A stretch of DNA of 64,000 nt, from the NCBI RefSeq assembly GCF_013167455.1, contig NZ_CP038328.1, one strand, 5' to 3'. The translations under genes were made by a program, and so were the position numbers. Under the pieces are notes generated by a model, which saw nothing but the letters and a program-made list of their open reading frames with translations, did not search any database and was not told where the DNA came from. Shown one piece after another: positions 1-64,000 of this stretch (positions within the stretch are counted from its first letter, which is position 1; every line of letters begins with the position of its first letter). This DNA comes from Escherichia coli O157:H7. Its GTDB lineage: Bacteria; Pseudomonadota; Gammaproteobacteria; Enterobacterales; Enterobacteriaceae.

Positions 1-1723
1 GACCTTCTCCCGCTAATTTCTCCGCCGCTTGCAGGGTGATTTCCATCTCTGAACCGGTGGCAATCAAAATAATATCTGGCTTACCGCCGCTGTCTTTCAG
101 CACATAACCGCCACGAGCAATCTCTTTAACCTGATCCGGCGTACGTTCCACCTGGGCCAGATTCTGCCTGGAGAGAATCAGTGCCGTCGGTCCGTTGTGG
201 CGCTCAACCGCCAGCTTCCAGCCCACCGCCGCTTCCACCTGATCGCACGGTCGCCAGGTGCTGAAATTTGGCGTTAAGCGCAGGCTGGCCAGTTGCTCAA
301 CAGCCTGGTGCGTCGGACCATCTTCGCCCAGACCAATTGAGTCGTGGGTATAAACCATAATCTGCCGCGCTTTCATCAGTGCCGCCATCCGCGCGGCGTT
401 ACGGGCGTATTCAACAAACATCAGGAACGTTGCGGTATACGGCACAAAGCCGCCGTGGTGCGCAATGCCGTTGGCGATAGCGGTCATGCCAAATTCACGC
501 ACCCCGTAGTGAATGTAGTTGCCCGCCGGATCTTCCTTCAGCGAAACAGAACCTTTCCAGATGGTCAGGTTGCTGGGAGCCAGATCCGCCGAACCGCCGA
601 GCAGCTCCGGTAGCATCGGCCCGTAAGCGTTAAGCGTATTTTGCGAAGCCTTACGGGTAGCGATTTTCGCCGGATTCGCCTGCAACTCATTGATATATTT
701 CTGAGTCGTTTTCTCCCAGTCCTTCGGTAAACCACCGCTCATCCGACGGGTAAACTCTTCTGCCAGTTGCGGATGAGCCTTTTTATAGGCGGCAAACTTC
801 TCATTCCAGCTCTGCTGCGCTTTTTCGCCTTTTTCGCGGGCATCCCAAGCGTGATAAATATCTTTAGGGATCTCAAATGGCGGATGGTGCCAGCCCAGTT
901 TTTGCCGTGCCAGCGCCACTTCTTCTTCCCCCAGCGGTGCGCCGTGCGCCTCTTCCTTACCTGCTTTATTCGGCGAACCAAAGCCAATCACCGTACGGCA
1001 GATAATCAGCGACGGCTTATCTTTCACGCTTTGCGCTTCAAGGATTGCTTCCTTCACCGCCTGCGGATCGTGACCGTCGATTTCATGGATCACATGCCAG
1101 TGATAGGCTTCAAAACGTTTTGCCGTATCGTCGGTAAACCAGCCTTCGGTTTCTCCATCAATCGAAATACCGTTGTGATCGTAAAAACCAATCAGCTTGC
1201 CCAGTCCCAGCGTGCCCGCCAGCGAACAGACTTCGTGGGAAATACCTTCCATCAGGCAGCCGTCGCCCATAAACACATAGGTGAAGTGATCGACAATTTC
1301 ATGATCCGGCTGGTTAAACTGCGCCGCCAGTGTACGTTCCGCTATCGCCAGCCCGACGGCGTTCGCCAAACCTTGTCCAAGAGGACCGGTGGTGGTTTCA
1401 ACTCCGGGCGTATAGCCGATTTCCGGGTGGCCAGGGGTTTTCGAATGCAGTTGACGAAAGTTCTTCAGCTCTTCCAGCGGCAGGTCGTAACCGGTCAGAT
1501 GCAGCAAACTGTAGAGCAGCATCGACGCGTGACCGTTGGAAAGAATAAAGCGGTCGCGATCATACCAGGTTGGGTCGGTAGGGTTATGTTTAAGAAAATC
1601 GTTCCACAGCACTTCGGCAATATCAGCCATGCCCATCGGCGCGCCGGGATGACCAGAATTGGCTTTTTGTACCGCATCCATACTGAGTGCGCGAATCGCA
1701 TTGGCAAGGTCTTTTCGGGACAT
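1..1723 (-). CDS. tktB: transketolase 2, partial (N-terminal ~574 codons; 3' end lies before window start)
   Basis: Reverse-complement from 1723 translates [11 protein letters not shown]..., the typical transketolase N-terminus; open to position 1 so absent from ORF track; directly downstream of talA as in talA-tktB operon. The 400-aa + strand ORF 767..1969 is its shadow. Confidence 0.88.
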
Positions 1724-1742
1724 ATAACACTCCGTGGCTGGT

Positions 1743-2693
1743 TTATAGTTTGGCGGCAAGAAGATCTTCCAGTTTGCGTTGATCAACGGCGAACAGACGA
1801 ATGCCTTCAGACAGTTTTTCTACCGCCATCGCATCCTGATTGTGCTCCCAACGGAACTCCGCTTCGCTCATGGGAGCTGGGCGTGGGAACGTCTGAGAAG
1901 GTGGGATTAATTTACGTACCACTGGCGAAACTTTTTCCTGCAGCTCCTTCAGCAAATTCGGTGCGATAGTCAGTCGATCGCAGCCGGTTAAGGCGAGGAT
2001 TTGTTCGGTGCGACGGAAGCTCGCGCCCATCACAATGGTTTCATAGTGGTGTTGCTTATAGTAGTCGTAGATATTGCGCACCGATTTAACGCCCGGATCT
2101 TCTTCCACCACATATGGGTCCATCGGCTTGCGTGCCTGATACCAGTCATAAATACGCCCGACAAACGGCGAAATCAGAAAAACGCCCGCTTCTGCACAGG
2201 CCCGCGCCTGTGCAAAAGAAAACAGCAGCGTCAGGTTGCAGTTAATACCTTCTTTTTCCAGCTCTTCTGCCGCGCGAATTCCTTCCCAGGTCGAAGCCAG
2301 TTTGATCAGAATGCGTGATTTCTCAACGCCTTGTTGCTGATACAAGTCCACCAGATGGCGCGCCTTCTCAATACTCTTTTCTTTATCAAAAGAGAGGCGT
2401 GCATCAACTTCTGTTGACACGCGACCGGGTACGATTTTGAGGATTTCAGCACCGAAATTGACCGCCAGTTTGTCACACGCTGCGACCACCTGTTGTTCCT
2501 GGGTCTTGCCATTTTTTTTACCCCAGGCGATAGCATCGTCTATTAAATGCTCATATTGTGATAATCCGGCAGCCTTGAGTAACAGCGAAGGATTGGTGGT
2601 GGCATCCTGGGGATGATAATGGCGAATGGACTCAATATCGCCGCTGTCTGCCACGACAGTGGTGAACTGTTTGATGCCGTCTAACTCGTTCAT
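1743..2693 (-). CDS. talA: transaldolase A
   Basis: 316-aa [26 protein letters not shown]..., transaldolase family; 19 bp upstream of tktB on same strand. Confidence 0.93.
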
Positions 2694-2981
2694 AGGAAAT
2701 ACTCCTTGAAAAGTAAAGTGTTAGATGAGTGCGTTAATTCACACTTCTGAGAAATTTCGCTAAACGCATCAAAAAAGCATAGCAGACAGGCATGGTATTG
2801 CTGGATTAAGCAGGTAACATCAGTGTTATAGGATTATTACCAAAACATTATATTAATGGTGAGAGTTTGGACTTGCTCAAAGTCTGTAGACTCCGGCAAG
2901 GTAATAATGTGCGCCACGTTGTGGGCAGGGGCTGTTGCCCACACACTTTATTTGTGAACGTTACGTGAAAGGAACAACCAA

Positions 2982-5261
2982 ATGGATGACCAGTTAAAAC
3001 AAAGTGCACTTGATTTCCATGAATTTCCAGTTCCAGGGAAAATCCAGGTTTCTCCAACCAAGCCTCTGGCAACGCAGCGCGATCTGGCGCTGGCCTACTC
3101 ACCAGGCGTTGCCGCACCTTGTCTTGAAATCGAAAAAGACCCGTTAAAAGCCTACAAATATACCGCGCGCGGTAACCTGGTGGCGGTGATCTCTAACGGT
3201 ACGGCGGTGCTGGGGTTAGGCAACATTGGCGCGCTGGCAGGCAAACCGGTGATGGAAGGCAAGGGCGTTCTGTTTAAGAAATTCGCTGGGATTGATGTAT
3301 TTGACATTGAAGTTGATGAACTCGACCCGGACAAATTTATTGAAGTCGTCGCTGCGCTCGAACCGACCTTCGGCGGCATCAACCTCGAAGACATTAAAGC
3401 GCCAGAATGTTTCTATATTGAACAGAAACTGCGCGAGCGGATGAATATTCCGGTATTCCACGACGATCAGCACGGCACGGCAATTATCAGCACTGCCGCC
3501 ATCCTCAACGGCTTGCGCGTGGTGGAGAAAAACATCTCTGACGTGCGTATGGTGGTTTCCGGCGCGGGTGCTGCAGCAATCGCCTGTATGAACCTGCTGG
3601 TAGCGTTGGGTCTGCAAAAACATAACATCGTGGTTTGCGATTCAAAAGGCGTTATCTATCAGGGCCGTGAGCCAAACATGGCGGAAACCAAAGCCGCATA
3701 TGCGGTAGTGGATGACGGCAAACGTACCCTCGATGATGTGATTGAAGGCGCAGATATTTTCCTCGGCTGTTCCGGCCCGAAAGTGCTGACCCAGGAAATG
3801 GTGAAGAAAATGGCTCGAGCGCCAATGATCCTGGCGCTGGCGAACCCGGAACCGGAAATTCTGCCGCCGCTGGCGAAAGAAGTGCGTCCGGATGCCATCA
3901 TCTGTACCGGCCGTTCCGACTACCCGAACCAGGTGAACAACGTCCTTTGCTTCCCGTTCATCTTCCGTGGCGCGCTGGACGTTGGCGCAACCGCCATCAA
4001 CGAAGAGATGAAACTGGCGGCGGTACGCGCGATTGCAGAACTGGCCCATGCGGAACAGAGTGAAGTGGTGGCTTCAGCGTATGGCGATCAGGATCTGAGC
4101 TTTGGCCCTGAATACATCATTCCAAAACCGTTTGATCCGCGTCTGATAGTCAAGATTGCTCCTGCGGTCGCGAAAGCGGCGATGGAGTCGGGCGTGGCGA
4201 CGCGTCCGATTGCTGATTTCGACGTCTACATCGACAAGCTGACTGAGTTCGTTTACAAAACCAACCTGTTTATGAAGCCGATTTTCTCCCAGGCTCGCAA
4301 AGCGCCGAAGCGCGTAGTTCTGCCGGAAGGGGAAGAGGCGCGCGTTCTGCATGCCACTCAGGAACTGGTAACGCTGGGACTGGCGAAACCGATCCTTATC
4401 GGTCGTCCGAACGTGATCGAAATGCGCATTCAGAAACTGGGCTTGCAGATCAAAGCGGGCGTTGATTTTGAGATCGTCAATAACGAATCCGATCCGCGCT
4501 TTAAAGAGTACTGGACCGAATACTTCCAGATCATGAAGCGTCGCGGCGTCACTCAGGAACAGGCGCAGCGGGCGCTGATCAGTAACCCGACAGTGATCGG
4601 CGCGATCATGGTTCAGCGTGGCGAAGCCGATGCAATGATTTGCGGTACGGTGGGTGATTATCATGAACATTTTAGCGTGGTGAAAAATGTCTTTGGTTAT
4701 CGCGATGGCGTTCACACCGCAGGTGCAATGAACGCGCTGCTGCTGCCGAGTGGTAACACCTTTATTGCCGATACCTACGTCAATGACGAACCAGACGCAG
4801 AAGAGCTGGCGGAGATCACCTTGATGGCGGCAGAAACTGTCCGTCGTTTCGGTATTGAACCGCGCGTTGCTCTGTTGTCGCACTCCAACTTTGGTTCTTC
4901 TGACTGCCCGTCGTCGAGCAAAATGCGTCAGGCGCTGGAACTGGTCAGGGAACGTGCGCCAGAACTGATGATTGATGGTGAAATGCACGGCGATGCAGCG
5001 CTGGTGGAAGCGATTCGCAACGACCGTATGCCGGACAGCCCTTTGAAAGGTTCTGCCAATATTCTGGTGATGCCGAACATGGAAGCTGCCCGCATTAGTT
5101 ACAACTTACTGCGCGTTTCCAGCTCGGAAGGTGTGACTGTCGGTCCGGTGCTGATGGGCGTGGCGAAACCGGTTCACGTGTTAACGCCGATCGCATCGGT
5201 GCGTCGTATCGTCAACATGGTGGCGCTGGCCGTGGTTGAAGCGCAAACCCAACCGCTGTAA
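2982..5261 (+). CDS. maeB: NADP-dependent malic enzyme (malic enzyme domain fused to phosphotransacetylase-like domain)
   Basis: 759-aa [26 protein letters not shown]...; length and sequence match MaeB as recalled. Confidence 0.95.
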
Positions 5262-5553
5262 TTCTTTTTTAACTCTCACGCTTACCCTGAATATTCAGGG
5301 TAAGCGGTTTAGCTGCAATATATTAGTAAAGCTTATTACTGAGTTTGCGAATAATAAAAAAAGCAGTATATAAAATATCTCGATATTATTTTATTTATAT
5401 TCATGCGTCGCATATGAAAGTTTATTCATAACAGTAAATATCTCTCCATTCTTAGTGATCTACCTCACCTTTTAAACGCGCTTGCCGAATTTTGTTATTT
5501 ACTCTGACGAAAAATTGTCACGATACACGAAAGTTTTTCACAGGCGGCGACTC

Positions 5554-5889
5554 ATGGATAAAGAACGCATCATTCAGGAATTTGTGCCCGGCAAACAGGT
5601 CACACTGGCGCATCTCATCGCGCATCCCGGCGAGGAACTGGCGAAGAAAATCGGCGTTCCGGATGCGGGCGCAATTGGCATTATGACGCTAACTCCCGGC
5701 GAAACGGCGATGATCGCCGGTGATTTAGCGCTGAAAGCCGCCGATGTGCATATCGGATTTCTCGACCGCTTCAGTGGTGCATTGGTGATTTATGGCTCGG
5801 TGGGCGCAGTAGAAGAAGCGTTATCACAAACCGTCAGTGGTTTAGGTCGCTTATTAAATTATACGCTTTGTGAAATGACCAAAAGTTAA
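5554..5889 (+). CDS. eutS: ethanolamine utilisation microcompartment shell protein EutS
   Basis: ORF track 5482..5889; 111-aa product from internal ATG at 5554 ([10 protein letters not shown]...), BMC-domain protein at head of eut operon. Confidence 0.85.
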
Positions 5890-5901
5890 TACGAGGCATT
5901 C

Positions 5902-6381
5902 ATGAAACGAATTGCGTTTGTGGGTACCGTCGGGGCAGGGAAAACAACGTTATTTAATGCGTTGCAGGGGAATTATACCCTCGCCAGAAAAACACAGGCC
6001 GTGGAATTTAATGATAAGGGCGATATTGATACGCCGGGTGAATATTTTAGCCATCCCCGCTGGTATCACGCCTTAATTACCACGCTACAGGATGTGGACA
6101 TGCTGATCTATGTCCACGGCGCGAATGACCCGGAAAGTCGGTTGCCTGCCGGGTTGCTGGATATTGGCGTCAGCAAACGGCAAATCGCCGTCATCAGTAA
6201 AACGGACATGCCGGATGCTGACGTCGCCGCAACGCGAAAGTTATTGCTTGAGACGGGCTTCGAGGAGCCGATTTTCGAGCTAAACAGCCACGACCCGCAA
6301 AGCGTGCAGCAACTGGTGGATTATCTGGCATCTCTCACCAAACAGGAGGAAGCAGGTGAAAAAACTCATCACAGCGAATGA
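5902..6381 (+). CDS. eutP: EutP, P-loop GTPase/acetate-kinase-like eut protein
   Basis: 159-aa ORF with Walker A GTVGAGKTT; operon position. Confidence 0.9.
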   Translation: MKRIAFVGTVGAGKTTLFNALQGNYTLARKTQAVEFNDKGDIDTPGEYFSHPRWYHALITTLQDVDMLIYVHGANDPESRLPAGLLDIGVSKRQIAVISKTDMPDADVAATRKLLLETGFEEPIFELNSHDPQSVQQLVDYLASLTKQEEAGEKTHHSE

Positions 6382-7057
6382 TATTCGTGAAGCACACGCG
6401 CGCGGCGAACAGGCAATGTCCGTGGTTCTGCGCGCCAGCATTATTACCCCGGAAGCCCGTGAAGTGGCGGATCTACTGGGTTTTACCATCACCGAATGTG
6501 ATGAATTGATCCCGGTAACGGCGTCCGTGCCCGCCAGCGTGCCAGCCGATAAAACCGAAAGCCAGCGCATCCGCGAAACCATTATCGCCCAGCTACCGGA
6601 AGGCCAGTTTACCGAAAGCCTGGTCGCGCAGCTGATGGAAAAAGTGATGAAGGAAAAACAGTCGCTGGAGCAGGGTGCAATGCAGCCGAGCTTCAAATCG
6701 GTGACCGGCAAAGGCGGCATCAAAGTGATTGATGGTAGCAGCGTCAAGTTTGGTCGCTTTGATGGCGCACAACCGCATTGCGTGGGCTTGACTGATCTTG
6801 TGACCGGAGACGACGGCAGCAGCATGGCCGCCGGTTTTATGCAGTGGGAGAACGCATTCTTCCCGTGGACCCTGAACTACGACGAAATCGACATGGTGCT
6901 GGAAGGGGAGCTCCATGTTCGCCACGAAGGCGAAACCATGATCGCTAAAGCAGGCGACGTGATGTTTATCCCGAAAGGCTCCAGCATCGAATTTGGTACG
7001 ACATCCAGCGTGAAATTCCTGTATGTCGCCTGGCCGGCTAACTGGCAATCCCTATGA
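6356..7057 (+). CDS. eutQ: EutQ, cupin-domain eut protein
   Basis: 233-aa ORF, GTG start overlapping eutP 3' end by 26 nt. Confidence 0.88.
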   Translation: MKKLITANDIREAHARGEQAMSVVLRASIITPEAREVADLLGFTITECDELIPVTASVPASVPADKTESQRIRETIIAQLPEGQFTESLVAQLMEKVMKEKQSLEQGAMQPSFKSVTGKGGIKVIDGSSVKFGRFDGAQPHCVGLTDLVTGDDGSSMAAGFMQWENAFFPWTLNYDEIDMVLEGELHVRHEGETMIAKAGDVMFIPKGSSIEFGTTSSVKFLYVAWPANWQSL

Positions 7058-7785
7058 AAGATTTCATCACCGAAGCATGGCTAAGAGCGAACCATACGCT
7101 CAGCGAAGGCGCAGAGATCCATCTCCCTGCGGACAGTCGCCTGACGCCCTCTGCCCGGGAGTTGCTGGAAAGCCGCCATCTGCGCATCAAGTTTATTGAC
7201 GAGCAGGGCCGCCTGTTTGTTGACGATGAACAGCAGCAGCCGCAGCCCGTTCATGGGCTAACCAGTAGCGATGAACATCCGCAGGCGTGCTGCGAACTGT
7301 GCCGCCAGCCGGTGGCAAAAAAGCCGGATACGCTGACTCACCTGTCGGCGGAAAAAATGGTCGCCAAAAGCGATCCGCGTCTGGGTTTTCGCGCAGTTCT
7401 CGACAGCACCATTGCGCTGGCAGTGTGGCTGCAAATTGAACTGGCGGAACCGCTGGGCTGCCAGGCGATTGTCGGGCTTTCTGACGAAGATCTGCACCGG
7501 CTTTCTCATCAGCCGTTGCGTTATCTTGGTCACGATCATCTGGTGCCGGAAGCAAGCCACGGGCGCGATGCGGCGTTGCTGAATCTGCTACGCACCAAAG
7601 TGCGGGAAGCCGAAACCGTAGCGGCGCAGGTGTTTATCACCCGCAGTTTTGAAGTATTACGCCCGGACATCTTGCAGGCGCTGAACCGCCTTTCCAGCAC
7701 GGTCTACGTGATGATGATCCTGAGCGTAACGAAGCAGCCGCTAACGGTGAAGCAGATCCAACAACGACTGGGGGAAACGCAATGA
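7054..7785 (+). CDS. eutT: EutT, ethanolamine corrinoid adenosyltransferase
   Basis: 243-aa [17 protein letters not shown]..., Cys-rich HPQACCELC motif; ATGA overlap with eutQ stop. True start not verified. Confidence 0.85.
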
Positions 7786-8798
7786 TTATTGAACGTTGTT
7801 GTGAACTGGCGTTGCGAGCGCCCGCCAGAGTGGTTTTTCCGGATGCGTTAGATCAACGTGTGCTGAAAGCTGCGCAATATTTACATCAACAAGGTCTGGC
7901 AACGCCCATTCTGGTCGCCAATCCGTTTGAACTTCGTCAGTTTGCGCTCAGTCACGGCGTGGCGATGGACGGGCTACAGGTGATAGATCCGCATGGCAAC
8001 CTCGCAATGCGGGAAGAATTTGCTCATCGCTGGCTGGCCCGCGCGGGCGAAAAAACGCCGCCGGATGCGCTGGAAAAACTTACCGATCCGCTGATGTTCG
8101 CCGCCGCAATGGTCAGCGCCGGTAAAGCGGATGTCTGTATCGCGGGCAACCTCTCTTCCACGGCGAATGTGCTGCGTGCCGGATTACGCATTATCGGCTT
8201 GCAGCCAGGCTGTAAAACGCTCTCATCCATTTTCCTGATGCTGCCACAGTACAGCGGTCCGGCGTTGGGCTTTGCCGATTGCAGCGTGGTACCACAGCCG
8301 ACGGCGGCGCAGCTGGCGGATATCGCGCTTGCCAGCGCCGAAACCTGGCGCGCCATCACCGGAGAAGAGCCGCGCGTGGCGATGCTGTCGTTTTCCAGTA
8401 ACGGTAGCGCCCGTCACCCCTGCGTTGCCAATGTCCAGCAGGCGACAGAAATCGTCCGTGAGCGCGCACCAAAGCTGGTAGTCGATGGCGAGTTGCAGTT
8501 TGACGCCGCCTTCGTGCCGGAAGTGGCGGCGCAAAAAGCGCCTGCCAGCCCGCTACAGGGCAAGGCCAATGTGATGGTTTTTCCGTCGCTGGAAGCCGGA
8601 AATATTGGCTACAAAATCGCACAACGACTCGGCGGATATCGTGCCGTCGGGCCATTGATACAAGGACTTGCCGCGCCGATGCACGATCTCTCTCGTGGTT
8701 GTAGTGTGCAGGAAATTATCGAGCTGGCGCTGGTGGCAGCTGTGCCGCGTCAGACAGAAGTGAACCGCGAAAGCAGTTTACAAACACTGGTTGAATGA
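7782..8798 (+). CDS. eutD: EutD phosphotransacetylase
   Basis: 338-aa PTA-family ORF; start overlaps eutT stop (ATGA). Confidence 0.9.
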
Positions 8799-8836
8799 AC
8801 GGTCCCGTTCTGGACCCTGATAAAGAGGAAAGCACA

Positions 8837-9130
8837 ATGGAAGCATTAGGAATGATCGAAACCCGGGGCCTGGTTGCACTGATTGAGGCTTCTGACGCGA
8901 TGGTGAAAGCTGCGCGCGTCAAGCTGGTTGGTGTTAAGCAGATTGGCGGCGGCCTGTGTACTGCCATGGTTCGTGGTGATGTTGCAGCCTGTAAAGCGGC
9001 GACCGATGCCGGTGCCGCAGCGGCACAGCGTATCGGCGAGCTGGTATCTGTACACGTTATCCCGCGTCCGCACGGCGACCTGGAAGAAGTGTTCCCGATC
9101 GGCCTGAAAGGCGATAGCAGCAACCTGTAA
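8837..9130 (+). CDS. eutM: EutM, major BMC shell protein
   Basis: 97-aa product [26 protein letters not shown]... (canonical BMC-H domain); SD AAGAGGA upstream of ATG 8837. Confidence 0.92.
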
Positions 9131-9236
9131 TCACCCTGTGTGACGTCGATTCGGGCGTCACGCTCTCTCATTTTTCATTTTACCTTCCGCGGAGGGTAGG
9201 GGGAGCTTTTACCTGAAATACGCCACGGAGGCGGGT

Positions 9237-9524
9237 ATGAAACTGGCAGTCGTCACTGGACAAATTGTTTGTACCGTACGCCATCACGGACTGGCGCATG
9301 ACAAATTGCTGATGGTGGAAATGATTGATCCACATGGTAATCCTGACGGGCAATGTGCCGTCGCCATCGACAATATTGGCGCGGGAACCGGGGAGTGGGT
9401 GTTGCTGGTGAGTGGCAGTTCCGCCCGCCAGGCGCATAAAAGCGAAACGTCACCGGTCGATCTGTGCGTGATTGGCATCGTCGATGAGGTGGTGTCTGGC
9501 GGTCAGGTAATTTTCCACAAATAA
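9237..9524 (+). CDS. eutN: EutN, BMC vertex (pentamer) protein
   Basis: 95-aa ORF MKLAVVTGQIVCTVRHHGL..., EutN/CcmL family. Confidence 0.9.
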   Translation: MKLAVVTGQIVCTVRHHGLAHDKLLMVEMIDPHGNPDGQCAVAIDNIGAGTGEWVLLVSGSSARQAHKSETSPVDLCVIGIVDEVVSGGQVIFHK

Positions 9525-9535
9525 GGCAGAACATC

Positions 9536-10939
9536 ATGAATCAACAGGATATTGAACAGGTGGTGAAAGCGGTACTGCTGAAAATGCAAAGCAGTGACAC
9601 GCCGCCCGCCGCCGTTCATGAGATGGGCGTTTTCGCGTCCCTGGATGACGCTGTTGCGGCAGCCAAAATTGCCCAGCAAGGGTTAAAGAGCGTGGCAATG
9701 CGCCAGTTAGCCATTGCTGCCATTCGTGAAGCAGGCGAAAAACACGCCAGAGATTTAGCGGAACTTGCCGTCAGTGAAACCGGCATGGGTCGCGTTGAAG
9801 ATAAATTTGCCAAAAACGTCGCTCAGGCACGCGGCACGCCAGGCGTTGAGTGTCTCTCTCCGCAAGTGCTGACGGGCGACAACGGCCTGACTTTAATTGA
9901 AAACGCGCCCTGGGGCGTGGTGGCTTCGGTGACGCCGTCCACTAACCCGGCGGCAACCGTAATTAATAACGCCATCAGCCTGATTGCCGCGGGCAACAGC
10001 GTCATTTTTGCCCCGCATCCGGCGGCGAAAAAAGTCTCCCAGCGGGCGATCACGCTGCTCAACCAGGCGATTGTTGCCGCAGGCGGGCCGGAAAACTTAC
10101 TGGTTACTGTGGCAAATCCGGATATCGAAACCGCGCAACGCTTGTTCAAGTTTCCGGGTATCGGCCTGCTGGTGGTGACCGGCGGCGAAGCGGTAGTAGA
10201 AGCGGCGCGTAAACACACCAATAAACGTCTGATTGCCGCAGGCGCTGGCAACCCGCCGGTAGTGGTGGATGAAACCGCTGACCTCGCCCGTGCTGCTCAG
10301 TCCATCGTCAAAGGCGCGTCTTTCGATAACAACATCATTTGTGCCGACGAAAAGGTACTGATTGTTGTTGATAGCGTAGCCGATGAACTGATGCGTCTGA
10401 TGGAAGGCCAGCACGCGGTGAAACTGACCGCAGAACAGGCGCAGCAGCTGCAACCGGTGTTGCTGAAAAATATCGACGAGCGCGGAAAAGGCACCGTCAG
10501 CCGTGACTGGGTTGGTCGCGACGCAGGCAAAATCGCGGCGGCAATCGGCCTTAAAGTTCCGCAAGAAACGCGCCTGCTGTTTGTGGAAACCACCGCAGAA
10601 CATCCGTTTGCCGTGACTGAACTGATGATGCCGGTGTTGCCCGTCGTGCGCGTCGCCAACGTGGCGGATGCCATTGCGCTAGCGGTGAAACTGGAAGGCG
10701 GTTGCCACCACACGGCGGCAATGCACTCGCGCAACATCGAAAACATGAACCAGATGGCGAATGCTATTGATACCAGCATTTTCGTTAAGAACGGACCGTG
10801 CATTGCCGGGCTGGGGCTGGGCGGGGAAGGCTGGACCACCATGACCATCACCACGCCAACCGGTGAAGGGGTGACCAGCGCGCGTACGTTTGTCCGTCTG
10901 CGTCGCTGTGTATTAGTCGATGCGTTTCGCATTGTTTAA
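9536..10939 (+). CDS. eutE: EutE, CoA-acylating acetaldehyde dehydrogenase
   Basis: 467-aa aldehyde dehydrogenase-family ORF. Confidence 0.92.
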   Translation: MNQQDIEQVVKAVLLKMQSSDTPPAAVHEMGVFASLDDAVAAAKIAQQGLKSVAMRQLAIAAIREAGEKHARDLAELAVSETGMGRVEDKFAKNVAQARGTPGVECLSPQVLTGDNGLTLIENAPWGVVASVTPSTNPAATVINNAISLIAAGNSVIFAPHPAAKKVSQRAITLLNQAIVAAGGPENLLVTVANPDIETAQRLFKFPGIGLLVVTGGEAVVEAARKHTNKRLIAAGAGNPPVVVDETADLARAAQSIVKGASFDNNIICADEKVLIVVDSVADELMRLMEGQHAVKLTAEQAQQLQPVLLKNIDERGKGTVSRDWVGRDAGKIAAAIGLKVPQETRLLFVETTAEHPFAVTELMMPVLPVVRVANVADAIALAVKLEGGCHHTAAMHSRNIENMNQMANAIDTSIFVKNGPCIAGLGLGGEGWTTMTITTPTGEGVTSARTFVRLRRCVLVDAFRIV

Positions 10940-10949
10940 GGAGTAACAG

Positions 10950-11786
10950 ATGGCGCACGACGAACAATGGCTCACCCCACGTCTGCAAACGGCGGCAACG
11001 CTGTGTAACCAGACGCCCGCCGCGACGGAATCTCCGCTGTGGCTGGGAGTGGATCTGGGCACCTGCGATGTGGTGTCGATGGTTGTCGACCGCGACGGTC
11101 AGCCAGTGGCGGTATGCCTCGACTGGGCCGATGTGGTTCGCGACGGCATCGTCTGGGATTTCTTCGGCGCGGTCACCATTGTTCGTCGCCATCTCGACAC
11201 GCTCGAGCAGCAATTCGGTCGTCGTTTTAGCCATGCGGCGACTTCATTTCCTCCAGGTACGGACCCGCGTATTTCCATCAACGTGCTGGAGTCTGCCGGG
11301 CTGGAAGTGAGCCATGTGCTGGATGAGCCAACCGCAGTCGCGGATCTGCTGCAACTGGACAACGCCGGTGTAGTGGATATCGGCGGTGGCACTACCGGCA
11401 TTGCCATCGTGAAAAAGGGCAAAGTGACGTACTCGGCGGATGAAGCCACCGGCGGACATCACATCTCTCTGACTTTCGCCGGAAATCGCCGTATTTCGCT
11501 GGAAGAGGCGGAGCAGTACAAGCGCGGTCACGGTGAAGAGATTTGGCCTACGGTGAAACCGGTGTACGAAAAAATGGCGGACATTGTCGCCCGGCATATT
11601 GAAGGGCAGGGCATTACTGATTTATGGCTGGCGGGCGGCTCCTGTATGCAACCGGGCGTGGCAGAACTGTTTCGCAAACAATTCCCGGCGTTACAGGTGC
11701 ATTTACCGCAGCACAGTTTGTTTATGACCCCGCTGGCGATCGCCAGTAGTGGGCGAGAGAAAGCGGAGGGGCTATATGCAAAATGA
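10950..11786 (+). CDS. eutJ: EutJ, Hsp70/actin-fold chaperone-like protein
   Basis: 278-aa ORF with DLGTCDV and DIGGGTTGIAIV ATPase-fold motifs. Confidence 0.9.
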   Translation: MAHDEQWLTPRLQTAATLCNQTPAATESPLWLGVDLGTCDVVSMVVDRDGQPVAVCLDWADVVRDGIVWDFFGAVTIVRRHLDTLEQQFGRRFSHAATSFPPGTDPRISINVLESAGLEVSHVLDEPTAVADLLQLDNAGVVDIGGGTTGIAIVKKGKVTYSADEATGGHHISLTFAGNRRISLEEAEQYKRGHGEEIWPTVKPVYEKMADIVARHIEGQGITDLWLAGGSCMQPGVAELFRKQFPALQVHLPQHSLFMTPLAIASSGREKAEGLYAK

Positions 11787-12963
11787 ATTGCAGACCGCGC
11801 TCTTTCAGGCGTTCGATACCCTGAATCTGCAACGGGTAAAAACATTTAGCGTTCCACCGGTGACGCTTTGCGGTCCGGGCTCGGTGAGCAGTTGCGGACA
11901 GCAAGCGCAAACGCGTGGGCTGAAACATCTGTTCGTGATGGCAGACAGCTTTTTGCATCAGGCAGGGATGACCGCCGGGCTGACGCGTAGCCTGGCCGTT
12001 AAAGGTATCGCCATGACGCTCTGGCCATGTCCGGTGGGCGAACCGTGCATTACCGACGTGTGTGCAGCCGTGGCGCAGTTGCGTGAGTCAGGTTGTGACG
12101 GGGTGATCGCATTTGGCGGCGGCTCGGTGCTGGATGCGGCGAAAGCCGTGGCGTTGCTGGTGACGAACCCGGATAGCACGCTGGCAGAGATGTCAGAAAC
12201 CAGCGTTCTGCAACCGCGCTTGCCGCTGATTGCCATTCCAACTACCGCCGGAACCGGCTCTGAAACCACCAATGTAACGGTGATTATCGACGCGGTGAGC
12301 GGGCGCAAGCAGGTGTTAGCCCATGCCTCGCTGATGCCGGATGTGGCGATCCTCGACGCCGCATTGACCGAAGGTGTGCCGTCGCATGTCACGGCGATGA
12401 CCGGCATTGATGCGTTAACCCATGCCATTGAAGCATACAGCGCCCTGAACGCTACACCGTTTACCGACAGTCTGGCGATTGGTGCCATTGCGATGATTGG
12501 CAAATCGCTGCCGAAAGCGGTGGGCTACGGTCACGACCTTGCCGCGCGCGAGAGCATGTTGCTGGCTTCATGTATGGCGGGAATGGCGTTTTCCAGTGCG
12601 GGTCTTGGGTTGTGCCACGCGATGGCGCATCAGCCGGGCGCGGCGCTGCATATTCCGCACGGTCTCGCGAACGCTATGTTGCTGCCAACGGTGATGGAGT
12701 TTAACCGGATGGTTTGTCGCGAACGCTTTAGTCAGATTGGTCGGGCACTGCGAACTAAAAAATCCGACGATCGTGACGCTATTAACGCGGTAAGTGAGCT
12801 GATTGCGGAAGTTGGGATTGGTAAACGACTGGGCGATGTTGGCGCGACATCTGCGCATTACGGTGCATGGGCGCAGGCCGCGCTGGAAGATATTTGTCTG
12901 CGCAGCAACCCGCGTACCGCCAGCCTGGAACAGCTTGTCGGCCTGTACGCAGCGGCGCAATAA
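11776..12963 (+). CDS. eutG: EutG, iron-containing alcohol dehydrogenase
   Basis: ORF track 11749..12963; start taken at ATG 11776 (MQNELQTALFQ...), overlapping eutJ 3' end. Confidence 0.9.
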   Translation: MQNELQTALFQAFDTLNLQRVKTFSVPPVTLCGPGSVSSCGQQAQTRGLKHLFVMADSFLHQAGMTAGLTRSLAVKGIAMTLWPCPVGEPCITDVCAAVAQLRESGCDGVIAFGGGSVLDAAKAVALLVTNPDSTLAEMSETSVLQPRLPLIAIPTTAGTGSETTNVTVIIDAVSGRKQVLAHASLMPDVAILDAALTEGVPSHVTAMTGIDALTHAIEAYSALNATPFTDSLAIGAIAMIGKSLPKAVGYGHDLAARESMLLASCMAGMAFSSAGLGLCHAMAHQPGAALHIPHGLANAMLLPTVMEFNRMVCRERFSQIGRALRTKKSDDRDAINAVSELIAEVGIGKRLGDVGATSAHYGAWAQAALEDICLRSNPRTASLEQLVGLYAAAQ

Positions 12964-12965
12964 AT

Positions 12966-13030
12966 GCCGCGTCTTATCCGGTCTGTGGGATTGCACATGT
13001 AGTGCGGATAAGGCTTCACGCAGCATCCGC
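12966..13030. repeat. REP-like palindromic element in eutG-eutH intergenic region
   Basis: GCCGCGTCTTATCCGG ... CGGATAAGGCTTCACGCAGCATCCGC inverted REP-type arms. Confidence 0.7.
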
Positions 13031-13062
13031 TAATAAATAACAACTAACAGGGAGTAAAGGCG

Positions 13063-14289
13063 ATGGGAATTAACGAAATCATCATGTACATCATGATGTT
13101 CTTTATGCTGATAGCTGCCGTTGACAGGATCCTGTCACAGTTCGGCGGTTCTGCTCGTTTCCTCGGTAAGTTCGGTAAAAGTATCGAAGGATCCGGCGGT
13201 CAGTTCGAAGAAGGCTTTATGGCAATGGGCGCACTGGGCCTGGCGATGGTCGGTATGACCGCGCTGGCACCGGTACTGGCTCACGTACTCGGGCCGGTAA
13301 TTATTCCGGTTTACGAAATGCTCGGCGCTAACCCATCGATGTTCGCCGGAACACTGCTGGCGTGCGATATGGGCGGCTTCTTCCTCGCCAAAGAGCTGGC
13401 GGGCGGCGACGTAGCCGCGTGGCTATACTCTGGGTTAATTCTCGGGTCGATGATGGGGCCAACGATTGTGTTTTCCATTCCGGTGGCGCTCGGCATTATC
13501 GAACCTTCTGACCGTCGTTATCTGGCGCTCGGCGTGCTGGCGGGCATTGTGACCATTCCGATTGGTTGTATCGCTGGTGGTCTGGTTGCTATGTACTCCG
13601 GTGTTCAGATCAACGGCCAGCCGGTGGAATTCACTTTCGCCCTGATCCTGATGAACATGATCCCGGTGATCATTGTTGCGATTCTGGTGGCGCTGGGGCT
13701 GAAATTCATCCCAGAAAAAATGATCAACGGCTTCCAGATCTTCGCCAAATTCCTCGTTGCATTGATCACCCTCGGTCTTGCCGCTGCGGTAGTGAAATTC
13801 CTGCTTGGCTGGGAACTGATCCCCGGTCTGGATCCTATCTTTATGGCCCCTGGCGATAAACCCGGTGAGGTGATGCGCGCCATTGAAGTTATCGGTTCTA
13901 TCTCCTGCGTTCTGTTAGGGGCGTATCCGATGGTGCTGCTGCTGACCCGCTGGTTTGAAAAACCGCTGATGAGCGTCGGTAAAGTGCTGAATATGAACAA
14001 CATCGCGGCAGCCGGCATGGTGGCAACGCTTGCCAACAACATCCCGATGTTCGGCATGATGAAGCAGATGGATACCCGCGGCAAAGTCATCAACTGCGCC
14101 TTCGCCGTTTCCGCTGCTTTCGCCCTGGGCGACCACTTAGGCTTCGCCGCTGCCAACATGAATGCCATGATCTTCCCGATGATTGTCGGCAAGTTGATCG
14201 GCGGCGTAACGGCGATTGGCGTGGCGATGATGCTGGTGCCAAAAGACGACGCGACCGCGGCTAAAACCGAAGCGGAGGCACAATCGTGA
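13063..14289 (+). CDS. eutH: EutH, ethanolamine permease
   Basis: 408-aa highly hydrophobic polytopic membrane ORF. Confidence 0.9.
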   Translation: MGINEIIMYIMMFFMLIAAVDRILSQFGGSARFLGKFGKSIEGSGGQFEEGFMAMGALGLAMVGMTALAPVLAHVLGPVIIPVYEMLGANPSMFAGTLLACDMGGFFLAKELAGGDVAAWLYSGLILGSMMGPTIVFSIPVALGIIEPSDRRYLALGVLAGIVTIPIGCIAGGLVAMYSGVQINGQPVEFTFALILMNMIPVIIVAILVALGLKFIPEKMINGFQIFAKFLVALITLGLAAAVVKFLLGWELIPGLDPIFMAPGDKPGEVMRAIEVIGSISCVLLGAYPMVLLLTRWFEKPLMSVGKVLNMNNIAAAGMVATLANNIPMFGMMKQMDTRGKVINCAFAVSAAFALGDHLGFAAANMNAMIFPMIVGKLIGGVTAIGVAMMLVPKDDATAAKTEAEAQS

Positions 14290-15689
14290 ACACTCGCCAG
14301 CTACTGAGCGTCGGTATCGATATCGGCACCACCACCACCCAGGTGATTTTCTCCCACCTGGAACTGGTTAACCGTGCGGCGGTGTCGCAGGTGCCGCGCT
14401 ACGAATTCATCAAACGCGAAATTAGCTGGCAAAGCCCGGTGTTCTTTACCCCTGTCGATAAACAGGGTGGTTTAAAAGAAGCGGAACTGAAATCGCTGAT
14501 TTTAGAGCAATATCAGGCTGCGGGCATTGCGCCGGAAAGCGTTGATTCTGGTGCCATCATCATCACCGGTGAAAGCGCGAAAACCCGCAATGCTCGCCCG
14601 GCGGTGATGGCGCTCTCTCAGTCGCTGGGCGATTTTGTCGTCGCCAGCGCCGGGCCGCACCTCGAATCCGTGATCGCCGGTCACGGTGCCGGGGCGCAAA
14701 CCCTTTCTGAACAACGGCTGTGTCGGGTACTGAATATCGACATCGGCGGTGGCACCGCGAACTACGCCCTGTTCGATGCCGGAAAAATCAGCGGCACTGC
14801 CTGCCTCAACGTCGGTGGTCGCCTGCTGGAAACCGACAGCCAGGGGCGCGTGGTTTACGCTCATAAACCGGGGCAGATGATTGTGGATGAGTGTTTCGGT
14901 GCAGGCACTGACGTCCGTTCGCTGACCGGCGCGCAGCTGGTGCAGGTTACCCGACGGATGGCAGAGCTGATTGTCGAAGTGATTGACGGAACGCTTTCGC
15001 CGCTCGCGCAGGCATTAATGCAAACCGGTTTGCTGCCCGCAGGTGTTACGCCCGAAATCATTACGCTTTCTGGCGGCGTGGGCGAATGTTATCGCCACCA
15101 GCCCGCTGACCCGTTCTGTTTTGCCGATATTGGCCCGCTACTGGCGACGGCGCTACATGACCATCCGCGCCTGCGTGAGATGAACGTGCAGTTTCCGGCG
15201 CAAACCGTGCGCGCCACGGTGATTGGCGCGGGCGCACATACCCTTTCGCTCTCTGGCAGCACAATCTGGCTGGAGGGCGTACAACTGCCGCTGCGCAATT
15301 TGCCGGTGGCGATCCCGATTGATGAAACGGATCTGGTGAGTGCCTGGCAACAGGCGCTGATTCAGCTGGATCTTGATCCCAAAACTGACGCGTACGTGCT
15401 GGCGCTTCCCGCCTCGCTGCCTGTGCGTTACGCCGCGGTACTGACGGTCATCAACGCGTTGGTCGATTTCGTCGCGCGTTTTCCGAATCCGCATCCCCTG
15501 CTGGTGGTGGCCGGGCAGGACTTTGGTAAAGCTCTGGGCATGCTGTTGCGCCCACAGCTACAACAACTCCCGTTGGCAGTCATTGACGAAGTGATTGTCC
15601 GCGCGGGGGACTATATCGACATTGGTACGCCTCTTTTTGGCGGATCGGTTGTGCCGGTGACGGTGAAATCACTCGCATTTCCTTCCTGA
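14286..15689 (+). CDS. eutA: EutA, ethanolamine ammonia-lyase reactivase
   Basis: 467-aa ORF, GTG start overlapping eutH stop; immediately followed by eutB. Confidence 0.9.
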   Translation: MNTRQLLSVGIDIGTTTTQVIFSHLELVNRAAVSQVPRYEFIKREISWQSPVFFTPVDKQGGLKEAELKSLILEQYQAAGIAPESVDSGAIIITGESAKTRNARPAVMALSQSLGDFVVASAGPHLESVIAGHGAGAQTLSEQRLCRVLNIDIGGGTANYALFDAGKISGTACLNVGGRLLETDSQGRVVYAHKPGQMIVDECFGAGTDVRSLTGAQLVQVTRRMAELIVEVIDGTLSPLAQALMQTGLLPAGVTPEIITLSGGVGECYRHQPADPFCFADIGPLLATALHDHPRLREMNVQFPAQTVRATVIGAGAHTLSLSGSTIWLEGVQLPLRNLPVAIPIDETDLVSAWQQALIQLDLDPKTDAYVLALPASLPVRYAAVLTVINALVDFVARFPNPHPLLVVAGQDFGKALGMLLRPQLQQLPLAVIDEVIVRAGDYIDIGTPLFGGSVVPVTVKSLAFPS

Positions 15690-15700
15690 GGGAACGACTT

Positions 15701-17062
15701 ATGAAACTAAAGACCACATTGTTCGGCAATGTATATCAGTTTAAGGATGTAAAAGAGGTGCTGGCTAAAGCCAACGAACTGCGTTCGGGGGATGTGCTGG
15801 CGGGCGTCGCAGCGGCAAGCTCACAGGAGCGCGTGGCGGCAAAGCAGGTGTTGTCGGAAATGACCGTAGCGGACATCCGCAATAATCCGGTGATTGCCTA
15901 TGAAGATGACTGCGTGACGCGGCTGATTCAGGACGATGTTAACGAAACGGCCTACAACCAGATTAAAAACTGGAGCATCAGCGAACTGCGTGAGTATGTG
16001 CTGAGCGATGAAACCAGCGTGGACGACATTGCCTTTACCCGCAAAGGGCTGACCTCGGAAGTGGTCGCGGCGGTAGCGAAGATTTGCTCCAACGCGGACC
16101 TGATCTACGGCGCGAAGAAAATGCCGGTAATCAAAAAGGCCAATACCACCATCGGTATTCCGGGCACCTTCAGCGCCCGTTTGCAGCCAAATGACACCCG
16201 TGACGACGTGCAAAGTATCGCCGCGCAAATCTACGAAGGGCTTTCCTTCGGGGTGGGCGATGCGGTGATCGGCGTTAACCCGGTGACTGACGACGTGGAA
16301 AACTTAAGCCGCGTGCTGGACACCATCTATGGCGTGATCGACAAATTCAACATCCCAACTCAGGGCTGCGTACTGGCGCACGTCACCACCCAGATCGAAG
16401 CGATTCGTCGCGGCGCGCCTGGCGGACTGATTTTCCAGAGTATCTGTGGCAGCGAAAAAGGGCTGAAAGAGTTTGGCGTGGAACTGGCGATGCTCGACGA
16501 AGCGCGCGCAGTGGGTGCAGAGTTCAACCGTATCGCCGGGGAAAACTGCCTCTACTTCGAAACCGGACAAGGTTCAGCGCTATCCGCTGGCGCTAACTTC
16601 GGCGCAGACCAGGTGACGATGGAAGCACGTAACTATGGGCTGGCGCGTCATTACGATCCGTTTATCGTCAACACCGTGGTCGGCTTTATTGGGCCGGAGT
16701 ATCTCTACAACGACCGCCAGATTATCCGTGCGGGCTTAGAAGATCACTTTATGGGCAAGCTGAGCGGCATCTCTATGGGCTGTGACTGCTGTTACACCAA
16801 CCACGCTGACGCTGACCAGAACCTCAACGAAAACCTGATGATCCTGCTCGCCACCGCAGGCTGCAACTACATCATGGGGATGCCGCTGGGTGATGACATC
16901 ATGCTCAACTACCAGACCACCGCATTCCACGATACCGCCACTGTGCGTCAGTTACTCAACCTGCGCCCGTCACCGGAGTTTGAACGCTGGCTGGAAAGCA
17001 TGGGCATTATGGCAAACGGTCGCCTGACCAAACGGGCGGGCGATCCGTCACTGTTCTTCTGA
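15701..17062 (+). CDS. eutB: ethanolamine ammonia-lyase large subunit
   Basis: 453-aa ORF MKLKTTLFGNVYQFKDVKEVLAKANELRSGD... Confidence 0.95.
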   Translation: MKLKTTLFGNVYQFKDVKEVLAKANELRSGDVLAGVAAASSQERVAAKQVLSEMTVADIRNNPVIAYEDDCVTRLIQDDVNETAYNQIKNWSISELREYVLSDETSVDDIAFTRKGLTSEVVAAVAKICSNADLIYGAKKMPVIKKANTTIGIPGTFSARLQPNDTRDDVQSIAAQIYEGLSFGVGDAVIGVNPVTDDVENLSRVLDTIYGVIDKFNIPTQGCVLAHVTTQIEAIRRGAPGGLIFQSICGSEKGLKEFGVELAMLDEARAVGAEFNRIAGENCLYFETGQGSALSAGANFGADQVTMEARNYGLARHYDPFIVNTVVGFIGPEYLYNDRQIIRAGLEDHFMGKLSGISMGCDCCYTNHADADQNLNENLMILLATAGCNYIMGMPLGDDIMLNYQTTAFHDTATVRQLLNLRPSPEFERWLESMGIMANGRLTKRAGDPSLFF

Positions 17063-17082
17063 TGACGCGGAGATAACACATC

Positions 17083-17970
17083 ATGGATCAAAAACAGATT
17101 GAAGAAATTGTACGCAGCGTGATGGCGTCAATGGGACAAACGGCCCCCGCGCCGTCAGAAGCAAAGTGCGCCACTACCACCTGTGCGGCACCGGTGACCT
17201 CGGAAAGCTGCGCGCTGGATTTAGGTTCTGCGGAAGCAAAAGTGTGGATTGGTGTTGAAAACCCACATCGTGCGGATGTGTTAACAGAACTGCGTCGCAG
17301 CACCGTGGCCCGCGTTTGTACCGGTCGTGCCGGTCCGCGTCCGCGTACGCTGGCGCTGCTGCGTTTCCTGGCCGATCACTCTCGTTCGAAAGATACCGTA
17401 CTGAAAGAAGTGCCGGAAGAGTGGGTGAAAGCGCAGGGCTTGCTGGAAGTACGCTCCGAAATTAGCGACAAAAATCTCTACCTGACTCGCCCGGATATGG
17501 GCCGCCGCCTGTGTGCAGAAGCTGTTGAAGCGCTGAAAGCACAGTGTGTTGCTAATCCGGACGTACAGGTCGTTATTTCTGATGGCCTGTCAACTGATGC
17601 CATCACTGTGAACTACGAAGAGATCCTGCCGCCGCTGATGGCGGGCCTGAAACAGGCCGGGCTGAAAGTCGGCACGCCATTCTTTGTTCGTTATGGTCGC
17701 GTGAAGATTGAAGATCAGATCGGTGAGATCCTCGGCGCGAAAGTAGTGATCCTGCTGGTGGGCGAACGTCCGGGGTTGGGTCAGTCAGAAAGCCTCTCCT
17801 GCTACGCCGTTTACTCGCCGCGTATGGCGACCACCGTTGAGGCCGATCGCACCTGTATCTCTAACATTCACCAGGGCGGCACGCCGCCGGTTGAAGCCGC
17901 AGCCGTCATTGTGGATTTGGCGAAACGTATGCTGGAGCAGAAAGCATCCGGCATCAACATGACCCGATAA
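17083..17970 (+). CDS. eutC: ethanolamine ammonia-lyase small subunit
   Basis: 295-aa [20 protein letters not shown]... directly after eutB. Confidence 0.95.
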
Positions 17971-17979
17971 GGAGGCATC

Positions 17980-18639
17980 ATGCCAGCTTTAGATTTGATT
18001 CGACCGTCGGTAACCGCCATGCGGGTGATTGCCTCCGTTAACGCCGATTTTGCGCGTGAACTGAAATTGCCGCCACATATTCGTAGCCTCGGTCTGATTT
18101 CTGCCGATTCTGACGACGTAACCTACATTGCGGCTGACGAAGCGACCAAACAAGCGATGGTAGAAGTGGTATATGGTCGCTCGCTGTATGCGGGCGCGGC
18201 ACACGGCCCGTCACCGACTGCCGGTGAGGTGCTGATTATGCTTGGTGGGCCAAACCCGGCGGAAGTGCGTGCCGGTCTGGATGCGATGGTTGCGCATATT
18301 GAAAATGGCGCTGCTTTCCAGTGGGCTAATGATGCGCAAGATACGGCATTCCTGGCACATGTAGTTTCGCGTACCGGTTCTTATCTCTCATCAACCGCCG
18401 GGATCACGCTTGGCGATCCGATGGCGTATCTGGTGGCACCGCCGCTGGAAGCGACCTACGGCATTGATGCAGCGTTGAAATCTGCCGACGTACAGCTGGT
18501 GACCTATGTCCCGCCACCGTCTGAAACTAACTACTCGGCAGCATTTTTAACCGGTAGCCAGGCAGCGTGTAAAGCGGCCTGTAACGCCTTTACCGATGCA
18601 GTGCTGGAAATCGCGCGTAATCCAATCCAGCGTGCGTAA
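17980..18639 (+). CDS. eutL: EutL, tandem-BMC-domain shell protein
   Basis: 219-aa ORF, operon position. Confidence 0.9.
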
Positions 18640-18651
18640 CGGAGGTTGCCA

Positions 18652-19152
18652 ATGATCAATGCACTGGGATTGCTGGAAGTGGACGGCATGGTCGCCGCGA
18701 TAGATGCAGCGGATGCCATGCTCAAAGCAGCTAACGTTCGTCTGCTCAGTCACGAAGTGCTTGACCCAGGTCGCTTAACGCTGGTGGTGGAAGGCGATCT
18801 GGCGGCGTGTCGTGCTGCGCTGGACGCAGGTTGTGCTGCCGCGATGCGTACCGGGCGTGTCATCAGCCGTAAGGAGATCGGTCGGCCAGACGATGACACC
18901 CAGTGGCTGGTTACTGGCTTTAACCGCCAGCCGAAGCAACCCGTAAAGGAACCCGACGCGCCAGTTATCGTCGCGGAATCTGCTGACGAGTTGTTGGCGC
19001 TGTTAACATCAGTACGTCAGGGAGTGACGGCAGGAGAAGTGGCTGCCCACTTTGGCTGGCCGCTGGAAAAAGCCAGAAATGCGCTCGAACAGCTCTTTTC
19101 TGCTGGGACGTTACGTAAACGCAGTAGTCGTTATCGTCTCAAGCCCCATTAA
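18652..19152 (+). CDS. eutK: EutK, BMC shell protein with C-terminal nucleic-acid-binding-like domain
   Basis: ORF track begins at a TTG (18646); ATG at 18652 gives 166 aa (MINALGLLEVDGMVAAIDAADAMLKAA...), SD ACGGAGG upstream. Confidence 0.85.
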   Translation: MINALGLLEVDGMVAAIDAADAMLKAANVRLLSHEVLDPGRLTLVVEGDLAACRAALDAGCAAAMRTGRVISRKEIGRPDDDTQWLVTGFNRQPKQPVKEPDAPVIVAESADELLALLTSVRQGVTAGEVAAHFGWPLEKARNALEQLFSAGTLRKRSSRYRLKPH

Positions 19153-19197
19153 CCTGTCGGAGGTGCCGGGTGTCCTACAACACCCGGCATTAACATC

Positions 19198-20250
19198 ATG
19201 AAAAAGACCCGTACAGCCAATTTGCACCATCTTTATCATGAACCCTTACCCGAAAACCTGAAGCTCACGCCGAAGGTCGAAGTGGATAATGTTCATCAAC
19301 GACAGACAACGGATGTCTATGAACATGCTTTAACGATTACCGCCTGGCAGCAGATTTACGATCAGCTGCATCCGGGCAAGTTTCATGGTGAATTTACGGA
19401 AATTCTACTCGATGATATTCAGGTTTTTCGTGAATACACCGGTCTGGCGCTGCGTCAGTCGTGTCTGGTCTGGCCGAACTCGTTCTGGTTTGGCATTCCG
19501 GCGACGCGCGGTGAGCAGGGATTTATCGGTTCGCAATGTCTGGGAAGCGCAGAAATAGCGACGCGCCCTGGTGGAACCGAGTTTGAATTAAGTACGCCGG
19601 ACGATTACACGATCCTGGGCGTAGTGCTTTCTGAAGATGTCATCACCCGTCAGGCTAACTTTTTGCATAATCCGGATCGGGTATTACATATGTTGCGTAG
19701 CCAGTCGGCGCTGGAAGTGAAAGAGCAGCATAAAGCCGCGCTGTGGGGCTTTGTCCAACAGGCGCTGGCGACGTTTTGCGAGAACCCGGAAAATCTCCAT
19801 CAGCCTGCAGTGCGAAAAGTGCTGGGGGATAATTTGCTAATGGCGATGGGGGCGATGCTGGAAGAAGCGCAGCCAATGGTGACGGCGGAAAGCATCAGTC
19901 ATCAGAGTTACCGTCGGTTGCTTTCCCGCGCCCGTGAATATGTGCTGGAAAACATGTCCGAACCGGTGACGGTGCTGGACTTGTGTAATCAACTGCATGT
20001 CAGCCGCCGCACGCTACAAAACGCGTTTCACGCTATTTTAGGAATTGGCCCGAACGCGTGGCTGAAACGCATTCGCCTGAACGCCGTACGCCGCGAACTG
20101 ATAAGCCCGTGGTCGCAAAGCACAACGGTAAAAGACGCCGCCATGCAGTGGGGATTCTGGCATCTGGGGCAATTTGCCACGGATTACCAGCAGCTGTTTG
20201 CCGAGAAGCCGTCGTTGACGTTGCATCAGCGGATGCGGGAATGGGGGTGA
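19198..20250 (+). CDS. eutR: EutR, AraC-family activator of the eut operon
   Basis: 350-aa ORF with C-terminal AraC-type HTH; last gene of operon. Confidence 0.9.
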
Positions 20251-20255
20251 GGGAG

Positions 20256-21158
<903 letters not shown>

Positions 21159-22028
21159 TTATCGCTTTTTCGAATGTGCTTTCTGGTTGTCGAACCAGTG
21201 GAAATAACTGATCACGCCTTCAGCAATCGCTGTGGCGATTTTCTGACGAAACGCCGCCGTGCCTAACAGTCGCTCTTCTTCCGGGTTGGTGATAAACGAG
21301 GTTTCCACCAGCACCGAAGGAACCGACGGCGATTTCAACACCACAAACGCGGCTTGTTCGGTGTTGCGGCTGTGCAGTTTATGCACCGGCTTAATCTTTT
21401 TCAGAATATGCGAGCCGAGCGTCAGGCTGTTTTTAATAGTATCGGTTTGCACCAGATCAAACAGCACTTGCTGCAATAGATGATCCTTGTCAGTCGCCTT
21501 TTTACCGGCAACTTCATCGGCGCGGTTTTCGCGTTCAGACAGGTATTTCGCCATTGCGCTACTTGCCCCACGGTTAGAGAGGGCAAATACCGAAGCACCG
21601 GCAGCTTTCGGGTTGGTAAAGCCATCGGCATGAATTGACATAAACAGATCTGCGCCATGTTTATGGGCGATTTCAACGCGATCGTAAAGTGGGATAAACG
21701 TATCGCCAGAACGCGTTAAACGCGCATCAATCCCATGATTACGCAAAATGGAACGGACGTTTTTAGCAATCGCCAGCACCACATGTTTTTCTTTCGAACC
21801 GTTGCGCCCGATCGCTCCGGTATCAATCCCGCCGTGGCCTGGATCGAGAACAACGACACGTTTGCCGCCAGATTTTTTAGCTTTCGGCTTGCTGTGTCCG
21901 TTGCTGGTTTTTAAAGGTTCGTCTTTGGCGATGGCTTGCGACATTCCTGACAACGTCAGGGCAGCCAAACCGGCTTTCAGCACCTGGCGGCGCGAAGTGA
22001 GTGTTTTTAGTGGTTTAAAAGTGCTCAT
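21159..22028 (-). CDS. amiA: N-acetylmuramoyl-L-alanine amidase A
   Basis: 289-aa ORF with Tat-like signal (SRRQVLKAGLAAL); stop 3 nt upstream of hemF start. Confidence 0.92.
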   Translation of the reverse strand: MSTFKPLKTLTSRRQVLKAGLAALTLSGMSQAIAKDEPLKTSNGHSKPKAKKSGGKRVVVLDPGHGGIDTGAIGRNGSKEKHVVLAIAKNVRSILRNHGIDARLTRSGDTFIPLYDRVEIAHKHGADLFMSIHADGFTNPKAAGASVFALSNRGASSAMAKYLSERENRADEVAGKKATDKDHLLQQVLFDLVQTDTIKNSLTLGSHILKKIKPVHKLHSRNTEQAAFVVLKSPSVPSVLVETSFITNPEEERLLGTAAFRQKIATAIAEGVISYFHWFDNQKAHSKKR

Positions 22029-22241
22029 ACGGCCTGAGTTGTAATAATAAAGTTCCAGATGTTATATCGTATCGCGTAATCCGTTACGACCGTTTGCTGT
22101 TGAGAATTGTTTTACTTTTCATTTCAATAGTTGACAACTCCCCATTATGCCACTTTTTCAACCGATTTTCGTCAGATATTGGCTAATTCGACCGTTCACG
22201 CCATAATCAGCCTTTTAACCCGCAAAAAGGTAACGAATACC

Positions 22242-22667
22242 ATGGAGATACGCGTATTTCGCCAGGAAGATTTCGAAGAGGTCATCACCCTTTGGGAGCG
22301 TTGCGACTTGCTGCGTCCGTGGAACGATCCGGAAATGGACATCGAGCGTAAGATGAACCATGACGTCAGTTTGTTTCTGGTCGCTGAGGTGAACGGTGAA
22401 GTGGTCGGAACGGTGATGGGCGGTTATGACGGGCATCGCGGGTCTGCTTATTATCTTGGCGTGCATCCAGAGTTTCGTGGGCGTGGGATTGCCAATGCGT
22501 TGCTTAACCGGCTGGAGAAAAAGCTGATTGCTCGCGGCTGCCCGAAAATTCAGATCAACGTGCCGGAAGATAACGACATGGTGCTCGGAATGTATGAACG
22601 CCTGGGATATGAACACGCCGACGTGCTGAGTCTGGGTAAGCGTTTGATTGAAGATGAAGAGTACTGA
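22242..22667 (+). CDS. ypeA: GNAT-family N-acetyltransferase
   Basis: ORF track 22131..22667; 141-aa product from ATG 22242 ([14 protein letters not shown]...). Confidence 0.85.
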
Positions 22668-23103
22668 GTTTCATCCTGTCCATTATGATGCGCACGGTCG
22701 CCTGCGTTTACCCTTGCTCTTCTGGCTTGTGCTATTGCTTCAGGCGCGAACCTGGGTGCTGTTTGTCATTGCCGGTGCGTCGCGCGAGCAGGGTACTGCG
22801 CTGCTAAATCTGTTTTATCCCGATCACGATAATTTCTGGCTGGGGCTGATTCCTGGCATTCCGGCGGTGCTGGCGTTTTTGTTGAGCGGTCGGCGGGCTA
22901 CGTTTCCTCGCACCTGGCGTGTACTCTATTTTCTGTTGCTGTTGGCGCAGGTGGTTTTACTTTGCTGGCAACCGTGGCTGTGGCTGAACGGTGAATCCGT
23001 TAGCGGTATCGGTCTGGCGCTGGTAGTGGCGGATATTGTGGCGTTAATCTGGCTGCTGACCAATCGACGTTTACGCGCTTGTTTTAATGAAGTAAAAGAA
23101 TAA
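22654..23103 (+). CDS. yfeZ: inner-membrane protein YfeZ
   Basis: 149-aa hydrophobic product from ATG 22654 ([11 protein letters not shown]...); ORF track extends 2 codons upstream to a TTG. Confidence 0.8.
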
Positions 23104-23163
23104 CGGCACTTTTTGGTGAATTTGCACTCCAAGCAACGTTATTGAATAACCAAAGGAAGTGAC

Positions 23164-23739
23164 ATGAAATCGCTGCGTTTAATGTTATGCGCTATGCCAT
23201 TGATGCTGACCGGCTGTTCCACGATGTCGTCAGTTAACTGGTCTGCCGCTAACCCGTGGAACTGGTTTGGGTCGTCCACCAAAGTGAGCGAGCAGGGCGT
23301 TGGTGAATTAACGGCGTCCACACCACTGCAAGAACAAGCCATTGCCGATGCGGTTGATGGCGATTATCGCCTGCGCAGCGGAATGAAAACCGCGAACGGC
23401 AACGTGGTGCGCTTTTTTGAAGTGATGAAGGGCGACAACGTGGCGATGGTGATTAACGGCGATCAAGGCACGATCAGTCGCATTGACGTGCTGGATAGCG
23501 ATATTCCTGCTGACACCGGTGTTAAAATCGGTACACCGTTTAGCGACCTTTACAGCAAAGCATTTGGCAATTGCCAAAAAGCTGATGGTGATGATAATCG
23601 TGCCGTCGAATGTAAAGCCGAAGGCAGTCAACATATTAGCTACCAGTTCAGCGGGGAATGGAGTGGTCCTGAAGGGTTAATGCCTTCGGACGATACCCTG
23701 AAAAACTGGAAAGTCAGTAAAATTATCTGGCGGCGTTAA
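23164..23739 (+). CDS. yfeY: lipoprotein YfeY
   Basis: 191-aa ORF with lipobox MLTGC; followed by terminator hairpin. Confidence 0.85.
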   Translation: MKSLRLMLCAMPLMLTGCSTMSSVNWSAANPWNWFGSSTKVSEQGVGELTASTPLQEQAIADAVDGDYRLRSGMKTANGNVVRFFEVMKGDNVAMVINGDQGTISRIDVLDSDIPADTGVKIGTPFSDLYSKAFGNCQKADGDDNRAVECKAEGSQHISYQFSGEWSGPEGLMPSDDTLKNWKVSKIIWRR

Positions 23740-23750
23740 TTTGCGTCTGA

Positions 23751-24734
<984 letters not shown>

Positions 24735-24791
24735 GCGTTTCTGATTCATTGATTAAAGGCCAGGCAGTAACATTACTGACTGGCCTTTTTA

Positions 24792-37298: not shown

Positions 37299-39026
37299 TT
37301 AGCAGATTGTTTTTTCTTCAATGAACTTGTTAACCAGCGTCATTAACTCGTCCGTTGTCGGTTGAGCAAGAGCCTGCTCTGCTAACACCTTCGCATCTTC
37401 GAAGTTCGTGTTACGGATAATCTTCTTAATGCGCGGGATAGAAATGGCGCTCATAGAGAATTCGTCCAGACCCATCCCCAGCAACAGAAGTGTAGCACGT
37501 TCATCGCCAGCAAGCTCACCACACATGCCAGTCCATTTGCCTTCAGCATGAGAAGCATCAATAACTTGCTTGATCAAGTTCAGCACGGACGGTGACATTG
37601 GCTGGTAAAGGTGTGAAATCATATCATTACCACGGTCAACTGCCAGAGTGTACTGCGTTAAATCATTGGTGCCGATACTAAAGAAATCAACTTCTTTGGC
37701 TAAATGACGTGCAATTGTTGCGGCAGCCGGTGTTTCCACCATTACGCCGATTTCAATTGACTCGTCAAACGCTTTACCTTCGTCGCGCAGTTCCTGTTTG
37801 TAGATTTCGATCTCTTTGCGCAGTGCACGCACTTCTTCAACAGAGATGATCATCGGGAACATAATGCGCAATTTACCGAAAGCCGAGGCACGCAGGATAG
37901 CGCGGAGCTGATCGCGCAGGATCTCTTTACGATCCATTGCGATACGGATAGCGCGCCAGCCGAGGAACGGGTTCTCTTCTTTCGGGAAGTTCATGTATGG
38001 CAGCTCTTTGTCGCCGCCGATGTCCATGGTACGAACGATAACCGCCTGCGAGCCACACGCTTCAGCCACTGCTTTGTAAGCAGCAAACTGTTCTTCTTCA
38101 GTGGGCAGCGCGTCGCGGTCCATGAACAGGAACTCAGTACGATACAGACCAACGCCTTCAGCGCCGTTACGCTCTGCACCTTCAACGTCACGAACCGTAC
38201 CAATATTAGCGCATACTTCTACTTGGTGACCGTCCAGCGTAATAGCTGGCAGATCTTTCAGTTTAGCAAGCTCTGCTTTTTCAGAAGCCACTTGCTCCTG
38301 AACAGCGCGCATTTTATCAATAACTTCGTTGGTTGGATTGACGTAAACCTGATTATTTACGGCATCCAGAATCAGATAGTCGTCATTTTTCACCTGAGAG
38401 GTGACGCTACCGGTACCCACGATAGCAGGCAGTTCCAGAGAACGCGCCATGATAGAGGTGTGGGAAGTACGGCCACCCGCGTCGGTGATGAAACCCAGCA
38501 CCTTCTTCAGGTTCAGCTGTGCGGTTTCGGACGGTGTCAGGTCAGCGGCAACCAGAATGACTTCATCCTGAATGGCGCTCAGGTCGATAATCTTCAGGCC
38601 CAGGATGTTGCGCAGCAGGCGCTTACCGATATCACGTACGTCAGCCGCACGTTCTTTCAGGTATTCATCATCCAGCTCTTCCAGGGCAGAAGCCTGACCT
38701 TCGATAACTTCATGAGCAGCTGCGTCAGCTGTCATGTGTTTATCTTTAATCAGGGCTATGATTTCCTGCTCCAGCTCCTCATCTTCGAGCAGCATAATAT
38801 GCCCTTCAAAGATGGCTTCTTTTTCTTCACCGAACGTTTCACCAGCTTTCGTTTTGATCGTTTCCAGCTGGGCTGATGCCTTGGCACGACCGCTCAGAAA
38901 ACGTTCAACTTCCTGATCAACCTGGTCGGCAGAAATTTTTTTCCGGTCAATGACAATTTCGTCTTCTTTCAGAAGCAGAGCTTTACCGAAAGCGATACCC
39001 GGGGATGCTAAAATGCCTGAAATCAT
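37299..39026 (-). CDS. ptsI: PTS enzyme I
   Basis: 575-aa [33 protein letters not shown]... Confidence 0.97.
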
Positions 39027-39070
39027 AACCCTACCTTACTTGTGACTGATTTTTAAAAGAACCCGGGAAA

Positions 39071-39328
39071 TTACTCGAGTTCCGCCATCAGTTTAACCAG
39101 ATGTTCAACCGCTTTCTGCTCGTCTTCGCCTTCTGCGGAGATAGTCACAACTGTACCTTGAGTCAGGCCCAGAGTCTGCAGTTTAAACAGGCTTTTCGCG
39201 CTGGCGCTTTTGCCGTTGGAAGTCACAGTAATTTCAGAAGTGAAGCCCTTAGCTTCTTTTACAAACTGGGCAGCAGGGCGGGTGTGCAGACCGTTCGGAG
39301 CGGTAATGGTAACTTCTTGCTGGAACAT
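39071..39328 (-). CDS. ptsH: phosphocarrier protein HPr
   Basis: 85-aa [32 protein letters not shown]... (His15 region). Confidence 0.97.
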
Positions 39329-39661
39329 TGTATTTCCCCAACTTATAGGTTTAGTGTTGTGGAACTAAAGTCTAGCCTGGCGGTTCGACTTTAGCCTGTA
39401 TTGTTAGCGCCAGTTTTTAACAGACGCGACGCACGAAGAGCGCAATACAGTCCATTGCTGGCGGGTGTTGACCGCTGACGTTTCGTACGTCATTAAACAT
39501 TATGCCGCTAAAGGAAGAATTGAACCAAATCATAAAATCGATTCAGCTTTGGCTTTTCCTGTAACGATTAATTTCGCGCATCAAAATAATTAGTCTGGTT
39601 AAATACCAGTTCCGACAGGCTGAATCAATGCCAGGAGGGGCGAAAGTTTGAAGCAGGCCAC

Positions 39662-39689
39662 AAAAAAGCACCTGAAAAGGTGCTTTTTT
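39662..39689 (-). terminator. cysK terminator (symmetric hairpin with A/T runs)
   Basis: AAAAAAGCACC-TGAAAA-GGTGCTTTTTT located 25 nt 3' of cysK stop on - strand. Confidence 0.8.
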
Positions 39690-39711
39690 ACGCATTTTTA
39701 ACAAGCTGGCA

Positions 39712-40683
39712 TTACTGTTGCAATTCTTTCTCAGTGAAGAGATCGGCAAACAATGCGGTGCTTAAATAACGCTCACCCGATGACGGTAGAATAACCACAA
39801 TATTCTTGTTGGTAAAGCTTTCATCTTCTTGTAGTTTCAACGCCGCAGCAACAGCTGCTCCAGAAGAGATACCTGCAAGAATACCTTCTTCTTCCATCAG
39901 ACGACGCGCGGTAGAAATCGCTTCTTCATTGGTGATGCCAATGACTTTATCGACCAGCTTGAGATCGAGGTTAGCCGGGATAAAACCAGCGCCAATACCC
40001 TGAATTTTATGCGGGCCAGGTTTAATCTCTTCACCTGCCAGCGCCTGGGCGATAACTGGAGAATCGGTTGGCTCAACGGCGACAGAGATAAGATCGGTCT
40101 TACCTTTGGTGCCTTTAATGTAGCGGCTGACGCCAGTCAGCGTACCGCCAGTCCCAACGCCAGCAATAAATACATCAACCTGACCGTCGGTATCTTCCCA
40201 GATCTCCGGACCGGTGGTCTTTTCGTGAATTTCAGGGTTTGCCGGATTGCTGAATTGTTGCAGCAGCAGGTATTTCTCTGGATTGCTGGCGACAATTTCT
40301 TCTGCTTTTTGGATTGCGCCTTTCATGCCTTTAGCACCTTCGGTCAGCACCAGGTTTGCACCTAACGCTTTCAGCAGCTTGCGGCGTTCAATACTCATGG
40401 TTTCTGGCATGGTCAGGGTGAGTTTGTAACCGCGAGCGGCAGCTACATAGGCCAGTGCAATCCCGGTATTACCGCTGGTTGGTTCAACCAGTTCAACGCC
40501 TGGTTTCAGCACGCCGCGCTTTTCGGCATCCCAAATCATGTTGGCACCGATACGGCACTTAACGCTGAAGCTGGGGTTACGAGATTCCACCTTCGCCAGA
40601 ATGCGTCCGTTACCGATGCGATTCAGGCGAACCAGCGGCGTGTGACCGATAGTCAGCGAGTTATCTTCAAAAATCTTACTCAT
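39712..40683 (-). CDS. cysK: cysteine synthase A
   Basis: 323-aa [47 protein letters not shown]... Confidence 0.97.
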
Positions 40684-40867
40684 GGCCTGTCCTTAACTGT
40701 ATGAAATTGGGATACAACAGGTAGCATACCCGCTCAGAGAATATGCGGAAGTAAGGATTTAGCATATCTATATGCAGAAGGGAAATAATGACATGCAAGA
40801 TGGAATAAGGGGCGGCATAAGCCCCCCCTGTTTCACACAAACGGTTTACAAAATAACCGGTAGATTG

Positions 40868-41629
40868 TTACCGCCACATCGCGTGTTTATCGCGATAGCA
40901 ATCGACCCACATCGCCGTCGCGCCACAAACGGCAACGGGCATAATGAACAGATTAAGCAGCGGGATCATCGTAAACAGACTGGTTAAAGCACCAAACTGC
41001 ATATTGGTGATTTTGCGTGTGCGCAGGGCGGTGCGCATCTCTTTAAACGGCACTTTGTGGTTATCGAAGGGGTAATCGCAATACTGGATGGCTAACATCC
41101 AGGCGCTAAACAGGAACCACAGTACCGGCGCGACGGTTTGCCCAATACCAGGGATGAAGTAAAGAATTAGCAATACAATTGCGCGTGGCAGATACCAGGC
41201 AAATTTTTGCCATTCGCGTTTCATGATTCGCGGCACATCTTTCATGATACCGAAAATCCCGGTATCTGGCGGTGTAGCGCCAGTCAATCGTGCTTCCAGT
41301 TGTTCAGCCAATAAACCGTTAAACGGAGCGGCAATCCAGTTAGCAATCGTGGAGAAGAAATAGCCAAACACTAACAGCACAGAGATGACAGCCAGAGGCC
41401 ACAACAGATAGCTCAGCCATTGTAACCAGTCCGGAACATAACTCATGAGAGTCGGGATCCAGACATCGAGTTGCGTAAAGAGCCACCAGAATGCGCCCCC
41501 CATCAACAAAATATTGACCAGCAGCGGTAAAATAACGAAACGCCGAATCCCAGGTTGCGAGACGAGCTTCCAGCCTTGCGCAAAATAGTAAAAACCGCTG
41601 CGTGGGGCAGATGTGAATGATGAAACCAT
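40868..41629 (-). CDS. cysZ: sulfate transporter CysZ
   Basis: 253-aa membrane ORF upstream of cysK on same strand. Confidence 0.9.
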
Positions 41630-41858
41630 AATCAGGATGAGCTCCTTTTGACCAATCCCAGGAAAATTGTGCGTATTTTACCGGGTAATTGCGCAATGGA
41701 CAGTTAGGATATGTTCGAAAAAACAGCAAAAAGCACGATTTCATCTATCTTTGTGCTGTGAAAGTTAATAGTGCACTTGCACTTGAGGTAATCGGCAAAT
41801 ACTCTTAGTGAGTAAATGTTTGCCGTGGTGGCAAGGTGTTAGAACAACAGAGAATATA

Positions 41859-42857
41859 ATGATGCAGGATTTGCGTCTGATATTAATCATTGTTGGCGCG
41901 ATCGCCATAATCGCTTTACTGGTACATGGTTTCTGGACCAGCCGTAAAGAACGATCTTCTATGTTCCGCGATCGGCCATTAAAACGAATGAAGTCAAAAC
42001 GTGACGACGATTCTTATGACGAGGATGTCGAAGATGATGAGGGCGTTGGTGAGGTTCGTGTTCACCGCGTGAATCATGCCCCGGCTAACGCCCAGGAGCA
42101 TGAGGCTGCTCGTCCGTCGCCGCAACACCAGTACCAACCGCCTTATGCGTCTGCGCAGCCGCGTCAACCGGTCCAGCAGCCGCCTGAAGCGCAGGTACCG
42201 CCGCAACATGCTCCGCGTCCAGCGCAGCCGGTGCAGCAACCCGTGCAGCAGCCTGCCTATCAGCCGCAGCCTGAACAGCCGTTGCAGCAGCCAGTTTCGC
42301 CACAGGTCGCGCCAGCGCCGCAGCCAGTGCATTCAGCACCGCAACCGGCACAACAGGCTTTCCAGCCTGCAGAACCCGTAGCGGCACCACAGCCTGAGCC
42401 TGTAGCGGAACCGGCTCCAGTTATGGATAAACCGAAGCGCAAAGAAGCGGTGATTATCATGAACGTCGCGGCGCATCACGGTAGCGAGCTAAACGGTGAA
42501 CTGCTTCTTAACAGCATTCAACAAGCGGGCTTCATTTTTGGCGATATGAATATTTACCATCGTCATCTTAGCCCGGATGGCAGCGGCCCGGCGTTATTTA
42601 GCCTGGCGAATATGGTGAAACCGGGAACCTTTGATCCTGAAATGAAGGATTTCACTACTCCGGGTGTCACTATCTTTATGCAGGTACCGTCTTACGGTGA
42701 CGAGCTGCAGAACTTCAAGCTGATGCTGCAATCTGCGCAGCATATTGCCGATGAAGTGGGCGGTGTCGTGCTTGACGATCAGCGCCGTATGATGACTCCG
42801 CAGAAATTGCGCGAGTACCAGGACATCATCCGCGAAGTTAAAGACGCCAACGCCTGA
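41859..42857 (+). CDS. zipA: cell division protein ZipA (FtsZ membrane anchor)
   Basis: Start at ATG 41859 ([27 protein letters not shown]-terminal TM), long P/Q-rich linker, C-terminal FtsZ-binding domain. Antisense ORFs over the P/Q linker are shadows. Confidence 0.9.
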
Positions 42858-42886
42858 TACACTTAAGGCAAATTAACTCCTCTTCG

Positions 42887-42910
42887 AACCCCCGCTTGTC
42901 GGGGGTTTTT
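42887..42910 (+). terminator. zipA rho-independent terminator immediately upstream of ligA
   Basis: AACCCCCG-CTTGT-CGGGGGTT followed by TTTTT. Confidence 0.8.
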
Positions 42911-42918
42911 AGCATTGA

Positions 42919-44943
<2,025 letters not shown>

Positions 44944-44944
44944 G

Positions 44945-45163
44945 ATGGAAAAAGAGCAGCTGATTGAAATAGCCAATACGATAATGCCGTTTGGCAAATA
45001 CAAAGGGCGTCGCTTAATCGACCTGCCGGAGGAGTATCTGCTGTGGTTTGCCCGCAAAGATGAGTTCCCGGCAGGGAAGCTCGGTGAGCTAATGCAAATC
45101 ACGCTGCTGATTAAAACCGAGGGGCTGACGCAACTGGTCCAGCCCCTGAAGCGTCCGCTTTAA
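44945..45163 (+). CDS. ypeB: small DUF3820-family protein YpeB
   Basis: 72-aa product from ATG 44945 (MEKEQLIEIANTIMPFGKYKGRRLIDLPEEYLLWF...), overlapping ligA stop by 1 nt (TGAGATG region). Confidence 0.75.
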   Translation: MEKEQLIEIANTIMPFGKYKGRRLIDLPEEYLLWFARKDEFPAGKLGELMQITLLIKTEGLTQLVQPLKRPL

Positions 45164-46158
45164 GCTTTATCGGCGCTGCTTTCCTGCTGCGCCTGTAACT
45201 GTTCGGTCTGGCGTTTGTATCGACGCGCCAGCACCGCACAGACCATCAATTGGATCTGATGGAAAATCATCAGGGGCAGCACCATCATACCGATCACCGA
45301 TGTGGGGAACAGAATGTTTGCCATCGGGATGCCATTTGCCAGACTCTTTTTCGAACCACAAAAGACGATAGTAATTTCATCTGCCTTATTGAAGCCCAGT
45401 CGGCGTGCCATAAAGACGTTAACTACAATCACGATAGCCAGAAGAACGCAGCTGACCACCACGATAAACAGCAATGATCCCCAGCCAACTTTATGCCAGA
45501 TACCATTAACGACGGCTTCGCTGAACGCTGTATAAACCACCAACAGAATGGACGTCTGGTCAGTTTTCGCAATCCATTTTTTATTGCGCGACACCCAGTC
45601 ACCAATCCACGGCCGGGAAAGATGCCCCAACACAAACGGCAGCAGCAGTTGCAGCATAATTTTACCGACCTGCTCAAGGCTGCCCCCTGCACCGTGAACA
45701 TTCATCACCAGACCAACCAGCAATGGTGAAAGGAAAATCCCCAGCAGACTGGATGCTGACGCAGAACAAACCGCCGCCGCGACGTTACCGCCCGCCATTG
45801 ACGTGAAGGCGATTGCAGACTGCACGGTAGCCGGGAGAATGCACAAGTAGAGAAAACCGGAGTAGAGCATCGGGTCGACATTTACCGGTTTCCACCAGGC
45901 AAACAGTACACCCAGAATCGGAAACAGCACGAAGGTGCTGCACATTACCCACAAATGCAGTCGCCAGTGACCACCGCCAGCAATAATCGCCTCACGCGAC
46001 AACTTCGCGCCGTGCATAAAGAACAGCAGGGCAATAGCTGCGGTGGTCAGATTTTCAAAGAAGGGGACGAAATCGCCTCTGGCAGGAAAGAAAGAGGCCA
46101 GCAACACCACCGTGATCAGGGTTAAGGTGAAAGGATCGAGGATACGAAAAAGTTTCAT
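45160..46158 (-). CDS. yfeH: bile acid:sodium symporter (BASS)-family transporter
   Basis: 332-aa polytopic membrane ORF; divergent from LysR-type yfeR. Confidence 0.85.
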   Translation of the reverse strand: MKLFRILDPFTLTLITVVLLASFFPARGDFVPFFENLTTAAIALLFFMHGAKLSREAIIAGGGHWRLHLWVMCSTFVLFPILGVLFAWWKPVNVDPMLYSGFLYLCILPATVQSAIAFTSMAGGNVAAAVCSASASSLLGIFLSPLLVGLVMNVHGAGGSLEQVGKIMLQLLLPFVLGHLSRPWIGDWVSRNKKWIAKTDQTSILLVVYTAFSEAVVNGIWHKVGWGSLLFIVVVSCVLLAIVIVVNVFMARRLGFNKADEITIVFCGSKKSLANGIPMANILFPTSVIGMMVLPLMIFHQIQLMVCAVLARRYKRQTEQLQAQQESSADKA

Positions 46159-46247
46159 AAAGACTCCAGATGATCGATGGTTCTATTGTGCTTCTTCCAG
46201 TTTGAGAAATAAAATTGATTTATTGCATCCATTCATGAAGAAAACAG

Positions 46248-47174
46248 ATGAATTATTCTTTAAAACAATTAAAGGTTTTCGTCACAGTAGCGCAGGAGAA
46301 AAGTTTTAGTCGTGCAGGAGAGCGTATCGGCCTGAGCCAGTCGGCAGTAAGTCACAGTGTGAAGGAGCTGGAAAATCATACTGGTGTTCGCCTGCTGGAC
46401 AGAACCACGCGTGAAGTGGTGCTTACAGATGCAGGGCAGCAGTTGGCTTTGCGTCTTGAGCGACTGCTGGATGAACTTAACAGCACGTTGCGCGATACCG
46501 GGCGTATGGGGCAACAACTGAGCGGAAAAGTTCGGGTCGCTGCCAGCCAGACCATTTCCGCGCATCTTATTCCGCAATGCATTGCTGAAAGCCATCGCCG
46601 CTATCCAGATATTCAGTTTGTCCTGCACGATCGTCCGCAGCAGTGGGTGATGGAAAGTATTCGCCAGGGAGATGTCGACTTTGGCATCGTCATCGATCCA
46701 GGCCCAGTGGGCGATCTGCAATGTGAAGTGATTCTTTCCGAGCCTTTCTTTCTGCTTTGCCATCGGGATAGCGCTTTGGCCGCGGAAGATTATGTACCCT
46801 GGCAGGCATTACAGGGAGCGAAATTGGTGTTGCAGGATTATGCGTCAGGCAGCCGACCGCTGATTGACGCAGCGCTGGCGCGCAATGGTATTCAGGCGAA
46901 TATTGTGCAGGAGATTGGACATCCGGCGACGCTGTTCCCGATGGTAGCCGCAGGCATCGGCATTAGTATTCTTCCCGCACTGGCGCTACCATTGCCTGAA
47001 GGTAGCCCGCTGGTGGTAAAGCGCATTACGCCGGTGGTGGAACGCCAGTTGATGCTGGTGCGTAGGAAAAACCGTTCACTTTCCACCGCCGCTGAAGCGT
47101 TATGGGACGTGGTACGAGACCAGGGCAATACGCTAATGGCTGGGCGGGAAGGGGATCCGTTGTATCAGATATAG
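46248..47174 (+). CDS. yfeR: LysR-family transcriptional regulator
   Basis: 308-aa ORF with N-terminal LysR HTH ([38 protein letters not shown]). Confidence 0.87.
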
Positions 47175-47506
47175 ATACCGATATGAGTCGTATTTTCAAC
47201 AGGATTTAGAAGGGATACATTCAGAGACAAACGCTGCTCTTTCTCCTGCGCCTTTTCTGCCTGCTGTCTCTGCAACTGCGCCAGTTGTGTTTCCAGTAGG
47301 GTGATTTGCTGTTGAATCAATTCGGCCTGTTTTTGCTTGTCTTCAGCACTGCCGCTAGTGTCTACAATCTCTTTAATGTGTTGAGTGAGTTTGATGATTT
47401 GCTGACTTATCCGCGCGATTTGTGAAGCAACATCGCTACCTTGTGATGCCCTGTTACTACTCTGTGTTTGTATGGAAGGAATTGAAGTTGAAGAGATAGT
47501 GGCCAT
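47165..47506 (-). CDS. FlxA-like Gln/Ser-rich coiled-coil protein (113 aa), probable sigma-28-dependent
   Basis: [29 protein letters not shown]...[30 protein letters not shown] 7 nt before ATG; visibly lower GC than neighbours; upstream sigma-28-like promoter. Family assignment from recall of FlxA character, not a search. Confidence 0.6.
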
Positions 47507-47534
47507 TGTTCAGTCCTCGTCACTGTACGAGGTA

Positions 47535-47561
47535 ATATCGGCAGAAGAACAAGGAACTTGA
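47535..47561 (-). promoter_or_regulatory. putative sigma-28 (FliA) promoter for the FlxA-like gene
   Basis: On - strand: TCAAGTTC-N11-GCCGATAT versus consensus TAAAGTTT-N11-GCCGATAA (6/8 and 7/8, exact 11-bp spacer), ending about 28 nt before the start codon. Confidence 0.55.
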
Positions 47562-47593
47562 GAAGAAAAATCAATCTTACAAATCGCAGATAG

Positions 47594-47621
47594 CAAAAAA
47601 GCGCCTTTAGGGCGCTTTTTT
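47594..47621 (-). terminator. rho-independent terminator of the valU-valX-valY-lysV operon (symmetric, A-run/T-run flanked)
   Basis: AAAAAAGCGCC-TTTAG-GGCGCTTTTTT hairpin immediately 3' of lysV. Confidence 0.75.
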
Positions 47622-47625
47622 ACAT

Positions 47626-47701
47626 TGGTGGGTCGTGCAGGATTCGAACCTGCGACCAATTGATTAAAAGTCAACTGCTCTACCAACTGAGCTAACGACC
47701 C
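47626..47701 (-). tRNA. lysV: tRNA-Lys (anticodon UUU)
   Basis: Reverse complement reads GGGTCGTTAGCTCAGTTGGTAGAGCAGTTGACTTTTAATCAATTGGTCGCAGGTTCGAATCCTGCACGACCCACCA. Confidence 0.95.
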
Positions 47702-47705
47702 GAAG

Positions 47706-47781
47706 TGGTGGGTGATGACGGGATCGAACCGCCGACCCCCTCCTTGTAAGGGAGGTGCTCTCCCAGCTGAGCTAATCACCC
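47706..47781 (-). tRNA. valY: tRNA-Val (anticodon UAC)
   Basis: Reverse complement reads GGGTGATTAGCTCAGCTGGGAGAGCACCTCCCTTACAAGGAGGGGGTCGGCGGTTCGATCCCGTCATCACCCACCA; third of three identical copies. Confidence 0.95.
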
Positions 47782-47827
47782 ACTTCGGTACTTCACATTT
47801 TTACAAGAAATTTAGCTGGTGAGAAAG

Positions 47828-47903
47828 TGGTGGGTGATGACGGGATCGAACCGCCGACCCCCTCCTTGTAAGGGAGGTGCTCTCCCAGCTGAGCTAATCA
47901 CCC
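47828..47903 (-). tRNA. valX: tRNA-Val (anticodon UAC)
   Basis: Identical to valY copy. Confidence 0.95.
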
Positions 47904-47947
47904 ACTTCTCAATTTCTTGCTACACGGCGGAGACTACATAAAGTAGT

Positions 47948-48023
47948 TGGTGGGTGATGACGGGATCGAACCGCCGACCCCCTCCTTGTAAGGGAGGTGC
48001 TCTCCCAGCTGAGCTAATCACCC
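47948..48023 (-). tRNA. valU: tRNA-Val (anticodon UAC)
   Basis: Identical to valY copy; first gene of the tRNA operon. Confidence 0.95.
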
Positions 48024-48040
48024 CCGCTGTGTGGAGTCGC

Positions 48041-48068
48041 ATTATAGGGAGAGTTCAAAATGAGTCAA
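48041..48068 (-). promoter_or_regulatory. sigma-70 promoter of valU-valX-valY-lysV operon
   Basis: On - strand TTGACT-N16-TATAAT followed by GC-rich discriminator (GCGACTCC), just upstream of valU. Confidence 0.7.
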
Positions 48069-48281
48069 CGCATTTTCTAAAGAAATTGTTCGTTCGTCGT
48101 AAATTTAAGCAAGATGATCGCAAAACAGACCGTGTTGCGCAATTTGTCAACGAAAACAATAATGCGTAAGGTTGCAACCCGAACTACATTGAGGAATCAG
48201 GCGGGAGTGATAGAATATCGCCCACTCAATTTTTCCAGGATTTGCCGGTTGTCGGCATCTTTCTAAACGTAAGGCCATTTC

Positions 48282-49697
48282 ATGAAAATCAAAACTCGCT
48301 TCGCGCCAAGCCCAACAGGCTATCTGCACGTTGGCGGCGCGCGTACTGCTCTTTACTCCTGGCTTTTTGCACGTAATCACGGCGGTGAGTTCGTGCTGCG
48401 TATTGAAGACACCGATCTTGAGCGTTCCACGCCGGAAGCTATCGAAGCCATTATGGATGGCATGAACTGGCTGAGCCTGGAGTGGGATGAAGGTCCGTAC
48501 TTCCAGACCAAACGTTTTGATCGCTACAACGCGGTGATCGATCAGATGCTGGAAGAGGGCACAGCTTATAAATGCTATTGCTCTAAAGAGCGCCTGGAAG
48601 CGCTGCGCGAAGAGCAAATGGCGAAAGGTGAGAAGCCGCGTTATGACGGTCGCTGCCGCCACAGTCATGAGCATCACGCTGATGATGAGCCGTGTGTCGT
48701 ACGTTTTGCTAACCCGCAGGAAGGTTCTGTTGTTTTTGACGATCAGATCCGTGGTCCGATCGAGTTCAGCAACCAGGAACTGGACGATCTTATTATCCGC
48801 CGTACCGATGGTTCCCCAACCTATAACTTCTGTGTGGTTGTCGATGACTGGGATATGGAAATCACCCACGTTATCCGTGGCGAAGACCATATCAACAACA
48901 CGCCACGCCAGATCAACATTCTTAAAGCCCTGAAAGCGCCGGTACCGGTTTACGCGCACGTTTCTATGATCAACGGCGATGACGGCAAAAAACTGTCCAA
49001 ACGTCACGGGGCAGTCAGCGTAATGCAGTATCGTGATGACGGTTATTTGCCAGAAGCACTGCTGAACTATCTGGTGCGTCTGGGCTGGTCCCACGGCGAT
49101 CAGGAAATCTTCACTCGTGAAGAGATGATCAAATACTTCACTTTGAATGCCGTCAGCAAATCTGCCAGTGCGTTCAACACCGACAAGCTGCTGTGGCTGA
49201 ACCATCACTACATTAACGCGCTGCCGCCGGAGTATGTTGCTACTCACTTACAGTGGCACATTGAGCAGGAAAATATCGATACCCGTAACGGCCCGCAGCT
49301 GGCTGATCTGGTGAAACTGCTGGGCGAACGCTGCAAGACGCTGAAAGAGATGGCACAGAGCTGCCGTTATTTCTACGAAGATTTTGCTGAGTTCGATGCC
49401 GACGCCGCGAAAAAACATCTGCGTCCGGTAGCGCGTCAGCCGCTGGAAGTGGTTCGTGACAAACTGGCCGCGATTACTGACTGGACAGCTGAAAACGTTC
49501 ATCACGCTATTCAGGCGACGGCGGATGAGCTGGAAGTGGGTATGGGTAAAGTTGGTATGCCGCTGCGTGTCGCCGTAACCGGTGCGGGGCAGTCTCCGGC
49601 GCTGGACGTTACCGTTCACGCGATCGGTAAGACCCGCAGTATCGAGCGTATCAACAAAGCGCTGGCTTTTATTGCGGAACGCGAAAATCAGCAGTAA
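48282..49697 (+). CDS. gltX: glutamyl-tRNA synthetase
   Basis: 471-aa ORF with HIGH-class motif ([12 protein letters not shown]) and KLSKR (KMSKS-like). The antisense 366-aa ORF 48147..49247 is a shadow. Confidence 0.97.
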
Positions 49698-50240
49698 TTA
49701 GCGCATAAAAGATAAACGGCAGGAGAGATACCCCTGCCGTTTTTTATTTATCCGGTGCGCCGTAAAACCCCGTCCTTCAGGGCGGGGATATAAGGCGCGG
49801 TTTTCCACCTGACCAGGTGTTTGCTGTTGTTCAATGTATTGGCGGATGACGGATATTGGCGCACCTCCGCAGCTACTGGCAAAATAGCCAGGACTCCACA
49901 AAACGCCTTTGTAGTAATACCTGACTGCAATATCTGGTCGATCTCGTCGCAGTAACCTACCCGATACGCCTTTGAGGCTGTTTACCAGACTGGATATCGC
50001 CAGTTTGGGAGGATAGTTAGTTAACAAATGGACGTGATCTGGTTCGCCATCCATTTCAACCAGTTCAGCTTCAAAATCAGCACATACATTTGAAAAGTAA
50101 GTGCGTAGTTTTTCTGTCGCGTCATAGTCAAAAATCTGACGTCGGTATCTGGTGACAAAGAACAGATGAACATGCATCAGGAAAACACAATGCCTTCCCC
50201 GTCGGATATCGGTTTCTTTATTCATAGACCAAAGTATCAT
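49698..50240 (-). CDS. tnpA: IS200/IS605-family Y1 (HUH) transposase TnpA, with unusual C-terminal extension
   Basis: ORF contains DIRRGRHCVFLMHVHLFFVTRYRRQIF...DHVHLL (HuH motif)...SPGYFASSCGG...IRQYIEQQQ; ORF continues ~40 codons beyond the usual end, through the gltX terminator. Start may be ATG 50225 (MNKETD...). Confidence 0.75.
   Translation of the reverse strand: MILWSMNKETDIRRGRHCVFLMHVHLFFVTRYRRQIFDYDATEKLRTYFSNVCADFEAELVEMDGEPDHVHLLTNYPPKLAISSLVNSLKGVSGRLLRRDRPDIAVRYYYKGVLWSPGYFASSCGGAPISVIRQYIEQQQTPGQVENRALYPRPEGRGFTAHRINKKRQGYLSCRLSFMR
49718..49747 (+). terminator. gltX rho-independent terminator
   Basis: CGGCAGG-AGAGATACC-CCTGCCG followed by TTTTTT, 20 nt after gltX stop. Confidence 0.75.
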
Positions 50241-50247
50241 TTGGCCT

Positions 50248-50583
50248 GTGAAACGACTACAGGCATTTAAATTCCAGTTAAGACCAGGTGGTCAACAGGA
50301 GCGTGAAATGAGGCGCTTCGCAGGCGCATGTCGTTTCGTTTTCAATCGTGCTCTGGCGCTTCAGAATGAGAATCATGAGGCCGGTAATAAATACATCCCT
50401 TACGGGAAAATGGCTTCCTGGCTGGTTGAGTGGAAAAACGCCACTGAAACGCAATGGCTTAAAGATGCCCCGTCACAGCCATTGCAACAGTCACTGAAAG
50501 AGCTTGAGCGGGCTTACAAAAACTTCTTCCGGAAGCGGGCTGCTTTTCCCCGATTCAAAAAGCGGGGACAGAATGATGCATTC
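50248..50583 (+). pseudogene. tnpB: tnpB (RNA-guided nuclease of IS200/IS605 family), N-terminal fragment interrupted by IS629
   Basis: GTG-start ORF (M)KRLQAFKFQLRPGGQQEREMRRFAGACRFVFNRALA..., typical TnpB N-terminus; terminates at the first triplet (TGA) of the IS629 left end. Confidence 0.8.
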
Positions 50584-50637
50584 TGAACCGCCCCGGGAAT
50601 CCTGGAGACTAAACTCCCTGAGAAAGAGGTAAACAGG

Positions 50638-50964
50638 ATGACTAAAAATACACGTTTTTCCCCCGAGGTCCGTCAACGAGCAGTTCGTATGGTTCTGGAA
50701 AGTCAGGGCGAATATGACTCACAATGGGCGGCAATTTGTTCCATTGCCCCAAAGATTGGCTGTACACCAGAGACTCTGCGTGTGTGGGTTCGTCAGCATG
50801 AGCGGGATACCGGGAGTGGTGATGGTGGACTCACCACCGCTGAACGTCAGCGTCTGAAAGAGCTGGAACGTGAAAATCGTGAACTGCGCCGCAGTAACGA
50901 TATCCTTCGCCAGGCTTCCGCTTATTTTGCGAAGGCGGAGTTCGACCGCCTCTGGAAAAAATAA
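50638..50964 (+). CDS. IS629 OrfA (HTH / leucine-zipper transposase N-terminal protein)
   Basis: 108-aa [60 protein letters not shown]... Confidence 0.9.
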
Positions 50965-51851
50965 TGCCGCTGCTGGATAAGCTGCGTGAGCAGTACGGGG
51001 TCGGACCGGTATGCAGTGAACTGCATATTGCCCCGTCAACGTATTACCACTGTCAGCAACAGCGACATCATCCTGATAAACGCAGTGCCCGTGCTCAGCG
51101 CGATGACTGGCTGAAGAGAGAGATACAGCGCGTATACGATGAAAATCATCAGGTGTACGGTGTGCGTAAAGTCTGGCGCCAGTTGTTACGCGAAGGTATC
51201 AGGGTGGCCAGATGTACAGTGGCGCGCCTCATGGCGGTTATGGGACTTGCCGGTGTTCTCCGGGGTAAAAAGGTCCGTACTACCGTCAGCCGGAAAGCCG
51301 TTTCCGCAGGCGACCGCGTAAACCGTCAGTTCGTGGCAGAACGTCCTGACCAGCTGTGGGTGGCTGATTTTACTTACGTCAGCACATGGCAGGGCTTCGT
51401 CTATGTGGCGTTCATCATTGATGTGTTTGCCGGATGTATCGTGGGGTGGCGAGTCTCATCGTCTATGGAAACGACATTCGTGCTGGATGCACTGGAGCAG
51501 GCGTTGTGGGCCCGTCGGCCGTCCGGCACAGTCCATCACAGTGATAAAGGTTCTCAGTATATATCACTGGCCTATACGGAGCGACTAAAAGAAGCAAAAC
51601 TGCTGGCATCAACAGGGAGTACAGGTGACTCGTATGACAACGCGATGGCGGAGAGCATCAATGGTCTTTACAAAGCGGAGGTAATACACCGTAAGAGCTG
51701 GAAAAACCGTGCAGAAGTGGAACTGGCCACACTCACGTGGGTGGACTGGTATAACAATCGACGATTGCTGGGAAGGCTGGGTCATATCCCTCCGGCAGAA
51801 GCAGAAAAAGCTTATTATGCTTCCATCAGAAACGATGATCTGGCAGCCTGA
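50964..51851 (+). CDS. IS629 OrfB (DDE integrase-type catalytic domain), expressed as OrfAB by -1 frameshift
   Basis: 295-aa ORF in -1 frame relative to orfA with DDE-region sequence (WVADFTYV...HSDKGSQY...NAMAESINGLYKAE); A-rich slippery stretch GGAAAAAATAATG at the overlap. Confidence 0.9.
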   Translation: MPLLDKLREQYGVGPVCSELHIAPSTYYHCQQQRHHPDKRSARAQRDDWLKREIQRVYDENHQVYGVRKVWRQLLREGIRVARCTVARLMAVMGLAGVLRGKKVRTTVSRKAVSAGDRVNRQFVAERPDQLWVADFTYVSTWQGFVYVAFIIDVFAGCIVGWRVSSSMETTFVLDALEQALWARRPSGTVHHSDKGSQYISLAYTERLKEAKLLASTGSTGDSYDNAMAESINGLYKAEVIHRKSWKNRAEVELATLTWVDWYNNRRLLGRLGHIPPAEAEKAYYASIRNDDLAA

Positions 51852-51896
51852 GTTCACAGATAAAACACTCTCCAGGAAAACCGGGGCGGTTCATTC

Positions 51897-52769
51897 CGCT
51901 ACCCGCAGGGCGTTAAGCTCGATCAGGAAAACAGCCGTATTTTTCTGCCGAAACTTGGCTGGATGCGCTACCTGAACAGCCGTCAGGTCACGGGTGTTGT
52001 GAAAAATGTCACTGTCAGCCAGTCCTGCGGTAAGTGGTACATCAGTATTCAGACAGAAAGTGAAGTATCAACTCCGGTTCACCCTTCAGCATCAATGGTC
52101 GGACTGGATGCTGGCGTGGCTAAACTCGCCACGCTGTCAGATGGCACAGTCTTTGAGCCTGTAAACAGTTTTCAGAAAAACCAGAAGAAGTTGGCGAGAC
52201 TTCAGCGACAGTTAAGCCGCAAGGTCAAATTCAGCAATAACTGGCAGAAGCAGAAACGCAAAATACAGCGACTGCATTCCTGTACCGCAAATATCCGCAG
52301 GGACTACCTTCACAAAGTCACAACGACCGTCAGCAAAAACCACGCAATGATAGTCATTGAGGATTTGAAGGTCAGCAACATGTCAAAGTCAGCAGCGGGT
52401 ACGGTCAGCCAGCCGGGGCGCAATGTCCGGGCAAAATCAGGTTTAAACCGTTCGATACTGGATCAGGGCTGGTATGAAATGCGCCGCCAGCTTGAGTACA
52501 AGCAGCTCTGGCGTGGCGGTCAGGTACTGGCTGTTCCGCCAGCGTACACAAGCCAGCGTTGCGCGTGCTGTGGTCATACAGCGAAAGAAAACCGCCTGTC
52601 ACAAAGTAAATTCAGATGCCAGGTATGTGGATATACAGCGAACGCCGATGTAAACGGCGCTCGTAACATTTTAGCGGCGGGGCACGCCGTTCTTGCCTGT
52701 GGAGAGATGGTGCAGTCAGGCCGCTCGTTGAAGCAGGAACCCACCGAAATGATTCAGGCGACAGCCTGA
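51897..52769 (+). pseudogene. tnpB: tnpB C-terminal fragment (RuvC-like nuclease and zinc-finger portion)
   Basis: In frame with N-terminal fragment once IS629 plus one TTC copy are removed (about 402 aa reconstructed); contains GLDAG (RuvC-I Asp), IVIEDLKV (RuvC-II Glu), CACCGH...[18 protein letters not shown] (Zn finger and RuvC-III). Confidence 0.8.
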
Positions 52770-52808
52770 ACGTAGCAGGGATCCTCGTCATTCAGGGCGT
52801 GGAGGATG

Positions 52809-53201
52809 TCAAGCTGATTCATCTATGTCGAGACGAGCAAGGAAATTACGAATTCCTTCGCGTGACAAAAATTGCGCAACTTTTTCCTGCTCACTGTGAG
52901 TCATGTTGTCTATTGCACTGATGATTTGCCGATAAGCAGGAGTGCGAATCCCCGGTGCGTATTCGGCAAGGGGTTCTTCGGCTTCCAGAAGCATCGGTGT
53001 GTTATGGAAGGCTGGCGTGTTCTGAATAAACTCGCAAACTTGCGTATCGACCAGAATAAGTCTGGCACGACCGCCTTTCACGCCGGGAAATTTTTCCGTT
53101 TTCCAGCCTTTTTCTCTGATCCAACGGTTAACAGTTTGTTTAGCCACACCGAGGCATTCAGCCAGTTCTTCGGTGGTCATTTTATTGCGTAATCTTTTCA
53201 T
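52809..53201 (-). CDS. yfeD: HTH DNA-binding protein YfeD
   Basis: 130-aa ORF MKRLRNKMTTEELAECLGVAKQTVNRWIREKGW...; paralogous to adjacent yfeC. Confidence 0.85.
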   Translation of the reverse strand: MKRLRNKMTTEELAECLGVAKQTVNRWIREKGWKTEKFPGVKGGRARLILVDTQVCEFIQNTPAFHNTPMLLEAEEPLAEYAPGIRTPAYRQIISAIDNMTHSEQEKVAQFLSREGIRNFLARLDIDESA

Positions 53202-53202
53202 A

Positions 53203-53562
53203 TTATTTGCTATCGCGAATCCCTAAGCGTTGTAACAATCCGATAATCCCTTCCCGCAGAAGCAAGGATGTAAACTGTTTTTGTTCAACTGGCGTCATCT
53301 CTTTCGCCAGTGTCACCAGCAATACTTCAAGCGGCGCATCACCAGAAAGGGCAGGCGCTTCTCCCTGACCTTCTGGACGTTCAGCATTACGAATATATTC
53401 ACGAACCTGTTCATTGACGTGAACCAGTCGGGCTTTGCCACCCTGGACGCCAGGTTTTGGTGACGTTGTCCAGCCTTCCTTGCGTACCCATTTATTAATG
53501 GTCTGGCGGCTATAGCCGGTCAGTCTGGCAAGTTCATCTGGTGTCATCCTCTCCTTGAACAT
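53203..53562 (-). CDS. yfeC: HTH DNA-binding protein YfeC
   Basis: 119-aa ORF MFKERMTPDELARLTGYSRQTINKWVRKEGW...; true start may be a few codons downstream. Confidence 0.8.
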   Translation of the reverse strand: MFKERMTPDELARLTGYSRQTINKWVRKEGWTTSPKPGVQGGKARLVHVNEQVREYIRNAERPEGQGEAPALSGDAPLEVLLVTLAKEMTPVEQKQFTSLLLREGIIGLLQRLGIRDSK

Positions 53563-53720
53563 AACAATTCCCTGAATGTATGTGGGTCTATTAGTAGTTC
53601 ATTTTATAGCACCACTTTACAGGAAACCGTGACATGAATAACTACTGAATGCGAGCGGTTTTCCAAAATTGTTCATTTGCCTGATTTTTCAGCGATTGAA
53701 ACTACACGTTGCAATTTGCC

Positions 53721-53749
53721 GTTGACACATTCGGGCGGAATTCATATGA
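53721..53749 (+). promoter_or_regulatory. sigma-70 promoter of alaW-alaX tRNA operon
   Basis: TTGACA-N17-TATGAT with GC-rich discriminator GCCGCCCG, ~35 nt upstream of alaW. Confidence 0.7.
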
Positions 53750-53782
53750 TGCCGCCCGTCAACTCGACAAGCTTTACGTGAC

Positions 53783-53858
<76 letters not shown>

Positions 53859-53897
53859 AATTTTGCACCCAGCAAATTTGGTACGTAAACGCATCGT

Positions 53898-53973
<76 letters not shown>

Positions 53974-54180
53974 AATTTCCAACCCTCGCTGCAAAGCGGG
54001 GGTTTTTTGTCTCTGCTTTTTGCCGCTTTTGTAATACAGTCTACGTCCGGGTTAGTGCCGCCTGGTGAAAGCATCATTGGATGAAAAATCGGCAACAGGA
54101 TGGCCCCTGTTTGCTTCGCAATGCGAATAAACTTATTATTTGTGTGCCTGAAAACCCCGATCAGTGAGAGTAGTGTACTC

Positions 54181-56370
54181 ATGTTTGTGGAGCATAACCT
54201 GATAAAAAATATCAAGATATTCACACTAGCGTTTACGCTCACCGTGGTACTTATTCAGCTATCCCGTTTTATTTCGCCACTTGCCATTATCCATTCCAGT
54301 TATATCTTTCTGGCGTGGATGCCACTGTGCGTAATGCTGTCAATCTTGTTTATCTTTGGCTGGCGCGGTGTCGTTCCCGTTTTATGCGGGATGTTTTGCA
54401 CCAATCTGTGGAACTTTCATCTCTCTTTTTTACAGACTGCGGTCATGCTCGGTAGCCAGACGTTTGTCGTGTTGTGTGCCTGCGCAATATTACGCTGGCA
54501 GCTGGGGACGCGTTGGCGTTATGGATTGACCAGCCGATATGTCTGGCAACGTCTGTTCTGGCTTGGTTTGGTGACGCCGATCGGCATCAAATGCAGCATG
54601 TATCTTGTGGGGAGCTTCTTTGATTTCCCGCTAAAGATATCCACCTTTTTCGGCGATGCGGATGCCATTTTCACGGTCGTTGATTTGCTAAGCCTTTTCA
54701 CCGCTGTGCTGATTTACAACATGCTTTTCTACTATCTCACTCGCATGATTGTAAGTCCCCACTTTGCGCAGATATTGTGGCGCAGGGATATCGCTCCGTC
54801 GTTGGGCAAAGAGAAACGCGCATTTACCTTAAGCTGGCTGGCAGCGTTAAGCGTGCTGCTACTTCTGTTGTGCACACCTTATGAAAACGACTTTATTGCC
54901 GGTTACCTGGTACCCGTTTTCTTCATCATCTTTACCCTCGGGGTCGGTAAGCTTCGCTATCCGTTTTTAAATCTCACTTGGGCTGTTTCAACGCTTTGCC
55001 TGCTGAATTACAACCAGAACTTTTTGCAAGGGGTGGAAACCGAATATTCGCTGGCATTTATTCTCGCGGTGCTGATTTCCTTTAGCGTTTGCCTGCTCTA
55101 TATGGTGCGCATTTATCATCGCAGTGAATGGCTTAATCGCCGCTGGCATTTGCAGGCGCTGACCGATCCGTTAACGCTCCTGCCCAACTTTCGTGCGTTG
55201 GAACAAGCGCCGGAGCAAGAGGCGGGCAAGAGTTTTTGCTGCCTGCGCATTGATAATCTTGAGTTTATGAGTCGTCATTACGGGTTGATGATGCGTGTTC
55301 ACTGTATCCGATCAATTTACCGTACGCTGCTGCCATTGATGCAGGAAAACGAAAAGTTGTATCAATTGCCGGGTAGTGAACTGCTGTTAGTGCTGAGCGG
55401 GCCTGAAACGGAAGGGCGACTCCAGCATATGGTTAACATCCTGAATAGTCGGCAAATTCACTGGAACAATACCGGGCTGGATATGGGCTATGGTGCTGCC
55501 TGGGGGCGTTTTGATGGAAATCAGGAAACCCTGCAACCCTTGTTGGGGCAGTTAAGCTGGCTGGCGGAGCAATCCTGCGCACATCATCATGTGCTGGCGC
55601 TGGATAGCCGAGAGGAGATGGTTTCCGGGCAGACCACTAAACAGGTGCTATTGCTGAATACCATTCGCACGGCGTTAGATCAGGGTGATTTGCTGCTCTA
55701 CGCCCAGCCAATTCGCAACAAAGAGGGTGAAGGTTATGATGAGGTCCTCGCGCGACTGAAATATGACGGCGGCATTATGACCCCGGATAAGTTTCTGCCC
55801 CTTATTGCTCAGTTTAACCTTAGCGCGCGTTTTGATTTGCAAGTGCTGGAATCCTTGTTGAAGTGGCTGGCAACACACCCTTGCGACAAAAAAGGCCCGC
55901 GCTTTTCAGTTAATTTAATGCCGCTCACGCTGCTGCAAAAGAATATTGCCGGGCGGATTATTCGTCTATTTAAGCGTTATCACATCTCCCCGCAGGCGGT
56001 CATTCTTGAGATCACCGAGGAGCAGGCGTTTTCTAACGCAGAAAGCAGCATGTACAACATCGAGCAGCTGCATAAGTTTGGTTTCCGGATTGCGATTGAT
56101 GACTTTGGCACCGGCTATGCCAACTACGAACGGTTAAAGCGTTTGCAGGCTGATATCATCAAAATTGATGGCGTCTTTGTGAAAGATATTGTCACGAATA
56201 CGCTGGATGCGATGATTGTGAGATCAATTACCGATCTGGCGAAAGCGAAGTCATTGAGTGTGGTCGCGGAGTTTGTCGAGACGCAACAGCAACAGGCGCT
56301 ATTGCATAAGCTCGGGGTGCAATATCTGCAAGGGTATTTGATTGGTCGCCCGCAGCCATTAGCTGATTAA
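54181..56370 (+). CDS. pdeA: membrane-anchored GGDEF-EAL protein, c-di-GMP phosphodiesterase PdeA (YfeA)
   Basis: ORF track 54100..56370; 729-aa product from ATG 54181 with N-terminal multi-TM (MASE-like) region and C-terminal EAL-type sequence. Confidence 0.85.
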   Translation: MFVEHNLIKNIKIFTLAFTLTVVLIQLSRFISPLAIIHSSYIFLAWMPLCVMLSILFIFGWRGVVPVLCGMFCTNLWNFHLSFLQTAVMLGSQTFVVLCACAILRWQLGTRWRYGLTSRYVWQRLFWLGLVTPIGIKCSMYLVGSFFDFPLKISTFFGDADAIFTVVDLLSLFTAVLIYNMLFYYLTRMIVSPHFAQILWRRDIAPSLGKEKRAFTLSWLAALSVLLLLLCTPYENDFIAGYLVPVFFIIFTLGVGKLRYPFLNLTWAVSTLCLLNYNQNFLQGVETEYSLAFILAVLISFSVCLLYMVRIYHRSEWLNRRWHLQALTDPLTLLPNFRALEQAPEQEAGKSFCCLRIDNLEFMSRHYGLMMRVHCIRSIYRTLLPLMQENEKLYQLPGSELLLVLSGPETEGRLQHMVNILNSRQIHWNNTGLDMGYGAAWGRFDGNQETLQPLLGQLSWLAEQSCAHHHVLALDSREEMVSGQTTKQVLLLNTIRTALDQGDLLLYAQPIRNKEGEGYDEVLARLKYDGGIMTPDKFLPLIAQFNLSARFDLQVLESLLKWLATHPCDKKGPRFSVNLMPLTLLQKNIAGRIIRLFKRYHISPQAVILEITEEQAFSNAESSMYNIEQLHKFGFRIAIDDFGTGYANYERLKRLQADIIKIDGVFVKDIVTNTLDAMIVRSITDLAKAKSLSVVAEFVETQQQQALLHKLGVQYLQGYLIGRPQPLAD

Positions 56371-56377
56371 CAGGCGT

Positions 56378-56408
56378 AAAAAAGCCGGGGAATTATCCCC
56401 GGCTTTTT
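56378..56408. terminator. bidirectional rho-independent terminator between convergent pdeA and nupC
   Basis: AAAAAAGCCGGGG-AATTAT-CCCCGGCTTTTTT perfect hairpin flanked by A- and T-runs. Confidence 0.8.
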
Positions 56409-56419
56409 TATGTATGGTC

Positions 56420-57622
56420 TTACAGCACCAGTGCTGCGATTGACGCAGACAGCACACTCACCAGGGTAGAGCCGTAAACCAGCTTCAGACCGAAGCGAGA
56501 AACCACGTTACCTTGCTCTTCATTCAGGCCTTTAACTGCACCTGCGATAATCCCGATTGAAGAGAAGTTAGCGAAGGAAACCAGGAACACAGAGATGATG
56601 CCTTCAGCACGCGGAGAGAGTGTAGAGGCAATTTTCTGAAGATCCATCATCGCAACGAACTCGTTGGAAACCAGTTTGGTCGCCATGATACTGCCCACTT
56701 GCAGTGCTTCACTGGAAGGAACACCCATCACCCATGCAATCGGATAGAAGATGTAGCCCAGGATGCCCTGGAAGGAGATGCTGTAGCCAATCCAGCCAGT
56801 CACGGTAGCAAACAGTGCGTTCAGCGCGGCGATCAGGGCGATAAAGCCAATCAGCATTGCGGCAACGATAATGGCAACTTTGAAACCTGCCAGAATGTAT
56901 TCACCCAGCATTTCGAAGAAGCTCTGACCTTCGTGCAGGTTGGACATCTGAATGTTTTCTTCACAGGCATCAACACGGTAAGGGTTGATCAGCGACAGCA
57001 CGATAAAGGTGCTGAACATGTTCAGTACCAGCGCTGCAACGACGTATTTTGGTTCCAGCATGGTCATGTATGCACCAACGATGGACATAGAAACGGTGGA
57101 CATCGCCGTTGCTGCCATGGTGTACATACGGTTACGGGAGATTTTGCCAAGGATATCTTTATAGGCAATAAAGTTTTCAGACTGACCCAGAATCAGGGAG
57201 CTGACGGCGTTAAAGGATTCCAGTTTGCCCATGCCGTTGACTTTGGAGAGCAGGAAACCAATTGCGCGGATAATCACCGGCAACACGCGAATGTGCTGGA
57301 GAATACCGATCAGTGCAGAGATAAAGACGATTGGGCACAGCACTTTCAGGAAGAAGAATGCCAGGCCTTGATCATTCATGCTACCAAAGACGAAGTTAGT
57401 CCCTTCGTTGGCAAATCCGAGCAGTTTTTCGAACATTTCGGAGAAGCCTTTCACGAAGCCTAAACCAACGTCGGAGTTCAGGAAGAACCACGCCAGTAAC
57501 ACTTCGATAACAAGCAGTTGAATAACATAACGGATACGAATTTTTTTGCGGTCGCTGCTTACCAGCAGTGCGAGGATCGCAACAACGGCAAGTGCCAGTA
57601 CAAAATGAAGGACGCGGTCCAT
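56420..57622 (-). CDS. nupC: nucleoside:H+ symporter
   Basis: ORF track 56420..57661 (GTG); 400-aa product from ATG 57622 ([21 protein letters not shown]...). Confidence 0.92.
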
Positions 57623-57892
57623 ATTTGCTCCAAATATGAGGCAGGTTAAATTTCCGTGCACATTCTATGTAACATGGTTAAGGAAAACGAGATCTGACAC
57701 ACACTATAATGACGTCCTGTGACAAGCTTCAAAAATAGTGAGCTGTCATACATTTCTGCTATGTTGTGTATGGAAGCTGAAAGTTATGTAAATGTGCTAA
57801 CATTAAACATAACCATAACATTCAAGTCATCAATCTTTTCGTAGTCATAATCCTGGTCTATCAGAGAAATCACCACAACCCATTTAAATGAA

Positions 57893-57944
57893 TTTGATAA
57901 TCATTCTCGTTTGGCATAGCATGAAACATAGCAAAGGCTATGTT
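57893..57944 (+). promoter_or_regulatory. mntH control region: Fur-box-like site (about 57893-57908) and MntR operator inverted repeat (about 57923-57944)
   Basis: TGATAATCATTCTC resembles Fur box; AAACATAGC-AAAG-GCTATGTTT is a perfect 9-bp inverted repeat matching the MntR box as recalled from the mntH literature. Confidence 0.7.
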
Positions 57945-57948
57945 TTAG

Positions 57949-59196
<1,248 letters not shown>

Positions 59197-59227
59197 TTGA
59201 ATGAGCGTCGCATCTGGCACTATTGGC

Positions 59228-59312
59228 GATGCGGCGTAAACGCCTTATCCGCCCTACGCGTTAAAGAGCCGGTTTGTAGGCCTGATAAGACGCACTAGCG
59301 TCGCATCAGGCC
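59228..59312. repeat. REP (repetitive extragenic palindromic) elements, two units, between mntH and ypeC
   Basis: GATGCGGCGTAAACGCCTTATCCGCCCTAC and GTAGGCCTGATAAGACGCACTAGCGTCGCATCAGGCC, typical REP palindromes. Confidence 0.8.
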
Positions 59313-59335
59313 TTGTGCTCCATTGGCGAATGTGT

Positions 59336-59662
59336 TTAATGGCGGTGTCCATGTCCGCGGCCTTTTCCGCGATGATCGTCACGATCGCGCCAGCCTTCAC
59401 GATAGCCACGCTCATATGCTTTACGCTTATCCCAGCCACGATGGTAGCCATTATCATGACGCCACCAGCGGTTTTTACGCCATTCATAATTGCGATGCCA
59501 GTAGTCACGGTCGCGCCAGTGACCACCGTCCCAGTAATTACCGTAATGATCGCGATCGCCAATTTGTAATTTGATTGATGGCAGTAGGGTGATTTCGCCT
59601 GCGTTTGCTGCAAGCGGGGTAAATGCCATCAGGGCGGCCGCCAGAAACAGTGACCTGAACAT
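59336..59662 (-). CDS. ypeC: periplasmic DUF2502-family protein YpeC (signal peptide; W/R/H/D-rich repeats; His-rich C-terminus)
   Basis: 108-aa [24 protein letters not shown]... ending [12 protein letters not shown]. Confidence 0.8.
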
Positions 59663-59776
59663 TGTTATTCTCCTTCACGATCGAAGCCGTCAGCGGCCTG
59701 TTAACGCAATATTACGGGGAGGTAAAGCCCCGTATCATCGCCATAACTCTTAAATCATAAAGGAGAGCATTTTTTG

Positions 59777-61033
59777 CTAAACGTTATCGTGGGGTGGCTG
59801 TTGCTTCGGACGATTGACCATCATCATCGGCTTACCTGCTAATAACAGCCATGCCGGAAGCATGACGATACAGAGCAGCGGTAGCAATGTGGTATTGGGT
59901 ACAACGACTGCCGCCATAAAAAGACTTAACCAGCCATCGCGTGTTACCACCAGCACGATGCCGAGAATAGCGCAGGAAACGGTTATTGCCGCTGGTACGG
60001 CGGGAACGTGCTCATGCAGCATCAACCCTAATGCCACGCCGACAAACACTGCCGGGAAGATTCGCCCACCGCGAAAGCCACTGGCGGCAGCAACGACCAG
60101 GGCGGCAAGTTTAATTACCGCCAGCAAAAAGTAATCGCTGGTGCTGAAAGCCTGATTTGCCACCATCTGCTGCATCTCATCCAGCCCTTTAAACAGCGAA
60201 ACTGGTCCACCAATAACCCCCAGAATACCGAGAATAAATCCGCCAATACCCAGCACGAGCACCGGATTTTTCATTTGATGCATCATCGCGTGCAACCGTG
60301 GTAAGCACCATACGGCGACCATCCCTGCTGCGATGGCAATCGCCGCGACAATTGCACCGCTGAGAATATCGGTCATTTCCATCTGTCCGTAATGCGCAAT
60401 GGGCAGTGAAAAATGGGGATGGAAAAATAATCCGGTAGTAAGTGCACCAGCTGCTGCCGCCATTAACGGCGCAAAAAGACGATCCCATAGCGGAACTTCA
60501 CTACTGCCATTTAAGGTTTGCGAAAATATCAACGCCGCCGCAACAGGTGTACCAAACAGCGCGCCGATGGTTCCGGCAGAGGCTAAAATAGTCCACTCCA
60601 TTCGGTTGACGCGCGGTAACAGACGAGCGCCAATGGCAACCGCAAGGGCGATATTGACGGTCATGATCGGATGTTCCGGCCCCAGGCTGACGCCGCCAGC
60701 AAGACCGAGAATTAATGCTACGATAAGTCCTGGTAGCGCAGAGGGCGGAACCGGTGCGCCGATCAGCGGTTCACAGGCGGGGTCTGGTCCGGCATGACCC
60801 TGGCTGAAACGGATAACCAACCCCACCGCAATACCCGTTAGCGTTAATACACCGATGATCCAGAGGGGTGAATCCTGGGCTATCCCCAGAGTTCCCGGCA
60901 GTCGTTGCCAGAGCAAATTCTGTAATACCGAGGCGATTTTCATCACCACAATCAGAATAAGACTGGACGCAATCCCAATTGCCACGGCGGGGAGCGATAA
61001 TAACAACATGGTTCTGGCTCGCGGATGGAGCAT
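59777..61033 (-). CDS. yfeO: ClC-family ion channel/transporter homolog
   Basis: 418-aa polytopic membrane ORF. Confidence 0.85.
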
Positions 61034-61236
61034 GTTCTATTCCTTATGCGGGGTCAGATACTTAGTTTGCCCAGCTTGCAAAAAGGCATCGCTGCAATTG
61101 GTGCTGAAACGATAAAGTAATTGTGTGACCCAGATCGATATTTACAGGGAGCCTGCCTTTCCGGCGTTGTTGTTATGCCCCCAGGTATTTACAGTGTGAG
61201 AAAGAATTATTTTGACTTTAGCGGAGCAGTTGAAGA

Positions 61237-62202
61237 ATGACAAAGTATGCATTAGTCGGTGATGTGGGCGGCACCAACGCACGTCTTGCTCTGTGTGATA
61301 TTGCCAGTGGTGAAATCTCGCAGGCTAAGACCTATTCAGGGCTTGATTACCCCAGCCTCGAAGCGGTCATTCGCGTTTATCTTGAAGAACATAAGGTCGA
61401 GGTGAAAGACGGCTGTATTGCCATCGCTTGCCCGATTACCGGAGACTGGGTGGCAATGACCAACCATACCTGGGCGTTCTCAATTGCCGAAATGAAAAAG
61501 AATCTCGGTTTTAGCCATCTGGAAATTATTAACGATTTTACCGCTGTATCGATGGCGATCCCGATGCTGAAAAAAGAGCATCTGATTCAGTTTGGTGGCG
61601 CAGAACCGGTAGAAGGTAAGCCTATTGCGGTTTACGGTGCCGGAACGGGGCTTGGGGTTGCGCATCTGGTCCATGTCGATAAGCGTTGGGTAAGCTTGCC
61701 GGGCGAAGGCGGTCACGTTGATTTTGCGCCGAATAGTGAAGAAGAGGCCATTATCCTCGAAATATTGCGTGCGGAAATTGGTCATGTTTCGGCGGAACGC
61801 GTGCTTTCTGGCCCAGGACTGGTGAATTTGTATCGCGCAATTGTTAAAGCCGACAACCGCCTGCCAGAAAATCTCAAGCCAAAAGATATTACCGAACGCG
61901 CGCTGGCTGACAGCTGCACCGATTGCCGCCGTGCGTTGTCGCTGTTTTGCGTCATTATGGGCCGTTTTGGCGGCAATCTGGCGCTCAATCTCGGGACATT
62001 TGGCGGCGTGTTTATTGCGGGCGGTATCGTGCCGCGCTTCCTTGAGTTCTTCAAAGCCTCTGGTTTCCGTGCCGCATTTGAAGATAAAGGGCGCTTTAAA
62101 GAATATGTCCATGATATTCCGGTGTATCTCATCGTCCATGACAATCCGGGTCTTCTCGGTTCCGGTGCACATTTACGCCAGACCTTAGGTCACATTCTGT
62201 AA
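61237..62202 (+). CDS. glk: glucokinase
   Basis: 321-aa [24 protein letters not shown]... (ROK/glucokinase ATP motif). Confidence 0.96.
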
Positions 62203-62420
62203 ATCCTTCCTGTTATATCGGGAGGTAACTCTCCCGATAATCTTTTAAATCATACAGTTAATTCAACTTTTCTTTGTGTCCCCTCACAAGGCCGACCTGC
62301 GTCACACTTCCGTACAGCGGGATTAATTCTCCAGTAAATGCATTATTTGTCTGGTAACGGCGATTTGTTTTGCACGTTCATAATTTCACTCGTCAACTAT
62401 CACTGAACGAGGAATTAACG

Positions 62421-62747
62421 ATGAGTAAGAAACTGATTGCCTTATGTGCCTGCCCAATGGGCCTGGCTCACACTTTTATGGCCGCTCAGGCGCTGGAAGA
62501 AGCGGCGGTAGAAGCCGGTTATGAAGTGAAAATTGAAACCCAGGGCGCGGACGGTATCCAGAATCGCCTGACGGCGCAGGATATCGCCGAAGCGACCATC
62601 ATCATCCACTCCGTGGCAGTTACCCCGGAAGATAACGAACGTTTCGAATCACGCGACGTTTATGAAATCACTTTGCAGGACGCAATTAAAAACGCTGCGG
62701 GCATCATCAAAGAAATCGAAGAGATGATTGCCTCTGAACAACAGTAA
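62421..62747 (+). CDS. fryB: PTS fructose-like EIIB component
   Basis: ORF track 62370..62747; 108-aa product from ATG 62421 (MSKKLIALCACPMGLAHTFMAAQ...), SD GAGGA upstream. Confidence 0.85.
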   Translation: MSKKLIALCACPMGLAHTFMAAQALEEAAVEAGYEVKIETQGADGIQNRLTAQDIAEATIIIHSVAVTPEDNERFESRDVYEITLQDAIKNAAGIIKEIEEMIASEQQ

Positions 62748-62768
62748 TATTCGACAGGGATAATTGTT

Positions 62769-64000
62769 ATGGCCATTAAAAAACGCAGTGCAACCGTTGT
62801 GCCTGGCGCATCCGGTGCGGCAGCGGCAGTTAAGAATCCGCAGGCCTCTAAAAGCAGCTTCTGGGGTGAACTCCCGCAGCATGTGATGTCAGGGATTTCA
62901 CGCATGGTGCCGACCTTAATTATGGGCGGTGTGATCCTCGCTTTCAGCCAGTTGATTGCTTATAGCTGGCTTAAAATTCCTGCTGAGATCGGCATCATGG
63001 ATGCTCTTAATAGCGGGAAATTCTCCGGTTTCGACCTCTCCTTACTGAAATTTGCCTGGTTGTCGCAGTCCTTCGGCGGCGTGTTGTTTGGTTTTGCCAT
63101 TCCGATGTTTGCTGCTTTTGTGGCGAACTCTATCGGTGGCAAACTGGCGTTTCCGGCTGGTTTTATCGGCGGCTTGATGTCTACCCAGCCGACGCAACTG
63201 CTGAACTTCGATCCCAGCACTATGCAATGGGCGACCTCTTCGCCGGTGCCGTCCACCTTCATTGGTGCGCTGATTATTTCTATCGTTGCCGGTTACCTTG
63301 TGAAATGGATGAACCAGAAAATCCAGTTACCGGATTTCCTGTTAGCGTTCAAAACCACATTTTTGCTACCGATTCTTTCCGCTATTTTTGTCATGCTGGC
63401 GATGTACTACGTCATCACCCCCTTTGGGGGCTGGATCAACGGCGGTATCCGTACTGTGCTGACTGCCGCAGGTGAGAAGGGCGCGCTGATGTACGCAATG
63501 GGGATCGCCGCGGCGACAGCAATCGACCTTGGTGGCCCGATCAACAAAGCCGCAGGTTTTGTTGCCTTCAGCTTTACCACTGACCACGTATTACCGGTCA
63601 CCGCTCGTTCTATCGCTATCGTTATTCCGCCGATTGGTCTGGGTCTGGCGACCATTATTGACCGTCGTTTAACCGGCAAACGCCTGTTCAACGCACAACT
63701 TTATCCGCAGGGTAAGACCGCGATGTTCCTTGCCTTTATGGGGATCAGTGAGGGTGCGATTCCGTTTGCGCTGGAAAGCCCCATCACCGCCATTCCGTCG
63801 TATATGGTCGGCGCGATTGTCGGCTCAACCGCCGCTGTCTGGCTGGGCGCAGTGCAATGGTTCCCGGAATCCGCTATCTGGGCATGGCCGCTGGTCACTA
63901 ACCTGGGCGTCTATATGGCGGGGATCGCGCTGGGGGCAGTCATAACTGCGCTGATGGTGGTGTTCCTGCGTCTGATGATGTTCCGTAAAGGCAAATTGTT
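62769..64000 (+). CDS. fryC: PTS fructose-like EIIC component (partial; 3' end just beyond window)
   Basis: ATG 62769 (MAIKKRSATVVPGASGAAAAVKNP...) opens a membrane-protein frame with no stop before window end, so absent from ORF track; follows fryB by 21 nt. Confidence 0.8.
   Translation, partial: MAIKKRSATVVPGASGAAAAVKNPQASKSSFWGELPQHVMSGISRMVPTLIMGGVILAFSQLIAYSWLKIPAEIGIMDALNSGKFSGFDLSLLKFAWLSQSFGGVLFGFAIPMFAAFVANSIGGKLAFPAGFIGGLMSTQPTQLLNFDPSTMQWATSSPVPSTFIGALIISIVAGYLVKWMNQKIQLPDFLLAFKTTFLLPILSAIFVMLAMYYVITPFGGWINGGIRTVLTAAGEKGALMYAMGIAAATAIDLGGPINKAAGFVAFSFTTDHVLPVTARSIAIVIPPIGLGLATIIDRRLTGKRLFNAQLYPQGKTAMFLAFMGISEGAIPFALESPITAIPSYMVGAIVGSTAAVWLGAVQWFPESAIWAWPLVTNLGVYMAGIALGAVITALMVVFLRLMMFRKGKL

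Follow-up and report, generated by a model that had tools for sequence, protein, structure and literature searches.

A perfect palindrome downstream of Escherichia coli maeB is probably the 3'-end hairpin of a largely Rho-terminated mRNA

The DNA between maeB and the eut operon of Escherichia coli O157:H7 contains a long, perfect palindrome, which raises the question of whether this element acts in the maeB transcript, acts in DNA as a binding site, or has no function. In the stretch analyzed here, a window of 64,000 nucleotides, maeB occupies positions 2982–5261 of the plus strand (759 amino acids; stop codon TAA at 5259–5261), and eutS, the first gene of the eut operon, follows on the same strand at 5554–5889. 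Both assignments are based on the list of open reading frames and on the RefSeq annotation of 100%-identical O157:H7 records, in which the maeB product is the NADP-dependent malic enzyme MaeB. A T-rich spacer of 17 nt, TTCTTTTTTAACTCTCA (5262–5278, plus strand), separates the stop codon from a perfect 28-bp palindrome with 14-nt arms at 5279–5306 of the plus strand, CGCTTACCCTGAATATTCAGGGTAAGCG. A sequence-only reading of the region had quoted a 24-mer, CTTACCCTGAATATTCAGGGTAAG, as a perfect palindrome of roughly 24–26 bp; the 24-mer corresponds to 5281–5304, the inner part of the 28-bp element, and the length had thus been slightly understated. The same reading had placed the palindrome directly after the maeB stop codon and some 250 bp of AT-rich DNA between it and eutS, and both statements are accurate: the palindrome starts 17 nt past the stop codon, and between it and the eutS ATG (5554) lie 247 nt (5307–5553) with the composition A80 C43 G36 T88 (68% A+T). 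On the plus strand, this interval comprises a 9-nt tail, GTTTAGCTG (5307–5315), an Escherichia-specific, highly variable AT-rich spacer delimited by locus comparison (5316–5440), and a eut promoter/leader block conserved across genera, TCTTAGTGATCTACCTCACCTTTTAAA...TTGCCGAATTTTGTTATTTAC... (5441–5553).

A palindrome of this length is not readily explained by chance, as the sequence-only reading had held. When the 64-kb window was simulated 300 times with a first-order Markov model, the longest perfect-palindrome arm was always shorter than 14 nt (two simulations reached 13), and the second-longest perfect palindrome actually present in the window has 8-nt arms. In its RNA form, the element consists of a 12-bp perfect stem and a 4-nt AUAU loop, which happens to be self-complementary. 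The window contains three further perfect inverted repeats with 12–15-nt arms and 4-nt loops (56377–56410, 36707–36734, and 39662–39689), each located at an open reading frame end and flanked by an A-run and a T-run; these are canonical intrinsic terminators, apparently bidirectional ones. Since all three lie at gene ends, a perfect hairpin of such size is improbable by chance and yet normal for a gene end. The feature that distinguishes the maeB palindrome from the other hairpins in the window is the missing T-run.

Folding of the maeB 3' untranslated region yielded a stable stem-loop on the plus strand, with a free energy of about −20 to −22 kcal/mol and a z score of −6.7 relative to shuffled sequences, none of which was equally stable. 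RNA from either strand gives the 12-bp stem with the AUAU loop. A stem of 12–14 bp with a 4-nt loop, positioned 17 nt past the stop codon, corresponds to the stem-loop part of an intrinsic terminator, for which a stem of about 5–14 bp and a loop of 3–8 nt are expected. The U-tract, for which at least 5 U in about 8 nt after the stem would be expected, is not provided by the tail, GUUUAGCU; the only U-run in the E. coli tail GUUUAGCUG is UUU, in line with the weak U-tract described previously. With a weighting scheme of the d'Aubenton-Carafa type, the T-tract score of the tail at 5307–5315 is 1.56, compared to 4.5–5.6 for orthologous canonical terminators. A terminator consensus scan of 5000–5700 made no call, whereas the same scanner calls the orthologous terminator of Citrobacter. 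The tail is, moreover, polymorphic within E. coli (GUUUGG, GUCCAG, GUUUUC, and GUUUAU), and the U-run is gone in GUCCAG strains. An A-run is often present upstream of intrinsic terminators; the spacer at 5262–5278 holds a T-run, and there is no A-run upstream of the hairpin. Because of the poor and polymorphic tail, the lack of a scan call, and the missing upstream A-run, the hairpin falls short of a canonical intrinsic terminator. Its tail on the minus strand, UGAGAGUUAAAAAAG, contains no U-run, and an Rfam scan of 4800–5800 returned only sub-threshold noise.

To place the palindrome in an evolutionary context, 80 loci anchored on the MaeB C-terminus were compared, with one genome per species and three non-coli Escherichia loci among them. 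Nearly every locus carries a hairpin straight after maeB, and the kinds of hairpin differ. In about 19 loci (Citrobacter, the Klebsiella oxytoca group, Pseudocitrobacter, and Yokenella), the position of the palindrome is taken by a canonical GC-rich terminator, for example GGCGCGGG-loop-CCCGCGCC followed by a U-run, or the Citrobacter-type GGCGCGGGTTTCTCCCGCGCC followed by TTTTTATTTT. These terminators share with the palindrome the position after maeB, the orientation, a 12-bp stem, and a 4-nt loop. They differ from it in a U-run of at least five, a nearly all-G+C stem (50% G+C in the palindrome stem), and detection by the scan. Salmonella has a similar canonical terminator after maeB, with eutS located 2.1 kb further on. 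In Enterobacter, Leclercia, and others, maeB is followed by palindromic hairpins, GC-rich REP-type or otherwise, and the 2.4 kb examined downstream of the gene contain no eut operon. Among the genera compared, the CGCTTACCCTG...CAGGGTAAGCG hairpin is confined to Escherichia.

The position of the eut promoter block provides a second point of reference. The block is nearly invariant across Escherichia and common to Citrobacter, Klebsiella, Pseudocitrobacter, and Yokenella. In the latter four genera, it starts about 10 nt past the canonical terminator, whereas in Escherichia an extra AT-rich spacer of about 100–150 bp, absent from Citrobacter and Klebsiella, lies between the hairpin and the block. 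Since the sister genera hold a canonical terminator in this slot, the palindrome is the Escherichia counterpart of the maeB terminator, situated outside the conserved eut control region, rather than a eut site. Within the block, a CRP-like sequence, AGTGATCTACCTCACC (5454–5469), departs from the consensus at 2 positions and is conserved across genera; the window-wide number of CRP-like matches at 2 mismatches is not above chance. In a separate observation, the DNA between maeB and eutS of Salmonella enterica subsp. diarizonae (locus L057, 3104–5210) is not homologous to the glycosyltransferase cassette that some E. coli strains carry at the junction (see below), so the junction carries different inserts depending on the lineage.

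Within E. coli, the element is close to universal. A BLAST search with a 42-mer found it in 5409 of 5426 complete genomes, at one locus each; the two BLAST places per genome represent a single palindrome that aligns in both orientations. Exact matches number 2397 records for the O157-type 42-mer and 1196 for the K-12 type; in the latter, G5306A disrupts the terminal base pair, and the palindrome is reduced to 26 bp. A second similar site was found neither in the window at up to 3 mismatches nor in any E. coli genome at BLAST sensitivity. Membership in the REP/BIME repeats was considered and rejected: these are likewise intergenic palindromes whose RNA can fold and act as a barrier to exonucleases behind a gene, but they occur as many dispersed consensus copies, whereas the maeB palindrome has a single copy per E. 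coli genome, belongs to no dispersed family, and is unrelated to the GC-rich REP-type hairpins of the Enterobacter and Leclercia loci. In one strain, E. coli 19AR0656 (L001; NZ_CM132277.1, 4058–4830), an IS1 element directly follows the maeB stop codon; this strain lacks the hairpin and the spacer along with eutS and the 5' part of eutP.

Conservation was assessed in an alignment of 13 sequences: 10 from E. coli, picked at regular intervals along the BLAST ranking, and three from other Escherichia species (L003, L004, and L005). With regard to the hairpin, this sample is unbiased. The fraction of variable sites is 0.19 at the 3' coding end of maeB, rises to 0.65 (11 of 17) in the spacer between stop codon and hairpin (5262–5278), falls to 0.25 (7 of 28) in the hairpin (5279–5306), rises again to 0.74 (99 of 134) in the AT-rich spacer when the 9-nt tail is included (5307–5440), and reaches its lowest value, 0.13 (15 of 113), in the eut promoter block (5441–5553). 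Across Escherichia, the hairpin stands out as a conserved island with fast-evolving spacers on both sides. All 28 palindrome bases are kept in L129 and L004, which are 92.5–93.5% identical to the window and probably represent lineages of the E. albertii/E. fergusonii type. The hairpin also stays beside maeB where the downstream DNA has diverged (L003 and L005), has been deleted (L004), or has been replaced by a cassette (L135 and L151). The deletion in L004 (Escherichia coli SCPM-O-B-8794, 93.5% identical) removes about 56 bp of the AT-rich spacer, aligned to 5385–5440, and includes a block, TTTATTTATATTCATGCGTYGCATATGAAAGTTTAT, that is otherwise conserved in E. coli, L003, and L005.

The substitutions that do occur in the hairpin were examined for their effect on pairing. 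Distinct variants are those of the window, K-12, L003, L005, L121, and L174 (C5285T). Five one-sided stem substitutions, either C to U in the 5' arm or A to G in either arm, all produce plus-strand G·U pairs. The terminal G5306A, together with two changes near the loop in L121, does not follow this pattern. Double compensatory substitutions were not found among the distinct Escherichia variants. Folding energies of the variants are −16 to −20 kcal/mol for the plus-strand hairpins and −7.5 to −15.6 kcal/mol for their minus-strand versions. With few distinct variants available, the G·U bias of 5 in 6 events has a probability of about 0.1 under a 50:50 expectation and is only suggestive of selection on pairing in the maeB-sense RNA. 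The dyad in DNA is broken in L003, L005, L121, and L174, in all of which plus-strand RNA pairing is kept; the dyad as such is therefore not a conserved feature of the DNA.

Published transcriptome data address how transcription ends in this interval. Adams et al. 2021 (PMC7815308, eLife 10:e62438) identified 1078 Rho termination regions by DirectRNA-seq with and without bicyclomycin, and their Supplementary file 2 lists one of these, classed as 'orphan', at MG1655 2575860(−). Reads upstream and downstream of this position were 161 and 21 without bicyclomycin and 195 and 140 with the drug, resulting in a Rho score of 5.5 (p = 1.5e-13); the position derives from 800-nt windows and is therefore coarse, a point that the authors make for such coordinates (PMC7815308). 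Transfer of coordinates from the K-12 annotation (eutS ATG at 2575805, maeB stop at 2576098–2576100) places it at about window position 5499, some 194–195 nt past the hairpin, with another 55 nt to the eutS ATG. It is important to note that this is a single MG1655 data set and that the maeB–eutS spacer is 96–97% identical between K-12 and the O157 window. Bicyclomycin also de-represses spurious transcription in AT-rich DNA, and such transcription, without any maeB read-through, could inflate the downstream reads in the presence of the drug. On these K-12 data, termination in the spacer does not behave as Rho-independent. Even with the drug, about 28% of the drop across the spacer remains (195 to 140 reads, PMC7815308), and for this reason some Rho-independent termination or decay is also at work there.

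Base composition points to a possible site of Rho action. A C-rich, G-poor patch at 5427–5486 of the plus strand, overlapping the start of the eut promoter block, has a C/G ratio of 3.0 (C 18, G 6), which is the peak of the spacer and lies just upstream of position 5499; the first 100 nt or so past the hairpin are not C-rich (C/G 0.55–1.0). The patch is compatible with a Rho loading (rut) site on read-through maeB RNA and is regarded here as a candidate. Mapped 3' ends are not recorded at this locus in the sources consulted: the curated Term-seq table of Adams et al., which covers three conditions, has no entry for maeB and none in 25757xx–25761xx (PMC7815308), and TERMITe 2025 has no maeB entry.

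Based on these observations, a simple model would suggest that the palindrome is a 3'-end stabilizing and weak terminator hairpin of a largely Rho-terminated maeB mRNA, of the class described by Dar & Sorek; we consider this the probable explanation. RNA past the maeB stop codon would fold into the 12–14-bp hairpin. With a tail too U-poor for efficient intrinsic termination, most polymerases would proceed into the 250-nt untranslated spacer, where we infer that Rho loads, probably on the C-rich, G-poor stretch at about 5427–5486, and stops transcription before or around the start of eutS. The exonucleases PNPase and RNase II, which act in the 3'-to-5' direction, would then trim the tail back to the hairpin, and the mature end of the maeB mRNA would thereby be set and protected. 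The hairpin itself may add a minor share of pausing or intrinsic termination.

Similar gene ends have been described. Dar & Sorek 2018 (PMC6061677, NAR 46:6797) reported that E. coli transcripts terminated by Rho have their 3' ends just behind stable stem-loops that have neither a U-tract nor an upstream A-tract and that protect against PNPase and RNase II, the primary transcripts being trimmed to the stems by these two enzymes; rut signals were placed immediately downstream of the stem-loop. The maeB region resembles this class in having a stable stem-loop shortly past the stop codon, no U-rich tail, no A-tract, and bicyclomycin-sensitive read-through downstream. A region of C over G is present as well, but only from about 120 nt past the stem, not directly behind it. 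The maeB region also differs in that the class has documented 3' ends after the stems, whereas the maeB hairpin is known from its sequence and fold. The maeB hairpin thus fits the description on structural and bicyclomycin-related features, and less closely on the placement of C over G. In a similar vein, Ahmad et al. 2022 (bioRxiv 10.1101/2022.07.21.500918) used reporters to describe weak intrinsic terminators backed up by Rho for mycobacterial and E. coli genes. The resemblance lies in a sub-optimal hairpin and U-tract followed by Rho clean-up against read-through into the next operon; those genes were tested with reporters, whereas maeB is likened to them by sequence and by the K-12 Rho data.

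For the original proposal of a maeB terminator stem, the outcome is mixed, although among the three readings offered it comes closest to the evidence. The linkage to maeB, the occupation of the terminator slot, and the pairing on the sense strand speak for it; a canonical intrinsic terminator it is not, and the published bicyclomycin data indicate largely Rho-dependent termination in the spacer. The palindrome likely marks the 3' boundary of the maeB transcript, and as such would be an ordinary, already described kind of gene end. The data further suggest that insulation of the E. coli eut operon from maeB transcription is achieved mainly via Rho and not via an intrinsic terminator, which could matter when eut expression is measured in cells treated with bicyclomycin or mutated in rho or nusG. 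The locus would also offer an example of terminator turnover, with a canonical terminator in Citrobacter, Klebsiella, and Salmonella versus a U-less hairpin plus Rho in Escherichia.

Alternatively, the hairpin and its short UUU run could form a self-sufficient intrinsic terminator that releases the transcript at about 5308–5312 without Rho. The stability of the hairpin, its distance from the stop codon, and its location where sister genera hold canonical terminators all agree with such a mechanism, as do the better U-runs found behind the same hairpin in L003 (GUUUUAUU) and L005 (AUUUUUAUAUU), both with U at 6 of the first 8 positions, and the fraction of the drop that remains with bicyclomycin. 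We nevertheless regard self-sufficiency as unlikely in the window, given the low T-tract score and the lack of a scan call for a tail with UUU alone, the loss of even this run in GUCCAG strains, the missing A-tract, and the 5.5-fold increase of read-through with bicyclomycin (PMC7815308). A weak intrinsic contribution of the hairpin, as allowed for by the model of a Rho-terminated mRNA, may exist.

A different perspective is offered by strains in which the downstream DNA has been replaced. In 91 of the 5426 complete E. coli genomes, a 2.2-kb cassette takes the place of window positions 5316–5420 (L135, 3852–5838; also L151). It carries two genes, both on the minus strand and convergent to maeB, which encode a family-4 (GT4) glycosyltransferase of 356 amino acids and a GINT1_N/GH43-like protein of 322 amino acids. 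The stop codon of the 322-aa gene lies 2 nt past the hairpin, which in cassette strains is therefore located between convergent genes, and the 9-nt tail of the window, GTTTAGCTG, equals the last codon and stop codon of this cassette gene. A second cassette allele (L121 and L151) encodes a 322-aa protein with 48–65% amino acid identity and a glycosyltransferase with 90%. The convergent-gene setting could explain why the hairpin is symmetric and paired by Watson-Crick pairs only. The reading for the window is unchanged by the cassette, since the window has no convergent gene. The maeB–eutS locus adjoins what amounts to a small hot spot of structural variation.

The cassette raises the possibility that the palindrome is a functionless remnant, either a leftover 3'-end hairpin or the boundary of a variable cassette locus. 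It would once have been a terminator shared with a convergent gene, since lost from most E. coli, and would persist through low mutation pressure and linkage. The position of the 322-aa gene and the match of the window's 9-nt tail to its last codon and stop codon are what such a history would leave behind, the two divergent cassette alleles suggest an old polymorphism, and the curated Term-seq table of Adams et al. (PMC7815308) shows no 3' end at the hairpin. Against a remnant, the adjoining spacers display the fast change of unconstrained DNA at this very locus. In cassette-free Escherichia species, the hairpin is far better conserved than both of its flanks, and the changes that it has accumulated preserve pairing specifically on the maeB-sense strand. 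We thus consider a remnant quite unlikely.

A broader evolutionary proposal would combine several of these elements. In Escherichia, an ancestral strong maeB terminator would have given way to a U-poor hairpin plus a Rho stop before eutS, making read-through into eut conditional on Rho, and the hairpin would also provide the 3' end that maeB shares with an exchangeable, convergent glycosyltransferase cassette. As a whole, this scenario appears distinctly improbable to us. If it were true, basal eut expression, including that of the distal eutR, would be coupled both to the transcription of maeB and to conditions of weakened Rho activity.

Finally, the palindrome might act in DNA as an operator, with a dimeric factor binding the symmetric 28-bp site and either regulating eut or insulating it from maeB; a dimeric regulator site was among the possibilities named in the sequence-only reading. 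Symmetry in E. coli is perfect and includes the central AATATT, which is more than an RNA hairpin requires. The half-site TGAAT/ATTCA may resemble those of ArgR boxes and Cra sites, although with different spacing. A search of the literature on the maeB–eutS intergenic region returned only a low-resolution sigma S SELEX table, which reports an in vitro RNA polymerase–sigma S genomic SELEX peak of intensity 11.3 in the eutS–maeB spacer (PMC5493296). Its coordinate, 2574144 of U00096.2, corresponds to about 5230–5300 of the window, a resolution too low to relate the peak to the palindrome. An operator nevertheless seems highly improbable: the symmetry is lost in L003, L005, L121, and L174 while plus-strand RNA pairing is kept, genera with the same eut promoter block have a GC-rich terminator instead of the palindrome, the site lies about 250 bp upstream of eutS, with hypervariable DNA that can be replaced by 2.2 kb before the promoter block is reached, a second similar site is missing from the window and, at BLAST sensitivity, from all E. 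coli genomes, no CRP-like match overlaps the palindrome, and a full-text literature search with its sequence matched no paper in the library searched. The motif scan covered CRP sites.

Further possibilities found no support. A bidirectional insulator between maeB and eut, also raised at the outset, is not supported for the window, in which eut runs in the same direction as maeB; likewise, a bidirectional terminator was rejected for the window, which has no convergent gene and no U-run on the minus strand. A Xer/dif-like site was considered in view of the same 11+6+11 layout and rejected, since the palindrome has no apparent sequence resemblance to the dif consensus and is unpaired, with no second copy flanking the cassette.

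Beyond genome assemblies, a degenerate pattern scan recovered about 62 E. coli copies and a few unrelated hairpins with the same stem from metagenomes, and three unrelated matches from viral contigs. The metagenome loci were picked by a pattern that requires the stem, and as such they provide no independent evidence of stem conservation. One unrelated metagenomic family (L085, 8535–8564; L110, L130, L145, L162, L105, L124, and L154) has the stem CGCTTACTCTG-variable loop-CAGGGTAAGCG, located 15–20 nt upstream of a Shine-Dalgarno sequence and an 81-aa open reading frame (MSANRLGVIGIV...). This hairpin has no Rfam match; with its conserved stem and variable loops, it looks like a leader hairpin, and the identity of its stem with that of the maeB hairpin is probably a coincidence. 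In a set of soil metagenome contigs (L083, 4167–4196; L089, L092, L108, L136, and L137), the arrangement is CGCTTACCCTG-GCTGATAC-CGGGGTAAGCG, nested in a longer inverted repeat, AACTACTCC...GGAGTAGTT, that gives a hairpin of about 20 bp.

Follow-up and report, generated by a model that had tools for sequence, protein, structure and literature searches.

Start/stop overlaps in the eut and cys operons of Escherichia coli O157:H7, a conserved and normal form of operon packing, and two long eut spacers that differ in kind

In E. coli, a spacing of −4 nt, followed by one of −1 nt, is the commonest between neighboring genes; distances of −8 to +6 nt account for 707 of 2987 unidirectional pairs genome-wide (24%), those of +9 to +12 nt account for 7%, and short overlaps are overrepresented where the genes encode subunits of a complex (PMC10666635). 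When native E. coli pairs with the −4 geometry were tested, four of five proved strictly coupled (PMC6728339). Compared with these overlapping coupled pairs (Huber et al. 2019, 2023; PMC6728339, PMC10666635; reviewed in PMC12548453), eutQ/eutT, eutT/eutD, eutH/eutA, cysP/cysU, and cysU/cysW share exactly the canonical geometry. The cysU, cysW, and cysA genes, moreover, encode subunits of one ABC transporter and so belong to the class in which overlaps are enriched. Because the link of −4 and −1 overlaps with translational coupling is well known, the significance of finding them here is small.

Stem-loops within operons, acting as 3′-end barriers or leaky intrinsic terminators (e.g. pufBA/LMX and papBA), set differential expression of adjacent cistrons. 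REP elements are imperfect palindromes of ~35 nt with the consensus GCCGGATGCG.CG...CTTATCCGGCCTAC, and stabilization of upstream mRNA with downstream attenuation by REP/BIME is reportedly what Newbury in 1987 and Espeli in 2001 described. The ANTAR sites recognized in Firmicute eut operons carry a fixed hexaloop. REP/BIME elements in spacers within operons, such as that between malE and malF, are known to stabilize the upstream mRNA and attenuate downstream expression (Stern 1984 and Higgins 1988, as cited in later work).

The window analyzed is a stretch of 64,000 nucleotides of the E. coli O157 chromosome type. Gene coordinates come from the sequence and from RefSeq annotation of a genome that matched it at 100% identity in a 4-kb comparison; the overlaps, spacers, and sites described below lie on the + strand. 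Sequence and annotation together gave eut overlaps of −26 (eutP, 5902-6381, with eutQ, 6356-7057), −4 (eutQ with eutT, 7054-7785), −4 (eutT with eutD, 7782-8798), −11 (eutJ, 10950-11786, with eutG, 11776-12963), and −4 (eutH, 13063-14289, with eutA, 14286-15689), as well as cys overlaps of −1 (cysP, 30524-31540, with cysU, 31540-32373), −1 (cysU with cysW, 32373-33248), and −11 (cysW with cysA, 33238-34335). Two long eut spacers were also found, eutM–eutN (+106 nt) and eutG–eutH (+99 nt). Junction geometry is identical in the curated K-12 record NC_000913.3, and the overlaps and spacer lengths listed in an earlier note on this DNA are all exact. The range that the note assigned to them, 6356-7785, holds the first three overlaps but only three of the eight, since it spans eutQ and eutT only.

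The frequency of overlaps was compared with the E. coli background. Spacings of −8 to +6 nt were not in excess in eut (3 of 16 junctions versus 24%, binomial p = 0.77), nor in eut plus cys (5 of 20, p = 0.53). Spacings of +9 to +12 nt, by contrast with their 7% background, made up 6 of 16 eut junctions (p = 4 × 10−4). The overlaps are real and conserved, yet they are an already-known, normal form of E. coli operon packing. The arrangement of eut and cys is very probably standard enterobacterial operon architecture, with output set gene by gene and two long spacers of differing kind. Two spacing classes typical of E. coli operons pack these genes, namely short start/stop overlaps and gaps of about +9 to +12 nt that hold the SD; the overlap class comprises −1, −4, and an additional −11/−26 type in which the RBS of the next gene lies inside the end of the preceding one.

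Conservation of spacing across eut operons, which the earlier note had proposed as a check, was assessed in up to 28 species per junction, and the overlaps proved to be conserved. One divergent paralogous locus, from C. koseri, was excluded from the comparison (40% EutT identity, start mapping unreliable). Across the species examined, start codons and SDs were kept, with an eutS/eutP spacing of +12. At eutP/eutQ (6356..6381; eutQ GTG at 6356, eutP TGA at 6379-6381) the overlap is −26 in Escherichia and in C. sedlakii, and most of the other genera have −23. In Intestinirhabdus the two genes do not overlap, with 15 nt (+15) between the end of eutP and the start of eutQ, and both the AGGAGG and the GTG of eutQ are still present. 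That SD (6344..6349) is embedded in the eutP 3′ end and separated by 6 nt from the GTG; it forms an SD/anti-SD duplex of −10.3 kcal/mol, and is kept in every locus examined but one E. coli isolate (AGGAGA). The conserved feature at eutP/eutQ is the strong AGGAGG plus GTG site. The overlap itself is acknowledged in Salmonella work (PMC12487888), and operon engineers already allow for it.

At eutQ/eutT (ATGA, 7054..7057), no recognizable SD motif was found for eutT (duplex −2.6 kcal/mol). The ATGA is kept in Escherichia, Klebsiella, Salmonella, Pseudocitrobacter, and Pluralibacter, and becomes GTGA in Intestinirhabdus; in the C. freundii group the spacing is +9, with a new SD-like AAGGCGGA. Loci with the ATGA overlap all lack an SD, and the SD-like motif occurs exactly where the overlap is lost, a pattern in the sequences that suggests that the overlap substitutes for an SD at this junction. 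The eutT/eutD overlap (ATGA, 7782..7785) is preceded by an SD-like GGGGGAA and measures −4 in most species and −11 in four. The remaining two junctions did not vary: eutJ/eutG (11776..11786; GGAGGGG SD 5 nt upstream of the ATG) was −11, and eutH/eutA (GTGA, 14286..14289; GGAGG SD) was −4 with GTG, in every species examined.

The cys overlaps were compared with those of four other genera (Kosakonia, Buttiauxella, Pantoea, and Klebsiella), in which the −1/−1/−11 geometry recurs. The 1-nt overlap of cysP/cysU (TAATG, 31540..31540) is shared by Buttiauxella and Pantoea; for Kosakonia the database gene call makes it −1, and an in-frame GTG would give −4. That of cysU/cysW (TAATG, 32373..32373) is kept in all four, as is the −11 overlap of cysW/cysA (33238..33248) together with its AGGAGG SD. 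The SDs of cysU and cysW are weak and their start regions are buried, with opening energies of 15-18 kcal/mol (15-17 kcal/mol for cysW). A literature search on cysPUWAM coupling returned nothing specific.

These features bear on where translation of one gene might depend on that of the gene before it. Coupling, read here from the sequence only, is plausible at the SD-less or buried starts of eutT, cysU, and cysW. Translation of these genes, and probably of eutG, would most likely depend on ribosomes finishing the upstream gene, either through termination-reinitiation or through unfolding of the start region. The −26 overlap of eutP/eutQ and the −11 overlaps of eutJ/eutG and cysW/cysA fall outside the canonical −4/−1 reinitiation geometry; unlike canonical coupled pairs, the −11/−26 overlaps place the start 8-23 nt upstream of the stop and carry a strong SD, which favors independent loading. 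At eutQ, cysA, and eutA, where a strong SD lies in the overlap, most ribosomes would probably load de novo, making the overlap a by-product of the position of the upstream stop codon. At eutP/eutQ the evidence speaks against coupling as the chief route, because the AGGAGG plus GTG site persists without the overlap and because EutQ is ~14 times as abundant as EutP in K-12 (100 versus 7; PMC11334477), a ratio unlike that expected from reinitiation alone. An overlap should accordingly not be taken to imply equal or dependent expression.

The by-product idea can be extended to all of the overlaps, such that starts and SDs are selected, upstream stops drift, and the overlaps are selectively neutral results of compaction, the first stop in another frame often landing just past the next start. 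This is possible, if rather doubtful. Stops do move around fixed starts at eutP/eutQ (−26/−23/+15), eutQ/eutT (−4/+9), and eutT/eutD (−4/−11), and overlaps are no more numerous than in the genome background. Against this, eutJ/eutG and eutH/eutA are invariant in all species examined, cysU/cysW and cysW/cysA are unchanged across five genera, and eutT lacks an SD with the ATGA overlap and has an SD-like motif where the overlap is lost. Invariance is weak evidence either way, however, because dual coding also slows change. Standard operon packing, with dependence on the upstream gene at some starts and de novo loading at others, remains the preferred reading.

Published K-12 proteomics (PMC11334477) were then set beside the gene order. 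Relative abundances are 11 for EutS, 7 for EutP, 100 for EutQ, 10 for EutD, and 96 for EutM; between the two long spacers, 1 for EutN, 27 for EutE, and 7 for EutG; and past eutG–eutH, 37 for EutB, 24 for EutC, 39 for EutL, and 8 for EutK. All Eut proteins are co-induced by ethanolamine and B12 (PMC11334477), and one transcript per operon was assumed on the basis of this co-induction and of operon annotation. These protein measurements show that the overlaps do not produce equal expression of neighbors. Abundance correlated with the predicted RBS opening energy in one sequence context (12 proteins, Spearman −0.64, p = 0.024), a comparison of O157 sequence with K-12 proteomics in which iBAQ depends on both the synthesis and the stability of a protein; the correlation lost significance when the sequence context was lengthened (rho −0.44, p = 0.15). 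Protein output would be set gene by gene, mainly via RBS accessibility, rather than by overlap versus spacer. SD strength alone was also considered as a cause of Eut levels and was rejected (rho −0.06).

The eutM–eutN spacer (9131..9236) is a single-copy, conserved structured element (MFE −41.4 kcal/mol, z −2.75). Hairpin 1 pairs 9140-9147 with 9154-9161, an outer stem (9162-9169/9199-9206) encloses a second hairpin (9181-9187/9192-9198), and a small stem (9221-9224/9230-9233) lies over the eutN SD. A consensus structure from 16 sequences had 98.8% of cells paired and three pairs with two-sided, compensatory changes, with all slid controls worse; given how closely related the sequences are, the covariation is shallow. 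Stem 1 hardly varies (a single wobble position, G-U/G-C), and its loop ranges from 6 to 22 nt. Across species the z values are moderate (median −1.7, 13 of 28 below −2). The element is present in 5,407 of 5,426 genomes, at a median of one place per genome, and REP-type palindromes replace it in most of the other genera compared (Salmonella, most Klebsiella, C. amalonaticus, C. sedlakii, and Pseudocitrobacter); none of the genera examined has a short eutM–eutN junction.

Like the stem-loops of pufBA/LMX and papBA, the eutM–eutN element has a G+C-rich hairpin immediately 3′ of the gene for the most abundant shell protein, then a stretch rich in pyrimidines or U, and a large drop in the next protein (EutM:EutN 96:1 in K-12; PMC11334477). 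Hairpin 1 was the top terminator-like site in a scan of the operon (10 pairs, 6 G-C, tail TCTCTCATTT, U-tract interrupted by C), a scan that returned 19 such sites versus 16.9 in shuffles and hence no excess. Unlike a canonical terminator, its U-tract is interrupted (TCTCTCATTTTT), and eutE, eutB, and eutL are still well expressed; the hairpins are not simply a strong terminator, because EutE (27), just after eutN, far exceeds EutN (1). The element also resembles the Firmicute eut regulatory RNAs (AdoCbl riboswitch, EutV/ANTAR) in that a pair of hairpins lies between genes of a eut operon. It differs from the two-hairpin EutV/ANTAR sites in its variable loop, and the operon here is regulated by EutR, without eutV/W. 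An Rfam 15 scan of 5000-36000, on both strands at gathering scores, gave no match, including to the cobalamin riboswitch, so the long spacers are not known riboswitches or sRNAs.

This locus-specific pair of conserved stem-loops, directly 3′ of the major shell protein gene, would most likely act as a 3′-end barrier or leaky attenuator, folding around the eutN RBS. We put forward only tentatively, as something more doubtful than probable, that the double stem-loop is a cis-acting RNA element, so far undescribed, which sets shell stoichiometry (EutM:EutN ~100:1) by stabilizing or ending the eutM-proximal message and masking the eutN RBS, and that it is vital enough for REP-type palindromes to replace it elsewhere. 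The stem-loops are a candidate control point for engineering of the Eut compartment.

The eutG–eutH spacer (12964..13062) is of a different kind, comprising a probable REP/BIME unit, degenerate, with one truncated and one inverted REP; the eutH SD comes after it. The earlier note had called both long spacers structured; this holds for eutM–eutN but not for eutG–eutH, whose fold in this strain is no better than shuffles (z +0.21). The K-12 spacer has two units in 216 nt, whose sequence fits the REP consensus. In the window, the full-length consensus pattern gave no match with up to three mismatches, and eutG–eutH matches the REP 3′ core only (12999-13012, two mismatches), the left REP being truncated; REP-core matches number five in the window versus 0.23 expected. 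As at malE-malF, the core matches in the eutG–eutH and cysA–cysM spacers lie just past the stop codon. The repeat belongs to a dispersed family, found at 23,125 places in 5,425 genomes (median 4, up to 12 per genome), and, as is typical of REP/BIME, its copy number varies between strains (1, 2, 3, or 5 units in Escherichia). Spacer length is 99-474 nt in Escherichia and 27 nt in several Citrobacter species in which the repeat is absent. Unlike full REP/BIME, the unit here is degenerate, and any effect on eut mRNA would be by analogy. The spacer is probably a landing site for mobile REP/BIME palindromes with no conserved length; a long spacer that appears structured may thus be a mobile REP element. 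A literature search for REP elements in eut returned nothing specific.

These results bear on the proposal that overlaps couple neighbors for fixed protein proportions, with the spacers splitting eut into three modules (eutS-M, eutN-G, and eutH-R), which we consider unlikely. In its favor, the overlaps are conserved, the strict coupling of native −4 pairs (four of five; PMC6728339) offers a precedent, and the complex-subunit enrichment (PMC10666635) fits CysU/CysW/CysA. Eut levels clearly differ, so the uniform expression that would speak against modules was not what was found, and the 96:1 step falls across the eutM–eutN spacer, the only one of the two that behaves like a conserved locus-specific element. 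Against it, the 7:100 ratio of EutP to EutQ spans the longest overlap, abundance varies up to 14-fold or more inside each module, EutE recovers after EutN, and the pairs eutP/eutQ, eutQ/eutT, eutT/eutD, eutJ/eutG, and eutH/eutA mostly do not encode known subunits of one complex. The second boundary, eutG–eutH, coincides with a probable REP insertion site of variable length. A promoter scan gave no convincing sigma-70 promoter inside either long spacer (one site in 15 kb versus 7.9 expected, and that site within eutN), so separate transcription units starting there are not supported. The discrete expression modules suggested in the earlier note are therefore weakly supported: non-uniform levels and the eutM–eutN element agree with them, and gene-by-gene variation within modules and the REP/BIME site at the second boundary do not. 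Finally, it is highly improbable that the overlaps are artefacts of wrongly chosen start codons: the annotated starts of eutQ and eutA are GTG and eutG has an upstream in-frame GTG at 11749, but all annotated starts align at offset 0 with those of other species (N termini line up), each start except that of eutT has an SD at proper spacing, the independent curated (NC_000913.3) and PGAP annotations agree, and Salmonella geneticists take eutQ codons 1-9 as overlapping eutP (PMC12487888).

Alignment with K-12 also showed that eutT in the window carries a 72-bp in-frame deletion, giving a protein of 243 amino acids instead of 267. The junction (7445..7452) retains the surviving copy of a GGAACCG direct repeat. 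No specific report of an O157 eutT deletion came up in a literature search, and no solved structure is related by sequence to EutT. With a junction-spanning query and a strict E-value, the deletion was found in 323 of 5,426 genomes, confined to the O157:H7/O55:H7 lineage. The 24 deleted amino acids lie inside PF01923 and are nearly invariant in other genera. Judged from sequence conservation, their loss from a conserved part of the EutT adenosyltransferase may affect the coenzyme B12 supply of O157:H7/O55:H7 for ethanolamine use and EutR signaling.

All gene coordinates were taken from the RefSeq annotation of one identical genome and transferred to the window, with each codon checked. The 4 kb around the overlaps match O157-type E. 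coli chromosomes at 100% identity and were found in 5,423 of 5,426 complete E. coli genomes. The eut operon (eutSPQTDMNEJGHABCLKR, 5554-20250) is complete and uninterrupted, and cysPUWAM lies at 30524-35380. In K-12, eutA is split from eutB by the CPZ-55 prophage; the 11-nt eutA-eutB spacer (15690-15700) is intact in the window, and the 6.8-kb cryptic prophage of MG1655 (NC_000913.3 2558691-2565480) sits exactly within it.

The codon check gave a 26-nt overlap for eutP/eutQ (6356-6381, with a GTG start for eutQ), 4-nt ATGA overlaps for eutQ/eutT (7054-7057) and eutT/eutD (7782-7785), 11 nt for eutJ/eutG (11776-11786), a 4-nt GTGA overlap for eutH/eutA (14286-14289), 1-nt TAATG overlaps for cysP/cysU (31540) and cysU/cysW (32373) and 11 nt for cysW/cysA (33238-33248). 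All of these overlap lengths are exactly those of the earlier note, and the eutM-eutN (9131-9236, 106 nt) and eutG-eutH (12964-13062, 99 nt) spacers agree with its ~100 bp; its range of 6356-7785 contains three of the eight overlaps but spans eutQ and eutT only. The geometry is identical in the curated K-12 record. A properly spaced Shine-Dalgarno (SD) sequence precedes every overlapping start except that of eutT, with anti-SD duplex energies of -10.3 (eutQ, AGGAGG), -10.0 (eutG), -9.5 (eutA), -10.3 (cysA) and -8.4 kcal/mol (eutD); eutT has none (-2.6 kcal/mol). For comparison, 33 eut loci from other Escherichia, Citrobacter, Klebsiella, Salmonella, Pseudocitrobacter, Pluralibacter and Intestinirhabdus species were used, in which mapped eut starts match those of E. 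coli at offset 0. As far as sequence tells, the annotated overlapping starts are correct. Both the start/stop overlaps and their association with coupling are textbook knowledge, and the eutP/eutQ overlap is already in the literature: a Salmonella study deliberately retained eutQ codons 1-9 because of it (PMC12487888). Public databases also hold 444-490-aa "CysW" proteins (P0005, P0009, P0041) with permease and ABC ATPase domains together, which are probably cysW-cysA read-through calls from frameshifts at the 11-nt overlap.

The overlaps had been described as extensive. Among E. coli unidirectional pairs, -4 is the commonest spacing (negative values being overlaps, positive ones gaps), followed by -1 and -8, and 707 of 2,987 pairs (24%) fall between -8 and +6 (PMC10666635). 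Against this background no excess was seen in eut (3 of 16 junctions, binomial p = 0.77) or in eut and cys together (5 of 20, p = 0.53), and the overlaps therefore represent ordinary operon packing. Gaps of +9 to +12, a class absent from the earlier note, account for 203 pairs (7%) in the same background (PMC10666635) and are a more distinctive feature of eut: they occupy six of 16 junctions (S/P, N/E, E/J, A/B, C/L and L/K, spanning 5890-18651; p = 4e-4), an enrichment that is overstated because the background includes non-operon pairs.

When spacing was compared across eut operons, as the earlier note had proposed, S/P (+12), J/G (-11) and H/A (-4) were constant in every species, and N/E and A/B were +11 in nearly all. 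P/Q is -26 in Escherichia and C. sedlakii and -23 in most others, T/D is -4 (-11 in four species) and Q/T is -4 (+9 in the C. freundii group); between species, starts are fixed while stop codons shift. The cys geometry of -1/-1/-11 also occurs in Kosakonia, Buttiauxella, Pantoea and Klebsiella, the -1 of Kosakonia cysP/U being that of the database gene call (an in-frame GTG start would make it -4). In Intestinirhabdus, eutP stops 15 nt short of the eutQ start, and AGGAGG and GTG are unchanged; what is conserved at P/Q is the eutQ ribosome-binding site and not the overlap. eutT lacks an SD wherever Q/T is ATGA (GTGA in Intestinirhabdus), and an SD-like AAGGCGGA is present where the overlap is lost (+9), as would be predicted if the overlap takes the place of an SD.

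Strict coupling is the usual finding for native E. coli pairs at -4 (4 of 5, none of them eut or cys; PMC6728339), and coupling collapses at ~20 nt spacing in tested pairs, likewise not eut or cys (PMC10666635). Translational coupling, the reading first given to the overlaps, is plausible at some eut and cys junctions. By inference from sequence features, it is likely at eutT, a start with no SD (-2.6 kcal/mol), and at cysU, cysW and eutG, for whose start regions an opening cost of 15-18 kcal/mol is predicted. When K-12 W3110 was grown on ethanolamine and B12, label-free proteomics gave relative levels of EutQ 100, EutM 96, EutL 39, EutB 37, EutE 27, EutC 24, EutS 11, EutD 10, EutK 8, EutG 7, EutP 7 and EutN 1 (PMC11334477). 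EutQ is thus ~14 times EutP, a ratio to which protein stability could contribute; coupling is unlikely to be the main route at P/Q, since reinitiation alone cannot yield more downstream than upstream protein. For the 12 proteins, with O157 sequence set against K-12 proteomics, abundance correlated with predicted ribosome-binding-site opening energy (Spearman -0.64, p = 0.024), not significantly with longer sequence context (-0.44), and not with SD strength alone (-0.06). The opening-energy data fit, suggestively at best, a general view in which the output of every cistron is determined by its own initiation region. The idea of discrete expression modules (eutS-M, eutN-G and eutH-R) holds in a weak form only: expression is not uniform and a large protein step falls at the eutM-eutN spacer, but levels differ within the modules as much as between them.

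The description of the eutM-eutN spacer as structured was borne out. Its fold comprises two stem-loop units (MFE -41.4 kcal/mol; z = -2.75 relative to dinucleotide shuffles), and it contains the best terminator-like hairpin of a 15-kb operon scan. Across Escherichia, the C. freundii group and K. spallanzanii, 16 distinct sequences retain the structure. Stem 1 is almost unchanged among them, with a single G-U/G-C wobble position, whereas its loop ranges between 6 and 22 nt, and the nested stems carry both-sided changes at three pairs; 98.8% of cells are paired, against 50-67% with partners slid by 1-3 columns. The element occurs in 5,407 of 5,426 genomes as a single copy (median of one place per genome) and matches no Rfam family. 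Elsewhere, unrelated REP-type palindromes occupy the spacer (Salmonella arizonae/diarizonae, K. michiganensis/oxytoca/grimontii, C. amalonaticus, C. sedlakii and Pseudocitrobacter) or, in Intestinirhabdus, a further, different G+C-rich palindrome does. In none of the species compared is it shorter than 69 nt, and all 28 distinct spacers fold better than their own shuffles, only 13 of them with z < -2.

The eutN ribosome-binding site has an opening energy of 13 kcal/mol, with a small stem over part of the SD, and EutM:EutN is 96:1 (PMC11334477). Placed behind the gene for the major shell protein, the stem-loops would most likely act as a 3'-end barrier or a leaky attenuator, and the fold would additionally mask the eutN ribosome-binding site. 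We consider it possible, if rather doubtful, that they constitute an undescribed control element for shell-protein stoichiometry. A protein-binding inverted repeat would need fixed spacing, and the 6-22-nt loop variation argues against it and for an RNA or DNA hairpin. A strong terminator is ruled out by abundant downstream EutE, EutB and EutL (PMC11334477).

The eutG-eutH spacer, also said to be structured, folds no better than shuffles in this strain (z = +0.21). By alignment it holds one unit, its left REP truncated, versus two in K-12 (216 nt), where the unit presumably fits the REP consensus (REP/BIME being dispersed palindromic repeats). Other Escherichia species have up to 474 nt and five units, and several Citrobacter species just 27 nt with the eutH SD alone; E. 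coli genomes contain the spacer sequence at 23,125 places (median 4 per genome). Because unit number varies, the sequence is dispersed and the fold is at shuffle level, this spacer is a REP/BIME landing site rather than a conserved boundary between modules, and differs in kind from the eutM-eutN spacer. REP elements can stabilise upstream mRNA. Over the window, matches to the REP core are in excess (5 versus 0.23 expected), and one of them lies in the cysA-cysM spacer. In that spacer (34336-34468, 133 nt; overall z = -3.17), a terminator-like hairpin and its U-run (GCCCGGAGGCGCTTCCCGCGATCCGGGCTTTTT) precede a clear REP element, whose core match is at 34410-34423; cysM has a GTG start and a weak SD.

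eutT (7054-7785) encodes 243 aa, not 267: 72 bp have been lost in frame between two direct repeats of GGAACCG (junction 7445-7452), and with the frame preserved both ATGA junctions are intact. Of 5,426 complete E. coli genomes, 323 carry the deletion according to a junction-spanning 67-nt query, all at 100% identity; they are O157:H7, O55:H7 RM12579 and a few strains without a serotype in the record. In nearly all other genomes sampled eutT is 804 bp, and EutT is 264-267 aa in all other species compared. The 24 deleted residues (EPWQPWLADIRSRLGNIMRADALG), which hardly vary among five genera, fall within the Cob_adeno_trans domain, where the Pfam match shrinks from residues 95-246 to 169-222. 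No report of the deletion was found in the part of the literature that could be searched, though one may exist. In Salmonella, the housekeeping CobA enzyme can replace EutT.

In the 45-nt eutK-eutR spacer (19153-19197), a 12-bp G+C-rich hairpin (-22.7 kcal/mol, z = -4.08) ends 9 nt upstream of the eutR ATG; no SD can be recognised for eutR, and its start region is more deeply buried than any other in the operon (opening energy 16-22 kcal/mol). Together, hairpin and buried start may keep the eutR regulator low. Outside the two operons, ypeA/yfeZ overlap by 14 nt on the same strand (22654-22667). Coordinates derived from NZ_CP022050.2 lose their fit from ~49800 on, near IS200/IS605 tnpA - tnpB, so that the window and that record differ there by an insertion or deletion. 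The matching O157 record annotates yfeK (35383-35750, minus strand) as a frameshifted pseudogene, and the window's copy contains an internal stop.

Follow-up and report, generated by a model that had tools for sequence, protein, structure and literature searches.

A conserved hairpin-forming spacer between eutM and eutN in Escherichia coli O157:H7, a possible RNA boundary within the eut mRNA

Could a polycistronic message carry a boundary of its own between two shell protein genes? In the eut operon of Escherichia coli O157:H7, the spacer between eutM and eutN contains two hairpins. They are specific to the sense strand, subject to purifying selection and located at a fixed distance past the eutM stop codon. 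We suggest that the spacer is a conserved RNA module marking a boundary in the polycistronic eut mRNA just past eutM, and the probability of this reading is put at about 0.45. The best reading is that the module acts as a 3' boundary and stabiliser of the RNA, that it would terminate transcription weakly at most, and that it would also uncouple the translation of eutN from that of eutM. From the fold, its conservation and the published expression levels, we infer a nuclease barrier, a cleavage site and a causal link between the element and the expression step at the junction.

The spacer and its operon

The window, that is, the whole stretch of 64,000 nucleotides that was analysed, contains the eut operon of the E. 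coli O157:H7 chromosome, and the 687 bases from eutM to eutN are 100% identical to O157:H7 records. According to the RefSeq annotation, the genes are arranged on the + strand in the order eutS-P-Q-T-D(pta)-M-N-E-J-G..., and the complete operon is annotated as eutSPQTDMNEJGHABCLKR (17 genes), which is of the EutR type and without the genes for EutV/W. Since eutM occupies 8837-9130 and eutN occupies 9237-9524, the spacer corresponds to 9131-9236, 106 nt in length. In the ORF map, the operon has 16 junctions, with lengths from first to last of 12, -26, -4, -4, 38, 106, 11, 10, -11, 99, -4, 11, 20, 9, 12 and 45 nt. The eutM-eutN gap is the longest of them, the only comparable one being eutG-eutH with 99 nt, and the rest range from -26 to +45 nt. 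The first-pass annotation, which had described the spacer as long for such a tightly packed operon, was therefore right on this point. The features of the region are listed below.

8801-8816, + strand: small conserved hairpin GGTCC-CGTTCT-GGACC in the eutD-eutM spacer, 21 nt 5' of the eutM ATG.
8837-9130, + strand: eutM CDS, major BMC-H shell protein, 97 aa (ORF and RefSeq annotation of the identical O157:H7 record).
9131-9236, + strand: eutM-eutN intercistronic spacer, 106 nt, non-coding (between the eutM end and the eutN start).
9138-9163, + strand: hairpin 1, composed of GTGTGACGTC, the GATTCG loop and GGCGTCACGC, core 9140-9161 (folding, comparative loci).
9162-9206, + strand: hairpin 2, two-tier (MFE structure identical to the centroid, RNAalifold, compensatory pairs).
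9163-9188, + strand: G-free pyrimidine/U-rich tract CTCTCTCATTTTTCATTTTACCTTCC, the 5' part of which is the outer-stem strand of hairpin 2.
9207-9219, + strand: TTTTACCTGAAAT, a four-U run one base past hairpin 2, followed by the widely conserved TACCTGAA.
9221-9236, + strand: eutN ribosome-binding region, with the small hairpin (C)GCC-ACGGA-GGC(G), the SD GGAGG at 9227-9231 and then GGGT before the ATG.
9237-9524, + strand: eutN CDS, BMC-P vertex protein, 95 aa (ORF map and RefSeq annotation).

The spacer carries no annotation in any E. coli record or in MG1655. A small ORF was considered and rejected, because ATG, GTG and TTG are all absent from the spacer frame ending at TGA 9214-9216, as read from the sequence, and the loop indels among homologues are not multiples of three. 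The promoter scan found no sigma-70 promoter in the spacer on either strand, and a review of eut regulation gives only the promoters P1 and P2 for the EutR-type operon (PMC5821096). In Rfam, no family reaches the gathering threshold near the spacer, and none is reported at E<=10 in 9080-9300.

Predicted fold of the spacer

Folded as a whole, the + strand of the spacer reaches -41.4 kcal/mol (z -2.75; 3/200 shuffles), and the MFE structure, which coincides with the centroid, accounts for 27.7% of the ensemble. The - strand reaches -29.3 kcal/mol (z -1.1), no better than shuffles. Several of the pairs are G-U, which are allowed only in the sense transcript, among them a U-G pair of hairpin 1 valid on the + strand only. 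Because the - strand folds more weakly and the G-U pairs are valid only in the sense transcript, the feature is considered to belong to the RNA rather than to the DNA. Like REP/BIME elements, the spacer contains an extragenic palindrome giving an RNA hairpin in an intercistronic gap. The + strand fold consists of hairpin 1, the abutting two-tier hairpin 2, the 15-nt single-stranded UUUUACCUGAAAUAC and a small SD hairpin.

Two palindromes had been pointed out on first inspection, GTGACG-N10-CGTCAC followed by CTCTCTCATTTTTCATTTT and a second GC-rich one with a TCCGCGGA core before the eutN SD, and both are present. The first is located at 9140-9161, with CTCTCTCATTTTTCATTTT at 9163-9181, while the core of the second occupies 9186-9193. 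The stem of hairpin 1 extends to 10 bp (9138-9147 with 9154-9163; 6 GC) around the 6-nt loop GATTCG, and thus has the shape looked for in a terminator, which is a short-looped, GC-rich stem of about 5-14 bp. Its free energy is -17.4 kcal/mol, with z = -4.5 against dinucleotide shuffles, and it begins about 7-10 nt past the eutM stop codon. The pattern GTGACGYC-N3-30-GRCGTCAC matches only once in the 64-kb window, against 0.00 expected (100 shuffles). A CRP-like site (TGTGA...TCAC) was rejected by inspection, as the spacing is 14 nt rather than 6.

In hairpin 2, the outer stem is formed by GCTCTCTC (9162-9169; RNA GCUCUCUC) with GGGGGAGC (9199-9206), and the inner hairpin, which contains the TCCGCGGA core, is TACCTTC-CGCG-GAGGGTA at 9181-9198 (RNA UACCUUC-CGCG-GAGGGUA). 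The segment CTCTCTCATTTTTCATTTT lies inside the 26-nt G-free pyrimidine-rich run 9163-9188, the middle of which (9170-9180) is predicted to be an 11-nt single-stranded, U-rich, asymmetric internal loop of hairpin 2, and is a candidate endonuclease site or weak terminator tail. Past hairpin 2, the tail is CUUUUACC. A Rho rut site was also considered and rejected, since the spacer has 28 C and 31 G in 106 nt, without C>G skew, and the sole 26-nt G-free run is partly base-paired.

Comparison among enterobacteria

A scan for EutN with one genome per species yielded 48 loci, and with two E. coli records added, 41 enterobacterial and 3 outgroup eutM-eutN spacers were obtained. Among the 41, hairpin 1 is present in 26 (class A) and REP/BIME units in 14 (class B), and the remaining one, from Intestinirhabdus, has another GC-rich hairpin. 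Class A comprises Escherichia, the C. freundii complex, Citrobacter sp. R56, NCU1 and Awk4, K. spallanzanii, Buttiauxella, Entomohabitans and Yokenella. In all of them except the last three, CUCUCUCC, hairpin 2, GGGGGAG and UUUUACCUGAAAU are found as well. The class-B loci, where palindromic REP/BIME units with GCCGGATAAG...CTTATCCGGCCTAC cores take the place of hairpin 1, are those of Salmonella, K. pneumoniae, K. oxytoca, K. michiganensis, K. grimontii, C. koseri, C. amalonaticus, C. sedlakii, Pseudocitrobacter and Pluralibacter. In the Salmonella eut operon, where the first-pass annotation had proposed to check conservation, the junction thus has REP/BIME palindromes and not hairpin 1.

The spacer is 52-144 nt long at 41/41 enterobacterial loci, with stable hairpins or REP palindromes in each, and its folding z ranges from -0.7 to -5.2 against shuffles. 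Outside the enterobacteria, the spacers of the three outgroups (Pseudomonas and two Rhodocyclaceae) are GC-rich and 131-211 nt long, and their folding energies are deep, at -66 to -111 kcal/mol, with z of -1.3, -3.7 and +0.4. Within the 26 class-A loci, which represent 6 genera, hairpin 1 starts at +7 to +10 after the stop codon and has -13 to -19 kcal/mol, and its loop varies freely in sequence and in length (4-22 nt). In Yokenella the closing pair is A-U instead of G-C, and pair 7 is U-G, C-G or U-A. Six of the eight core stem pairs are the same in all of these genera, although their synonymous sites are close to saturation, which hints at a sequence-specific constraint that the boundary model leaves unexplained.

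The structure was tested on 15 class-A core sequences (alignment A2) with a three-helix structure. The proportion of paired cells is 97.5%, against 48-65% when the partners are slid by 1-3 columns. Three pairs are compensatory among these sequences, namely 51-95 (CG<->GC), 71-86 (AU<->GC) and 73-84 (CG<->UA), and RNAalifold, run independently, returned the same three helices. Since the depth is modest, with three compensatory pairs among closely related genera, and 6/8 core pairs are invariant, we regard the structures as supported, not proven. In the pyrimidine-rich tract, CTCTCTCC and TTTT are invariant in the 15 Escherichia, Citrobacter and K. spallanzanii sequences, as is the TTTTACCTGAAAT segment, and TACCTGAA is kept in Buttiauxella and Entomohabitans as well. 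RNAalifold also predicts pairing of UACC with GGUA 9234-9237, a helix without covariation support that is missing in Buttiauxella.

When E. coli is compared with the C. freundii group, identity is 88-89% over the last 73 nt of the spacer and 56-67% at the 4-fold sites of eutM and eutN. Judged from these alignments, the distal spacer is more conserved than synonymous sites and the hairpins are under purifying selection. O157 and K-12 differ at two positions, one in the internal loop (9170) and the other in the tetraloop (9188), and E. whittamii differs in the loop of hairpin 1. At >=90% identity, the spacer is found in 5406/5426 complete E. coli genomes, with one copy each (blastn, median one place per genome). 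One E. coli strain has IS911 inside the spacer. The replacement by REP units and the IS911 insertion show, at the level of sequence, that the particular spacer sequence can be dispensed with. What appears to be common to every lineage is at least one stable stem-loop starting about 10 nt or less past the eutM stop codon, and not the sequence, the second hairpin or the U-rich tail.

A further hairpin should be mentioned on the other side of eutM. The one at 8801-8816 is near-invariant in Escherichia, Citrobacter, Salmonella and Klebsiella, regardless of the type of spacer after eutM, and it is a possible 5' boundary of a stable eutM segment.

Expression at the junction

RNA-seq of E. coli LF82, to which the class-A spacer is attributed from its presence in 5406/5426 E. 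coli genomes, gave the following RPKM values in minimal medium and with bile salts, respectively: eutT 13 and 83, eutD 108 and 357, eutM 55 and 177, eutN 5 and 62, eutE 14 and 149, eutJ 13 and 147, eutG 35 and 168, eutH 106 and 514 (PMC6379400, Table 1). From eutM to eutN, RNA changes by x0.09 and x0.35, which is an 11-fold basal and a 2.9-fold induced decrease and the biggest adjacent drop in both conditions (PMC6379400). The transcript step expected in the first-pass annotation is therefore observed, with RNA higher upstream than downstream of the hairpins, as a difference in per-gene RPKM within one LF82 table that contains other steps too: eutT to eutD up 4-8 fold, eutG to eutH up 3 fold and eutH to eutA x0.34-0.43 (PMC6379400). 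Because RNA levels are uneven elsewhere along the operon, internal promoters or other decay determinants could also produce the eutM-eutN step. Besides, the RPKM of eutM is below that of eutD in LF82, which is not expected from a simple 3'-protection gradient (PMC6379400).

At the protein level, quantitative proteomics of E. coli W3110 gave EutQ 100, EutM 96, EutL 39, EutB 37, EutE 27, EutC 24, EutS 11, EutD 10, EutK 8, EutG 7, EutP 7 and EutN 1 (PMC11334477). The EutM:EutN ratio of about 96:1 is the biggest protein step in the operon, and EutE is back at 27, only 11 nt past eutN (PMC11334477). Translation efficiency clearly dominates the protein ratios, since EutQ is similar to EutM, and EutD is 10-fold lower though its gene adjoins eutM. 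In K. pneumoniae 342, which has a REP-type junction, RT-qPCR showed induction of eutM by 478-fold, of eutS by 13-fold and of eutK by 5.7-fold, an accumulation specific to eutM (PMC12058022, Table 1). Term-seq of MG1655 is uninformative on the junction, because the operon was uninduced and silent; for the spacer, the data set gives a weak antisense 3' end as its single entry and none on the sense strand (Adams et al., 2021, supplement).

The boundary model and its alternatives

How could such a spacer act? On the boundary reading, the mRNA would be cleaved either within the spacer, where U-rich tracts are single-stranded, or farther downstream, or else transcription would occasionally stop at the weak U/C tails. 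Hairpins 1 and 2 would then block 3'-to-5' exonucleases, so that the eutD-eutM segment would outlive the eutN-proximal segment and more EutM would be made. In addition, the long folded spacer would bar translational coupling from the heavily translated eutM into eutN, and the comparatively closed ribosome-binding site predicted for eutN would keep the vertex protein rare. An evolutionarily kept stable stem-loop directly 3' of an over-expressed cistron, as a stabiliser or boundary should be, is indeed what is found here. The REP/BIME units at the orthologous junction presumably do the same job, because REPs have documented stabiliser and partial-terminator activity, although the replacement could also mean that the sequence is dispensable. 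We favour the RNA 3'-boundary model because a stem-loop is common to all lineages and the family found in class B is known to protect upstream mRNA.

The first alternative is that the main mechanism is partial Rho-independent termination, either at hairpin 1 with its U/C-rich tail or at hairpin 2 with CUUUUA, which would impose a fixed cut on all distal transcription. The terminator scan flags 9138-9163 plus TCTCTCATTT as terminator-like (10 pairs, 6 GC), but its criteria are lenient, giving 6 matches per 2.5 kb where 3.1 are expected. In the Buttiauxella homologues the tails next to hairpin 1 are better, e.g. UUUCUUUAAC and CUUCUUUUAC, with UUUCUUU directly past the stem, the UUUU one base past hairpin 2 is invariant in 15 sequences, and the RNA drop in LF82 is in the direction that termination would give (PMC6379400). 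However, the E. coli tail, UCUCUCAUUUUU, has 4 U in its first 8 positions; it alternates C and U as UCUCUC(A/C)U, with UCUCUCAU preceding the U run, whereas in the true terminators of the window the U run is unbroken, as in the one at 53981-54004, which is followed by TTTTGTCT. The conservation of CUCUCUCC is already accounted for by its pairing with GGGGGAG, Yokenella keeps hairpin 1 without a U-rich tail, and REP-type spacers have no U tract. A fixed efficiency is also difficult to reconcile with the eutM/eutN RNA ratio, which falls from 11 to 2.9 on induction, or with the distal genes, which are well expressed. The expectation that EutM would exceed the downstream genes consequently stands locally, for eutN, but not for the operon as a whole, where eutH and eutB RNA exceed eutM RNA and EutE, EutB and EutL reach 27-39% of EutM. 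Given the interrupted U-tract and the good expression of the distal genes, there is no support for a canonical terminator, and we consider this alternative unlikely, although weak termination may occur at the junction. A terminator and a decay barrier look alike in steady-state RNA-seq, since either would leave behind an RNA that ends in the 3' hairpin. The first-pass annotation had proposed a partial terminator or an RNA-stability element, of which the stability or boundary half is the better supported and the terminator half is weak.

Alternatively, the element might act on eutN translation only, the folded spacer insulating eutN from the ribosomes of eutM, and the SD hairpin, the UACC:GGUA helix and pairing of the AUG limiting initiation, without any effect on eutM mRNA. 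It is in the protein data that the operon step is largest, from EutM 96 to EutN 1 with EutE back at 27, and the predicted opening energies of the ribosome-binding sites, which are thermodynamic predictions only, fit these data: 5.5 kcal/mol for eutM and 5.3 for eutE, against 14.2 for eutN, among the highest of the operon, with 15.0 for eutG, 15.5 for eutJ and 21.4 for eutR. The pairs of the small SD hairpin have predicted probabilities of 0.8, the bases flanking the SD are predicted to be paired with probability 0.8-0.97, the 30 nt before the eutN ATG are almost invariant in the 15-sequence alignment, and no enterobacterial lineage has a spacer below 52 nt, irrespective of its sequence. On the other hand, the small SD hairpin places most of the SD in its loop, so that the GGAGG core is predicted to be mostly unpaired, and the UACC:GGUA helix is the one missing in Buttiauxella and without covariation. 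The AUG-occluding helix uses eutN codons 13-15, where the partners are constrained by coding, and one of its pairs is broken in Salmonella, Klebsiella and C. youngae. An action on translation alone also leaves the conservation of hairpins 1 and 2, located 30-100 nt 5' of the ribosome-binding site, and the RNA step unexplained, and we regard it as quite improbable. Pairing of the 5' arm of hairpin 1 with GTCGTCAC (eutN codons 5-7) was also considered and rejected, since GTCGTCAC occurs in REP-type genera and is missing in several hairpin-1 genera.

It may also be asked whether the spacer has any regulatory function. It could be a tolerated gap that gathers palindromes as a REP insertion hot spot, with the sequence in Escherichia and Citrobacter being a slowly decaying relic. 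The complete replacement of the class-A sequence by unrelated REP/BIME units at 14/41 enterobacterial loci, the strain with IS911 and the degenerate REP in the other long gap, eutG-eutH, are all in keeping with this view. However, a relic would hardly be more conserved than synonymous sites, nor show stems with compensatory and wobble-only changes next to free loops, nor fold in a strand-asymmetric manner, and the structured spacer has been lost in 0/41 lineages despite the deletion bias of bacteria. Absence of function is thus very unlikely in our opinion.

Finally, it is hardly credible that the hairpins serve as the site of a trans-acting factor, be it CsrA bridging the CGGAGG motifs at 9190-9195 and 9226-9231 or a protein recognising the GUGACGYC/GRCGUCAC stem or the DNA palindrome: the 6/8 invariant core pairs in genera with 4-fold sites about 45-55% identical, and the presence of a GGA-containing motif 35 nt from the one that overlaps the SD in a hairpin loop, are as such a site would have them, but the arm spacing of 4-22 nt speaks against a dimeric DNA-binding site, GGA is inherent in any GGAGG SD, binding data were not found in the literature, and REP-type lineages are without the motif altogether. 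CsrA control of Salmonella eut genes was reportedly described by Lawhon and colleagues in 2003.

The boundary reading may be carried one step further. The eutM gene would then reside in a conserved RNA "expression cassette", in which the 5' hairpin 8801-8816 and the 3' module 9138-9206 would separate a long-lived message, of eutM or of eutD-eutM, from the rest of the 17-gene transcript and, together with the occluded eutN start, would set the facet-to-vertex ratio of about 100:1. This extension is doubtful. If true, the repeated replacement of the 3' module by REPs would show in nature that a REP and a unique hairpin can stand in for each other in function.

Comparison with known systems

No description of an element at the eutM-eutN junction was found in the literature search, and we regard it as a plausible, undescribed but unsurprising case of operon fine-tuning. 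In microcompartment shells, the facet proteins are needed in large excess over the vertex proteins, and wrong ratios lead to elongated or open shells. A conserved RNA boundary exactly at the EutM/EutN junction would, if true, account for part of the shell stoichiometry. It would also provide a simple portable part for synthetic shell engineering and a clean natural case for the equivalence of REPs and unique hairpins as regulators, while the general understanding of operons would stay unchanged.

Among regulatory hairpins of eut loci, the ANTAR/EutV-controlled terminators of Enterococcus and Listeria are intercistronic RNA hairpins that regulate expression (PMC5821096). The element described here differs from them, since it has no dual hexaloop motif, no EutV/W and no Rfam match; with loops of 4-22 nt in hairpin 1 and 4 nt in hairpin 2, and an EutR-type operon, an ANTAR two-hairpin substrate was rejected. 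Like the rplL-rpoB type of intrinsic attenuator, it has a GC-rich hairpin and then a tract containing U, both within a long gap between cistrons, where read-through would likewise be partial. Unlike in that type, the U-tract is interrupted (UCUCUCAU, and CUUUUACC past hairpin 2), and the tail is missing in some lineages that keep the hairpin.

The likeness to intra-operonic REP/BIME elements is closer in function than in sequence. REP325 in the yjdMN operon acts both as a stabiliser of upstream mRNA against 3'-5' exonucleases and as a partial terminator that attenuates read-through (bioRxiv 10.64898/2026.03.23.713779). As with the malE-malF REP and with REP325 between yjdM and yjdN, a stable extragenic stem-loop directly follows the gene with the higher abundance in a tandem pair. 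At the orthologous eutM-eutN junction, true REP units are found in Salmonella, Klebsiella, C. koseri, C. amalonaticus, C. sedlakii and Pseudocitrobacter. In the malEFG work of Newbury and Higgins, the REP is said to guard upstream mRNA from 3'-5' exonucleases and to attenuate read-through. However, the E. coli element itself is not a REP. With <=2 mismatches, the REP consensus CTTATCCGGCCTAC has 5 REP-like matches elsewhere in the window and 0 in 9131-9236, and no REP core is present in class-A spacers. A REP/BIME or other dispersed repeat was therefore rejected for the E. coli element, which is single-copy in each genome and has a conserved sequence of its own, common to Citrobacter, Buttiauxella and others.

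In pufBA versus pufLMX of Rhodobacter capsulatus and papB-papA of E. coli, an abundant structural protein is encoded 5' of a hairpin-rich intercistronic region, and segmental mRNA stability leads to unequal output from one promoter. Similarly, EutM is about 100-fold over EutN, and RNA drops at a hairpin-rich junction. The sequence of the eut element is unrelated to theirs, and the likeness comes from the fold, the conservation and the per-gene RNA and protein levels. By analogy, the element appears to resemble, in function, intra-operonic REPs and the classical stabilisers that set stoichiometry in puf, pap and malEFG.

Structure of the eutM-eutN junction

The junction between eutM and eutN contains an imperfect tandem direct repeat, in which positions 9177-9206 are followed by a second copy at 9207-9239, both copies sharing the unit TTTTACCT...CC(G/A)CGGAGG...GGG. 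The alignment score of the two copies was attained in 3 of 2000 shuffles. Therefore, judged from the sequence, the inner part of hairpin 2 (the two-tier hairpin at 9162-9206) resembles a degenerate copy of the ribosome-binding region of eutN. Citrobacter sp. R56 shows no such repeat.

The eutM-eutN element is naturally disrupted in one of 5426 E. coli genomes, that of strain 90-1, where a copy of IS911 sits in the TTTT run of the spacer. In addition, the Term-seq data of uninduced cells (Adams et al., 2021) contain a weak antisense RNA 3' end within the 3' part of eutM, which implies that some antisense transcription passes through the spacer in such cells. The promoter scan found no antisense promoter. 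The two positions are as follows.

Locus L052 (strain 90-1) 2580-3858, corresponding to window position about 9209/9210: IS911 insertion
About 9070, minus strand (MG1655 coordinate 2572217 (+)): antisense RNA 3' end

The upstream side of eutM contains the features below.

8799-8836: eutD-eutM spacer
8801-8816, inside that spacer: small hairpin GGTCC-CGTTCT-GGACC, then CCC
8795-8797: in-frame ATG, overlapping the eutD stop codon as ATGA

The hairpin is near-invariant 5' of eutM in Escherichia, Citrobacter, Salmonella, Klebsiella, Pseudocitrobacter and Intestinirhabdus, and is kept regardless of which element stands 3' of the gene; it is not present upstream of eutM in Buttiauxella. Together with the element that follows eutM, it gives the gene conserved hairpins at both flanks. 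If translation began at the ATG, eutM would gain 14 codons, which corresponds to the 111-aa ORF of older annotations. This extension is probably not real, because the C. freundii group lacks the ATG and Salmonella has it in another reading frame.

Other features of the operon and the window

Two further features of the operon were noted.

7054-7785: eutT
12964-13062: eutG-eutH spacer, 99 nt, the operon's other long gap

The eutT gene has 243 codons here versus 267 in K-12, and 24 codons (WQPWLADIRSRLGNIMRADALGEP) have been lost in frame between short repeated AEP/GEP motifs. The eutG-eutH gap is 216 nt long in MG1655 versus 99 nt in the window, where it contains a degenerate REP-like palindrome, GTCTTATCCGG...GCGGATAAGGC, with a REP-consensus match at 12999-13012. 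In strain LF82, a 3-fold rise in RNA over the eutG-eutH junction has been reported (PMC6379400).

Outside the operon, the window carries an IS3-family element and tRNA gene clusters flanking the gltX region.

47629-48023, minus strand: four tRNA genes
48068-48041, minus strand: strong promoter-like site
50638-51851: IS3-family element, two overlapping ORFs
50919-51035: ALIL frameshift pseudoknot of this element (Rfam RF01497, 120.9 bits)
53722-53750, plus strand: strong promoter-like site
53783-53970, plus strand: two tRNA genes
53981-54004: canonical terminator

Comparison with Klebsiella

The eutM-eutN spacer of K. spallanzanii (locus L043), whose EutM shares 97.9% identity with the E. coli protein, is of the Escherichia/Citrobacter type, whereas the other Klebsiella loci (L030-L032 and L037) have REP-type spacers, that is, gaps with REP/BIME palindromes. 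This difference points either to a recent replacement within the K. oxytoca complex or to horizontal transfer of the eut region.

Follow-up and report, generated by a model that had tools for sequence, protein, structure and literature searches.

Is the uninterrupted eutA-eutB junction of E. coli O157:H7 the original arrangement of the eut operon, and what does it tell about the lineage from which the DNA comes? The question arises from the 64-kb stretch of O157:H7 DNA analysed here (henceforth referred to as the window), for which the initial annotation had claimed that the eut operon is contiguous, that contiguity is the ancestral state and that the sequence lies outside the K-12 lineage.

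The eutA-eutB junction and the CPZ-55 attachment site

As the initial annotation had claimed, the stop codon of eutA and the start codon of eutB are 11 bp apart: TGA ends at 15689 and ATG begins at 15701. The gap between them (15690-15700), read directly, is GGGAACGACTT, and the junction reads ...CATTTCCTTCCTGA GGGAACGACTT ATGAAACTAAAG... or, in a longer form, ...GCATTTCCTTCCTGA GGGAACGACTT ATGAAACTAAAGACC... The EutB protein of the window shares 100% amino-acid identity with EutB of K-12 W3110. The features at the junction are:

14286..15689, + strand: eutA, ethanolamine ammonia-lyase reactivase, 467 aa, with TGA at 15687-15689 (NF007991, 1073.6 bits with the cut-off at 799; same length as in K-12 W3110)
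15682..15689, + strand: attB core CTTCCTGA, unoccupied and in single copy, formed by the final 8 nt of eutA with its TGA (duplicated in BW2952 and 20AR0300)
15688..15692, + strand: likely eutB Shine-Dalgarno sequence GAGGG, read from the sequence, 8 nt upstream of the ATG and overlapping the eutA stop codon
15690..15700, + strand: eutA-eutB intergenic spacer GGGAACGACTT, with the same text in K-12 W3110 and 35 other enterobacterial species
15701..17062, + strand: eutB, ethanolamine ammonia-lyase large subunit, 453 aa, with ATG at 15701 (NF011649, 664.7 bits with the cut-off at 554)

Contiguity of this kind could in principle be an artefact of assembly, with a prophage collapsed or dropped from the sequence. 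We found nothing in favour of such an artefact, and its probability is negligible: the same 25 kb recurs without a single difference in many complete O157:H7 genomes that were assembled independently, and the identical junction is present in thousands of genomes.

When we looked for adjacent eutA and eutB genes in the MG1655 reference (NC_000913.3), the annotated 'cryptic prophage CPZ-55' (2558691-2565480, 6790 bp) was found between eutB and eutA. It contains intZ and yffL to yffS and is oriented opposite to the eut operon; in K-12 BW2952, CPZ-55 occupies the same point. The statement that CPZ-55 splits eutA from eutB in MG1655 is borne out by this annotation, and it applies to BW2952 as well. 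With the junctions of BW2952 aligned to the window, the octamer CTTCCTGA was found at both ends of the prophage; the left flank of the core in the window matched the K-12 attL and the right flank matched the K-12 attR. The extended 16-nt att site has one occurrence in the window, and the reconstructed attP reads ...GATTCTTCCTGAATGCGGTATTC... It has been reported that CPZ-55 is integrated right after the eutA stop codon with an 8-bp duplication, given as TCAGGAAG (on the other strand), and that eutA and eutB are left unchanged (PMC6379469). In genes, flanks and 8-bp core CTTCCTGA the MG1655 site (eutA b2451/eutB b2441) is the same as that of the window; it differs in that 6790 bp are inserted and the core is duplicated, whereas in the window the core is single and nothing is inserted.

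Other elements have been found at the same place. The position has been called a 'prophage insertion hot spot', and in UPEC U71 it is occupied by another prophage (PMC6652756). Strain 20AR0300 carries an 11-kb element with other cargo, an 86%-identical intZ, homologous ends and the same 8-bp duplication, and in strain 102651 the arrangement at this eutA/eutB place is scrambled by IS elements. The IntZ-family islands of U71 and 20AR0300 share attB and the 8-bp duplication with the CPZ-55 site and resemble CPZ-55 in their homologous ends and integrase; genomes of this type are occupied, by an 11-kb element with different cargo, whereas the window is empty. The core duplicated at two independent element types suggests that IntZ may recombine attP with this attB. 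In the 64-kb window, tblastn with IntZ detected no IntZ-like integrase (best E = 1.5); with no match below this value, we also discarded the idea that the remains of an integrase lie away from the junction. Overall, we hold with high confidence that the junction of the window is an empty attB for CPZ-55 and related IntZ-integrase elements, within an uninterrupted ancestral eut operon of the O157:H7 lineage.

Placement of the window and distribution of the empty site

The first 25 kb of the window (1-25000) are 100.0% identical, in one piece, to O157:H7 EDL933, 86-24, Xuzhou21 and many other O157:H7 genomes, whereas K-12 is ~98.1% identical to the window across eutA-eutB; membership of the K-12 lineage was rejected on this comparison. 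We also rejected exact identity with EDL933, since further along the window departs from NZ_CP008957.1 at a few SNPs and has one more IS3-family insertion as well as a second tRNA-Ala. Among complete genomes, none matched positions 49000-54500 of the window end to end. The claim that the sequence lies outside the K-12 lineage is consequently upheld by the 25-kb identity to O157:H7, although the junction, on which the initial annotation had drawn, does not by itself exclude K-12. K-12 W3110 (NC_007779.1) has no CPZ-55, its eutA and eutB genes are 11 bp apart and its junction text is that of the window; the DH5α assembly likewise has a contiguous eutA-eutB junction. Accordingly, the supposition that K-12 does not share the junction holds for MG1655 and BW2952, which carry CPZ-55, but fails for W3110 and the DH5α assembly. 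The same division appears in work that reports W3110 as eut+ and BW25113 as interrupted (Jallet et al., PMC11334477). Because W3110 and the DH5α assembly are without CPZ-55, its absence is not diagnostic of a non-K-12 origin and is unsuitable as a marker to tell K-12 from non-K-12 strains.

The empty site was found in 4964 of 5426 complete E. coli genomes with a 2-kb query over the junction (covered in one piece) and in 4962 of 5426 with a 121-nt junction-only query. Approximately 91% of complete E. coli genomes are thus empty and ~8.5% interrupted, in agreement with a previous report of interruption in 8% of 638 strains (PMC6379469). Homologues of intZ were present in 407 of the 5426 genomes, with a maximum of one per genome; 216 genomes had an intZ of at least 99% identity (K-12 type) and 189 had one of 80-90% identity. 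For the outgroups, a collection of species-representative genomes was scanned with a degenerate eutB N-terminal pattern, which yielded 35 loci from Citrobacter, Klebsiella, Salmonella arizonae, Yokenella, Pluralibacter, Pseudocitrobacter, Intestinirhabdus and other Escherichia species. All 35 species have eutA, then the same 11-nt spacer, then eutB, and an insert at the junction, which we looked for as a general feature of the outgroups, was seen in none of the 35. Since the site is empty in every outgroup species sampled and in most E. coli, contiguity is therefore ancestral and the inserts are derived, as the initial annotation had proposed.

We considered whether the site of the window had once been occupied by a CPZ-55-like element and then restored by precise integrase-mediated excision, which would make contiguity secondary. 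Such a history would be difficult to recognize at the junction: W3110 and the DH5α assembly are empty and scar-free while MG1655, BW2952 and BW25113 are occupied, and if W3110 lost the prophage, then precise loss is traceless and its scar-free product is indistinguishable from a site that was never occupied. Parsimony argues against it, given the proportion of E. coli genomes and the 35/35 outgroup species in which the site is empty, and so does the failure to find an integrase remnant in the window. Moreover, the genomes with intZ consist of the K-12 class and the 80-90% class and, judged by class and not per genome, show no sign of the O157:H7 clade. Secondary excision is thus very improbable, and we retain the reading of contiguity as ancestral. 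The empty junction in O157:H7 is the ordinary, already documented state; that it is not novel biology, as the initial annotation remarked, is evident from several publications (PMC6379469, PMC6652756, PMC7617246 and PMC11334477), and it is the MG1655 reference that represents an atypical state (~8% of genomes).

Conservation of the junction and expression of eutB

Conservation across genera was assessed with the window and the 35 outgroup loci, which comprise 29 distinct sequences from at least eight enterobacterial genera. Two features were located on the window in this way or by folding:

15647..15722, + strand: nearly invariant block, synonymous sites included, from -54 to +22 relative to the eutB ATG (36 sequences, 29 distinct)
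15678..15694, + strand: predicted RNA hairpin (UUUCCUU, CCU loop, GAGGGAA), which would bury the eutA stop codon and the eutB Shine-Dalgarno sequence and has the att core at its top

The 120 nt just upstream of the invariant block have a mean identity of 90.8%. In a test of third positions (2.8-kb alignment, 19 sequences, 45 alignment windows), conservation in the last 20 codons of eutA was 0.995 compared with a mean of 0.781 (sd 0.074; z 2.9), and the longest run of invariant third positions was 13 against a background in which 20% are invariant. Lesser peaks were found at the eutH-eutA and eutB-eutC junctions, which suggests a general effect at gene junctions, of which the eutA-eutB peak is the strongest instance. 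On the simplest account, the invariance probably reflects selection on the region of eutB translation initiation and coupling. Conservation of this kind would explain why integrases target the site, and it offers a rationale for the integration hot spot.

The consequences of occupation are known from BW25113. When supplied with ethanolamine and B12, this strain induces eutS and eutR but not eutB, and no microcompartments are formed (PMC7617246); it behaves as a Δeut strain, and once the prophage is taken out without a scar, it again grows on ethanolamine as nitrogen source (PMC11334477). As shown here and in the literature, IntZ-type elements insert at the 8-bp core CTTCCTGA that ends in the eutA stop codon, and the core is duplicated in the process; in MG1655, BW25113 and BW2952, ~6.8 kb of oppositely oriented prophage is thereby placed between eutA and eutB, and in BW25113, according to the literature, eutB is then uninduced and ethanolamine unused until the prophage is removed. 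At the empty site, one transcript would run from a promoter upstream of eutS through eutA into eutBCLK. With GAGGG overlapping the eutA stop codon, translation of eutB is probably coupled to termination on eutA, and a ribosome ending on eutA may open the hairpin at 15678-15694 that would bury the stop codon and the Shine-Dalgarno sequence, as in classical translational coupling. The constraint of coupling would keep the junction invariant across the Enterobacteriaceae, and its invariance would make it a dependable target for integration.

The hairpin itself is weak and only suggestive: its predicted energy is -6.2 kcal/mol (z -1.75), 11 of 200 shuffled sequences fold as well, and the invariance of the junction leaves no covariation signal to support it. 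A stable RNA structure over 15620-15760 (141 nt) was rejected, as its z of -0.76 did not set it apart from shuffled sequence. An internal promoter or + strand terminator at the junction was likewise rejected, since no promoter-like site was present and terminator-like matches occurred only on the minus strand, at chance frequency. A known RNA family at the junction was rejected too, since the Rfam scan of 15300-16100 (E<=10) returned only a chance snoRNA match whose 13.9 bits fall far below the gathering score of 75.

These results bear on other possible causes of the invariance, namely an RNA processing site, a site bound by a protein or sRNA, or local homogenisation by horizontal exchange. 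The length of the block, which at ~75 nt, tapering to ~190 nt of raised synonymous conservation, exceeds a typical ribosome-binding region, would fit such a cause; on the other hand, neither an Rfam family nor a promoter-like site nor unusual folding energy was found at the junction, and the peaks at eutH-eutA and eutB-eutC suggest an effect general to gene junctions. We regard a cause of this kind as unlikely and favour selection on eutB translation initiation and coupling. More speculatively, and with low probability, 15647-15722 might be a dedicated cis-acting RNA element (a coupling hairpin, a processing site or a standby site) that sets the EutA:EutB ratio and that IntZ-family elements evolved to use as a genus-spanning attachment site, in which case insertion would switch ethanolamine catabolism off and excision would switch it on.

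Gene content of the operon and a deletion in eutT

All 17 eut genes of the window, which form the chromosomal operon for the ethanolamine-utilisation microcompartment, score above the curated NCBIfam cut-offs, on the + strand and in the order eutS-P-Q-T-D-M-N-E-J-G-H-A-B-C-L-K-R, flanked by maeB and hemF. In addition to eutA and eutB, they are:

5554-5889, + strand: eutS
5902-6381, + strand: eutP
6356-7057, + strand: eutQ
7054..7785, + strand: eutT, corrinoid adenosyltransferase, 243 aa, without residues 132-155 of the 267-aa form (two matched stretches on the 267-position NCBIfam profile)
7446..7452, + strand: within eutT, the one copy left of the 7-bp repeat GGAACCG found on either side of the deleted 72 bp
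7782-8798, + strand: eutD/pta (NCBIfam)
8837-9130, + strand: eutM (NCBIfam)
9237-9524, + strand: eutN (NCBIfam)
9536-10939, + strand: eutE (NCBIfam)
10950-11786, + strand: eutJ (NCBIfam)
11776-12963, + strand: eutG (NCBIfam)
13063-14289, + strand: eutH (NCBIfam)
17083-17970, + strand: eutC (NCBIfam)
17980-18639, + strand: eutL (NCBIfam)
18652-19152, + strand: eutK (NCBIfam)
19198-20250, + strand: eutR (NCBIfam)

No internal stop codon was found in the 17 eut genes of the window, and 16 of them equal the corresponding K-12 W3110 genes exactly in length, with 98-100% amino-acid identity. The signature enzyme EutBC, the reactivase EutA, the shell proteins EutS/M/N/L/K and the regulator EutR are all full length. 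In gene set, gene order and 11-nt spacer, the window agrees with the 17-gene eut (EUT1) operon of Salmonella enterica, E. coli Nissle 1917, K-12 W3110 and EHEC EDL933 (PMC7617246, PMC11334477). The difference from uninterrupted EUT1 operons is that eutT of the window, and of ~307 genomes of the O157:H7 clade, is without 24 internal codons. The description of all 17 genes as intact and colinear is therefore right in that all are present, in canonical order and without internal stops, but has to be amended for eutT, which carries a 24-codon in-frame deletion.

The EutT protein of the window falls short of the full-length 267-aa form by this 72-bp in-frame deletion. The 24 residues absent are EPWQPWLADIRSRLGNIMRADALG, and the remainder is nearly identical to full-length E. 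coli EutT. The shortened gene still has an open reading frame, and in an identical genome it is annotated by RefSeq as an ordinary CDS; the Pfam Cob_adeno_trans match, which spans profile positions 11-169 in the long form, is reduced to 117-169 in the window. The direct 7-bp repeat at the deletion is the signature that slippage or a microhomology deletion would leave. A query over the deletion junction was matched in one piece at an identity of at least 99% in 307 of 5426 genomes, and the matches sampled from below that class contained the 72 extra bases; the 25-kb stretch was also matched at this threshold in 307 genomes, the two figures being compared as totals and not genome by genome. Counting by a search for the deleted segment was set aside as ambiguous, since divergent phylogroups also fail the 28-mer seed, and the junction query was cleaner.

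The same 72-bp difference in eutT between the commensal strain BG1 and EDL933 has previously been called an insertion in BG1, with the suggestion that the extra helix might explain the ethanolamine-negative phenotype of BG1 (PMC5634895). The distribution of the two forms among genomes, the 267 positions of the family profile and the repeat at the borders all speak, on sequence grounds, for a deletion in the O157:H7 clade rather than an insertion in BG1. This reading weakens the idea that the extra helix accounts for the phenotype of BG1, and the long form of eutT is present in K-12 W3110, which is ethanolamine-positive (PMC11334477).

As judged from its sequence, the operon is, given the eutT deletion, not strictly wild type in the O157:H7 lineage. 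CobA could substitute for EutT. The operon of EDL933 is identical in sequence to that of the window along its whole length, and EDL933 assimilates ethanolamine in bovine intestinal content, as Bertin 2011 is cited in PMC5634895. By analogy with the literature on EDL933, the operon of the window would be expected to support growth on ethanolamine with B12; the O157:H7 window carries, without interruption, the eut operon through which EHEC can use ethanolamine in the gut.

Occupancy and conservation of the eutA-eutB site

The cryptic prophage CPZ-55 occupies the eutA-eutB site in K-12 MG1655, BW2952 and BW25113, whereas the junction is empty and scar-free in K-12 W3110 (NC_007779.1; 14126-14138 of its locus) and likewise in one DH5α assembly. 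CPZ-55 is therefore polymorphic in K-12, which implies either its precise excision or else its late acquisition inside the K-12 pedigree. The same attachment site (attB) is occupied in strain 20AR0300 by an 11-kb island (773-12020 of its locus), the intZ integrase gene of which is ~86% identical to K-12 intZ. The island and CPZ-55 share the 8-bp duplication and have homologous ends, but the cargo of the island is wholly different and comprises an HNH endonuclease, an HTH protein and a 726-aa hypothetical protein. The 20AR0300 genome also has a frameshifted eutR. Separately, in strain 102651 (12846-24835 of its locus), copies of IS903B, IS3 and IS1 scramble the region, where neither eutA nor eutB has escaped truncation; between the two genes lie gadC, murI and a decarboxylase pseudogene, adjoining an intZ.

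The last bases of eutA together with the first of eutB (15647-15722) were essentially invariant, even at synonymous sites, in a comparison of 36 sequences drawn from several enterobacterial genera. Third-position conservation at the junction reached z = 2.9, and synonymous conservation was raised around this block, across about 15600-15790. The junction yielded no Rfam match, promoter-like site or unusual fold energy when each of these was looked for.

In-frame deletion in eutT

The eutT gene of the window (7054-7785) has lost 24 codons through a 72-bp in-frame deletion bordered by the 7-bp direct repeat GGAACCG, a copy of which lies at 7446-7452. The deletion junction was found in 307 of the 5426 complete E. 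coli genomes searched, and the number of genomes with at least 99% identity to the stretch at 1-25000 was the same. The 72-bp difference has been termed an ‘insertion’ in commensal BG1 (PMC5634895), the polarity of which is probably the reverse of that published.

Differences from EDL933 and other genomes

An IS3-family element of 1.3 kb (50584-51891), with ORFs of 108 and 295 aa and a layout resembling that of IS629, interrupts tnpB of an IS200/IS605 element (tnpB parts at 50248-50586 and 51963-52769). No complete genome matched this arrangement end to end; the O157:H7 strain EDL933 lacks the insertion, and some O157:H7 strains carry ISEc8 in this region.

Two tRNA-Ala(GGC) genes lie in tandem at 53783-53973, compared to one in the EDL933 RefSeq assembly. 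Further, yfeR (46248-47174) is an intact ORF of 308 codons in the window but is annotated in EDL933 (NZ_CP008957.1) as a pseudogene with an internal stop; two of the few SNPs between the window and EDL933 (46801 and 46964) fall inside it. The hemF gene (20256-21155, minus strand; 299 aa) is intact in the window, but the annotation of strain CDC#03-98 gives it a frameshift; this discrepancy probably reflects the assembly or is private to the strain. The eutA-eutB region of CDC#03-98 is 100% identical to that of the window.

Follow-up and report, generated by a model that had tools for sequence, protein, structure and literature searches.

A hairpin between a distal Shine–Dalgarno sequence and the start codon of eutR as a candidate split ribosome-binding site in the ethanolamine utilisation operon

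The eutK–eutR junction and its two hairpins

The stretch of DNA analysed here, called the window, comprises 64,000 nucleotides of Escherichia coli O157:H7, and the region of interest within it is the eut operon, where eutK is followed by eutR (Table 1). This region matches strain PV15-279 at 100% identity over 501 bp, and the 501-bp query was present in 5,419 of the 5,426 complete E. coli genomes, at a median of one place per genome. In at least one E. coli genome, NZ_AP027748.1, the match was limited to query bases 378–501 and a tyrosine recombinase/integrase is annotated beside eutR, which suggests a mobile-element insertion or a truncation within eutR. The identities of eutK and eutR were taken from the RefSeq annotation of a 100%-identical O157:H7 genome, and the 5′ end of eutK (18646) from a mechanical open reading frame (ORF) finder. 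The hemF gene lies on the minus strand, convergent with eutR. The eutK stop (19150) and the eutR ATG (19198) are in the same frame in E. coli, 48 nt apart, a frame relation that is not kept in Salmonella, and the protein database contains fusion products of a BMC domain with HTH_18 under the name EutR (P0057, P0078).

Table 1. Features of the eutK–eutR junction, in window positions. The hairpin clade is the set of 32 distinct sequences described in the text; SD, Shine–Dalgarno sequence.
Feature	Position	Strand	Remarks
eutK	18646–19152	+	BMC shell protein with the EutK_C nucleic-acid-binding C-terminal domain
eutK stop codon TAA	19150–19152	+	exactly 6 nt 5′ of GGAG in 32/32 hairpin-clade sequences
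Distal SD, GGAGG	19159–19165 (as GGAGGUG in E. coli)	+	overlaps the first two H1 stem bases
Hairpin H1	19164–19189	+	5′ arm 19164–19173, loop 19174–19179, 3′ arm 19180–19189
7-codon ORF MSYNTRH	19170–19193	+	GTG start, TAA stop; inside the hairpin; part of Escherichia only
A/U-rich single-stranded spacer	19190–19197	+	no SD-like sequence
Hairpin H2	19196–19241	+	UCAUGA.AAAGA (19196–19207, holds AUG) with UCUUU.A.UCAUGA (19230–19241)
eutR start codon ATG	19198–19200	+	N-terminus aligns with all homologues; GTG in one lineage
eutR	19198–20250	+	AraC-type activator of the eut operon

Ethanolamine utilisation has EutR as its master activator, and in EHEC and Salmonella the protein also ties virulence gene expression to ethanolamine in the gut. 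The amount of EutR is critical, as the protein vies with EutBC for AdoCbl and sustains a positive feedback loop. Two layers of eutR control have been described so far, transcription from P1 and P2 and the effect of the small RNA (sRNA) MavR on mRNA stability. A review of the eut operon, the MavR–eutR study and recent papers on bacterial microcompartments (BMC) describe only P1 and P2, the binding of MavR in the 3′ coding region, and a nucleic-acid-binding domain of EutK that is left unexplained (PMC5821096, PMC8565329, PMC12487888); no prior description of an eutR hairpin was found in the searched literature.

The original prediction had placed a perfect hairpin with a 9-bp stem between GGAGG (19159–19163) and the eutR ATG, positions that are right in every case. 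The hairpin, H1, is real, and its stem is one pair longer than claimed: 10 Watson–Crick pairs without a mismatch, GC-rich, with the arms TGCCGGGTG and CACCCGGCA enclosing the 6-nt loop CCUACA. Two extra G·U pairs are possible in E. coli, G19162/G19163 with U19190/U19191, using the last two G of the Shine–Dalgarno (SD) sequence. Structure prediction, which had been proposed as a check, gave −18.6 kcal/mol for H1 folded alone (z = −5.17), and 0 of 200 shuffles were as stable. Perfect hairpins of at least 10 bp number 7 in the 64-kb window, against 0.63 ± 0.66 in dinucleotide shuffles, and five of the other six resemble A/T-flanked terminators. H1 differs from these, as had been predicted from its lack of a U-tract: a terminator scan found 0 sites in 18400–19600, and none of the species compared has a U-run after the stem, whichever strand is read (the 3′ flank in E. 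coli is AUUAACAUC). H1 is neither chance nor a terminator.

Among the other perfect hairpins, five with stems of 10–15 bp carry A-runs and T-runs (36707–36734, 39662–39689, 47595–47621, 49714–49742 and 56377–56410) and look like bidirectional intrinsic terminators. The remaining one, of 12 bp at 5279–5306 (CGCTTACCCTGA-ATAT-TCAGGGTAAGCG), begins 18 nt past the stop of a 759-aa ORF (2982–5261), which we take to be maeB; it has no clear U-run and lies upstream of an AT-rich region that presumably holds the eut P1 promoter.

No Rfam family was matched at its gathering threshold; the best overlapping matches reached 16.4 bits (threshold 39) and 15.5 bits (threshold 37), both at E-values above 5. 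In a test for dispersed repeats, a covariance model built from the 13-sequence alignment described below matched the 64-kb window once only, at 19152–19203, and it gave one match per locus in the comparison set. No sigma-70-like site was found in 18400–19600, so that no P2 promoter was located there, and eutR and eutK are absent from the supplements of two Salmonella transcription start site papers. In an E. coli Term-seq/Rho supplement (PMC7815308, supplement file 2), the sole eutR-related site is antisense, at K-12 coordinate 2554640 (+), inside eutR and not at the hairpin; it is presumably read-through from the convergent hemF.

A second hairpin, H2, covers the start codon. Its 3′ arm consists of eutR codons 11–15 (CAT CTT TAT CAT GAA), its fold is worth −9.7 kcal/mol (z = −4.3), and H1 and H2 together, folded as 19150–19250, reach −32.4 kcal/mol (z = −4.4). 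In all ensemble-folding windows, from 130 to 600 nt, the AUG was paired with a probability of about 1.0, and H2 is therefore predicted to sequester the eutR AUG. A long-range pairing of CUGUCGG with CCGUACAG, taken from the first minimum free energy (MFE) fold, was rejected, since it is not conserved and the Klebsiella codons differ there.

Conservation and geometry across EutR lineages

The comparison set comprised 63 EutR loci from one-genome-per-species contigs and 10 more reached via intermediate EutR homologues. The hairpin clade within it has 32 distinct sequences from at least 8 genera, with EutR 77–100% identical to the query. The layout of SD, hairpin and ATG was found in Escherichia, Salmonella, Citrobacter, Klebsiella, Pseudocitrobacter, Phytobacter, Intestinirhabdus, a bin labelled Pluralibacter and several further bins. 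The common order is TAA, 6 nt, GGAG(G), a gap of 0–1 nt, the hairpin, an A/U-rich spacer of 9–10 nt and the ATG.

In the covariance-model alignment of the 32 sequences, 96.2% of the cells were paired, both sides had changed in 7 of the 11 pairs, and 48 cells were compensatory. The covariation score was 0.426 against 0.204 in shuffles, none of the 500 shuffles reaching the observed value, and slid controls paired in only 30–51% of cells. An alignment made by MAFFT without knowledge of the structure, using the 13 sequences of equal length, gave the same picture: 96.5% of cells paired, four pairs changed on both sides, a score of 0.49 that lies above all 500 shuffles, and 26–42% pairing in slid controls. 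Across the clade the stems have 10–14 bp, are GC-rich and are worth −17 to −25 kcal/mol, and the basal pairs had a probability of at least 0.8 in 30 of the 32 ensemble folds. In the plain MAFFT alignment (A1) the arms were out of register, and the RNAalifold consensus derived from it was therefore spurious; A1 was superseded by base-anchored counting, by the alignment of the same-length subset (A3) and by the covariance-model alignment (A5).

Change is unevenly spread along the stem. With pairs numbered from the foot of the stem upwards, the five basal ones, GCCGG/CCGGC, show almost no variation, and pairs 6–11 are freely replaced yet still paired, pair 7 occurring as UA, CG, GU or AU. As judged from the alignments, the basal conservation exceeds what the structure needs and could reflect sequence-specific recognition by a factor. 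Since G·U cells outnumber A·C cells 37 to 9, the selected structure is plus-strand RNA rather than DNA or the antisense strand. The structure of H1 is certainly real and under selection, and as an RNA structure it is conserved across gut bacteria.

The original prediction had also held that eutR has no conventional SD at normal spacing, and the energies bear this out. The distal GGAGG forms a duplex of −8.9 kcal/mol with the 16S 3′ end, whereas the spacer scores +1.1 kcal/mol in E. coli and −1.1 kcal/mol on average over the hairpin clade. A partial AAGG (−3.5 to −5.5 kcal/mol) occurs in 4 of the 32 sequences, just 2–3 nt from the ATG; no usable SD at canonical spacing is present in the clade. 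The distal SD itself is highly constrained, with GGAG invariant in 32/32 sequences and the fifth G kept in 30/32; at the four-fold sites of eutR, mean pairwise identity is 0.56 and 1 of 28 sites is near-invariant. From the end of GGAGG to the ATG there are 34 nt in E. coli, 34–38 nt in the other 30 short-hairpin sequences and 86 nt in Intestinirhabdus, all beyond the 15 nt of primary sequence that we used to define a split ribosome-binding site (RBS). The gap from the SD to the stem base is 0–1 nt, and the spacer from the conserved CCGGC to the ATG is 9–10 nt, in all 32 sequences, so that gap and spacer sum to an effective SD–AUG distance of 9–11 nt throughout, inside the functional range of 5–13 nt. 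Spacer positions −11 to −7 drift at a neutral-like identity of 0.32–0.55, while the length is constant. It is the geometry, rather than the sequence, that is conserved.

Intestinirhabdus alba (L028, 1410–1500) offers a natural experiment in this respect, as its hairpin has lengthened from 24 to about 77 nt (−50 kcal/mol), to all appearance through a second palindrome inserted into the loop, and the geometry is preserved, with the abutting GGAGG and a 9-nt spacer retained.

H2 is conserved at synonymous sites. Its arm codons (AAA AAG ... CAT CTT TAT CAT GAA) are synonymously invariant in 7 of 7 cases, against 8 of 130 elsewhere in codons 2–200 (Fisher p = 4e-8), a count over 30 sequences that leaves out L065 and L073, excluded post hoc. 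In these two, the H2 helix is lost and several arm positions have changed together. No island of synonymous conservation was found in the last 62 codons of eutK, in an alignment that was partly out of register.

In every EutR lineage outside the clade and its close relatives, namely Buttiauxella, Hafnia, Morganella, Dickeya, Pectobacterium, Brenneria, Lonsdalea and others, the region from −18 to −2 scores −5.5 to −17.3 kcal/mol against the anti-SD, and these outgroups carry GGAGG or AGGAG at most 18 nt upstream of the start codon. A strong SD is present somewhere in every EutR lineage, and the hairpin clade has one only on the far side of the hairpin; the structure is conserved there, and relatives without the hairpin have a contiguous RBS. 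Between the two groups stand Yokenella (L030) and two metagenomic lineages (L070, L071), with EutR 71–78% identical, which keep a hairpin at the H1 position and have an SD-like GGAGG, GGUGGAG or AGGAG on its 3′ side, 3–6 nt from the ATG. In L070 the proximal SD is present and the distal SD is lost. This pattern fits a requirement for one SD, on either side of the hairpin. Since the hairpin persists in these three lineages without bridging, H1 may also have a further or older role, such as RNA stability, insulation or factor binding.

Several observations concern the annotated start of eutR. In three Citrobacter loci (L012, L016 and L029, ~1470–1500), an in-frame ATG or GTG in the hairpin loop, together with the loss of the TAA before the spacer, would allow an 8-residue N-terminal extension of EutR, MKLPA[A/S]KV-MKKK...; the same loci bear a partial AAGG 2–3 nt 5′ of the ATG. 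In L065 (701–722), the 357-aa eutR product P0013 has its start codon, a TTG, within the hairpin loop, 13 nt past the distal SD, and a 359-aa E. coli form of EutR exists (P0001), the start codon of which was not found in the O157 sequence. Gene callers are starting eutR too early, misled by the distant SD. Just 5′ of the ATG, sequences outside Escherichia (L005–L038, positions 1494–1500) have GATC (AGATCATG), a Dam site overlapping positions −4 to −1, where E. coli has CATC.

A proposed split initiation region and its alternatives

We propose that the eutK–eutR junction of the eut mRNA would act as a structured split translation initiation region. A split RBS of the type of phage T4 genes 25 and 38 is the reading that we favour, at slightly better than an even chance. 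The distal SD is probably the one used for eutR, and H1 would loop out the 24–27 nt between it and the AUG, so that a 30S subunit bound to the SD would find the start codon about 10 nt away; on this basis, H1 would enhance initiation rather than block it. The AUG lies at the base of the weaker, AU-rich H2, and initiation would therefore probably proceed through standby binding anchored at the SD and subsequent breathing of H2; an exposed SD next to a weakly helical AUG fits this mode of initiation. The outcome would be a modest, tightly set synthesis of the autoregulated activator EutR, from P1 read-through and P2 transcripts alike, and a coupling of this synthesis to translation termination at the end of eutK may exist as well. 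The original prediction had suggested that the stem might bring GGAGG close to the ATG, and this part of it is favoured by the comparative evidence, namely the invariant SD, the covarying stem, the fixed spacer length, the lack of a proximal SD and the normal SD of hairpin-free relatives, and it stands, as we infer, with the same somewhat better than even chance.

Several points count against the proposal. An effective spacing of about 10 nt, with the width of the helix added, is at the long end of the range of E. coli ribosomes; the T4 hairpins are much weaker than H1, the accommodation of which on the 30S platform has to be assumed; and the hairpins of L030, L070 and L071, with an SD on their 3′ side, mean that SD bridging may be secondary to some other purpose of H1. 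The strong conservation of the basal pairs and, in E. coli, the possible G·U pairing of the last two G of the SD with U19190/U19191 also weigh against it, as would a P2 start downstream of GGAGG, from which the transcripts would be without an SD.

The likeliest of the alternatives, though itself unlikely, is a negative element or an operator, formed by H1 alone or together with H2. It would hold EutR synthesis down by setting the SD apart from the AUG and sequestering the AUG, or it would bind a factor acting in trans, be it a protein (the EutK C-terminal domain or CsrA, for instance) or an sRNA, that gates the translation of eutR. The near-complete pairing of the AUG in H2, the conservation of H2 at synonymous sites and the near-invariance of GCCGG/CCGGC beyond structural need would all suit such an element, and since an ordinary strong SD serves the relatives that have no hairpin, the structured form probably reduces output. 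Low expression, however, could be had from a weak SD, without a covarying stem of 10–14 bp. A CsrA site was considered and rejected, as the region holds a single GGA motif and no second one, and the eutR site matches the SELEX consensus of CsrA poorly. EutK draws attention in this context because it carries the unexplained nucleic-acid-binding domain (PMC5821096, PMC12487888) and because EutK_C was present in every hairpin-bearing locus examined; this co-occurrence is confounded by phylogeny, however, and Buttiauxella has EutK_C yet no such hairpin. The specific version in which H1 and H2 would form a translational operator for a trans-acting factor, with the EutK C-terminal domain as the candidate, is to our mind improbable. 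If it were true, the supply of a shell protein would feed back on the synthesis of the operon activator EutR.

Only a shade less probable than the general operator reading, and likewise unlikely, is an intercistronic element for mRNA stability or processing, the position of which relative to GGAGG would be incidental. H1 might then be a barrier to 3′ exonucleases for the eutS–K message or a 5′ stem-loop shielding eutR from RNase E. Its high stability, GC-richness, intergenic position just after a stop codon and lack of a U-tract are what such an element would have, the eutR mRNA is sensitive to RNase E (PMC8565329), and the hairpins of L030, L070 and L071 persist despite a proximal SD. The reading leaves unexplained, however, why GGAG is invariant and abuts the stem, why the spacer is fixed at 9–10 nt and why none of the 32 sequences has another SD; moreover, a 3′ barrier placed after the SD would cut eutR off from its sole SD.

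Control at the level of transcription is very improbable. What speaks for an attenuator, pause site or terminator limiting P1 read-through into eutR is that a stable hairpin stands at a gene boundary, before the last gene of the operon, which is needed in small amounts. However, no species has a U-run behind the stem, on one strand or the other (AUUAACAUC, UUAAAAGAUC, AUAAAAGAUC), the search for terminators was empty, and autoinduction needs read-through into eutR (PMC5821096, PMC8565329). The original prediction had also raised a modulation of readthrough, and this part of it found no support, given that neither strand has a U-tract.

Still more doubtful is a short upstream ORF that would couple translation, with ribosomes melting the hairpin and re-initiating at eutR. 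The spacing in E. coli is ideal, the GTG lying 6 nt past GGAGG and the stop ending 4 nt 5′ of the eutR ATG, but the ORF is missing from six lineages. It is absent in E. whittamii, no ATG, GTG or TTG occurs between the SD and the ATG in Salmonella, C. amalonaticus, C. sedlakii and C. youngae ATCC 29220, and the GTG of E. coli is buried in the 5′ arm of a stem of −18.6 kcal/mol.

The least probable reading, to which we attach almost no weight, takes H1 for a palindrome acting in DNA (as protein operator or cruciform), for a member of a repeat family or for a chance inverted repeat: H1 is indeed a perfect palindrome at the DNA level, but its arms are replaced by compensatory pairs instead of being conserved in sequence, the plus-strand G·U pairs favoured 37 to 9 would turn into A·C mismatches on the opposite strand, as they would in a symmetric operator, the covariance model finds a single copy in the window, and the shuffle statistics (0/200 for the fold; 7 against 0.63 perfect hairpins) exclude chance.

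Returning to the split RBS, the arrangement of SD, hairpin and AUG together with the hairpin over the start codon would add a translational layer to the control of eutR. It would also bear on experimental design, as deletions of eutK without a scar, or constructs of eutR that begin at the ATG, would lose the sole SD. The eutR junction would be a testable translational layer on a virulence-relevant regulator, and it introduces no new principle.

Comparison with known split and standby initiation sites

To our knowledge, the split design of SD, hairpin and AUG has so far been known mainly from two phage T4 genes, and the eutR junction would be a rare chromosomal counterpart. In both T4 genes, a hairpin between the SD and the AUG shortens the spacing, in gene 38 from 22 to 5 nt and in gene 25 from 27 to 11 nt (PMC3014915, PMC7297116), and mutations that destabilise the hairpin lower translation (PMC3014915 section 29, PMC7297116). 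Close T-even phages share the split RBS structure, and distant phages have a contiguous RBS (PMC3014915, PMC7297116).

The closest parallel is the split or "accommodated" RBS of T4 gene 25 (Nivinskas et al. 1999; Malys and Nivinskas 2009; reviewed in PMC3014915). The T4 26–25 junction, read directly, is AAGAGG-C-[CUCAAAG AGUU CUUUGAG]-UUACUAUA-AUG, that is, an SD, 1 nt, a hairpin, 8 nt and the AUG, which the geometry of eutR matches almost nucleotide for nucleotide. The distance falls from 27 to 11 nt in T4 and would fall from 34–38 to 9–11 nt in eutR, and neither has an SD at a normal distance. Both junctions are intercistronic, with the structure in close relatives and a contiguous RBS in distant ones. 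The differences lie in the stem, which in T4 has 7 bp and is AU-rich, whereas that of eutR has 10–14 bp, is GC-rich and is untranslated; the 56-nt T4 initiation region folds no better than shuffles (MFE −9.6 kcal/mol, z = −1.0). Because the T4 hairpin is sited inside the coding sequence of gene 26, upstream ribosomes melt it, whereas H1, being untranslated intercistronic RNA, should not be melted by ribosomes stopping at the TAA at 19150. In addition, eutR has a second hairpin over the AUG, and the role of the T4 hairpin rests on mutational and DMS evidence, whereas that proposed for eutR comes from sequence comparison.

The RBS of T4 gene 38 (Gold 1988; PMC3014915, PMC7297116), compared by description, is alike in that a hairpin collapses a non-functional 22 nt to a functional spacing, as proposed for eutR. 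It differs in that the spacing is collapsed to 5 nt instead of about 10 and in that it belongs to a phage late gene.

Among cellular mRNAs, the split ribosomal binding site of E. coli thrS (Sacerdot et al. 1998, cited in PMC7297116) shows that an RBS interrupted by a stable hairpin is tolerated on the 30S platform. In thrS, however, the SD is at a normal distance from the AUG and the hairpin splits it from an upstream single-stranded enhancer; that hairpin is also a regulatory operator that binds ThrRS, unlike the eutR hairpin, which has no known ligand.

Finally, the ribosome standby sites described by de Smit and van Duin, and those of the MS2 coat gene and tisB (PMC5934652), resemble the arrangement proposed here in that a 30S subunit waits on an accessible segment until the start-codon helix opens, which would fit the combination of the distal SD and H2 at eutR. 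The classical sites differ in being unstructured flanks without SD pairing across a hairpin.

Follow-up and report, generated by a model that had tools for sequence, protein, structure and literature searches.

The closest described counterparts of the locus analysed here are the LysR-type systems ilvY-ilvC, metR-metE and gcvA-gcvB, in which divergent, overlapping promoters share a short spacer with inverted repeats of the CTATA-n9-TATAG or T-N11-A type. In the case of IlvY, MetR and GcvA, the inverted repeats are arranged in tandem, with the regulator occupying its own promoter as well as the -35 region of the neighbouring gene (PMC5002191). The yfeR-yfeH pair of Escherichia coli O157:H7, found in a window of 64,000 nucleotides (the whole stretch of DNA that was analysed), resembles these systems in its layout. 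However, whereas ilvY-ilvC, metR-metE and gcvA-gcvB carry two to three tandem inverted repeats that have been footprinted, the yfeR-yfeH spacer contains one strong dyad and at best a weak second one; furthermore, YfeR is no more than a candidate binder here (negative in one gel shift), and no inducer is known.

YfeR has been studied in two other contexts. In Salmonella Typhimurium it was described as an LTTR under osmotic control that is required for optimal growth at low osmolarity (Banos et al. 2011, FEMS Microbiol Lett 315:63), and in E. coli K-12 biofilms it was assigned the role of an fnr repressor downstream of YbfA, according to the cascade YbfA->YfeR-|fnr->napA (Nat Commun 2024, PMC11227560). 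Both studies deal with the same orthologous gene, and the Salmonella locus has the same conserved block and the same 89-bp spacer as described below. Their subjects are osmoregulation and a biofilm cascade; neither study is known to define an operator in the yfeR-yfeH spacer or a substrate of YfeH. The original prediction had called the physiological role of the pair unknown. This no longer applies to YfeR, but stands for the substrate of YfeH, for which none is reported in the literature searched.

The divergent yfeH-yfeR pair

yfeH is located on the minus strand (45160-46158, with its start codon appearing as CAT at 46156-46158 of the plus strand) and encodes a protein of 332 amino acids of the SBF_like/SLC10A7 type, a part of the BASS superfamily. 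yfeR (46248-47174, plus strand) encodes a LysR-type transcriptional regulator of 308 amino acids. Open reading frames, Pfam and RefSeq annotation agree on the predicted arrangement, i.e. a LysR-type regulator and a BASS-family transporter gene that diverge across 89 bp. The names yfeH and yfeR were taken from the RefSeq annotation of an O157 record that is 100% identical over 45100-47600. Locally, the genes are arranged in the order zipA, ligA, ypeB (+), yfeH (-), yfeR (+), a FlxA-like gene (-), tRNA-Lys and three tRNA-Val (-), and gltX (+). Since 5,404-5,408 of 5,426 complete E. coli genomes carry the divergent pair, once in each, its arrangement is not a chance feature. As such, the yfeR-yfeH locus is nothing out of the ordinary: it has long been part of the annotation of E. 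coli genomes and has been studied in part.

The 3' end of yfeH overlaps by 4 bp (45160-45163) with the convergent ypeB, annotated as a DUF3820 gene on the plus strand (44945-45163); yfeH-ypeB is a listed excludon candidate in K-12. At the other side, yfeR runs tail to tail into the FlxA-like gene (47165-47506, minus strand; 113 amino acids, PF14282 with E 2.7e-13, over the gathering score), the overlap being 10 bp (47165-47174), as the original prediction had noticed. Both outer ends of the pair are thus convergent overlaps. Scans of 45900-46500 and 44900-47700 revealed no terminator-like hairpin at either of them.

YfeR contains an HTH_1 domain (PF00126; residues 5-64, E 7.7e-24) and a LysR_substrate domain (PF03466; residues 89-292, E 3.7e-48). 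These two domains, the length of 308 amino acids, the divergent neighbour and a T-N11-A box within an interrupted dyad identify it as a LysR-type regulator. The closest solved structures are those of CbbR and OxyR. In NCBIfam there was no equivalog for YfeR, the best matches (PsrA, a selenium-associated LTTR and CynR) remaining far below their cut-offs.

Conserved elements of the intergenic spacer

The yfeH-yfeR intergenic control region (46159-46247) comprises 89 bp and is identical in K-12. Its G+C content is 34% vs. 50-58% in the flanks, which makes it an AT-rich trough (27-34% G+C). The Shine-Dalgarno sequence of yfeH, GGAG on the minus strand (CTCC at 46164-46167 of the plus strand), is positioned 5 nt before the ATG and corresponds to the invariant alignment columns C36-C39; upstream of yfeR, no recognisable Shine-Dalgarno sequence was seen. 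The spacer further contains a conserved box 1, CTATTGTGCTT (46183-46193; invariant columns A57, T58, T59, T61, G62, C63 and T65), and, separated from it by 7 variable bases, a 32-bp block, TTTGAGAAATAAAATTGATTTATTGCATCCAT (46201-46232), in which 31 of 32 columns are invariant in eight genera. Inside the block lies the perfect dyad AATAAA-ATTGA-TTTATT (46208-46224; 6-5-6 geometry), a candidate dimer operator. The dyad includes a T-N11-A box (46210-46222) and agrees with the extended LysR motif CTATA-n9-TATAG, as defined in PMC5002191, at 7 of 10 positions (46207-46225), the ATA-n9-TAT core being intact. A second dyad, ATTCAT-N11-ATGAAT (46231-46253), spans the yfeR start codon and is only partly conserved: its left arm varies between ATTCAT, ATTGAT and ATATAT, and its right arm is coding. 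Within this second dyad we also noted an invariant out-of-frame ATGAA (46235-46239), 13 nt 5' of the yfeR ATG, which starts a mini-ORF of two codons (ATG AAT TAA) in several genera.

In a single AT-rich sequence, the LysR-box signal is no better than chance. The spacer has 12 T-N11-A matches (8.3 +/- 2.1 in dinucleotide shuffles), 28% of the shuffles contain a perfect dyad with arms of 6 bp, and 71% contain a 7/10 match to CTATA-n9-TATAG. The original prediction had suggested a search of the spacer for T-N11-A boxes; the best such box is part of a dyad in a conserved block, but the number of boxes does not rise above that of shuffled sequences. The dyad is the sole match of at least 7/10 to CTATA-n9-TATAG in the E. 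coli segment and is found at the same position in eight of eight genera. The weight of box and dyad comes from conservation, not from single-sequence statistics.

For the comparison across genera, loci were chosen by protein similarity and not by a DNA motif, using a scan of contigs with YfeR peptide patterns (eight loci) as well as look-ups of contigs encoding the exact protein. The eight genera are Escherichia, Pseudocitrobacter, Citrobacter, Pluralibacter, Enterobacter, Scandinavium, Kluyvera and Lelliottia. In all genera retrieved by protein similarity, ligA-ypeB-yfeH is followed by the divergent yfeR, and the spacer has a length of 89 bp in seven of the eight (88 bp in Pluralibacter). Of the four-fold synonymous sites of yfeH and yfeR, only 14 of 220 (6.4%) are invariant in the same eight genera; measured against these sites, the invariance of the 32-bp block corresponds to a binomial P of ~2e-36. 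YfeR itself is only 80-96% identical across this set, its helix-turn-helix segment being invariant save one residue and its recognition helix entirely so. The lone variable column of the block (46216, T/C) coincides with the exact centre of the dyad symmetry, as expected for the site of a symmetric dimer. A C-to-A exchange inside the block (GCAT to GAAT, equivalent to 46226) was encountered in E. coli SCPM-O-B-8794.

Metagenome contigs were scanned for the exact 25-nt core of the block, which was found in at least 120 contigs. Among the 120 contigs listed as matches, the core always lies beside yfeH and/or yfeR, with a yfeH match in 118 and a yfeR match in 118. The listed contigs contain 47 distinct spacers, of which 44 are 89 bp and three are 88 bp long. 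Because this set was selected by motif, it is informative about exclusivity and spacing, but not about conservation. In E. coli, core and block likewise occur at one place per genome. According to exact look-ups, the YfeR proteins encoded beside the metagenomic cores are those of Klebsiella pneumoniae, K. aerogenes, Salmonella enterica, the Citrobacter amalonaticus group, Kosakonia, Pluralibacter and Enterobacter. In all, the block is present in at least 11 genera (the eight retrieved by protein similarity plus Salmonella, Klebsiella and Kosakonia). A LysR neighbour was absent at all four distant YfeH homologues that were checked (52-64% identity), which indicates that the yfeH-yfeR pairing is confined to the Enterobacteriaceae. 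One of the four, a 60%-identical YfeH homologue of another lineage, is encoded divergently from an AraC-family regulator instead.

Proposed promoters and the candidate operator

We propose, with about an even chance of being correct, that the spacer consists of two fully overlapping divergent promoters and one dimer operator, most likely that of YfeR itself. The spacer would then be a compact bidirectional control region common to yfeR and yfeH, in which box 1 and the block provide the -35/-10 pairs of two weak, overlapping sigma-70 promoters. Judging from sequence and conservation, the putative yfeR promoter (plus strand) would be composed of the -35 element TTGTGC (46186-46191) and, at a spacing of 18 bp, the -10 element TAAAAT (46210-46215), with a start near 46222. 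For yfeH (minus strand), the -10 element would be CACAAT (46190-46185; CA(C/A)AAT across genera), combined with a weak -35 element on the bases of the yfeR -10 element (46210-46215) and a start near 46178. The -10 element of each promoter would fall on the -35 element of the other; with the elements superimposed in this way, RNA polymerase would be able to occupy only one promoter at once. Fully overlapping promoters would also explain the rigid spacing. According to our proposal, the dyad would serve as operator for a symmetric dimer, in all likelihood the pair of wHTH domains of YfeR. Its location on the yfeR -10 element would result in autorepression, and its centre near -38 of yfeH would suggest a class-II-like control of the transporter gene. 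The ligand of YfeR would probably be related to the cargo of YfeH. Among the points against this model is the dyad centre, which, at about -38 from the predicted yfeH start, deviates from the canonical -65 of the LTTR recognition site.

Consensus promoter scans (45900-46500 and 44900-47700) yielded no site in the spacer at threshold, and neither of the proposed promoters reaches it. The lack of a consensus promoter fits factor-dependent promoters. For yfeH, a constitutive promoter of the RpoD holoenzyme was reported by genomic SELEX, with TTCTCA (46208-46203) and TAGAAC (46185-46180) at a spacing of 17 on the minus strand (46180-46208; Shimada et al. 2014). Its sequence is present in the window; the TAGAAC hexamer is not conserved in the other genera.

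The spacer having been selected by RpoD holoenzyme alone in the genomic SELEX experiments (Shimada et al. 2014), one may ask if a dedicated operator exists at all. The block could be invariant merely as the sum of superimposed promoter cores, A/T-rich UP-like DNA and the yfeR leader, and it would be in keeping with this explanation that box 1 and the block are readable as -35 and -10 elements of both promoters and that the variable 7 bp between the two boxes behave as a promoter spacer. We nevertheless consider it improbable, as hexamers tolerate substitutions and 31 of 32 invariant columns exceed the need of two weak promoters, neither of which reaches the consensus threshold. Moreover, a symmetry with the lone variable base at its centre points to a dimeric binder.

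The block might also act at the level of RNA or peptide, as a leader peptide upstream of yfeH (MDAINQFYFS...) or as a structured 5' leader. In E. coli, a minus-strand ORF of 25 codons begins with an ATG at 46232 and ends with a stop codon that overlaps the yfeH ATG (ATGA), and this frame is open in many variants. However, the ATG is changed to ATA or ATT in about one third of the variants, the frame closes after 11-19 codons in several variants, and a Shine-Dalgarno sequence is missing; a coding sequence, moreover, would not be invariant at all of its codon positions. For the loss of the start codon in many variants, the early stops and the missing Shine-Dalgarno sequence, the leader ORF was rejected. 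A structured RNA leader was also rejected, since the region folds no better than shuffled sequences (z +0.47 and +2.46) and has no Rfam match. Thus, we regard a leader-based function of the block as extremely unlikely.

More serious competition for the dyad comes from the published binding experiments. His-tagged E. coli YfeR shifted Pfnr, but not a 150-bp PyfeR probe (PMC11227560); with a primer start at ~46101, the latter covers the whole spacer. In the same study, YbfA was reported to bind the PyfeR probe, and RNA-seq of a ybfA mutant revealed a decrease of yfeR by 2.09-fold and of yfeH by 2.02-fold, while yfeH was also down, with yfeR unchanged, in nirC and wzb (control) mutants (PMC11227560). 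A less likely alternative to our proposal is that another protein uses the invariant dyad as its operator, and that YfeR acts in trans (e.g. on fnr) and not at its own locus. Candidates for such a protein would be whatever factor mediates the stimulation of yfeR transcription by YbfA, or a regulator linked to osmolarity or associated with the nucleoid, and the adjacency of yfeR and yfeH would then reflect common upstream control and not a regulator-target pair. The failure of YfeR and the reported ability of YbfA to bind PyfeR, the roughly two-fold decrease of both transcripts in the ybfA mutant, the osmoregulation ascribed to Salmonella yfeR, the AT-rich trough (27-34% G+C) and the position of the dyad away from -65 are all compatible with this explanation. 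On the other hand, the geometry of the site is that of a LysR box. The block was found only at yfeH/yfeR, both in E. coli genomes and among the metagenomic matches listed, a distribution that is easier to reconcile with a dedicated local regulator than with a global one. Also, the gel shift with PyfeR represents a single negative control, performed with an N-terminal tag next to the DNA-binding domain of YfeR. YbfA is a small protein (68 residues) that is not known to have a DNA-binding fold.

With YfeR as the most likely binder of the dyad, yfeH would be a putative regulatory target of YfeR, an assignment that is partly contradicted by one published assay. YfeR may likewise bind and autoregulate at its own spacer, with the dyad as candidate operator, although one published gel shift was negative. 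The conservation of the dyad is in conflict with the published statement that YfeR leaves its own upstream DNA unbound. A counterpart of the dyad was not detected in the fnr upstream region (Pfnr), where the best match (12/21) is reached by 95% of shuffles. An IHF site on the minus strand, WATCAANNNNTTR, judged by eye, was rejected because its TTR part misfits and ATCAA is not preserved in several genera, owing to the T/C variation.

The transporter YfeH and the region downstream of yfeR

YfeH was assigned to SBF_like (PF13593, E 1.6e-113) and only weakly to SBF (PF01758, E 4.2e-8), which makes it a member of the SBF/SBF_like clan; NCBIfam gave no match. An AlphaFold (AF2) model of YfeH, calculated from an alignment of 63 sequences (pLDDT 92.8, pTM 0.89), had ASBT_Yf (4N7W) and ASBT_NM (3ZUX) as its best structural matches in Foldseek, with TM values of 0.78-0.85 and an rmsd of ~3 A at 15-18% identity. 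The model thus predicts an ASBT-type ten-helix fold. A YfeH profile also matches the ASBT_NM structure 3ZUY (E 6.6e-17), whereas a search of solved structures with the single YfeH sequence returned no match.

The Na1/Na2 ligands of ASBT_NM are reportedly S114, N115, S128, T132, E260, Q77 and Q264. Of these, YfeH retains S114 alone, according to the profile alignment. N115, S128 and T132 correspond to Ala, Q77 to Thr75 and Q264/N265 to K270/K271, whereas E260 is inserted with respect to the YfeH profile and has no counterpart; at 15-18% identity, all these assignments of single residues are tentative. The crossover motif EVGMQNS of ASBT_NM reads FCGSKKS(LA) in YfeH; throughout the YfeH family, Lys271 does not vary. 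The codons of K270/K271 are located at 45346-45351. An invariant K271 at the sodium-site motif of ASBT_NM may be a sign of sodium-independent coupling.

YfeH thus resembles ASBT_NM and ASBT_Yf in fold, but differs from them in Pfam family (SBF_like, not SBF) and in most sodium ligands. Its affiliation is with the same branch as human SLC10A7 and yeast Rch1, which has homologues in bacteria, yeast and plants; SLC10A7, the eukaryotic relative, has a role in calcium homeostasis and is not a transporter of bile acids. ASBT_NM, in turn, was crystallised with pantoate. With the sodium ligands mostly lost, no bile-acid transport by SLC10A7 and pantoate in ASBT_NM, the term "bile acid:sodium symporter" is a family label and not a function. 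YfeH, a carrier with ASBT fold from the SLC10A7/Rch1 branch, is probably not a sodium/bile-acid symporter; the initial placement in the bile-acid/sodium-symporter family holds for fold and family, but does not name a function. Phenotypes reported for yfeH are a weak defect in enteroid colonisation in Shigella and a moderate sensitivity to blue light. The Leptospira homologue, encoded next to tauD, was guessed to be a taurine importer.

What deserves attention at this locus is a conserved 17-bp dyad in a 32-bp block, at a near-fixed spacing of 89 bp, in a place where an orphan regulator and an orphan SLC10A7-type carrier appear to have overlapping promoters. One could speculate, though we think it on the whole unlikely, that the block is the sensor switch of a two-gene module for ion or osmotic homeostasis, in which YfeR requires the cargo of YfeH as ligand, or another protein binds, and in which YfeH is sodium-independent, with Lys271 replacing a sodium ion. 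If YfeR required a ligand on the dyad, this would explain the negative gel shift in the ligand-free assay. With a reporter based on the spacer, one could look for the signal and, through it, for the likely substrate of YfeH. The SLC10A7/Rch1/YfeH branch includes a human skeletal-dysplasia gene whose transport function is not known; if the above proposal is true, the operator would provide a simple reporter to de-orphanise the whole branch.

The overlap between yfeR and the FlxA-like gene had been regarded as particular to this strain. This turned out not to be the case: the same 10-bp overlap is present in Enterobacter, Scandinavium and Kluyvera (4 bp in Lelliottia), and the FlxA-like form was found in 1,306 of 5,426 (24%) complete E. 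coli genomes. FlxA-like orthologues with the C-terminus HQIDIY(I/V) occur in three other genera. We thus observe a presence/absence polymorphism downstream of yfeR. In O157-type strains, the FlxA-like gene and then the tRNAs follow directly, whereas in the remaining E. coli (K-12-type) similarity ends one base past the yfeR stop codon and yfeN-xapA-xapB-(DUF1427)-xapR precede the tRNAs. Kluyvera has both the FlxA-like gene and yfeN-xapAB. This distribution indicates that the FlxA-like overlap is ancestral and was lost in K-12-type strains.

In Pseudocitrobacter, yfeR is followed by yfeN as in K-12, and YfeR is 96% identical to its E. coli counterpart, compared with 87% for the adjoining YfeH. 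The yfeR-yfeN segment of this genus looks as if it had been recombined or horizontally exchanged. Finally, the annotation of the matching O157 record contains a truncated IS200/IS605 tnpA pseudogene and a gene for an RNA-guided endonuclease of the InsQ/TnpB family just 3' of gltX, at ~49815-50600.

Follow-up and report, generated by a model that had tools for sequence, protein, structure and literature searches.

We have focussed our analyses on the interval between yfeR and the tRNA gene lysV in Escherichia coli O157:H7 (contig NZ_CP038328.1), studied within a window of 64,000 nucleotides, by which we mean the whole stretch of DNA that was analysed. One small gene lies there, encoding a protein of the FlxA family and preceded by a predicted sigma-28 promoter. 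The features of the locus are the following.

46248-47174, plus strand: yfeR, a LysR-family regulator, convergent with the FlxA-like gene
47165-47506, minus strand: the FlxA-like gene (flxA/ECs_3279 in Sakai; WP_000201407.1), an open reading frame with an ATG start, 113 aa plus stop
47176-47571, no strand: 396-bp segment (promoter and coding sequence) that alternates with a K-12-type segment, delimited by blastn breakpoints
47514-47518, minus strand: Shine-Dalgarno GAGGA, 7 nt before the ATG at 47506, read from the sequence
47515-47532, minus strand: inverted repeat CCTCGT-N6-ACGAGG, arms at 47532-47527 and 47520-47515, the 3' arm covering the Shine-Dalgarno
47526-47528, minus strand: predicted FliA-dependent transcription start, placed by sigma-28 numbering and leaving a leader of about 20 nt
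47535-47542, minus strand: predicted sigma-28 -10 element GCCGATAT, from matrix score and ortholog conservation
47554-47561, minus strand: predicted sigma-28 -35 element TCAAGTTC, from matrix score, with an 11-nt spacer to the -10
47595-47621, minus strand: intrinsic terminator of valU-valX-valY-lysV, AAAAAAGCGCC-N5-GGCGCTTTTTT, an inverted repeat with 11 nt arms that are 100% complementary
47626-48023, minus strand: tRNA operon with lysV (47626-47701) and three tRNA-Val(UAC) genes, from ARAGORN and Rfam tRNA

All the sequence features named in a first-pass annotation of this DNA were found again. The 3' ends of yfeR (at 47174) and of the FlxA-like gene (at 47165) overlap convergently by 10 bp, as read there, and yfeR is kept as the neighbour in nearly all orthologous loci. 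The GAGGA that was proposed in the same annotation as Shine-Dalgarno is likewise present at 47518-47514, and the orthologous leaders have purine-rich AGG/GAG motifs at that position. On the other side, the tRNA operon is codirectional with the FlxA-like gene, and its terminator, which can act both ways, adjoins the FlxA-like promoter on the upstream side. A simple terminator scan overlooked this terminator, presumably because the A/T runs were counted into the stem, and an inverted-repeat search caught it. Alignment of the locus bore out the view that the gene stands in place of xapR-xapB-xapA-yfeN, with 396 bp here versus 4390 bp (yfeN, xapA, xapB, a DUF1427 ORF and xapR) between the same flanks in a K-12-type genome. 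The breakpoints fall right past the yfeR stop codon and ca. 10 nt upstream of the -35 element. The segment contains the promoter and the coding sequence alone, with no integrase, and no att-like direct repeats were found flanking it (at 47176 and 47571).

The product is a member of the FlxA family. It matches the Pfam profile FlxA (PF14282; i-Evalue 3.4e-13, score 50.0) over residues 15-92, corresponding to model positions 4-82 of 101, and K-12 FlxA with 43% identity over 74 aa, the helical core (BLASTP, E=3e-12). PHROG 11044, the family of the Qin FlxA, recovers it at E=3.8e-8 (1.8e-71 for K-12 FlxA). The homology to FlxA, until then suspected from resemblance, is thus clear. However, the gene is not unannotated, as had been believed. 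The record of O157:H7 Sakai names it flxA (ECs_3279, NP_311306.1), and among 5426 complete E. coli genomes it is present in 1317, every listed record from which carries the RefSeq annotation “FlxA-like family protein.” For the window protein, NCBIfam yielded nothing but sub-threshold coiled-coil noise, and the family profile found designed or generic coiled coils alone among PDB sequences. The PF25764 hits on some Erwiniaceae homologs correspond to a KIF21A-like coiled-coil domain and were set aside as uninformative. The gene is not phage-borne, tblastn of the protein against 50,697 phage records having given no match.

An AF2 model of the protein, of moderate confidence (pLDDT 67), has two helices at residues 24-49 and 54-98 with disordered ends. 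The protein would thus consist of a disordered Ser/Thr/Gln-rich N-terminus and two long helices, probably forming a hairpin coiled coil. Foldseek comparison of the model with the PDB gave nothing at E<=0.001, the top match being CdsO (E=0.24), which we take to be a FliJ/YscO-type stalk protein. Since the model is a generic helical hairpin, no function can be assigned from the fold.

Orthologous loci were gathered by a profile search of genome contigs with a 9-sequence alignment. The family layout, as seen in an alignment of 58 orthologs, comprises ca. 110 aa with a variable N-terminus, a conserved helix and a C-terminal I-D-I-Y-I/V, preceded by H or Q in the conserved form of the motif, (H/Q)-I-D-I-Y-I/V. 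Three of the four residues of I-D-I-Y (I108, I110, and Y112) are each at least 90% conserved. The open reading frame is intact in 56 species (102-121 aa), with a median dN/dS between species of 0.11, and of 0.19 for the window sequence against Pseudocitrobacter faecalis. These ratios point to clear purifying selection between species, and the frame is neither poorly conserved nor, by dN/dS, non-coding.

Within E. coli the gene has an uneven distribution. Approximately 24% of the complete genomes, including the O157:H7/O55:H7 lineage, keep the flxA-like gene without xapRBA-yfeN, while ca. 76%, including K-12, have xapRBA-yfeN without flxA-like. E. coli W, C and B carry the gene, the last of these not being known to be flagellated. 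Compared with the window allele, other E. coli alleles differ by 4N/0S, 5N/0S, 9N/4S, and 7N/3S. Three changes in the window allele are lineage-specific (Q43H, K104N, and D109G), and one of them, D109G, found in the O157/O55 allele, falls in the most conserved C-terminal motif. Gly for the conserved Asp109 is the one site at which the allele departs from the family layout, reading I-G-I-Y-I where the motif shared with K-12 FlxA is I-D-I-Y-V/I. Frameshifted and truncated variants exist in the species as well, and one strain has a pseudogene remnant. Given the mostly nonsynonymous differences, D109G and the broken variants, selection on the gene within E. coli may be relaxed. One could go further and, adding the 76% of complete genomes without the gene, see in it a relic decaying in E. 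coli, notably in O157:H7/O55:H7, still transcribed by sigma-28 but with a protein that is no longer selected. However, neither the window nor any of the five E. coli alleles examined has a lesion in the open reading frame, start codon, Shine-Dalgarno or promoter, the divergence involved is very short, which inflates dN/dS, the counts are small (4-13 differences), and between genera purifying selection is clear. We consider such decay unlikely.

The near-consensus sigma-28 promoter reported in the first-pass annotation, TCAAGTTC-N11-GCCGATAT, sits 28 nt upstream of the ATG. A consensus allowing up to three mismatches would be expected 0.46 times per window by chance, and the motif alone is therefore weak evidence. 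We also scored the site with a FliA matrix derived from the in-vivo sites of Fitzgerald et al. 2014, taking either 49 of them or the 25 strongest. It reached 19 bits, the best among ca. 128,000 positions in the window and a value that ranks approximately 17th to 20th among the 49 real FliA sites, and it stands exactly at the position expected for the promoter of this open reading frame. Equivalent sites were found at about 56 orthologous loci from ca. 15 Enterobacteriaceae genera, and the core was found in Pantoea and Erwinia too. In the footprint of the 56 orthologous loci that were retained, 3 others having been left out for their weak scores, the -10 reads GCCGATA in 56/56, the next base being A (20), T (18), C (16), or G (2). 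TCAAG is present in the -35 of 39 of them, 44 have a spacer of 11 nt and another 8 one of 12 nt, and the distance to the ATG ranges from 25 to 33 nt. Thus, the promoter cores are kept in the orthologs and the spacer and flanks diverge.

The site belongs to the TAAAGTTT-N11-GCCGATAA type of the class-3 FliA promoters (flgKL, motAB, tar, fliC), and its two deviations occur in real FliA promoters. The FliA-bound promoters of flgKL and fliL have TCAAG as their -35 core (PMC4183435), and GCCGATAT is also the -10 of the bona fide motAB and modA promoters (PMC4183435 Table 2). Unlike the known class-3 promoters, it precedes the gene of a small protein and not of a known structural, motor or chemotaxis component. 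On these grounds FliA-dependent class-3 expression of the gene is strongly predicted, and a FliA-type promoter conserved in position and core at about 56 orthologous loci makes the gene, as suggested earlier, a strong candidate member of the FliA class-3 regulon. A literature search returned no expression data on ECs_3279, and K-12, for which in-vivo FliA data exist (PMC4183435), lacks this gene.

In the scheme that we infer from the sequence, its conservation and what is established about the flagellar cascade, FlhDC would turn on fliA and, once the hook-basal body is completed, FlgM would be exported, leaving sigma-28 free. RNA polymerase with sigma-28 would then bind TCAAGTTC-N11-GCCGATAT and start ca. 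8 nt past the -10, near 47527, making an mRNA with a short leader and an accessible GAGGA Shine-Dalgarno. This bears on the 5' UTR hairpin that had been proposed for the gene. The inverted repeat over the Shine-Dalgarno does exist. However, with the numbering of the sigma-28 open-complex structure, (-15)GCCGATAA(-8) (PMC12784957), its 5' arm lies at -5 to +1 of the predicted start, and therefore the full hairpin would form solely in transcripts begun further upstream. A hairpin in the 5' UTR of the mRNA is thus not supported, nor does the repeat show covariation.

There is another way to look at this arrangement, namely a fold-back control in which the hairpin hides the Shine-Dalgarno only in transcripts started upstream, leaving the FliA-initiated mRNA translatable. 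The IS10 transposase gene is protected from outside transcription, and a control of this kind would resemble that. The hairpin is present, with a folding energy of -8.6 kcal/mol, and the predicted start falls at the end of its 5' arm. Besides, Pseudocitrobacter has a similar hairpin, and so does Kluyvera, where each arm carries two changes (CCTTAT/ATAAGG). However, as 17 of 200 shuffled sequences folded as well (z = -1.4), the hairpin of the window is not beyond chance. Across 54 orthologous leaders no covariation was found, each arm pairing no better with its own partner than with those swapped from other species (permutation z = -0.82; 1009/5000 as good), and a reversed-arm control was nearly equal (-3.75 vs. 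-3.91 kcal/mol). The complementarity of the arms is explained by the pyrimidine-rich tract past the -10 and the purine-rich Shine-Dalgarno, and the promoter arrangement is unchanged in species without an upstream tRNA operon. Fold-back control is accordingly an improbable reading. A conserved RNA element in the leader was also considered and rejected after folding each ortholog and applying the cross-species arm-swap permutation test, and comparison of the leader with Rfam gave no family match.

It might also be argued that the sigma-28-like motif is not a working promoter, the gene being transcribed instead by read-through from the strong tRNA operon or by a sigma-70 promoter that went unrecognised. 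The number of consensus matches expected by chance and the position of the gene downstream of lysV on the same strand would fit with this, and many FliA-bound sites in K-12 show no detectable regulation (PMC4183435). However, 56 species have kept the -35 core, the -10 core, the spacer length and the distance to the ATG amid diverging flanks, and the promoter is retained in loci where xapA, and not the tRNA operon, lies upstream. Moreover, a terminator with a perfect 11-bp stem separates lysV from the promoter, and no sigma-70-like promoter was found upstream of the open reading frame. We find this alternative very unlikely and retain the predicted FliA-dependent promoter.

Downstream, no terminator was found past the FlxA-like stop codon before the body of yfeR is reached, and transcription therefore probably continues antisense into the 3' end of yfeR. 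It is conceivable that the transcript itself is the main product, with FliA-driven convergent transcription lowering the expression of yfeR, and thus of yfeH, in motile cells. The convergent overlapping or near-abutting arrangement, kept in two bacterial families, and the missing terminator would be in agreement with this. However, the protein has conserved motifs and is under purifying selection, and the prophage paralog retains protein and promoter without any yfeR, so that we give this explanation very little weight. An antisense effect on yfeR could nevertheless exist alongside the protein.

The history of the locus can be read from its synteny. The order gltX-valU/X/Y-lysV-flxA-like-yfeR-yfeH-ypeB-ligA is conserved in Enterobacteriaceae genera and in Erwiniaceae, and the flxA-like gene occupies the same locus in nearly all of 57 species loci plus Pantoea and Erwinia. 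A pattern-limited contig scan gave no locus from Klebsiella pneumoniae, Raoultella or Salmonella, which we do not read as absence. In Citrobacter, some Enterobacter and Atlantibacter, xapRBA and flxA-like are found side by side. From the conserved synteny and this coexistence it follows that flxA-like is the constant resident of the locus, with xap and yfeN as the variable parts. Judging by gene order, a flxA-like gene beside yfeR is ancestral in Enterobacteriaceae and Erwiniaceae, and K-12 has lost the chromosomal copy, carrying only the paralog flxA of the Qin prophage. The two E. coli segments are mutually exclusive between common flanks (24% vs. 76%), and neither the 396-bp one nor xap-yfeN resembles a mobile island. 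Since other genera have the two gene sets together, replacement and differential loss from a fuller ancestral locus are equally likely.

The low GC and the adjacent tRNA had been taken as signs of acquisition. The gene has a GC of 0.44 versus 0.53 for the window, which is a modest difference. But that a low-GC cassette was acquired horizontally beside lysV and displaced xapR-xapB-xapA-yfeN, as might be read from the GC, the adjoining tRNA operon and the presence of the gene in only ca. 24% of complete E. coli genomes, seems to us hardly credible, with the gene at the same site in ca. 15 Enterobacteriaceae genera, Pantoea and Erwinia, its order conserved in two families, its coexistence with xapRBA in several genera, neither integrase nor att-like flanking repeats, an alternative K-12 segment that is also below average in GC (0.47) and a low GC in keeping with the abundance of Gln, Lys, Glu, Ser, and Ile in the protein. 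We hold it highly probable that the FlxA-like open reading frame is a chromosomal, vertically inherited member of the FlxA family at its ancestral locus, and a class-3 sigma-28 gene.

The obvious reference is K-12 FlxA (b1566; PF14282; PHROG 11044) from the Qin cryptic prophage. The two proteins are alike in size (110 vs. 113 aa in the window) and share a layout of disordered N-terminus, two helices and C-terminal I-D-I-Y-V/I. Their promoters are also similar, TAAAGATT-N11-GCCGATAG at 23 nt from the ATG in K-12 and TCAAGTTC-N11-GCCGATAT at 28 nt in the window. They differ in location, the window gene being chromosomal and syntenic between lysV and yfeR, whereas K-12 flxA lies in the prophage, flanked by relBE/ydfV and the dicC region. 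Besides, FliA dependence has been measured for K-12 flxA, which is FliA-bound, whose expression drops from 280 units to 2 when fliA is deleted and which is reported to play no obvious part in motility (PMC4183435), whereas for the window gene it is predicted from the promoter.

As to what the protein might do, small size, a disordered N-terminus, a probable helical hairpin and predicted class-3 timing are features that it has in common with proteins of flagellar type III export (FlgM; hairpins of the FliJ/CdsO type). However, it has no sequence homology to FlgM or FliJ/CdsO and the fold match to CdsO is generic (E=0.24), so that we speak of resemblance and not of membership. In an E. coli exoproteome, K-12 “Protein FlxA” was enriched together with FlgK, FliD, FliC, FlgL, and FlgM (PMC6391000). 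The export idea draws on this one table, which concerns the paralog and not the window protein and also has the cytoplasmic CheY (PMC6391000). Our best guess, offered tentatively, is that the window protein may be linked to the flagellar type III export apparatus, either as a non-essential accessory factor or as a late substrate that is exported. A broader proposal, which we regard as rather doubtful, is that the FlxA family is an overlooked ancient class-3 component of enterobacterial flagella, exported by or acting at the type III export gate at a late stage of assembly, with a transcript that may be antisense to yfeR. If this were true, the canonical copy on the yfeR side would have escaped study, K-12 having lost it and kept the prophage paralog. 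FlxA could then act, for instance, by being secreted or by modulating the export of late substrates, and through the antisense sigma-28 transcript the yfeR-yfeH transporter module may be coupled to motility.

FlxA has been a textbook FliA-dependent gene of unassigned function since 1997, and to our knowledge it has been studied only in K-12, as a prophage gene. The gain here is modest, since the gene was annotated already and the regulatory prediction follows that of a known paralog. However, for a locus at which K-12 and O157:H7 differ, the evolutionary inference now runs in the corrected direction, and strains with the native copy are at hand for study (O157:H7, E. coli W, and E. coli C). 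The comparison of loci shows a chromosomal FlxA ortholog group at a fixed position in Enterobacteriaceae and Erwiniaceae, with a predicted sigma-28 promoter, and this combination of fixed locus and promoter argues for a conserved, flagellum-timed role rather than for prophage cargo.

Between yfeR and the tRNA gene lysV the window contains a single ORF of 113 aa (47165-47506, minus strand), which we refer to as the flxA-like gene. The sequence is of the E. coli O157:H7 type, 100% identical to strain FRIK1989 over 46900-47900 and with a 99.97% match to O157:H7 Sakai over 42900-50583. The ORF, promoter, GAGGA, inverted repeat and yfeR overlap described in the first-pass annotation were all located where claimed:

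46248-47174, plus strand: yfeR, full-length ORF, 308 aa
47165-47506, minus strand: flxA-like ORF, 113 aa, ATG at 47506
47518-47514, minus strand: GAGGA (Shine-Dalgarno), 7 nt before the ATG
47532-47527 / 47520-47515, minus strand: inverted repeat CCTCGT / ACGAGG
47542-47535, minus strand: sigma-28 -10 element GCCGATAT
47561-47554, minus strand: sigma-28 -35 element TCAAGTTC, 11-nt spacer to the -10
47621-47595, minus strand: tRNA-operon terminator AAAAAAGCGCC-N5-GGCGCTTTTTT, inverted repeat
47626-47701, minus strand: tRNA-Lys lysV

The flxA-like stop codon and the end of yfeR overlap by 10 bp. No terminator was found after this stop codon, so that a sigma-28 transcript would probably extend antisense into yfeR. 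The curated Sakai record NC_002695.2 marks yfeR (ECs_3280; 35445-36371 in the retrieved locus, equivalent to window 46248-47174) as a pseudogene, and PGAP gives it as intact in FRIK1989. Beside gltX, a ca. 1.3-kb insertion (50584-51892), absent from FRIK1989 and Sakai, interrupts tnpB/insQ of an IS609 (IS200/IS605-family) element. It has two consecutive ORFs of 108 aa (50638-50964) and 295 aa (50964-51851), and looks like an IS3-family element, presumably IS629-like.

The assignment to the FlxA family was borne out by the matches to Pfam FlxA (PF14282, E=3.4e-13), to PHROG 11044, the phage-protein family around K-12 FlxA (E=3.8e-8), and to K-12 FlxA itself (43% identity over 74 aligned residues, E=3e-12). 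The gene had been thought unannotated, which is incorrect: RefSeq names the protein "FlxA-like family protein" (WP_000201407.1), and the curated Sakai record calls the gene flxA (ECs_3279). Of 5426 complete E. coli genomes, 1317 have the 396-bp segment that contains it, among them O157:H7, O55:H7, E. coli C, B/BL21 derivatives and W, and all records among the matches listed are annotated "FlxA-like family protein".

Homology to K-12-type genomes ends directly after the yfeR stop codon and restarts at 47572, ca. 10 nt upstream of the -35 element. As first proposed, a single flxA-like ORF stands in place of the K-12 xap region, with 396 bp in the window vs. 4390 bp (yfeN, xapA, xapB, a DUF1427 ORF and xapR) in K-12. 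It was also proposed that this gene had arrived horizontally, and here the comparison with other genera points the other way. Pseudocitrobacter, Kluyvera, Enterobacter, Lelliottia, Leclercia, Buttiauxella, Atlantibacter, Pluralibacter and other genera share the order gltX-valU/X/Y-lysV-flxA-like-yfeR-yfeH-ypeB-ligA, as do Pantoea and Erwinia of the Erwiniaceae. Both gene sets coexist, since xapR-xapB-xapA lies upstream of the flxA-like gene in Citrobacter, some Enterobacter and Atlantibacter subterranea; in Buttiauxella massiliensis yfeN is immediately upstream. We found no mobility gene or att-like repeat flanking the 396-bp segment. Synteny across two families, coexistence with xap and yfeN and the lack of mobility signs argue that the flxA-like gene is the constant resident of the lysV-yfeR locus. 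The two E. coli haplotypes (flxA-like only in ca. 24% of complete genomes, xapRBA-yfeN only in ca. 76%) are most plausibly different descendants of an ancestral locus with a fuller gene content, and recombination would have spread them. There is a third, scrambled state of the interval in E. coli MLI104K2 (NZ_CP116925.1; 2890-4100 in the retrieved locus), with a K-12-like yfeR end plus 16 nt from yfeN, a flxA-like pseudogene that has only 75% identity to the window and is broken by 65 bp of xapA, and pieces of xapB that share 84% identity with K-12. An RtT repeat unit lies between lysV and the promoter or xapR in W, SCU-102 and K-12-type genomes, and is missing from the window.

The ORF is intact in 56 species (102-121 aa, mostly 110-115), with a conserved N-terminal M-T/A-T-I, a helix (15 residues) and a C-terminal I-D-I-Y-I/V. 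By the Nei-Gojobori method dN/dS was 0.19 against Pseudocitrobacter faecalis, with a median of 0.11 for 32 unsaturated pairs. Relative to the window, E. coli alleles carry mostly nonsynonymous differences (C 4N/0S, W 5N/0S, EC1 9N/4S, SCU-102 7N/3S), the O157/O55 allele has three replacements of its own (Q43H, K104N and, within the conserved C-terminal motif, D109G), and other assemblies include frameshifted and truncated versions. Although these counts are small, together they suggest relaxed constraint within E. coli.

A bare sigma-28 consensus with 3 mismatches is expected to match 0.46 times per window. The motif scan that had been proposed, with a position weight matrix from FliA ChIP-seq sites (Fitzgerald et al., 2014; PMC4183435, Table 2), gave the flxA-like promoter 19 bits, the top of ca. 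128,000 window positions (runner-up 16-17), placing it about 17th-20th against 49 in-vivo FliA sites. Its TCAAG deviation is also seen at flgKL and fliL, and that of GCCGATAT at motAB and modA (PMC4183435). The decisive indication that this putative site exceeds chance is its conservation across species. We scanned one genome per species (57 loci, ca. 15 Enterobacteriaceae genera) and retained 56 orthologs. All have a -10 element that reads GCCGATA plus a variable last base (A, T, C or G), 39 keep the -35 core TCAAG, and the spacer measures 11 nt in 44 loci and 12 nt in 8, while spacer and flanking bases vary freely and the ATG follows at 25-33 nt. Pantoea has TAAAGTCG-N11-GCCGATAA and Erwinia TCAAGTCT-N12-ACCGATAA. 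The K-12 flxA promoter is likewise arranged (TAAAGATT-N11-GCCGATAG, 23 nt from its own ATG); it is bound by FliA, and expression drops from 280 units to 2 when fliA is deleted (PMC4183435). Matrix rank, ortholog conservation and the FliA dependence of K-12 flxA make FliA-dependent class-3 expression of the window gene very likely, in keeping with its suggested place in the flagellar regulon.

Some further promoter features were observed. In E. coli C and W the -10 element reads ACCGATAT (difference at window 47542), and the A at this position is also present in the FliA-bound ycgR and fliDST promoters (PMC4183435). The second-best matrix match, GAAATATATTTCGGGGTTTGCCGATAGT (25683-25710, minus strand, 16-17 bits), falls within a 445-aa ORF (24792-26129, same sense) and resembles weak intragenic FliA sites reported for K-12. 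Many Enterobacter, Citrobacter and Leclercia leaders conserve a TTTTATGGCG/TTTAGGCA motif ca. 9-14 nt past the -10 element, close to the expected start site.

The 5' UTR hairpin of the first-pass annotation stood only in part. The repeat is present and folds (-8.6 kcal/mol), with 17 of 200 shuffles equally good. Applying the sigma-28 numbering (-15)GCCGATAA(-8) (PMC12784957), the predicted +1 is at about 47527; the 5' arm therefore spans -5 to +1 and would be outside the FliA-initiated mRNA. The hairpin is kept in Pseudocitrobacter and has a CCTTAT/ATAAGG counterpart in Kluyvera, which suggested a fold-back acting on read-through transcripts only, but among 54 orthologous leaders arms paired no better with their own partner than across species (mean -3.91 vs. 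-3.74 kcal/mol, z = -0.82). The complementarity arises because a pyrimidine-rich tract after the -10 faces the purine-rich Shine-Dalgarno, and the hairpin, unproven, is probably incidental.

An AlphaFold2 model (27-sequence alignment, pLDDT 67) predicts helices at 24-49 and 54-98, with residues 1-21 and 99-113 disordered. Searches found no sequence-related solved structure and no fold match at E<=0.001, the matches being generic helical hairpins (best CdsO, E=0.24). FlgK, FliD, FliC, FlgL and FlgM are flagellar export substrates. The sole functional lead is that "Protein FlxA" of K-12 is enriched beside these five in an exoproteome table, which also contains the cytoplasmic protein CheY (PMC6391000). 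From this lead, the class-3 timing and the disordered N-terminus, our best guess, held with low confidence, is that the protein may be a non-essential accessory factor or an exported late substrate of the flagellar export apparatus. The window gene itself is the flxA native to the chromosome of enteric bacteria, a gene that K-12 lacks.

Follow-up and report, generated by a model that had tools for sequence, protein, structure and literature searches.

The DNA between positions 48068 and 47595 of the window, the 64,000-nt stretch analysed here, is almost certainly the chromosomal valU-valX-valY-lysV tRNA operon of Escherichia coli in a genome of the O157:H7 type. The operon lies on the minus strand, runs from 48068 down to 47595 and consists, according to ARAGORN and Rfam, of three co-oriented genes for tRNA-Val(UAC) followed by one gene for tRNA-Lys(UUU). 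The feature is real, was correctly described by the original prediction and is fully ordinary: operon, promoter, transcript and the unusual processing that begins with RNase P have already been published for K-12, and the sequence is the same here. The outcome is confirmatory, in that the earlier calls, made from the letters alone, proved accurate, and it carries little weight as a discovery. Our own observations concern gene calls, sequence identity, conservation and copy-number variants; the transcription start, the transcript and the order of processing are taken from the literature on K-12.

Gene content and chromosomal setting

The three Val genes are each 76 nt long and, as had been claimed, 100% identical to one another in a repeat search. 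They are the orthologues of valU (47948-48023), valX (47828-47903) and valY (47706-47781), all encoded on the minus strand and all assigned by ARAGORN (anticodon tac), Rfam and alignment with K-12. The gene for tRNA-Lys(UUU), the lysV orthologue (47626-47701, minus strand; anticodon ttt), was identified by the same three approaches and indeed begins 4 nt after the last Val gene, the intervening CTTC (47702-47705, minus strand) being read directly from the sequence. With the Rfam tRNA model, whose gathering score is 29, the four genes reached 65.9-79.2 bits (E <= 7e-13). The differing spacers between the Val copies, originally given as about 45 nt, could be specified as 44 nt for spacer 1 between valU and valX (47904-47947) and 46 nt for spacer 2 between valX and valY (47782-47827), both on the minus strand and both read from the sequence together with the ARAGORN calls, the latter also from the K-12 alignment. 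Two open reading frames that overlap the tRNA genes, 47510-47779 (minus strand, 89 aa) and 47954-48169 (plus strand, 71 aa), were dismissed as mechanical artefacts.

The gene for glutamate-tRNA ligase, gltX (48282-49697, plus strand), is divergent from the valU promoter. A 901-nt query covering the region matched many O157:H7 chromosomes at 100% identity, and in these records the annotation reads FlxA-like protein, tRNA-Lys, three times tRNA-Val, and gltX. The synteny is that of K-12, with the divergent gltX and the alaX-alaW side beyond it. There, past gltX, yfeD and yfeC, two identical tRNA-Ala(GGC) genes (53783-53858 and 53898-53973, plus strand), 39 nt apart, represent the alaX-alaW orthologues and make up a second small tRNA operon. 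Between gltX and yfeD, a tnpB gene of the IS200/IS605 family (InsQ/TnpB) is interrupted by a 1.3-kb element of the IS3 family, IS629 type (50584-51891; context 49698-52769), with the terminal sequence TGAACCGCCCCGGG. The element contains orfA (50638-50964), orfB (50964-51851) and an ALIL frameshift pseudoknot (50919-51035). The same tnpB is intact in the O157 strain FDAARGOS_293 (9849-11057 of record L001).

Promoter, transcript and terminator

A hexamer scan placed the -35 element of the valU promoter, TTGACT, at 48063-48068 and the -10 element, TATAAT, 16 bp away at 48041-48046, both on the minus strand; taken together (48068 to 48041), they agree with the consensus at 11 of 12 positions. 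The scan by itself did not rise above chance, as it returned 2 sites with 2.4 expected, and the promoter was assigned not on its account but because the sequence is identical to that of the mapped K-12 promoter and does not vary across genera. TTGACT, the 16-bp spacing and TATAAT are invariant in all 63 complete three-Val loci among the matches listed, which come from many species and several genera of the Enterobacterales, while parts of the stretch between the hexamers vary in the same loci. The 8-nt discriminator, GCGACTCC (48033-48040, minus strand; 6 of 8 positions G or C), was read from the sequence, and discriminator plus leader, GCGACTCCACACAGCGG, which make up the 17 nt from the -10 element to the tRNA, are identical in 58 of the 63 loci. 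The conservation of promoter (invariant hexamers) and leader (58/63) spans two bacterial families, and the predicted combination of TTGACT-N16-TATAAT with a GC-rich discriminator stands. In K-12, RNA circularisation mapped the transcription start 9 nt upstream of mature valU (PMC4176162). Transferred to the window, this mapping puts the predicted start at an A at 48032 on the minus strand, eight bases past the -10 hexamer, and from there to 47595, where the terminator has its final T, the distance amounts to 438 nt, equal to the length predicted for the K-12 transcript.

At the other end of the operon, an inverted-repeat search and folding revealed a 3' trailer, AUGU, and a Rho-independent terminator, AAAAAAGCGCC-CUAAA-GGCGCUUUUUU (47595-47625, minus strand). 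Its two arms (47595-47605 and 47611-47621) comprise 11 nt each, are 100% complementary and enclose a loop of 5 nt; the hairpin folds with -19.1 kcal/mol (z = -5.7) on the minus strand and with -17.5 kcal/mol on the plus strand. The structure is a perfect symmetric palindrome (47621 to 47595) bordered by runs of A and of T, in full agreement with the shared symmetric terminator that had been proposed. A simple terminator scan did not report the operon terminator, and this negative result was overruled by the perfect hairpin with 11-bp arms obtained from folding and the inverted-repeat search; the scan probably missed it because the A/T extensions of the arms absorb the T run. Across the 63 loci the hairpin with its A and T runs is retained and changes in the stem are paired (GGCGCC/GGCGCC, GCACC/GGTGC). 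When K-12 RNA was examined with a terminator probe, only the full-length transcript was detected (PMC4176162).

On the opposite strand, read-through from yfeR is the only traffic that could approach the terminator. No obvious terminator for yfeR was found ahead of that of the tRNA operon, and it is tempting to speculate that the symmetric structure might also stop yfeR read-through from the other side. The open reading frames for yfeR (46248-47174, plus strand) and for the FlxA-like protein (47165-47506, minus strand) are convergent and overlap by 10 nt at their 3' ends (47165-47174).

For K-12, Agrawal, Mohanty and Kushner described the operon as a single transcript with a predicted length of about 438 nt and reported the valY-lysV spacer as CUUC (PMC4176162). 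According to the same work, the Rho-independent terminator is detached first, by RNase P, which cuts between U and G at 2-3 nt past the lysV CCA, and processing driven by this enzyme then runs in the 3'-to-5' direction; RNase E has almost no part in it, and the 3' ends are finished by RNase PH in the case of the Val tRNAs and by RNase T in the case of the Lys tRNA (PMC4176162). A corresponding course can be proposed for the operon in the window. Transcription from a strong sigma-70 promoter, similar in layout to rrn P1, would start at A48032 and proceed along the minus strand, divergent from that of gltX. It would yield one transcript of about 438 nt in which three identical tRNA-Val(UAC) are followed by one tRNA-Lys(UUU) and which terminates at the palindromic Rho-independent terminator (47621-47595). 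As in K-12, RNase P would first cut off this terminator 2-3 nt past the CCA of lysV, and the 3' ends would be trimmed by RNase PH for Val and by RNase T for Lys.

Beyond the terminator, in the same orientation as the operon and outside the tRNA transcript, lies the FlxA-like gene (47165-47506, minus strand), which encodes a protein of 113 aa with a match to Pfam FlxA (PF14282, E = 2.7e-13; WP_000201407.1 in O157). A putative promoter of the sigma-28 (FliA) type, TCAAGTTC-N11-GCCGATAT (47561-47535, minus strand), precedes it and was recognized by motif match and recurrence across genera. It agrees with the consensus TAAAGTTT-N11-GCCGATAA at 13 of 16 positions, and no other site in the window matches with up to three mismatches. 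Taken by itself the motif is not significant (one match versus 0.46 expected; at least one match in 37 of 100 shuffled sequences), and it was its conservation across genera that made it convincing. Among the matches listed for other loci, a relaxed -10 pattern, N19-GCCGAnAn, occurs upstream of 30 of 36 FlxA-like homologues, with TCAAG as the first bases of most instances; of the six homologues that lack the pattern, most have a CCGATA variant. The motif closely resembles mapped FliA class 3 sites, namely those of flgKL (TCAAGTCC..GCCGATAA) and motAB (..GCCGATAT) (PMC4183435). The K-12 flxA gene is a known FliA target whose expression depends on FliA (PMC4183435), whereas the gene in the window is a chromosomal FlxA-like paralogue and not the flxA of the Qin prophage; it may likewise depend on FliA. 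The combination of FlxA-like gene and sigma-28-type motif recurs beside Val3-Lys operons in many genera of the Enterobacterales, which suggests an old chromosomal, FliA-regulated paralogue of Qin prophage flxA; at the K-12 locus the gene is absent. The operon terminator had also been proposed to form the upstream boundary of the FlxA-like promoter, and the sigma-28-type motif does begin about 33 nt beyond its T run. The terminator would isolate a growth-linked sigma-70 tRNA unit from a downstream FlxA-like gene that is presumably driven from its own sigma-28-type promoter.

Conservation, Val gene number and spacers

A search for the Val-NNNN-Lys junction with one genome per species returned at least 120 loci from Escherichia, Citrobacter, Klebsiella, Salmonella, Enterobacter, Kluyvera, Pantoea, Erwinia and other genera. 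In those loci among the matches listed that were re-annotated, the common layout is Val-~45-Val-~45-Val-4-Lys, and the number of Val genes ranges from 1 to 5. The set used for assessing conservation comprised the 63 complete three-Val loci among the matches listed, including that of the window, from Enterobacteriaceae and Erwiniaceae, and in most of them the Val-Lys spacer is CTTC. The spacers between the Val genes diverge across genera and retain only short blocks, chiefly at the 5' border of the following tRNA: a CCGCnGTG block and the 3' end in spacer 1, and the 3' block GcAGTACCGAAGT in spacer 2. This pattern is what would be expected for RNase P leaders.

Within E. coli, the presence of the spacers was counted in 5,426 complete genomes. 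Spacer 1 was found in 5,261 and was absent in 165 of them, spacer 2 was found in 5,181 and was absent in 245, and only 349 genomes contain a spacer 2 with at least 99% identity to the query from the window. Synthetic junction queries detected duplicated spacers in the form of an sp1-Val-sp1 junction in about 70 genomes and of an sp2-Val-sp2 junction in about 79, a few of these matches being in two pieces and less reliable. A spacer comparison among strains had been suggested as a check, and both loss and duplication of spacers were encountered in E. coli. Strain OkiPb01686 (L003) has the arrangement Val-44-Val-4-Lys, AML003_ev02 (L005) has Val-46-Val-4-Lys and AVS0787 (L004) retains only Val-4-Lys; four Val genes are present in IAI39 (L006), with spacer 1 duplicated, and in O145 RM9872 (L007), with spacer 2 duplicated. 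The two-copy locus of OkiPb01686 shares the accessions for the FlxA-like protein (WP_000201407.1) and GltX (WP_000695640.1) with the O157 record L001, and in that of AML003_ev02 the neighbours, the RtT sRNA, xapR and xapB, match the K-12 arrangement. Outside E. coli, a locus from Intestinirhabdus alba (L086) has five Val genes with alternating spacers of 44 and 41 nt, the pattern expected from unequal crossover between the first and the last copy, and another locus (L088) has four Val genes. A few percent of the complete E. coli genomes thus carry 1, 2 or 4 Val genes at this position instead of 3. This is a modest population observation; the genome counts are not phylogenetically independent and some copy-number variants could be assembly errors.

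Variants of this kind are what unequal crossing-over between identical Val genes should produce, and our comparison supports this mechanism: homologous recombination between misaligned copies would cause the number of Val genes to vary among strains. The claim that the identical repeats are potential substrates for recombination is supported by these copy-number variants. It could be argued instead that the identity of the Val copies is due to constraint on the tRNA sequence alone, that neither gene conversion nor recombination is involved and that the repeats are not active substrates. Only 12 distinct Val sequences occur in the 63 loci, which represent many genera, and constraint on the tRNA therefore accounts for much of the identity; furthermore, the three copies of a locus agree completely in 45 of the 63 and differ by 1-2 bases in the other 18. 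However, a single spacer survives intact in two of the deletions (L003, L005) and no spacer in the third (L004), the expansions contain a duplicated spacer (L006, L007), and the five copies with alternating spacers in L086 extend the picture beyond E. coli, so that we regard constraint alone as an unlikely explanation. A more far-reaching reading, in which Val gene dosage, with 1 to 4 copies in E. coli and as many as 5 in other species, is a selected polymorphism that arises recurrently by unequal recombination and in which the spacer blocks have significance beyond that of RNase P leaders, appears similarly improbable to us. Unequal crossing-over between identical genes, with much of their identity owed to constraint, is the reading we prefer, and it fits with the dispensability of the unit. 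In the K-12 MG1655(DE3) deletion set, ten transcription units had to be complemented from a plasmid; valUXY-lysV was not one of them (PMC11480407) and is for this reason considered non-essential, which matches the tolerated loss of copies.

The short conserved blocks could be taken to mean that the spacers, in addition to their part as leaders and trailers in processing, yield stable small RNAs with a regulatory role, e.g., in sponging. CCGCnGTG in spacer 1 and the 3' block of spacer 2 are indeed kept across genera, and a small hairpin, ACUAC-UUUAU-GUAGU, opens spacer 1. Nevertheless, a structured spacer RNA was dropped as a candidate because the spacers fold no better than shuffled sequences (z = +0.4 and +1.3). 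The only Rfam family with matches here is tRNA, the best-kept parts lie directly 5' of the next tRNA, just as RNase P leaders do, and there are strains in which one or the other spacer has been lost. Taken together, this makes regulatory spacer RNAs very unlikely, and we continue to view the conserved blocks as probable RNase P leaders. A mobile or prophage-derived origin was considered as well. Phages are frequent carriers of tRNA arrays, FlxA was originally described from the Qin prophage and a FlxA-like gene lies downstream; elements of the IS200/IS605 family and the IS629 type occur 2-4 kb away, and the DNA downstream of lysV differs between K-12 and the window. Conserved synteny, however, rules out for all practical purposes both an island of this kind and integration at lysV. 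The same adjacency to gltX extends to E. coli, Citrobacter, Klebsiella, Salmonella, Pantoea, Erwinia and others; of the 5,426 E. coli genomes, 5,410 contain at least 80% of the operon; and the FlxA-like gene is itself syntenic across genera, with variability limited to the DNA beyond the terminator.

Relation to known systems

The closest known counterpart is the operon of K-12 MG1655, valU (b2401), valX, valY and lysV (b2404), which has the same genes in the same order, the same spacer lengths and the same divergent gltX. Promoter, discriminator, leader and terminator are equal base for base, and over the segment that opens upstream of the promoter and closes with the terminator, a pairwise alignment contains a single mismatch, located in spacer 2 (A in the window, G in K-12). 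The two loci differ downstream. In K-12, lysV is followed by an RtT-like tRNA-linked repeat, flanked by the lysV 3' end (its last ~16 nt) and the terminator in duplicate, and then by xapR-xapB-xapA-yfeN before yfeR is reached, whereas in the window the terminator is directly followed by the FlxA-like gene and then by yfeR. The RtT-like region of genomes of the K-12 type was located at 5330-5594 in the K-12 record (L002) and at 1896-2021 in that of AML003_ev02 (L005); within 44000-55000 of the window, no RtT element matched at the Rfam gathering threshold. At least 80% of the 901-nt query is covered by 4,381 of the 5,426 E. coli genomes (~81%), which fits with the FlxA-like arrangement being the common one in the species.

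The second point of reference is provided by promoters of the rrn P1 type, the layout of which is exemplified by rrnB P1. Like these, the valU promoter combines near-consensus hexamers and a 16-bp spacer with a G+C-rich discriminator of 8 nt that starts with GCG, and it shares with them a start at A and A/T-rich DNA ahead of the -35 element. It differs from rrnB P1 in the -35 hexamer itself, which is TTGACT in valU. On the basis of this rrn P1-like layout, stringent and growth-rate control of the valU promoter can reasonably be inferred. A paper by Champagne and Lapointe from 1998 reportedly deals, going by its title, with FIS at the divergent gltX/valU promoters.

Finally, the operon invites comparison with the lysT unit, which contains the same tRNA-Val(UAC) and tRNA-Lys(UUU) species, likewise has very short Val-Lys spacers and ends in an identical terminator that is also removed first by RNase P (PMC4176162). 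The lysT unit differs in that it comprises seven genes, most of them for Lys, and is located elsewhere on the chromosome, outside the window; it is essential, whereas valUXY-lysV is not (PMC11480407).
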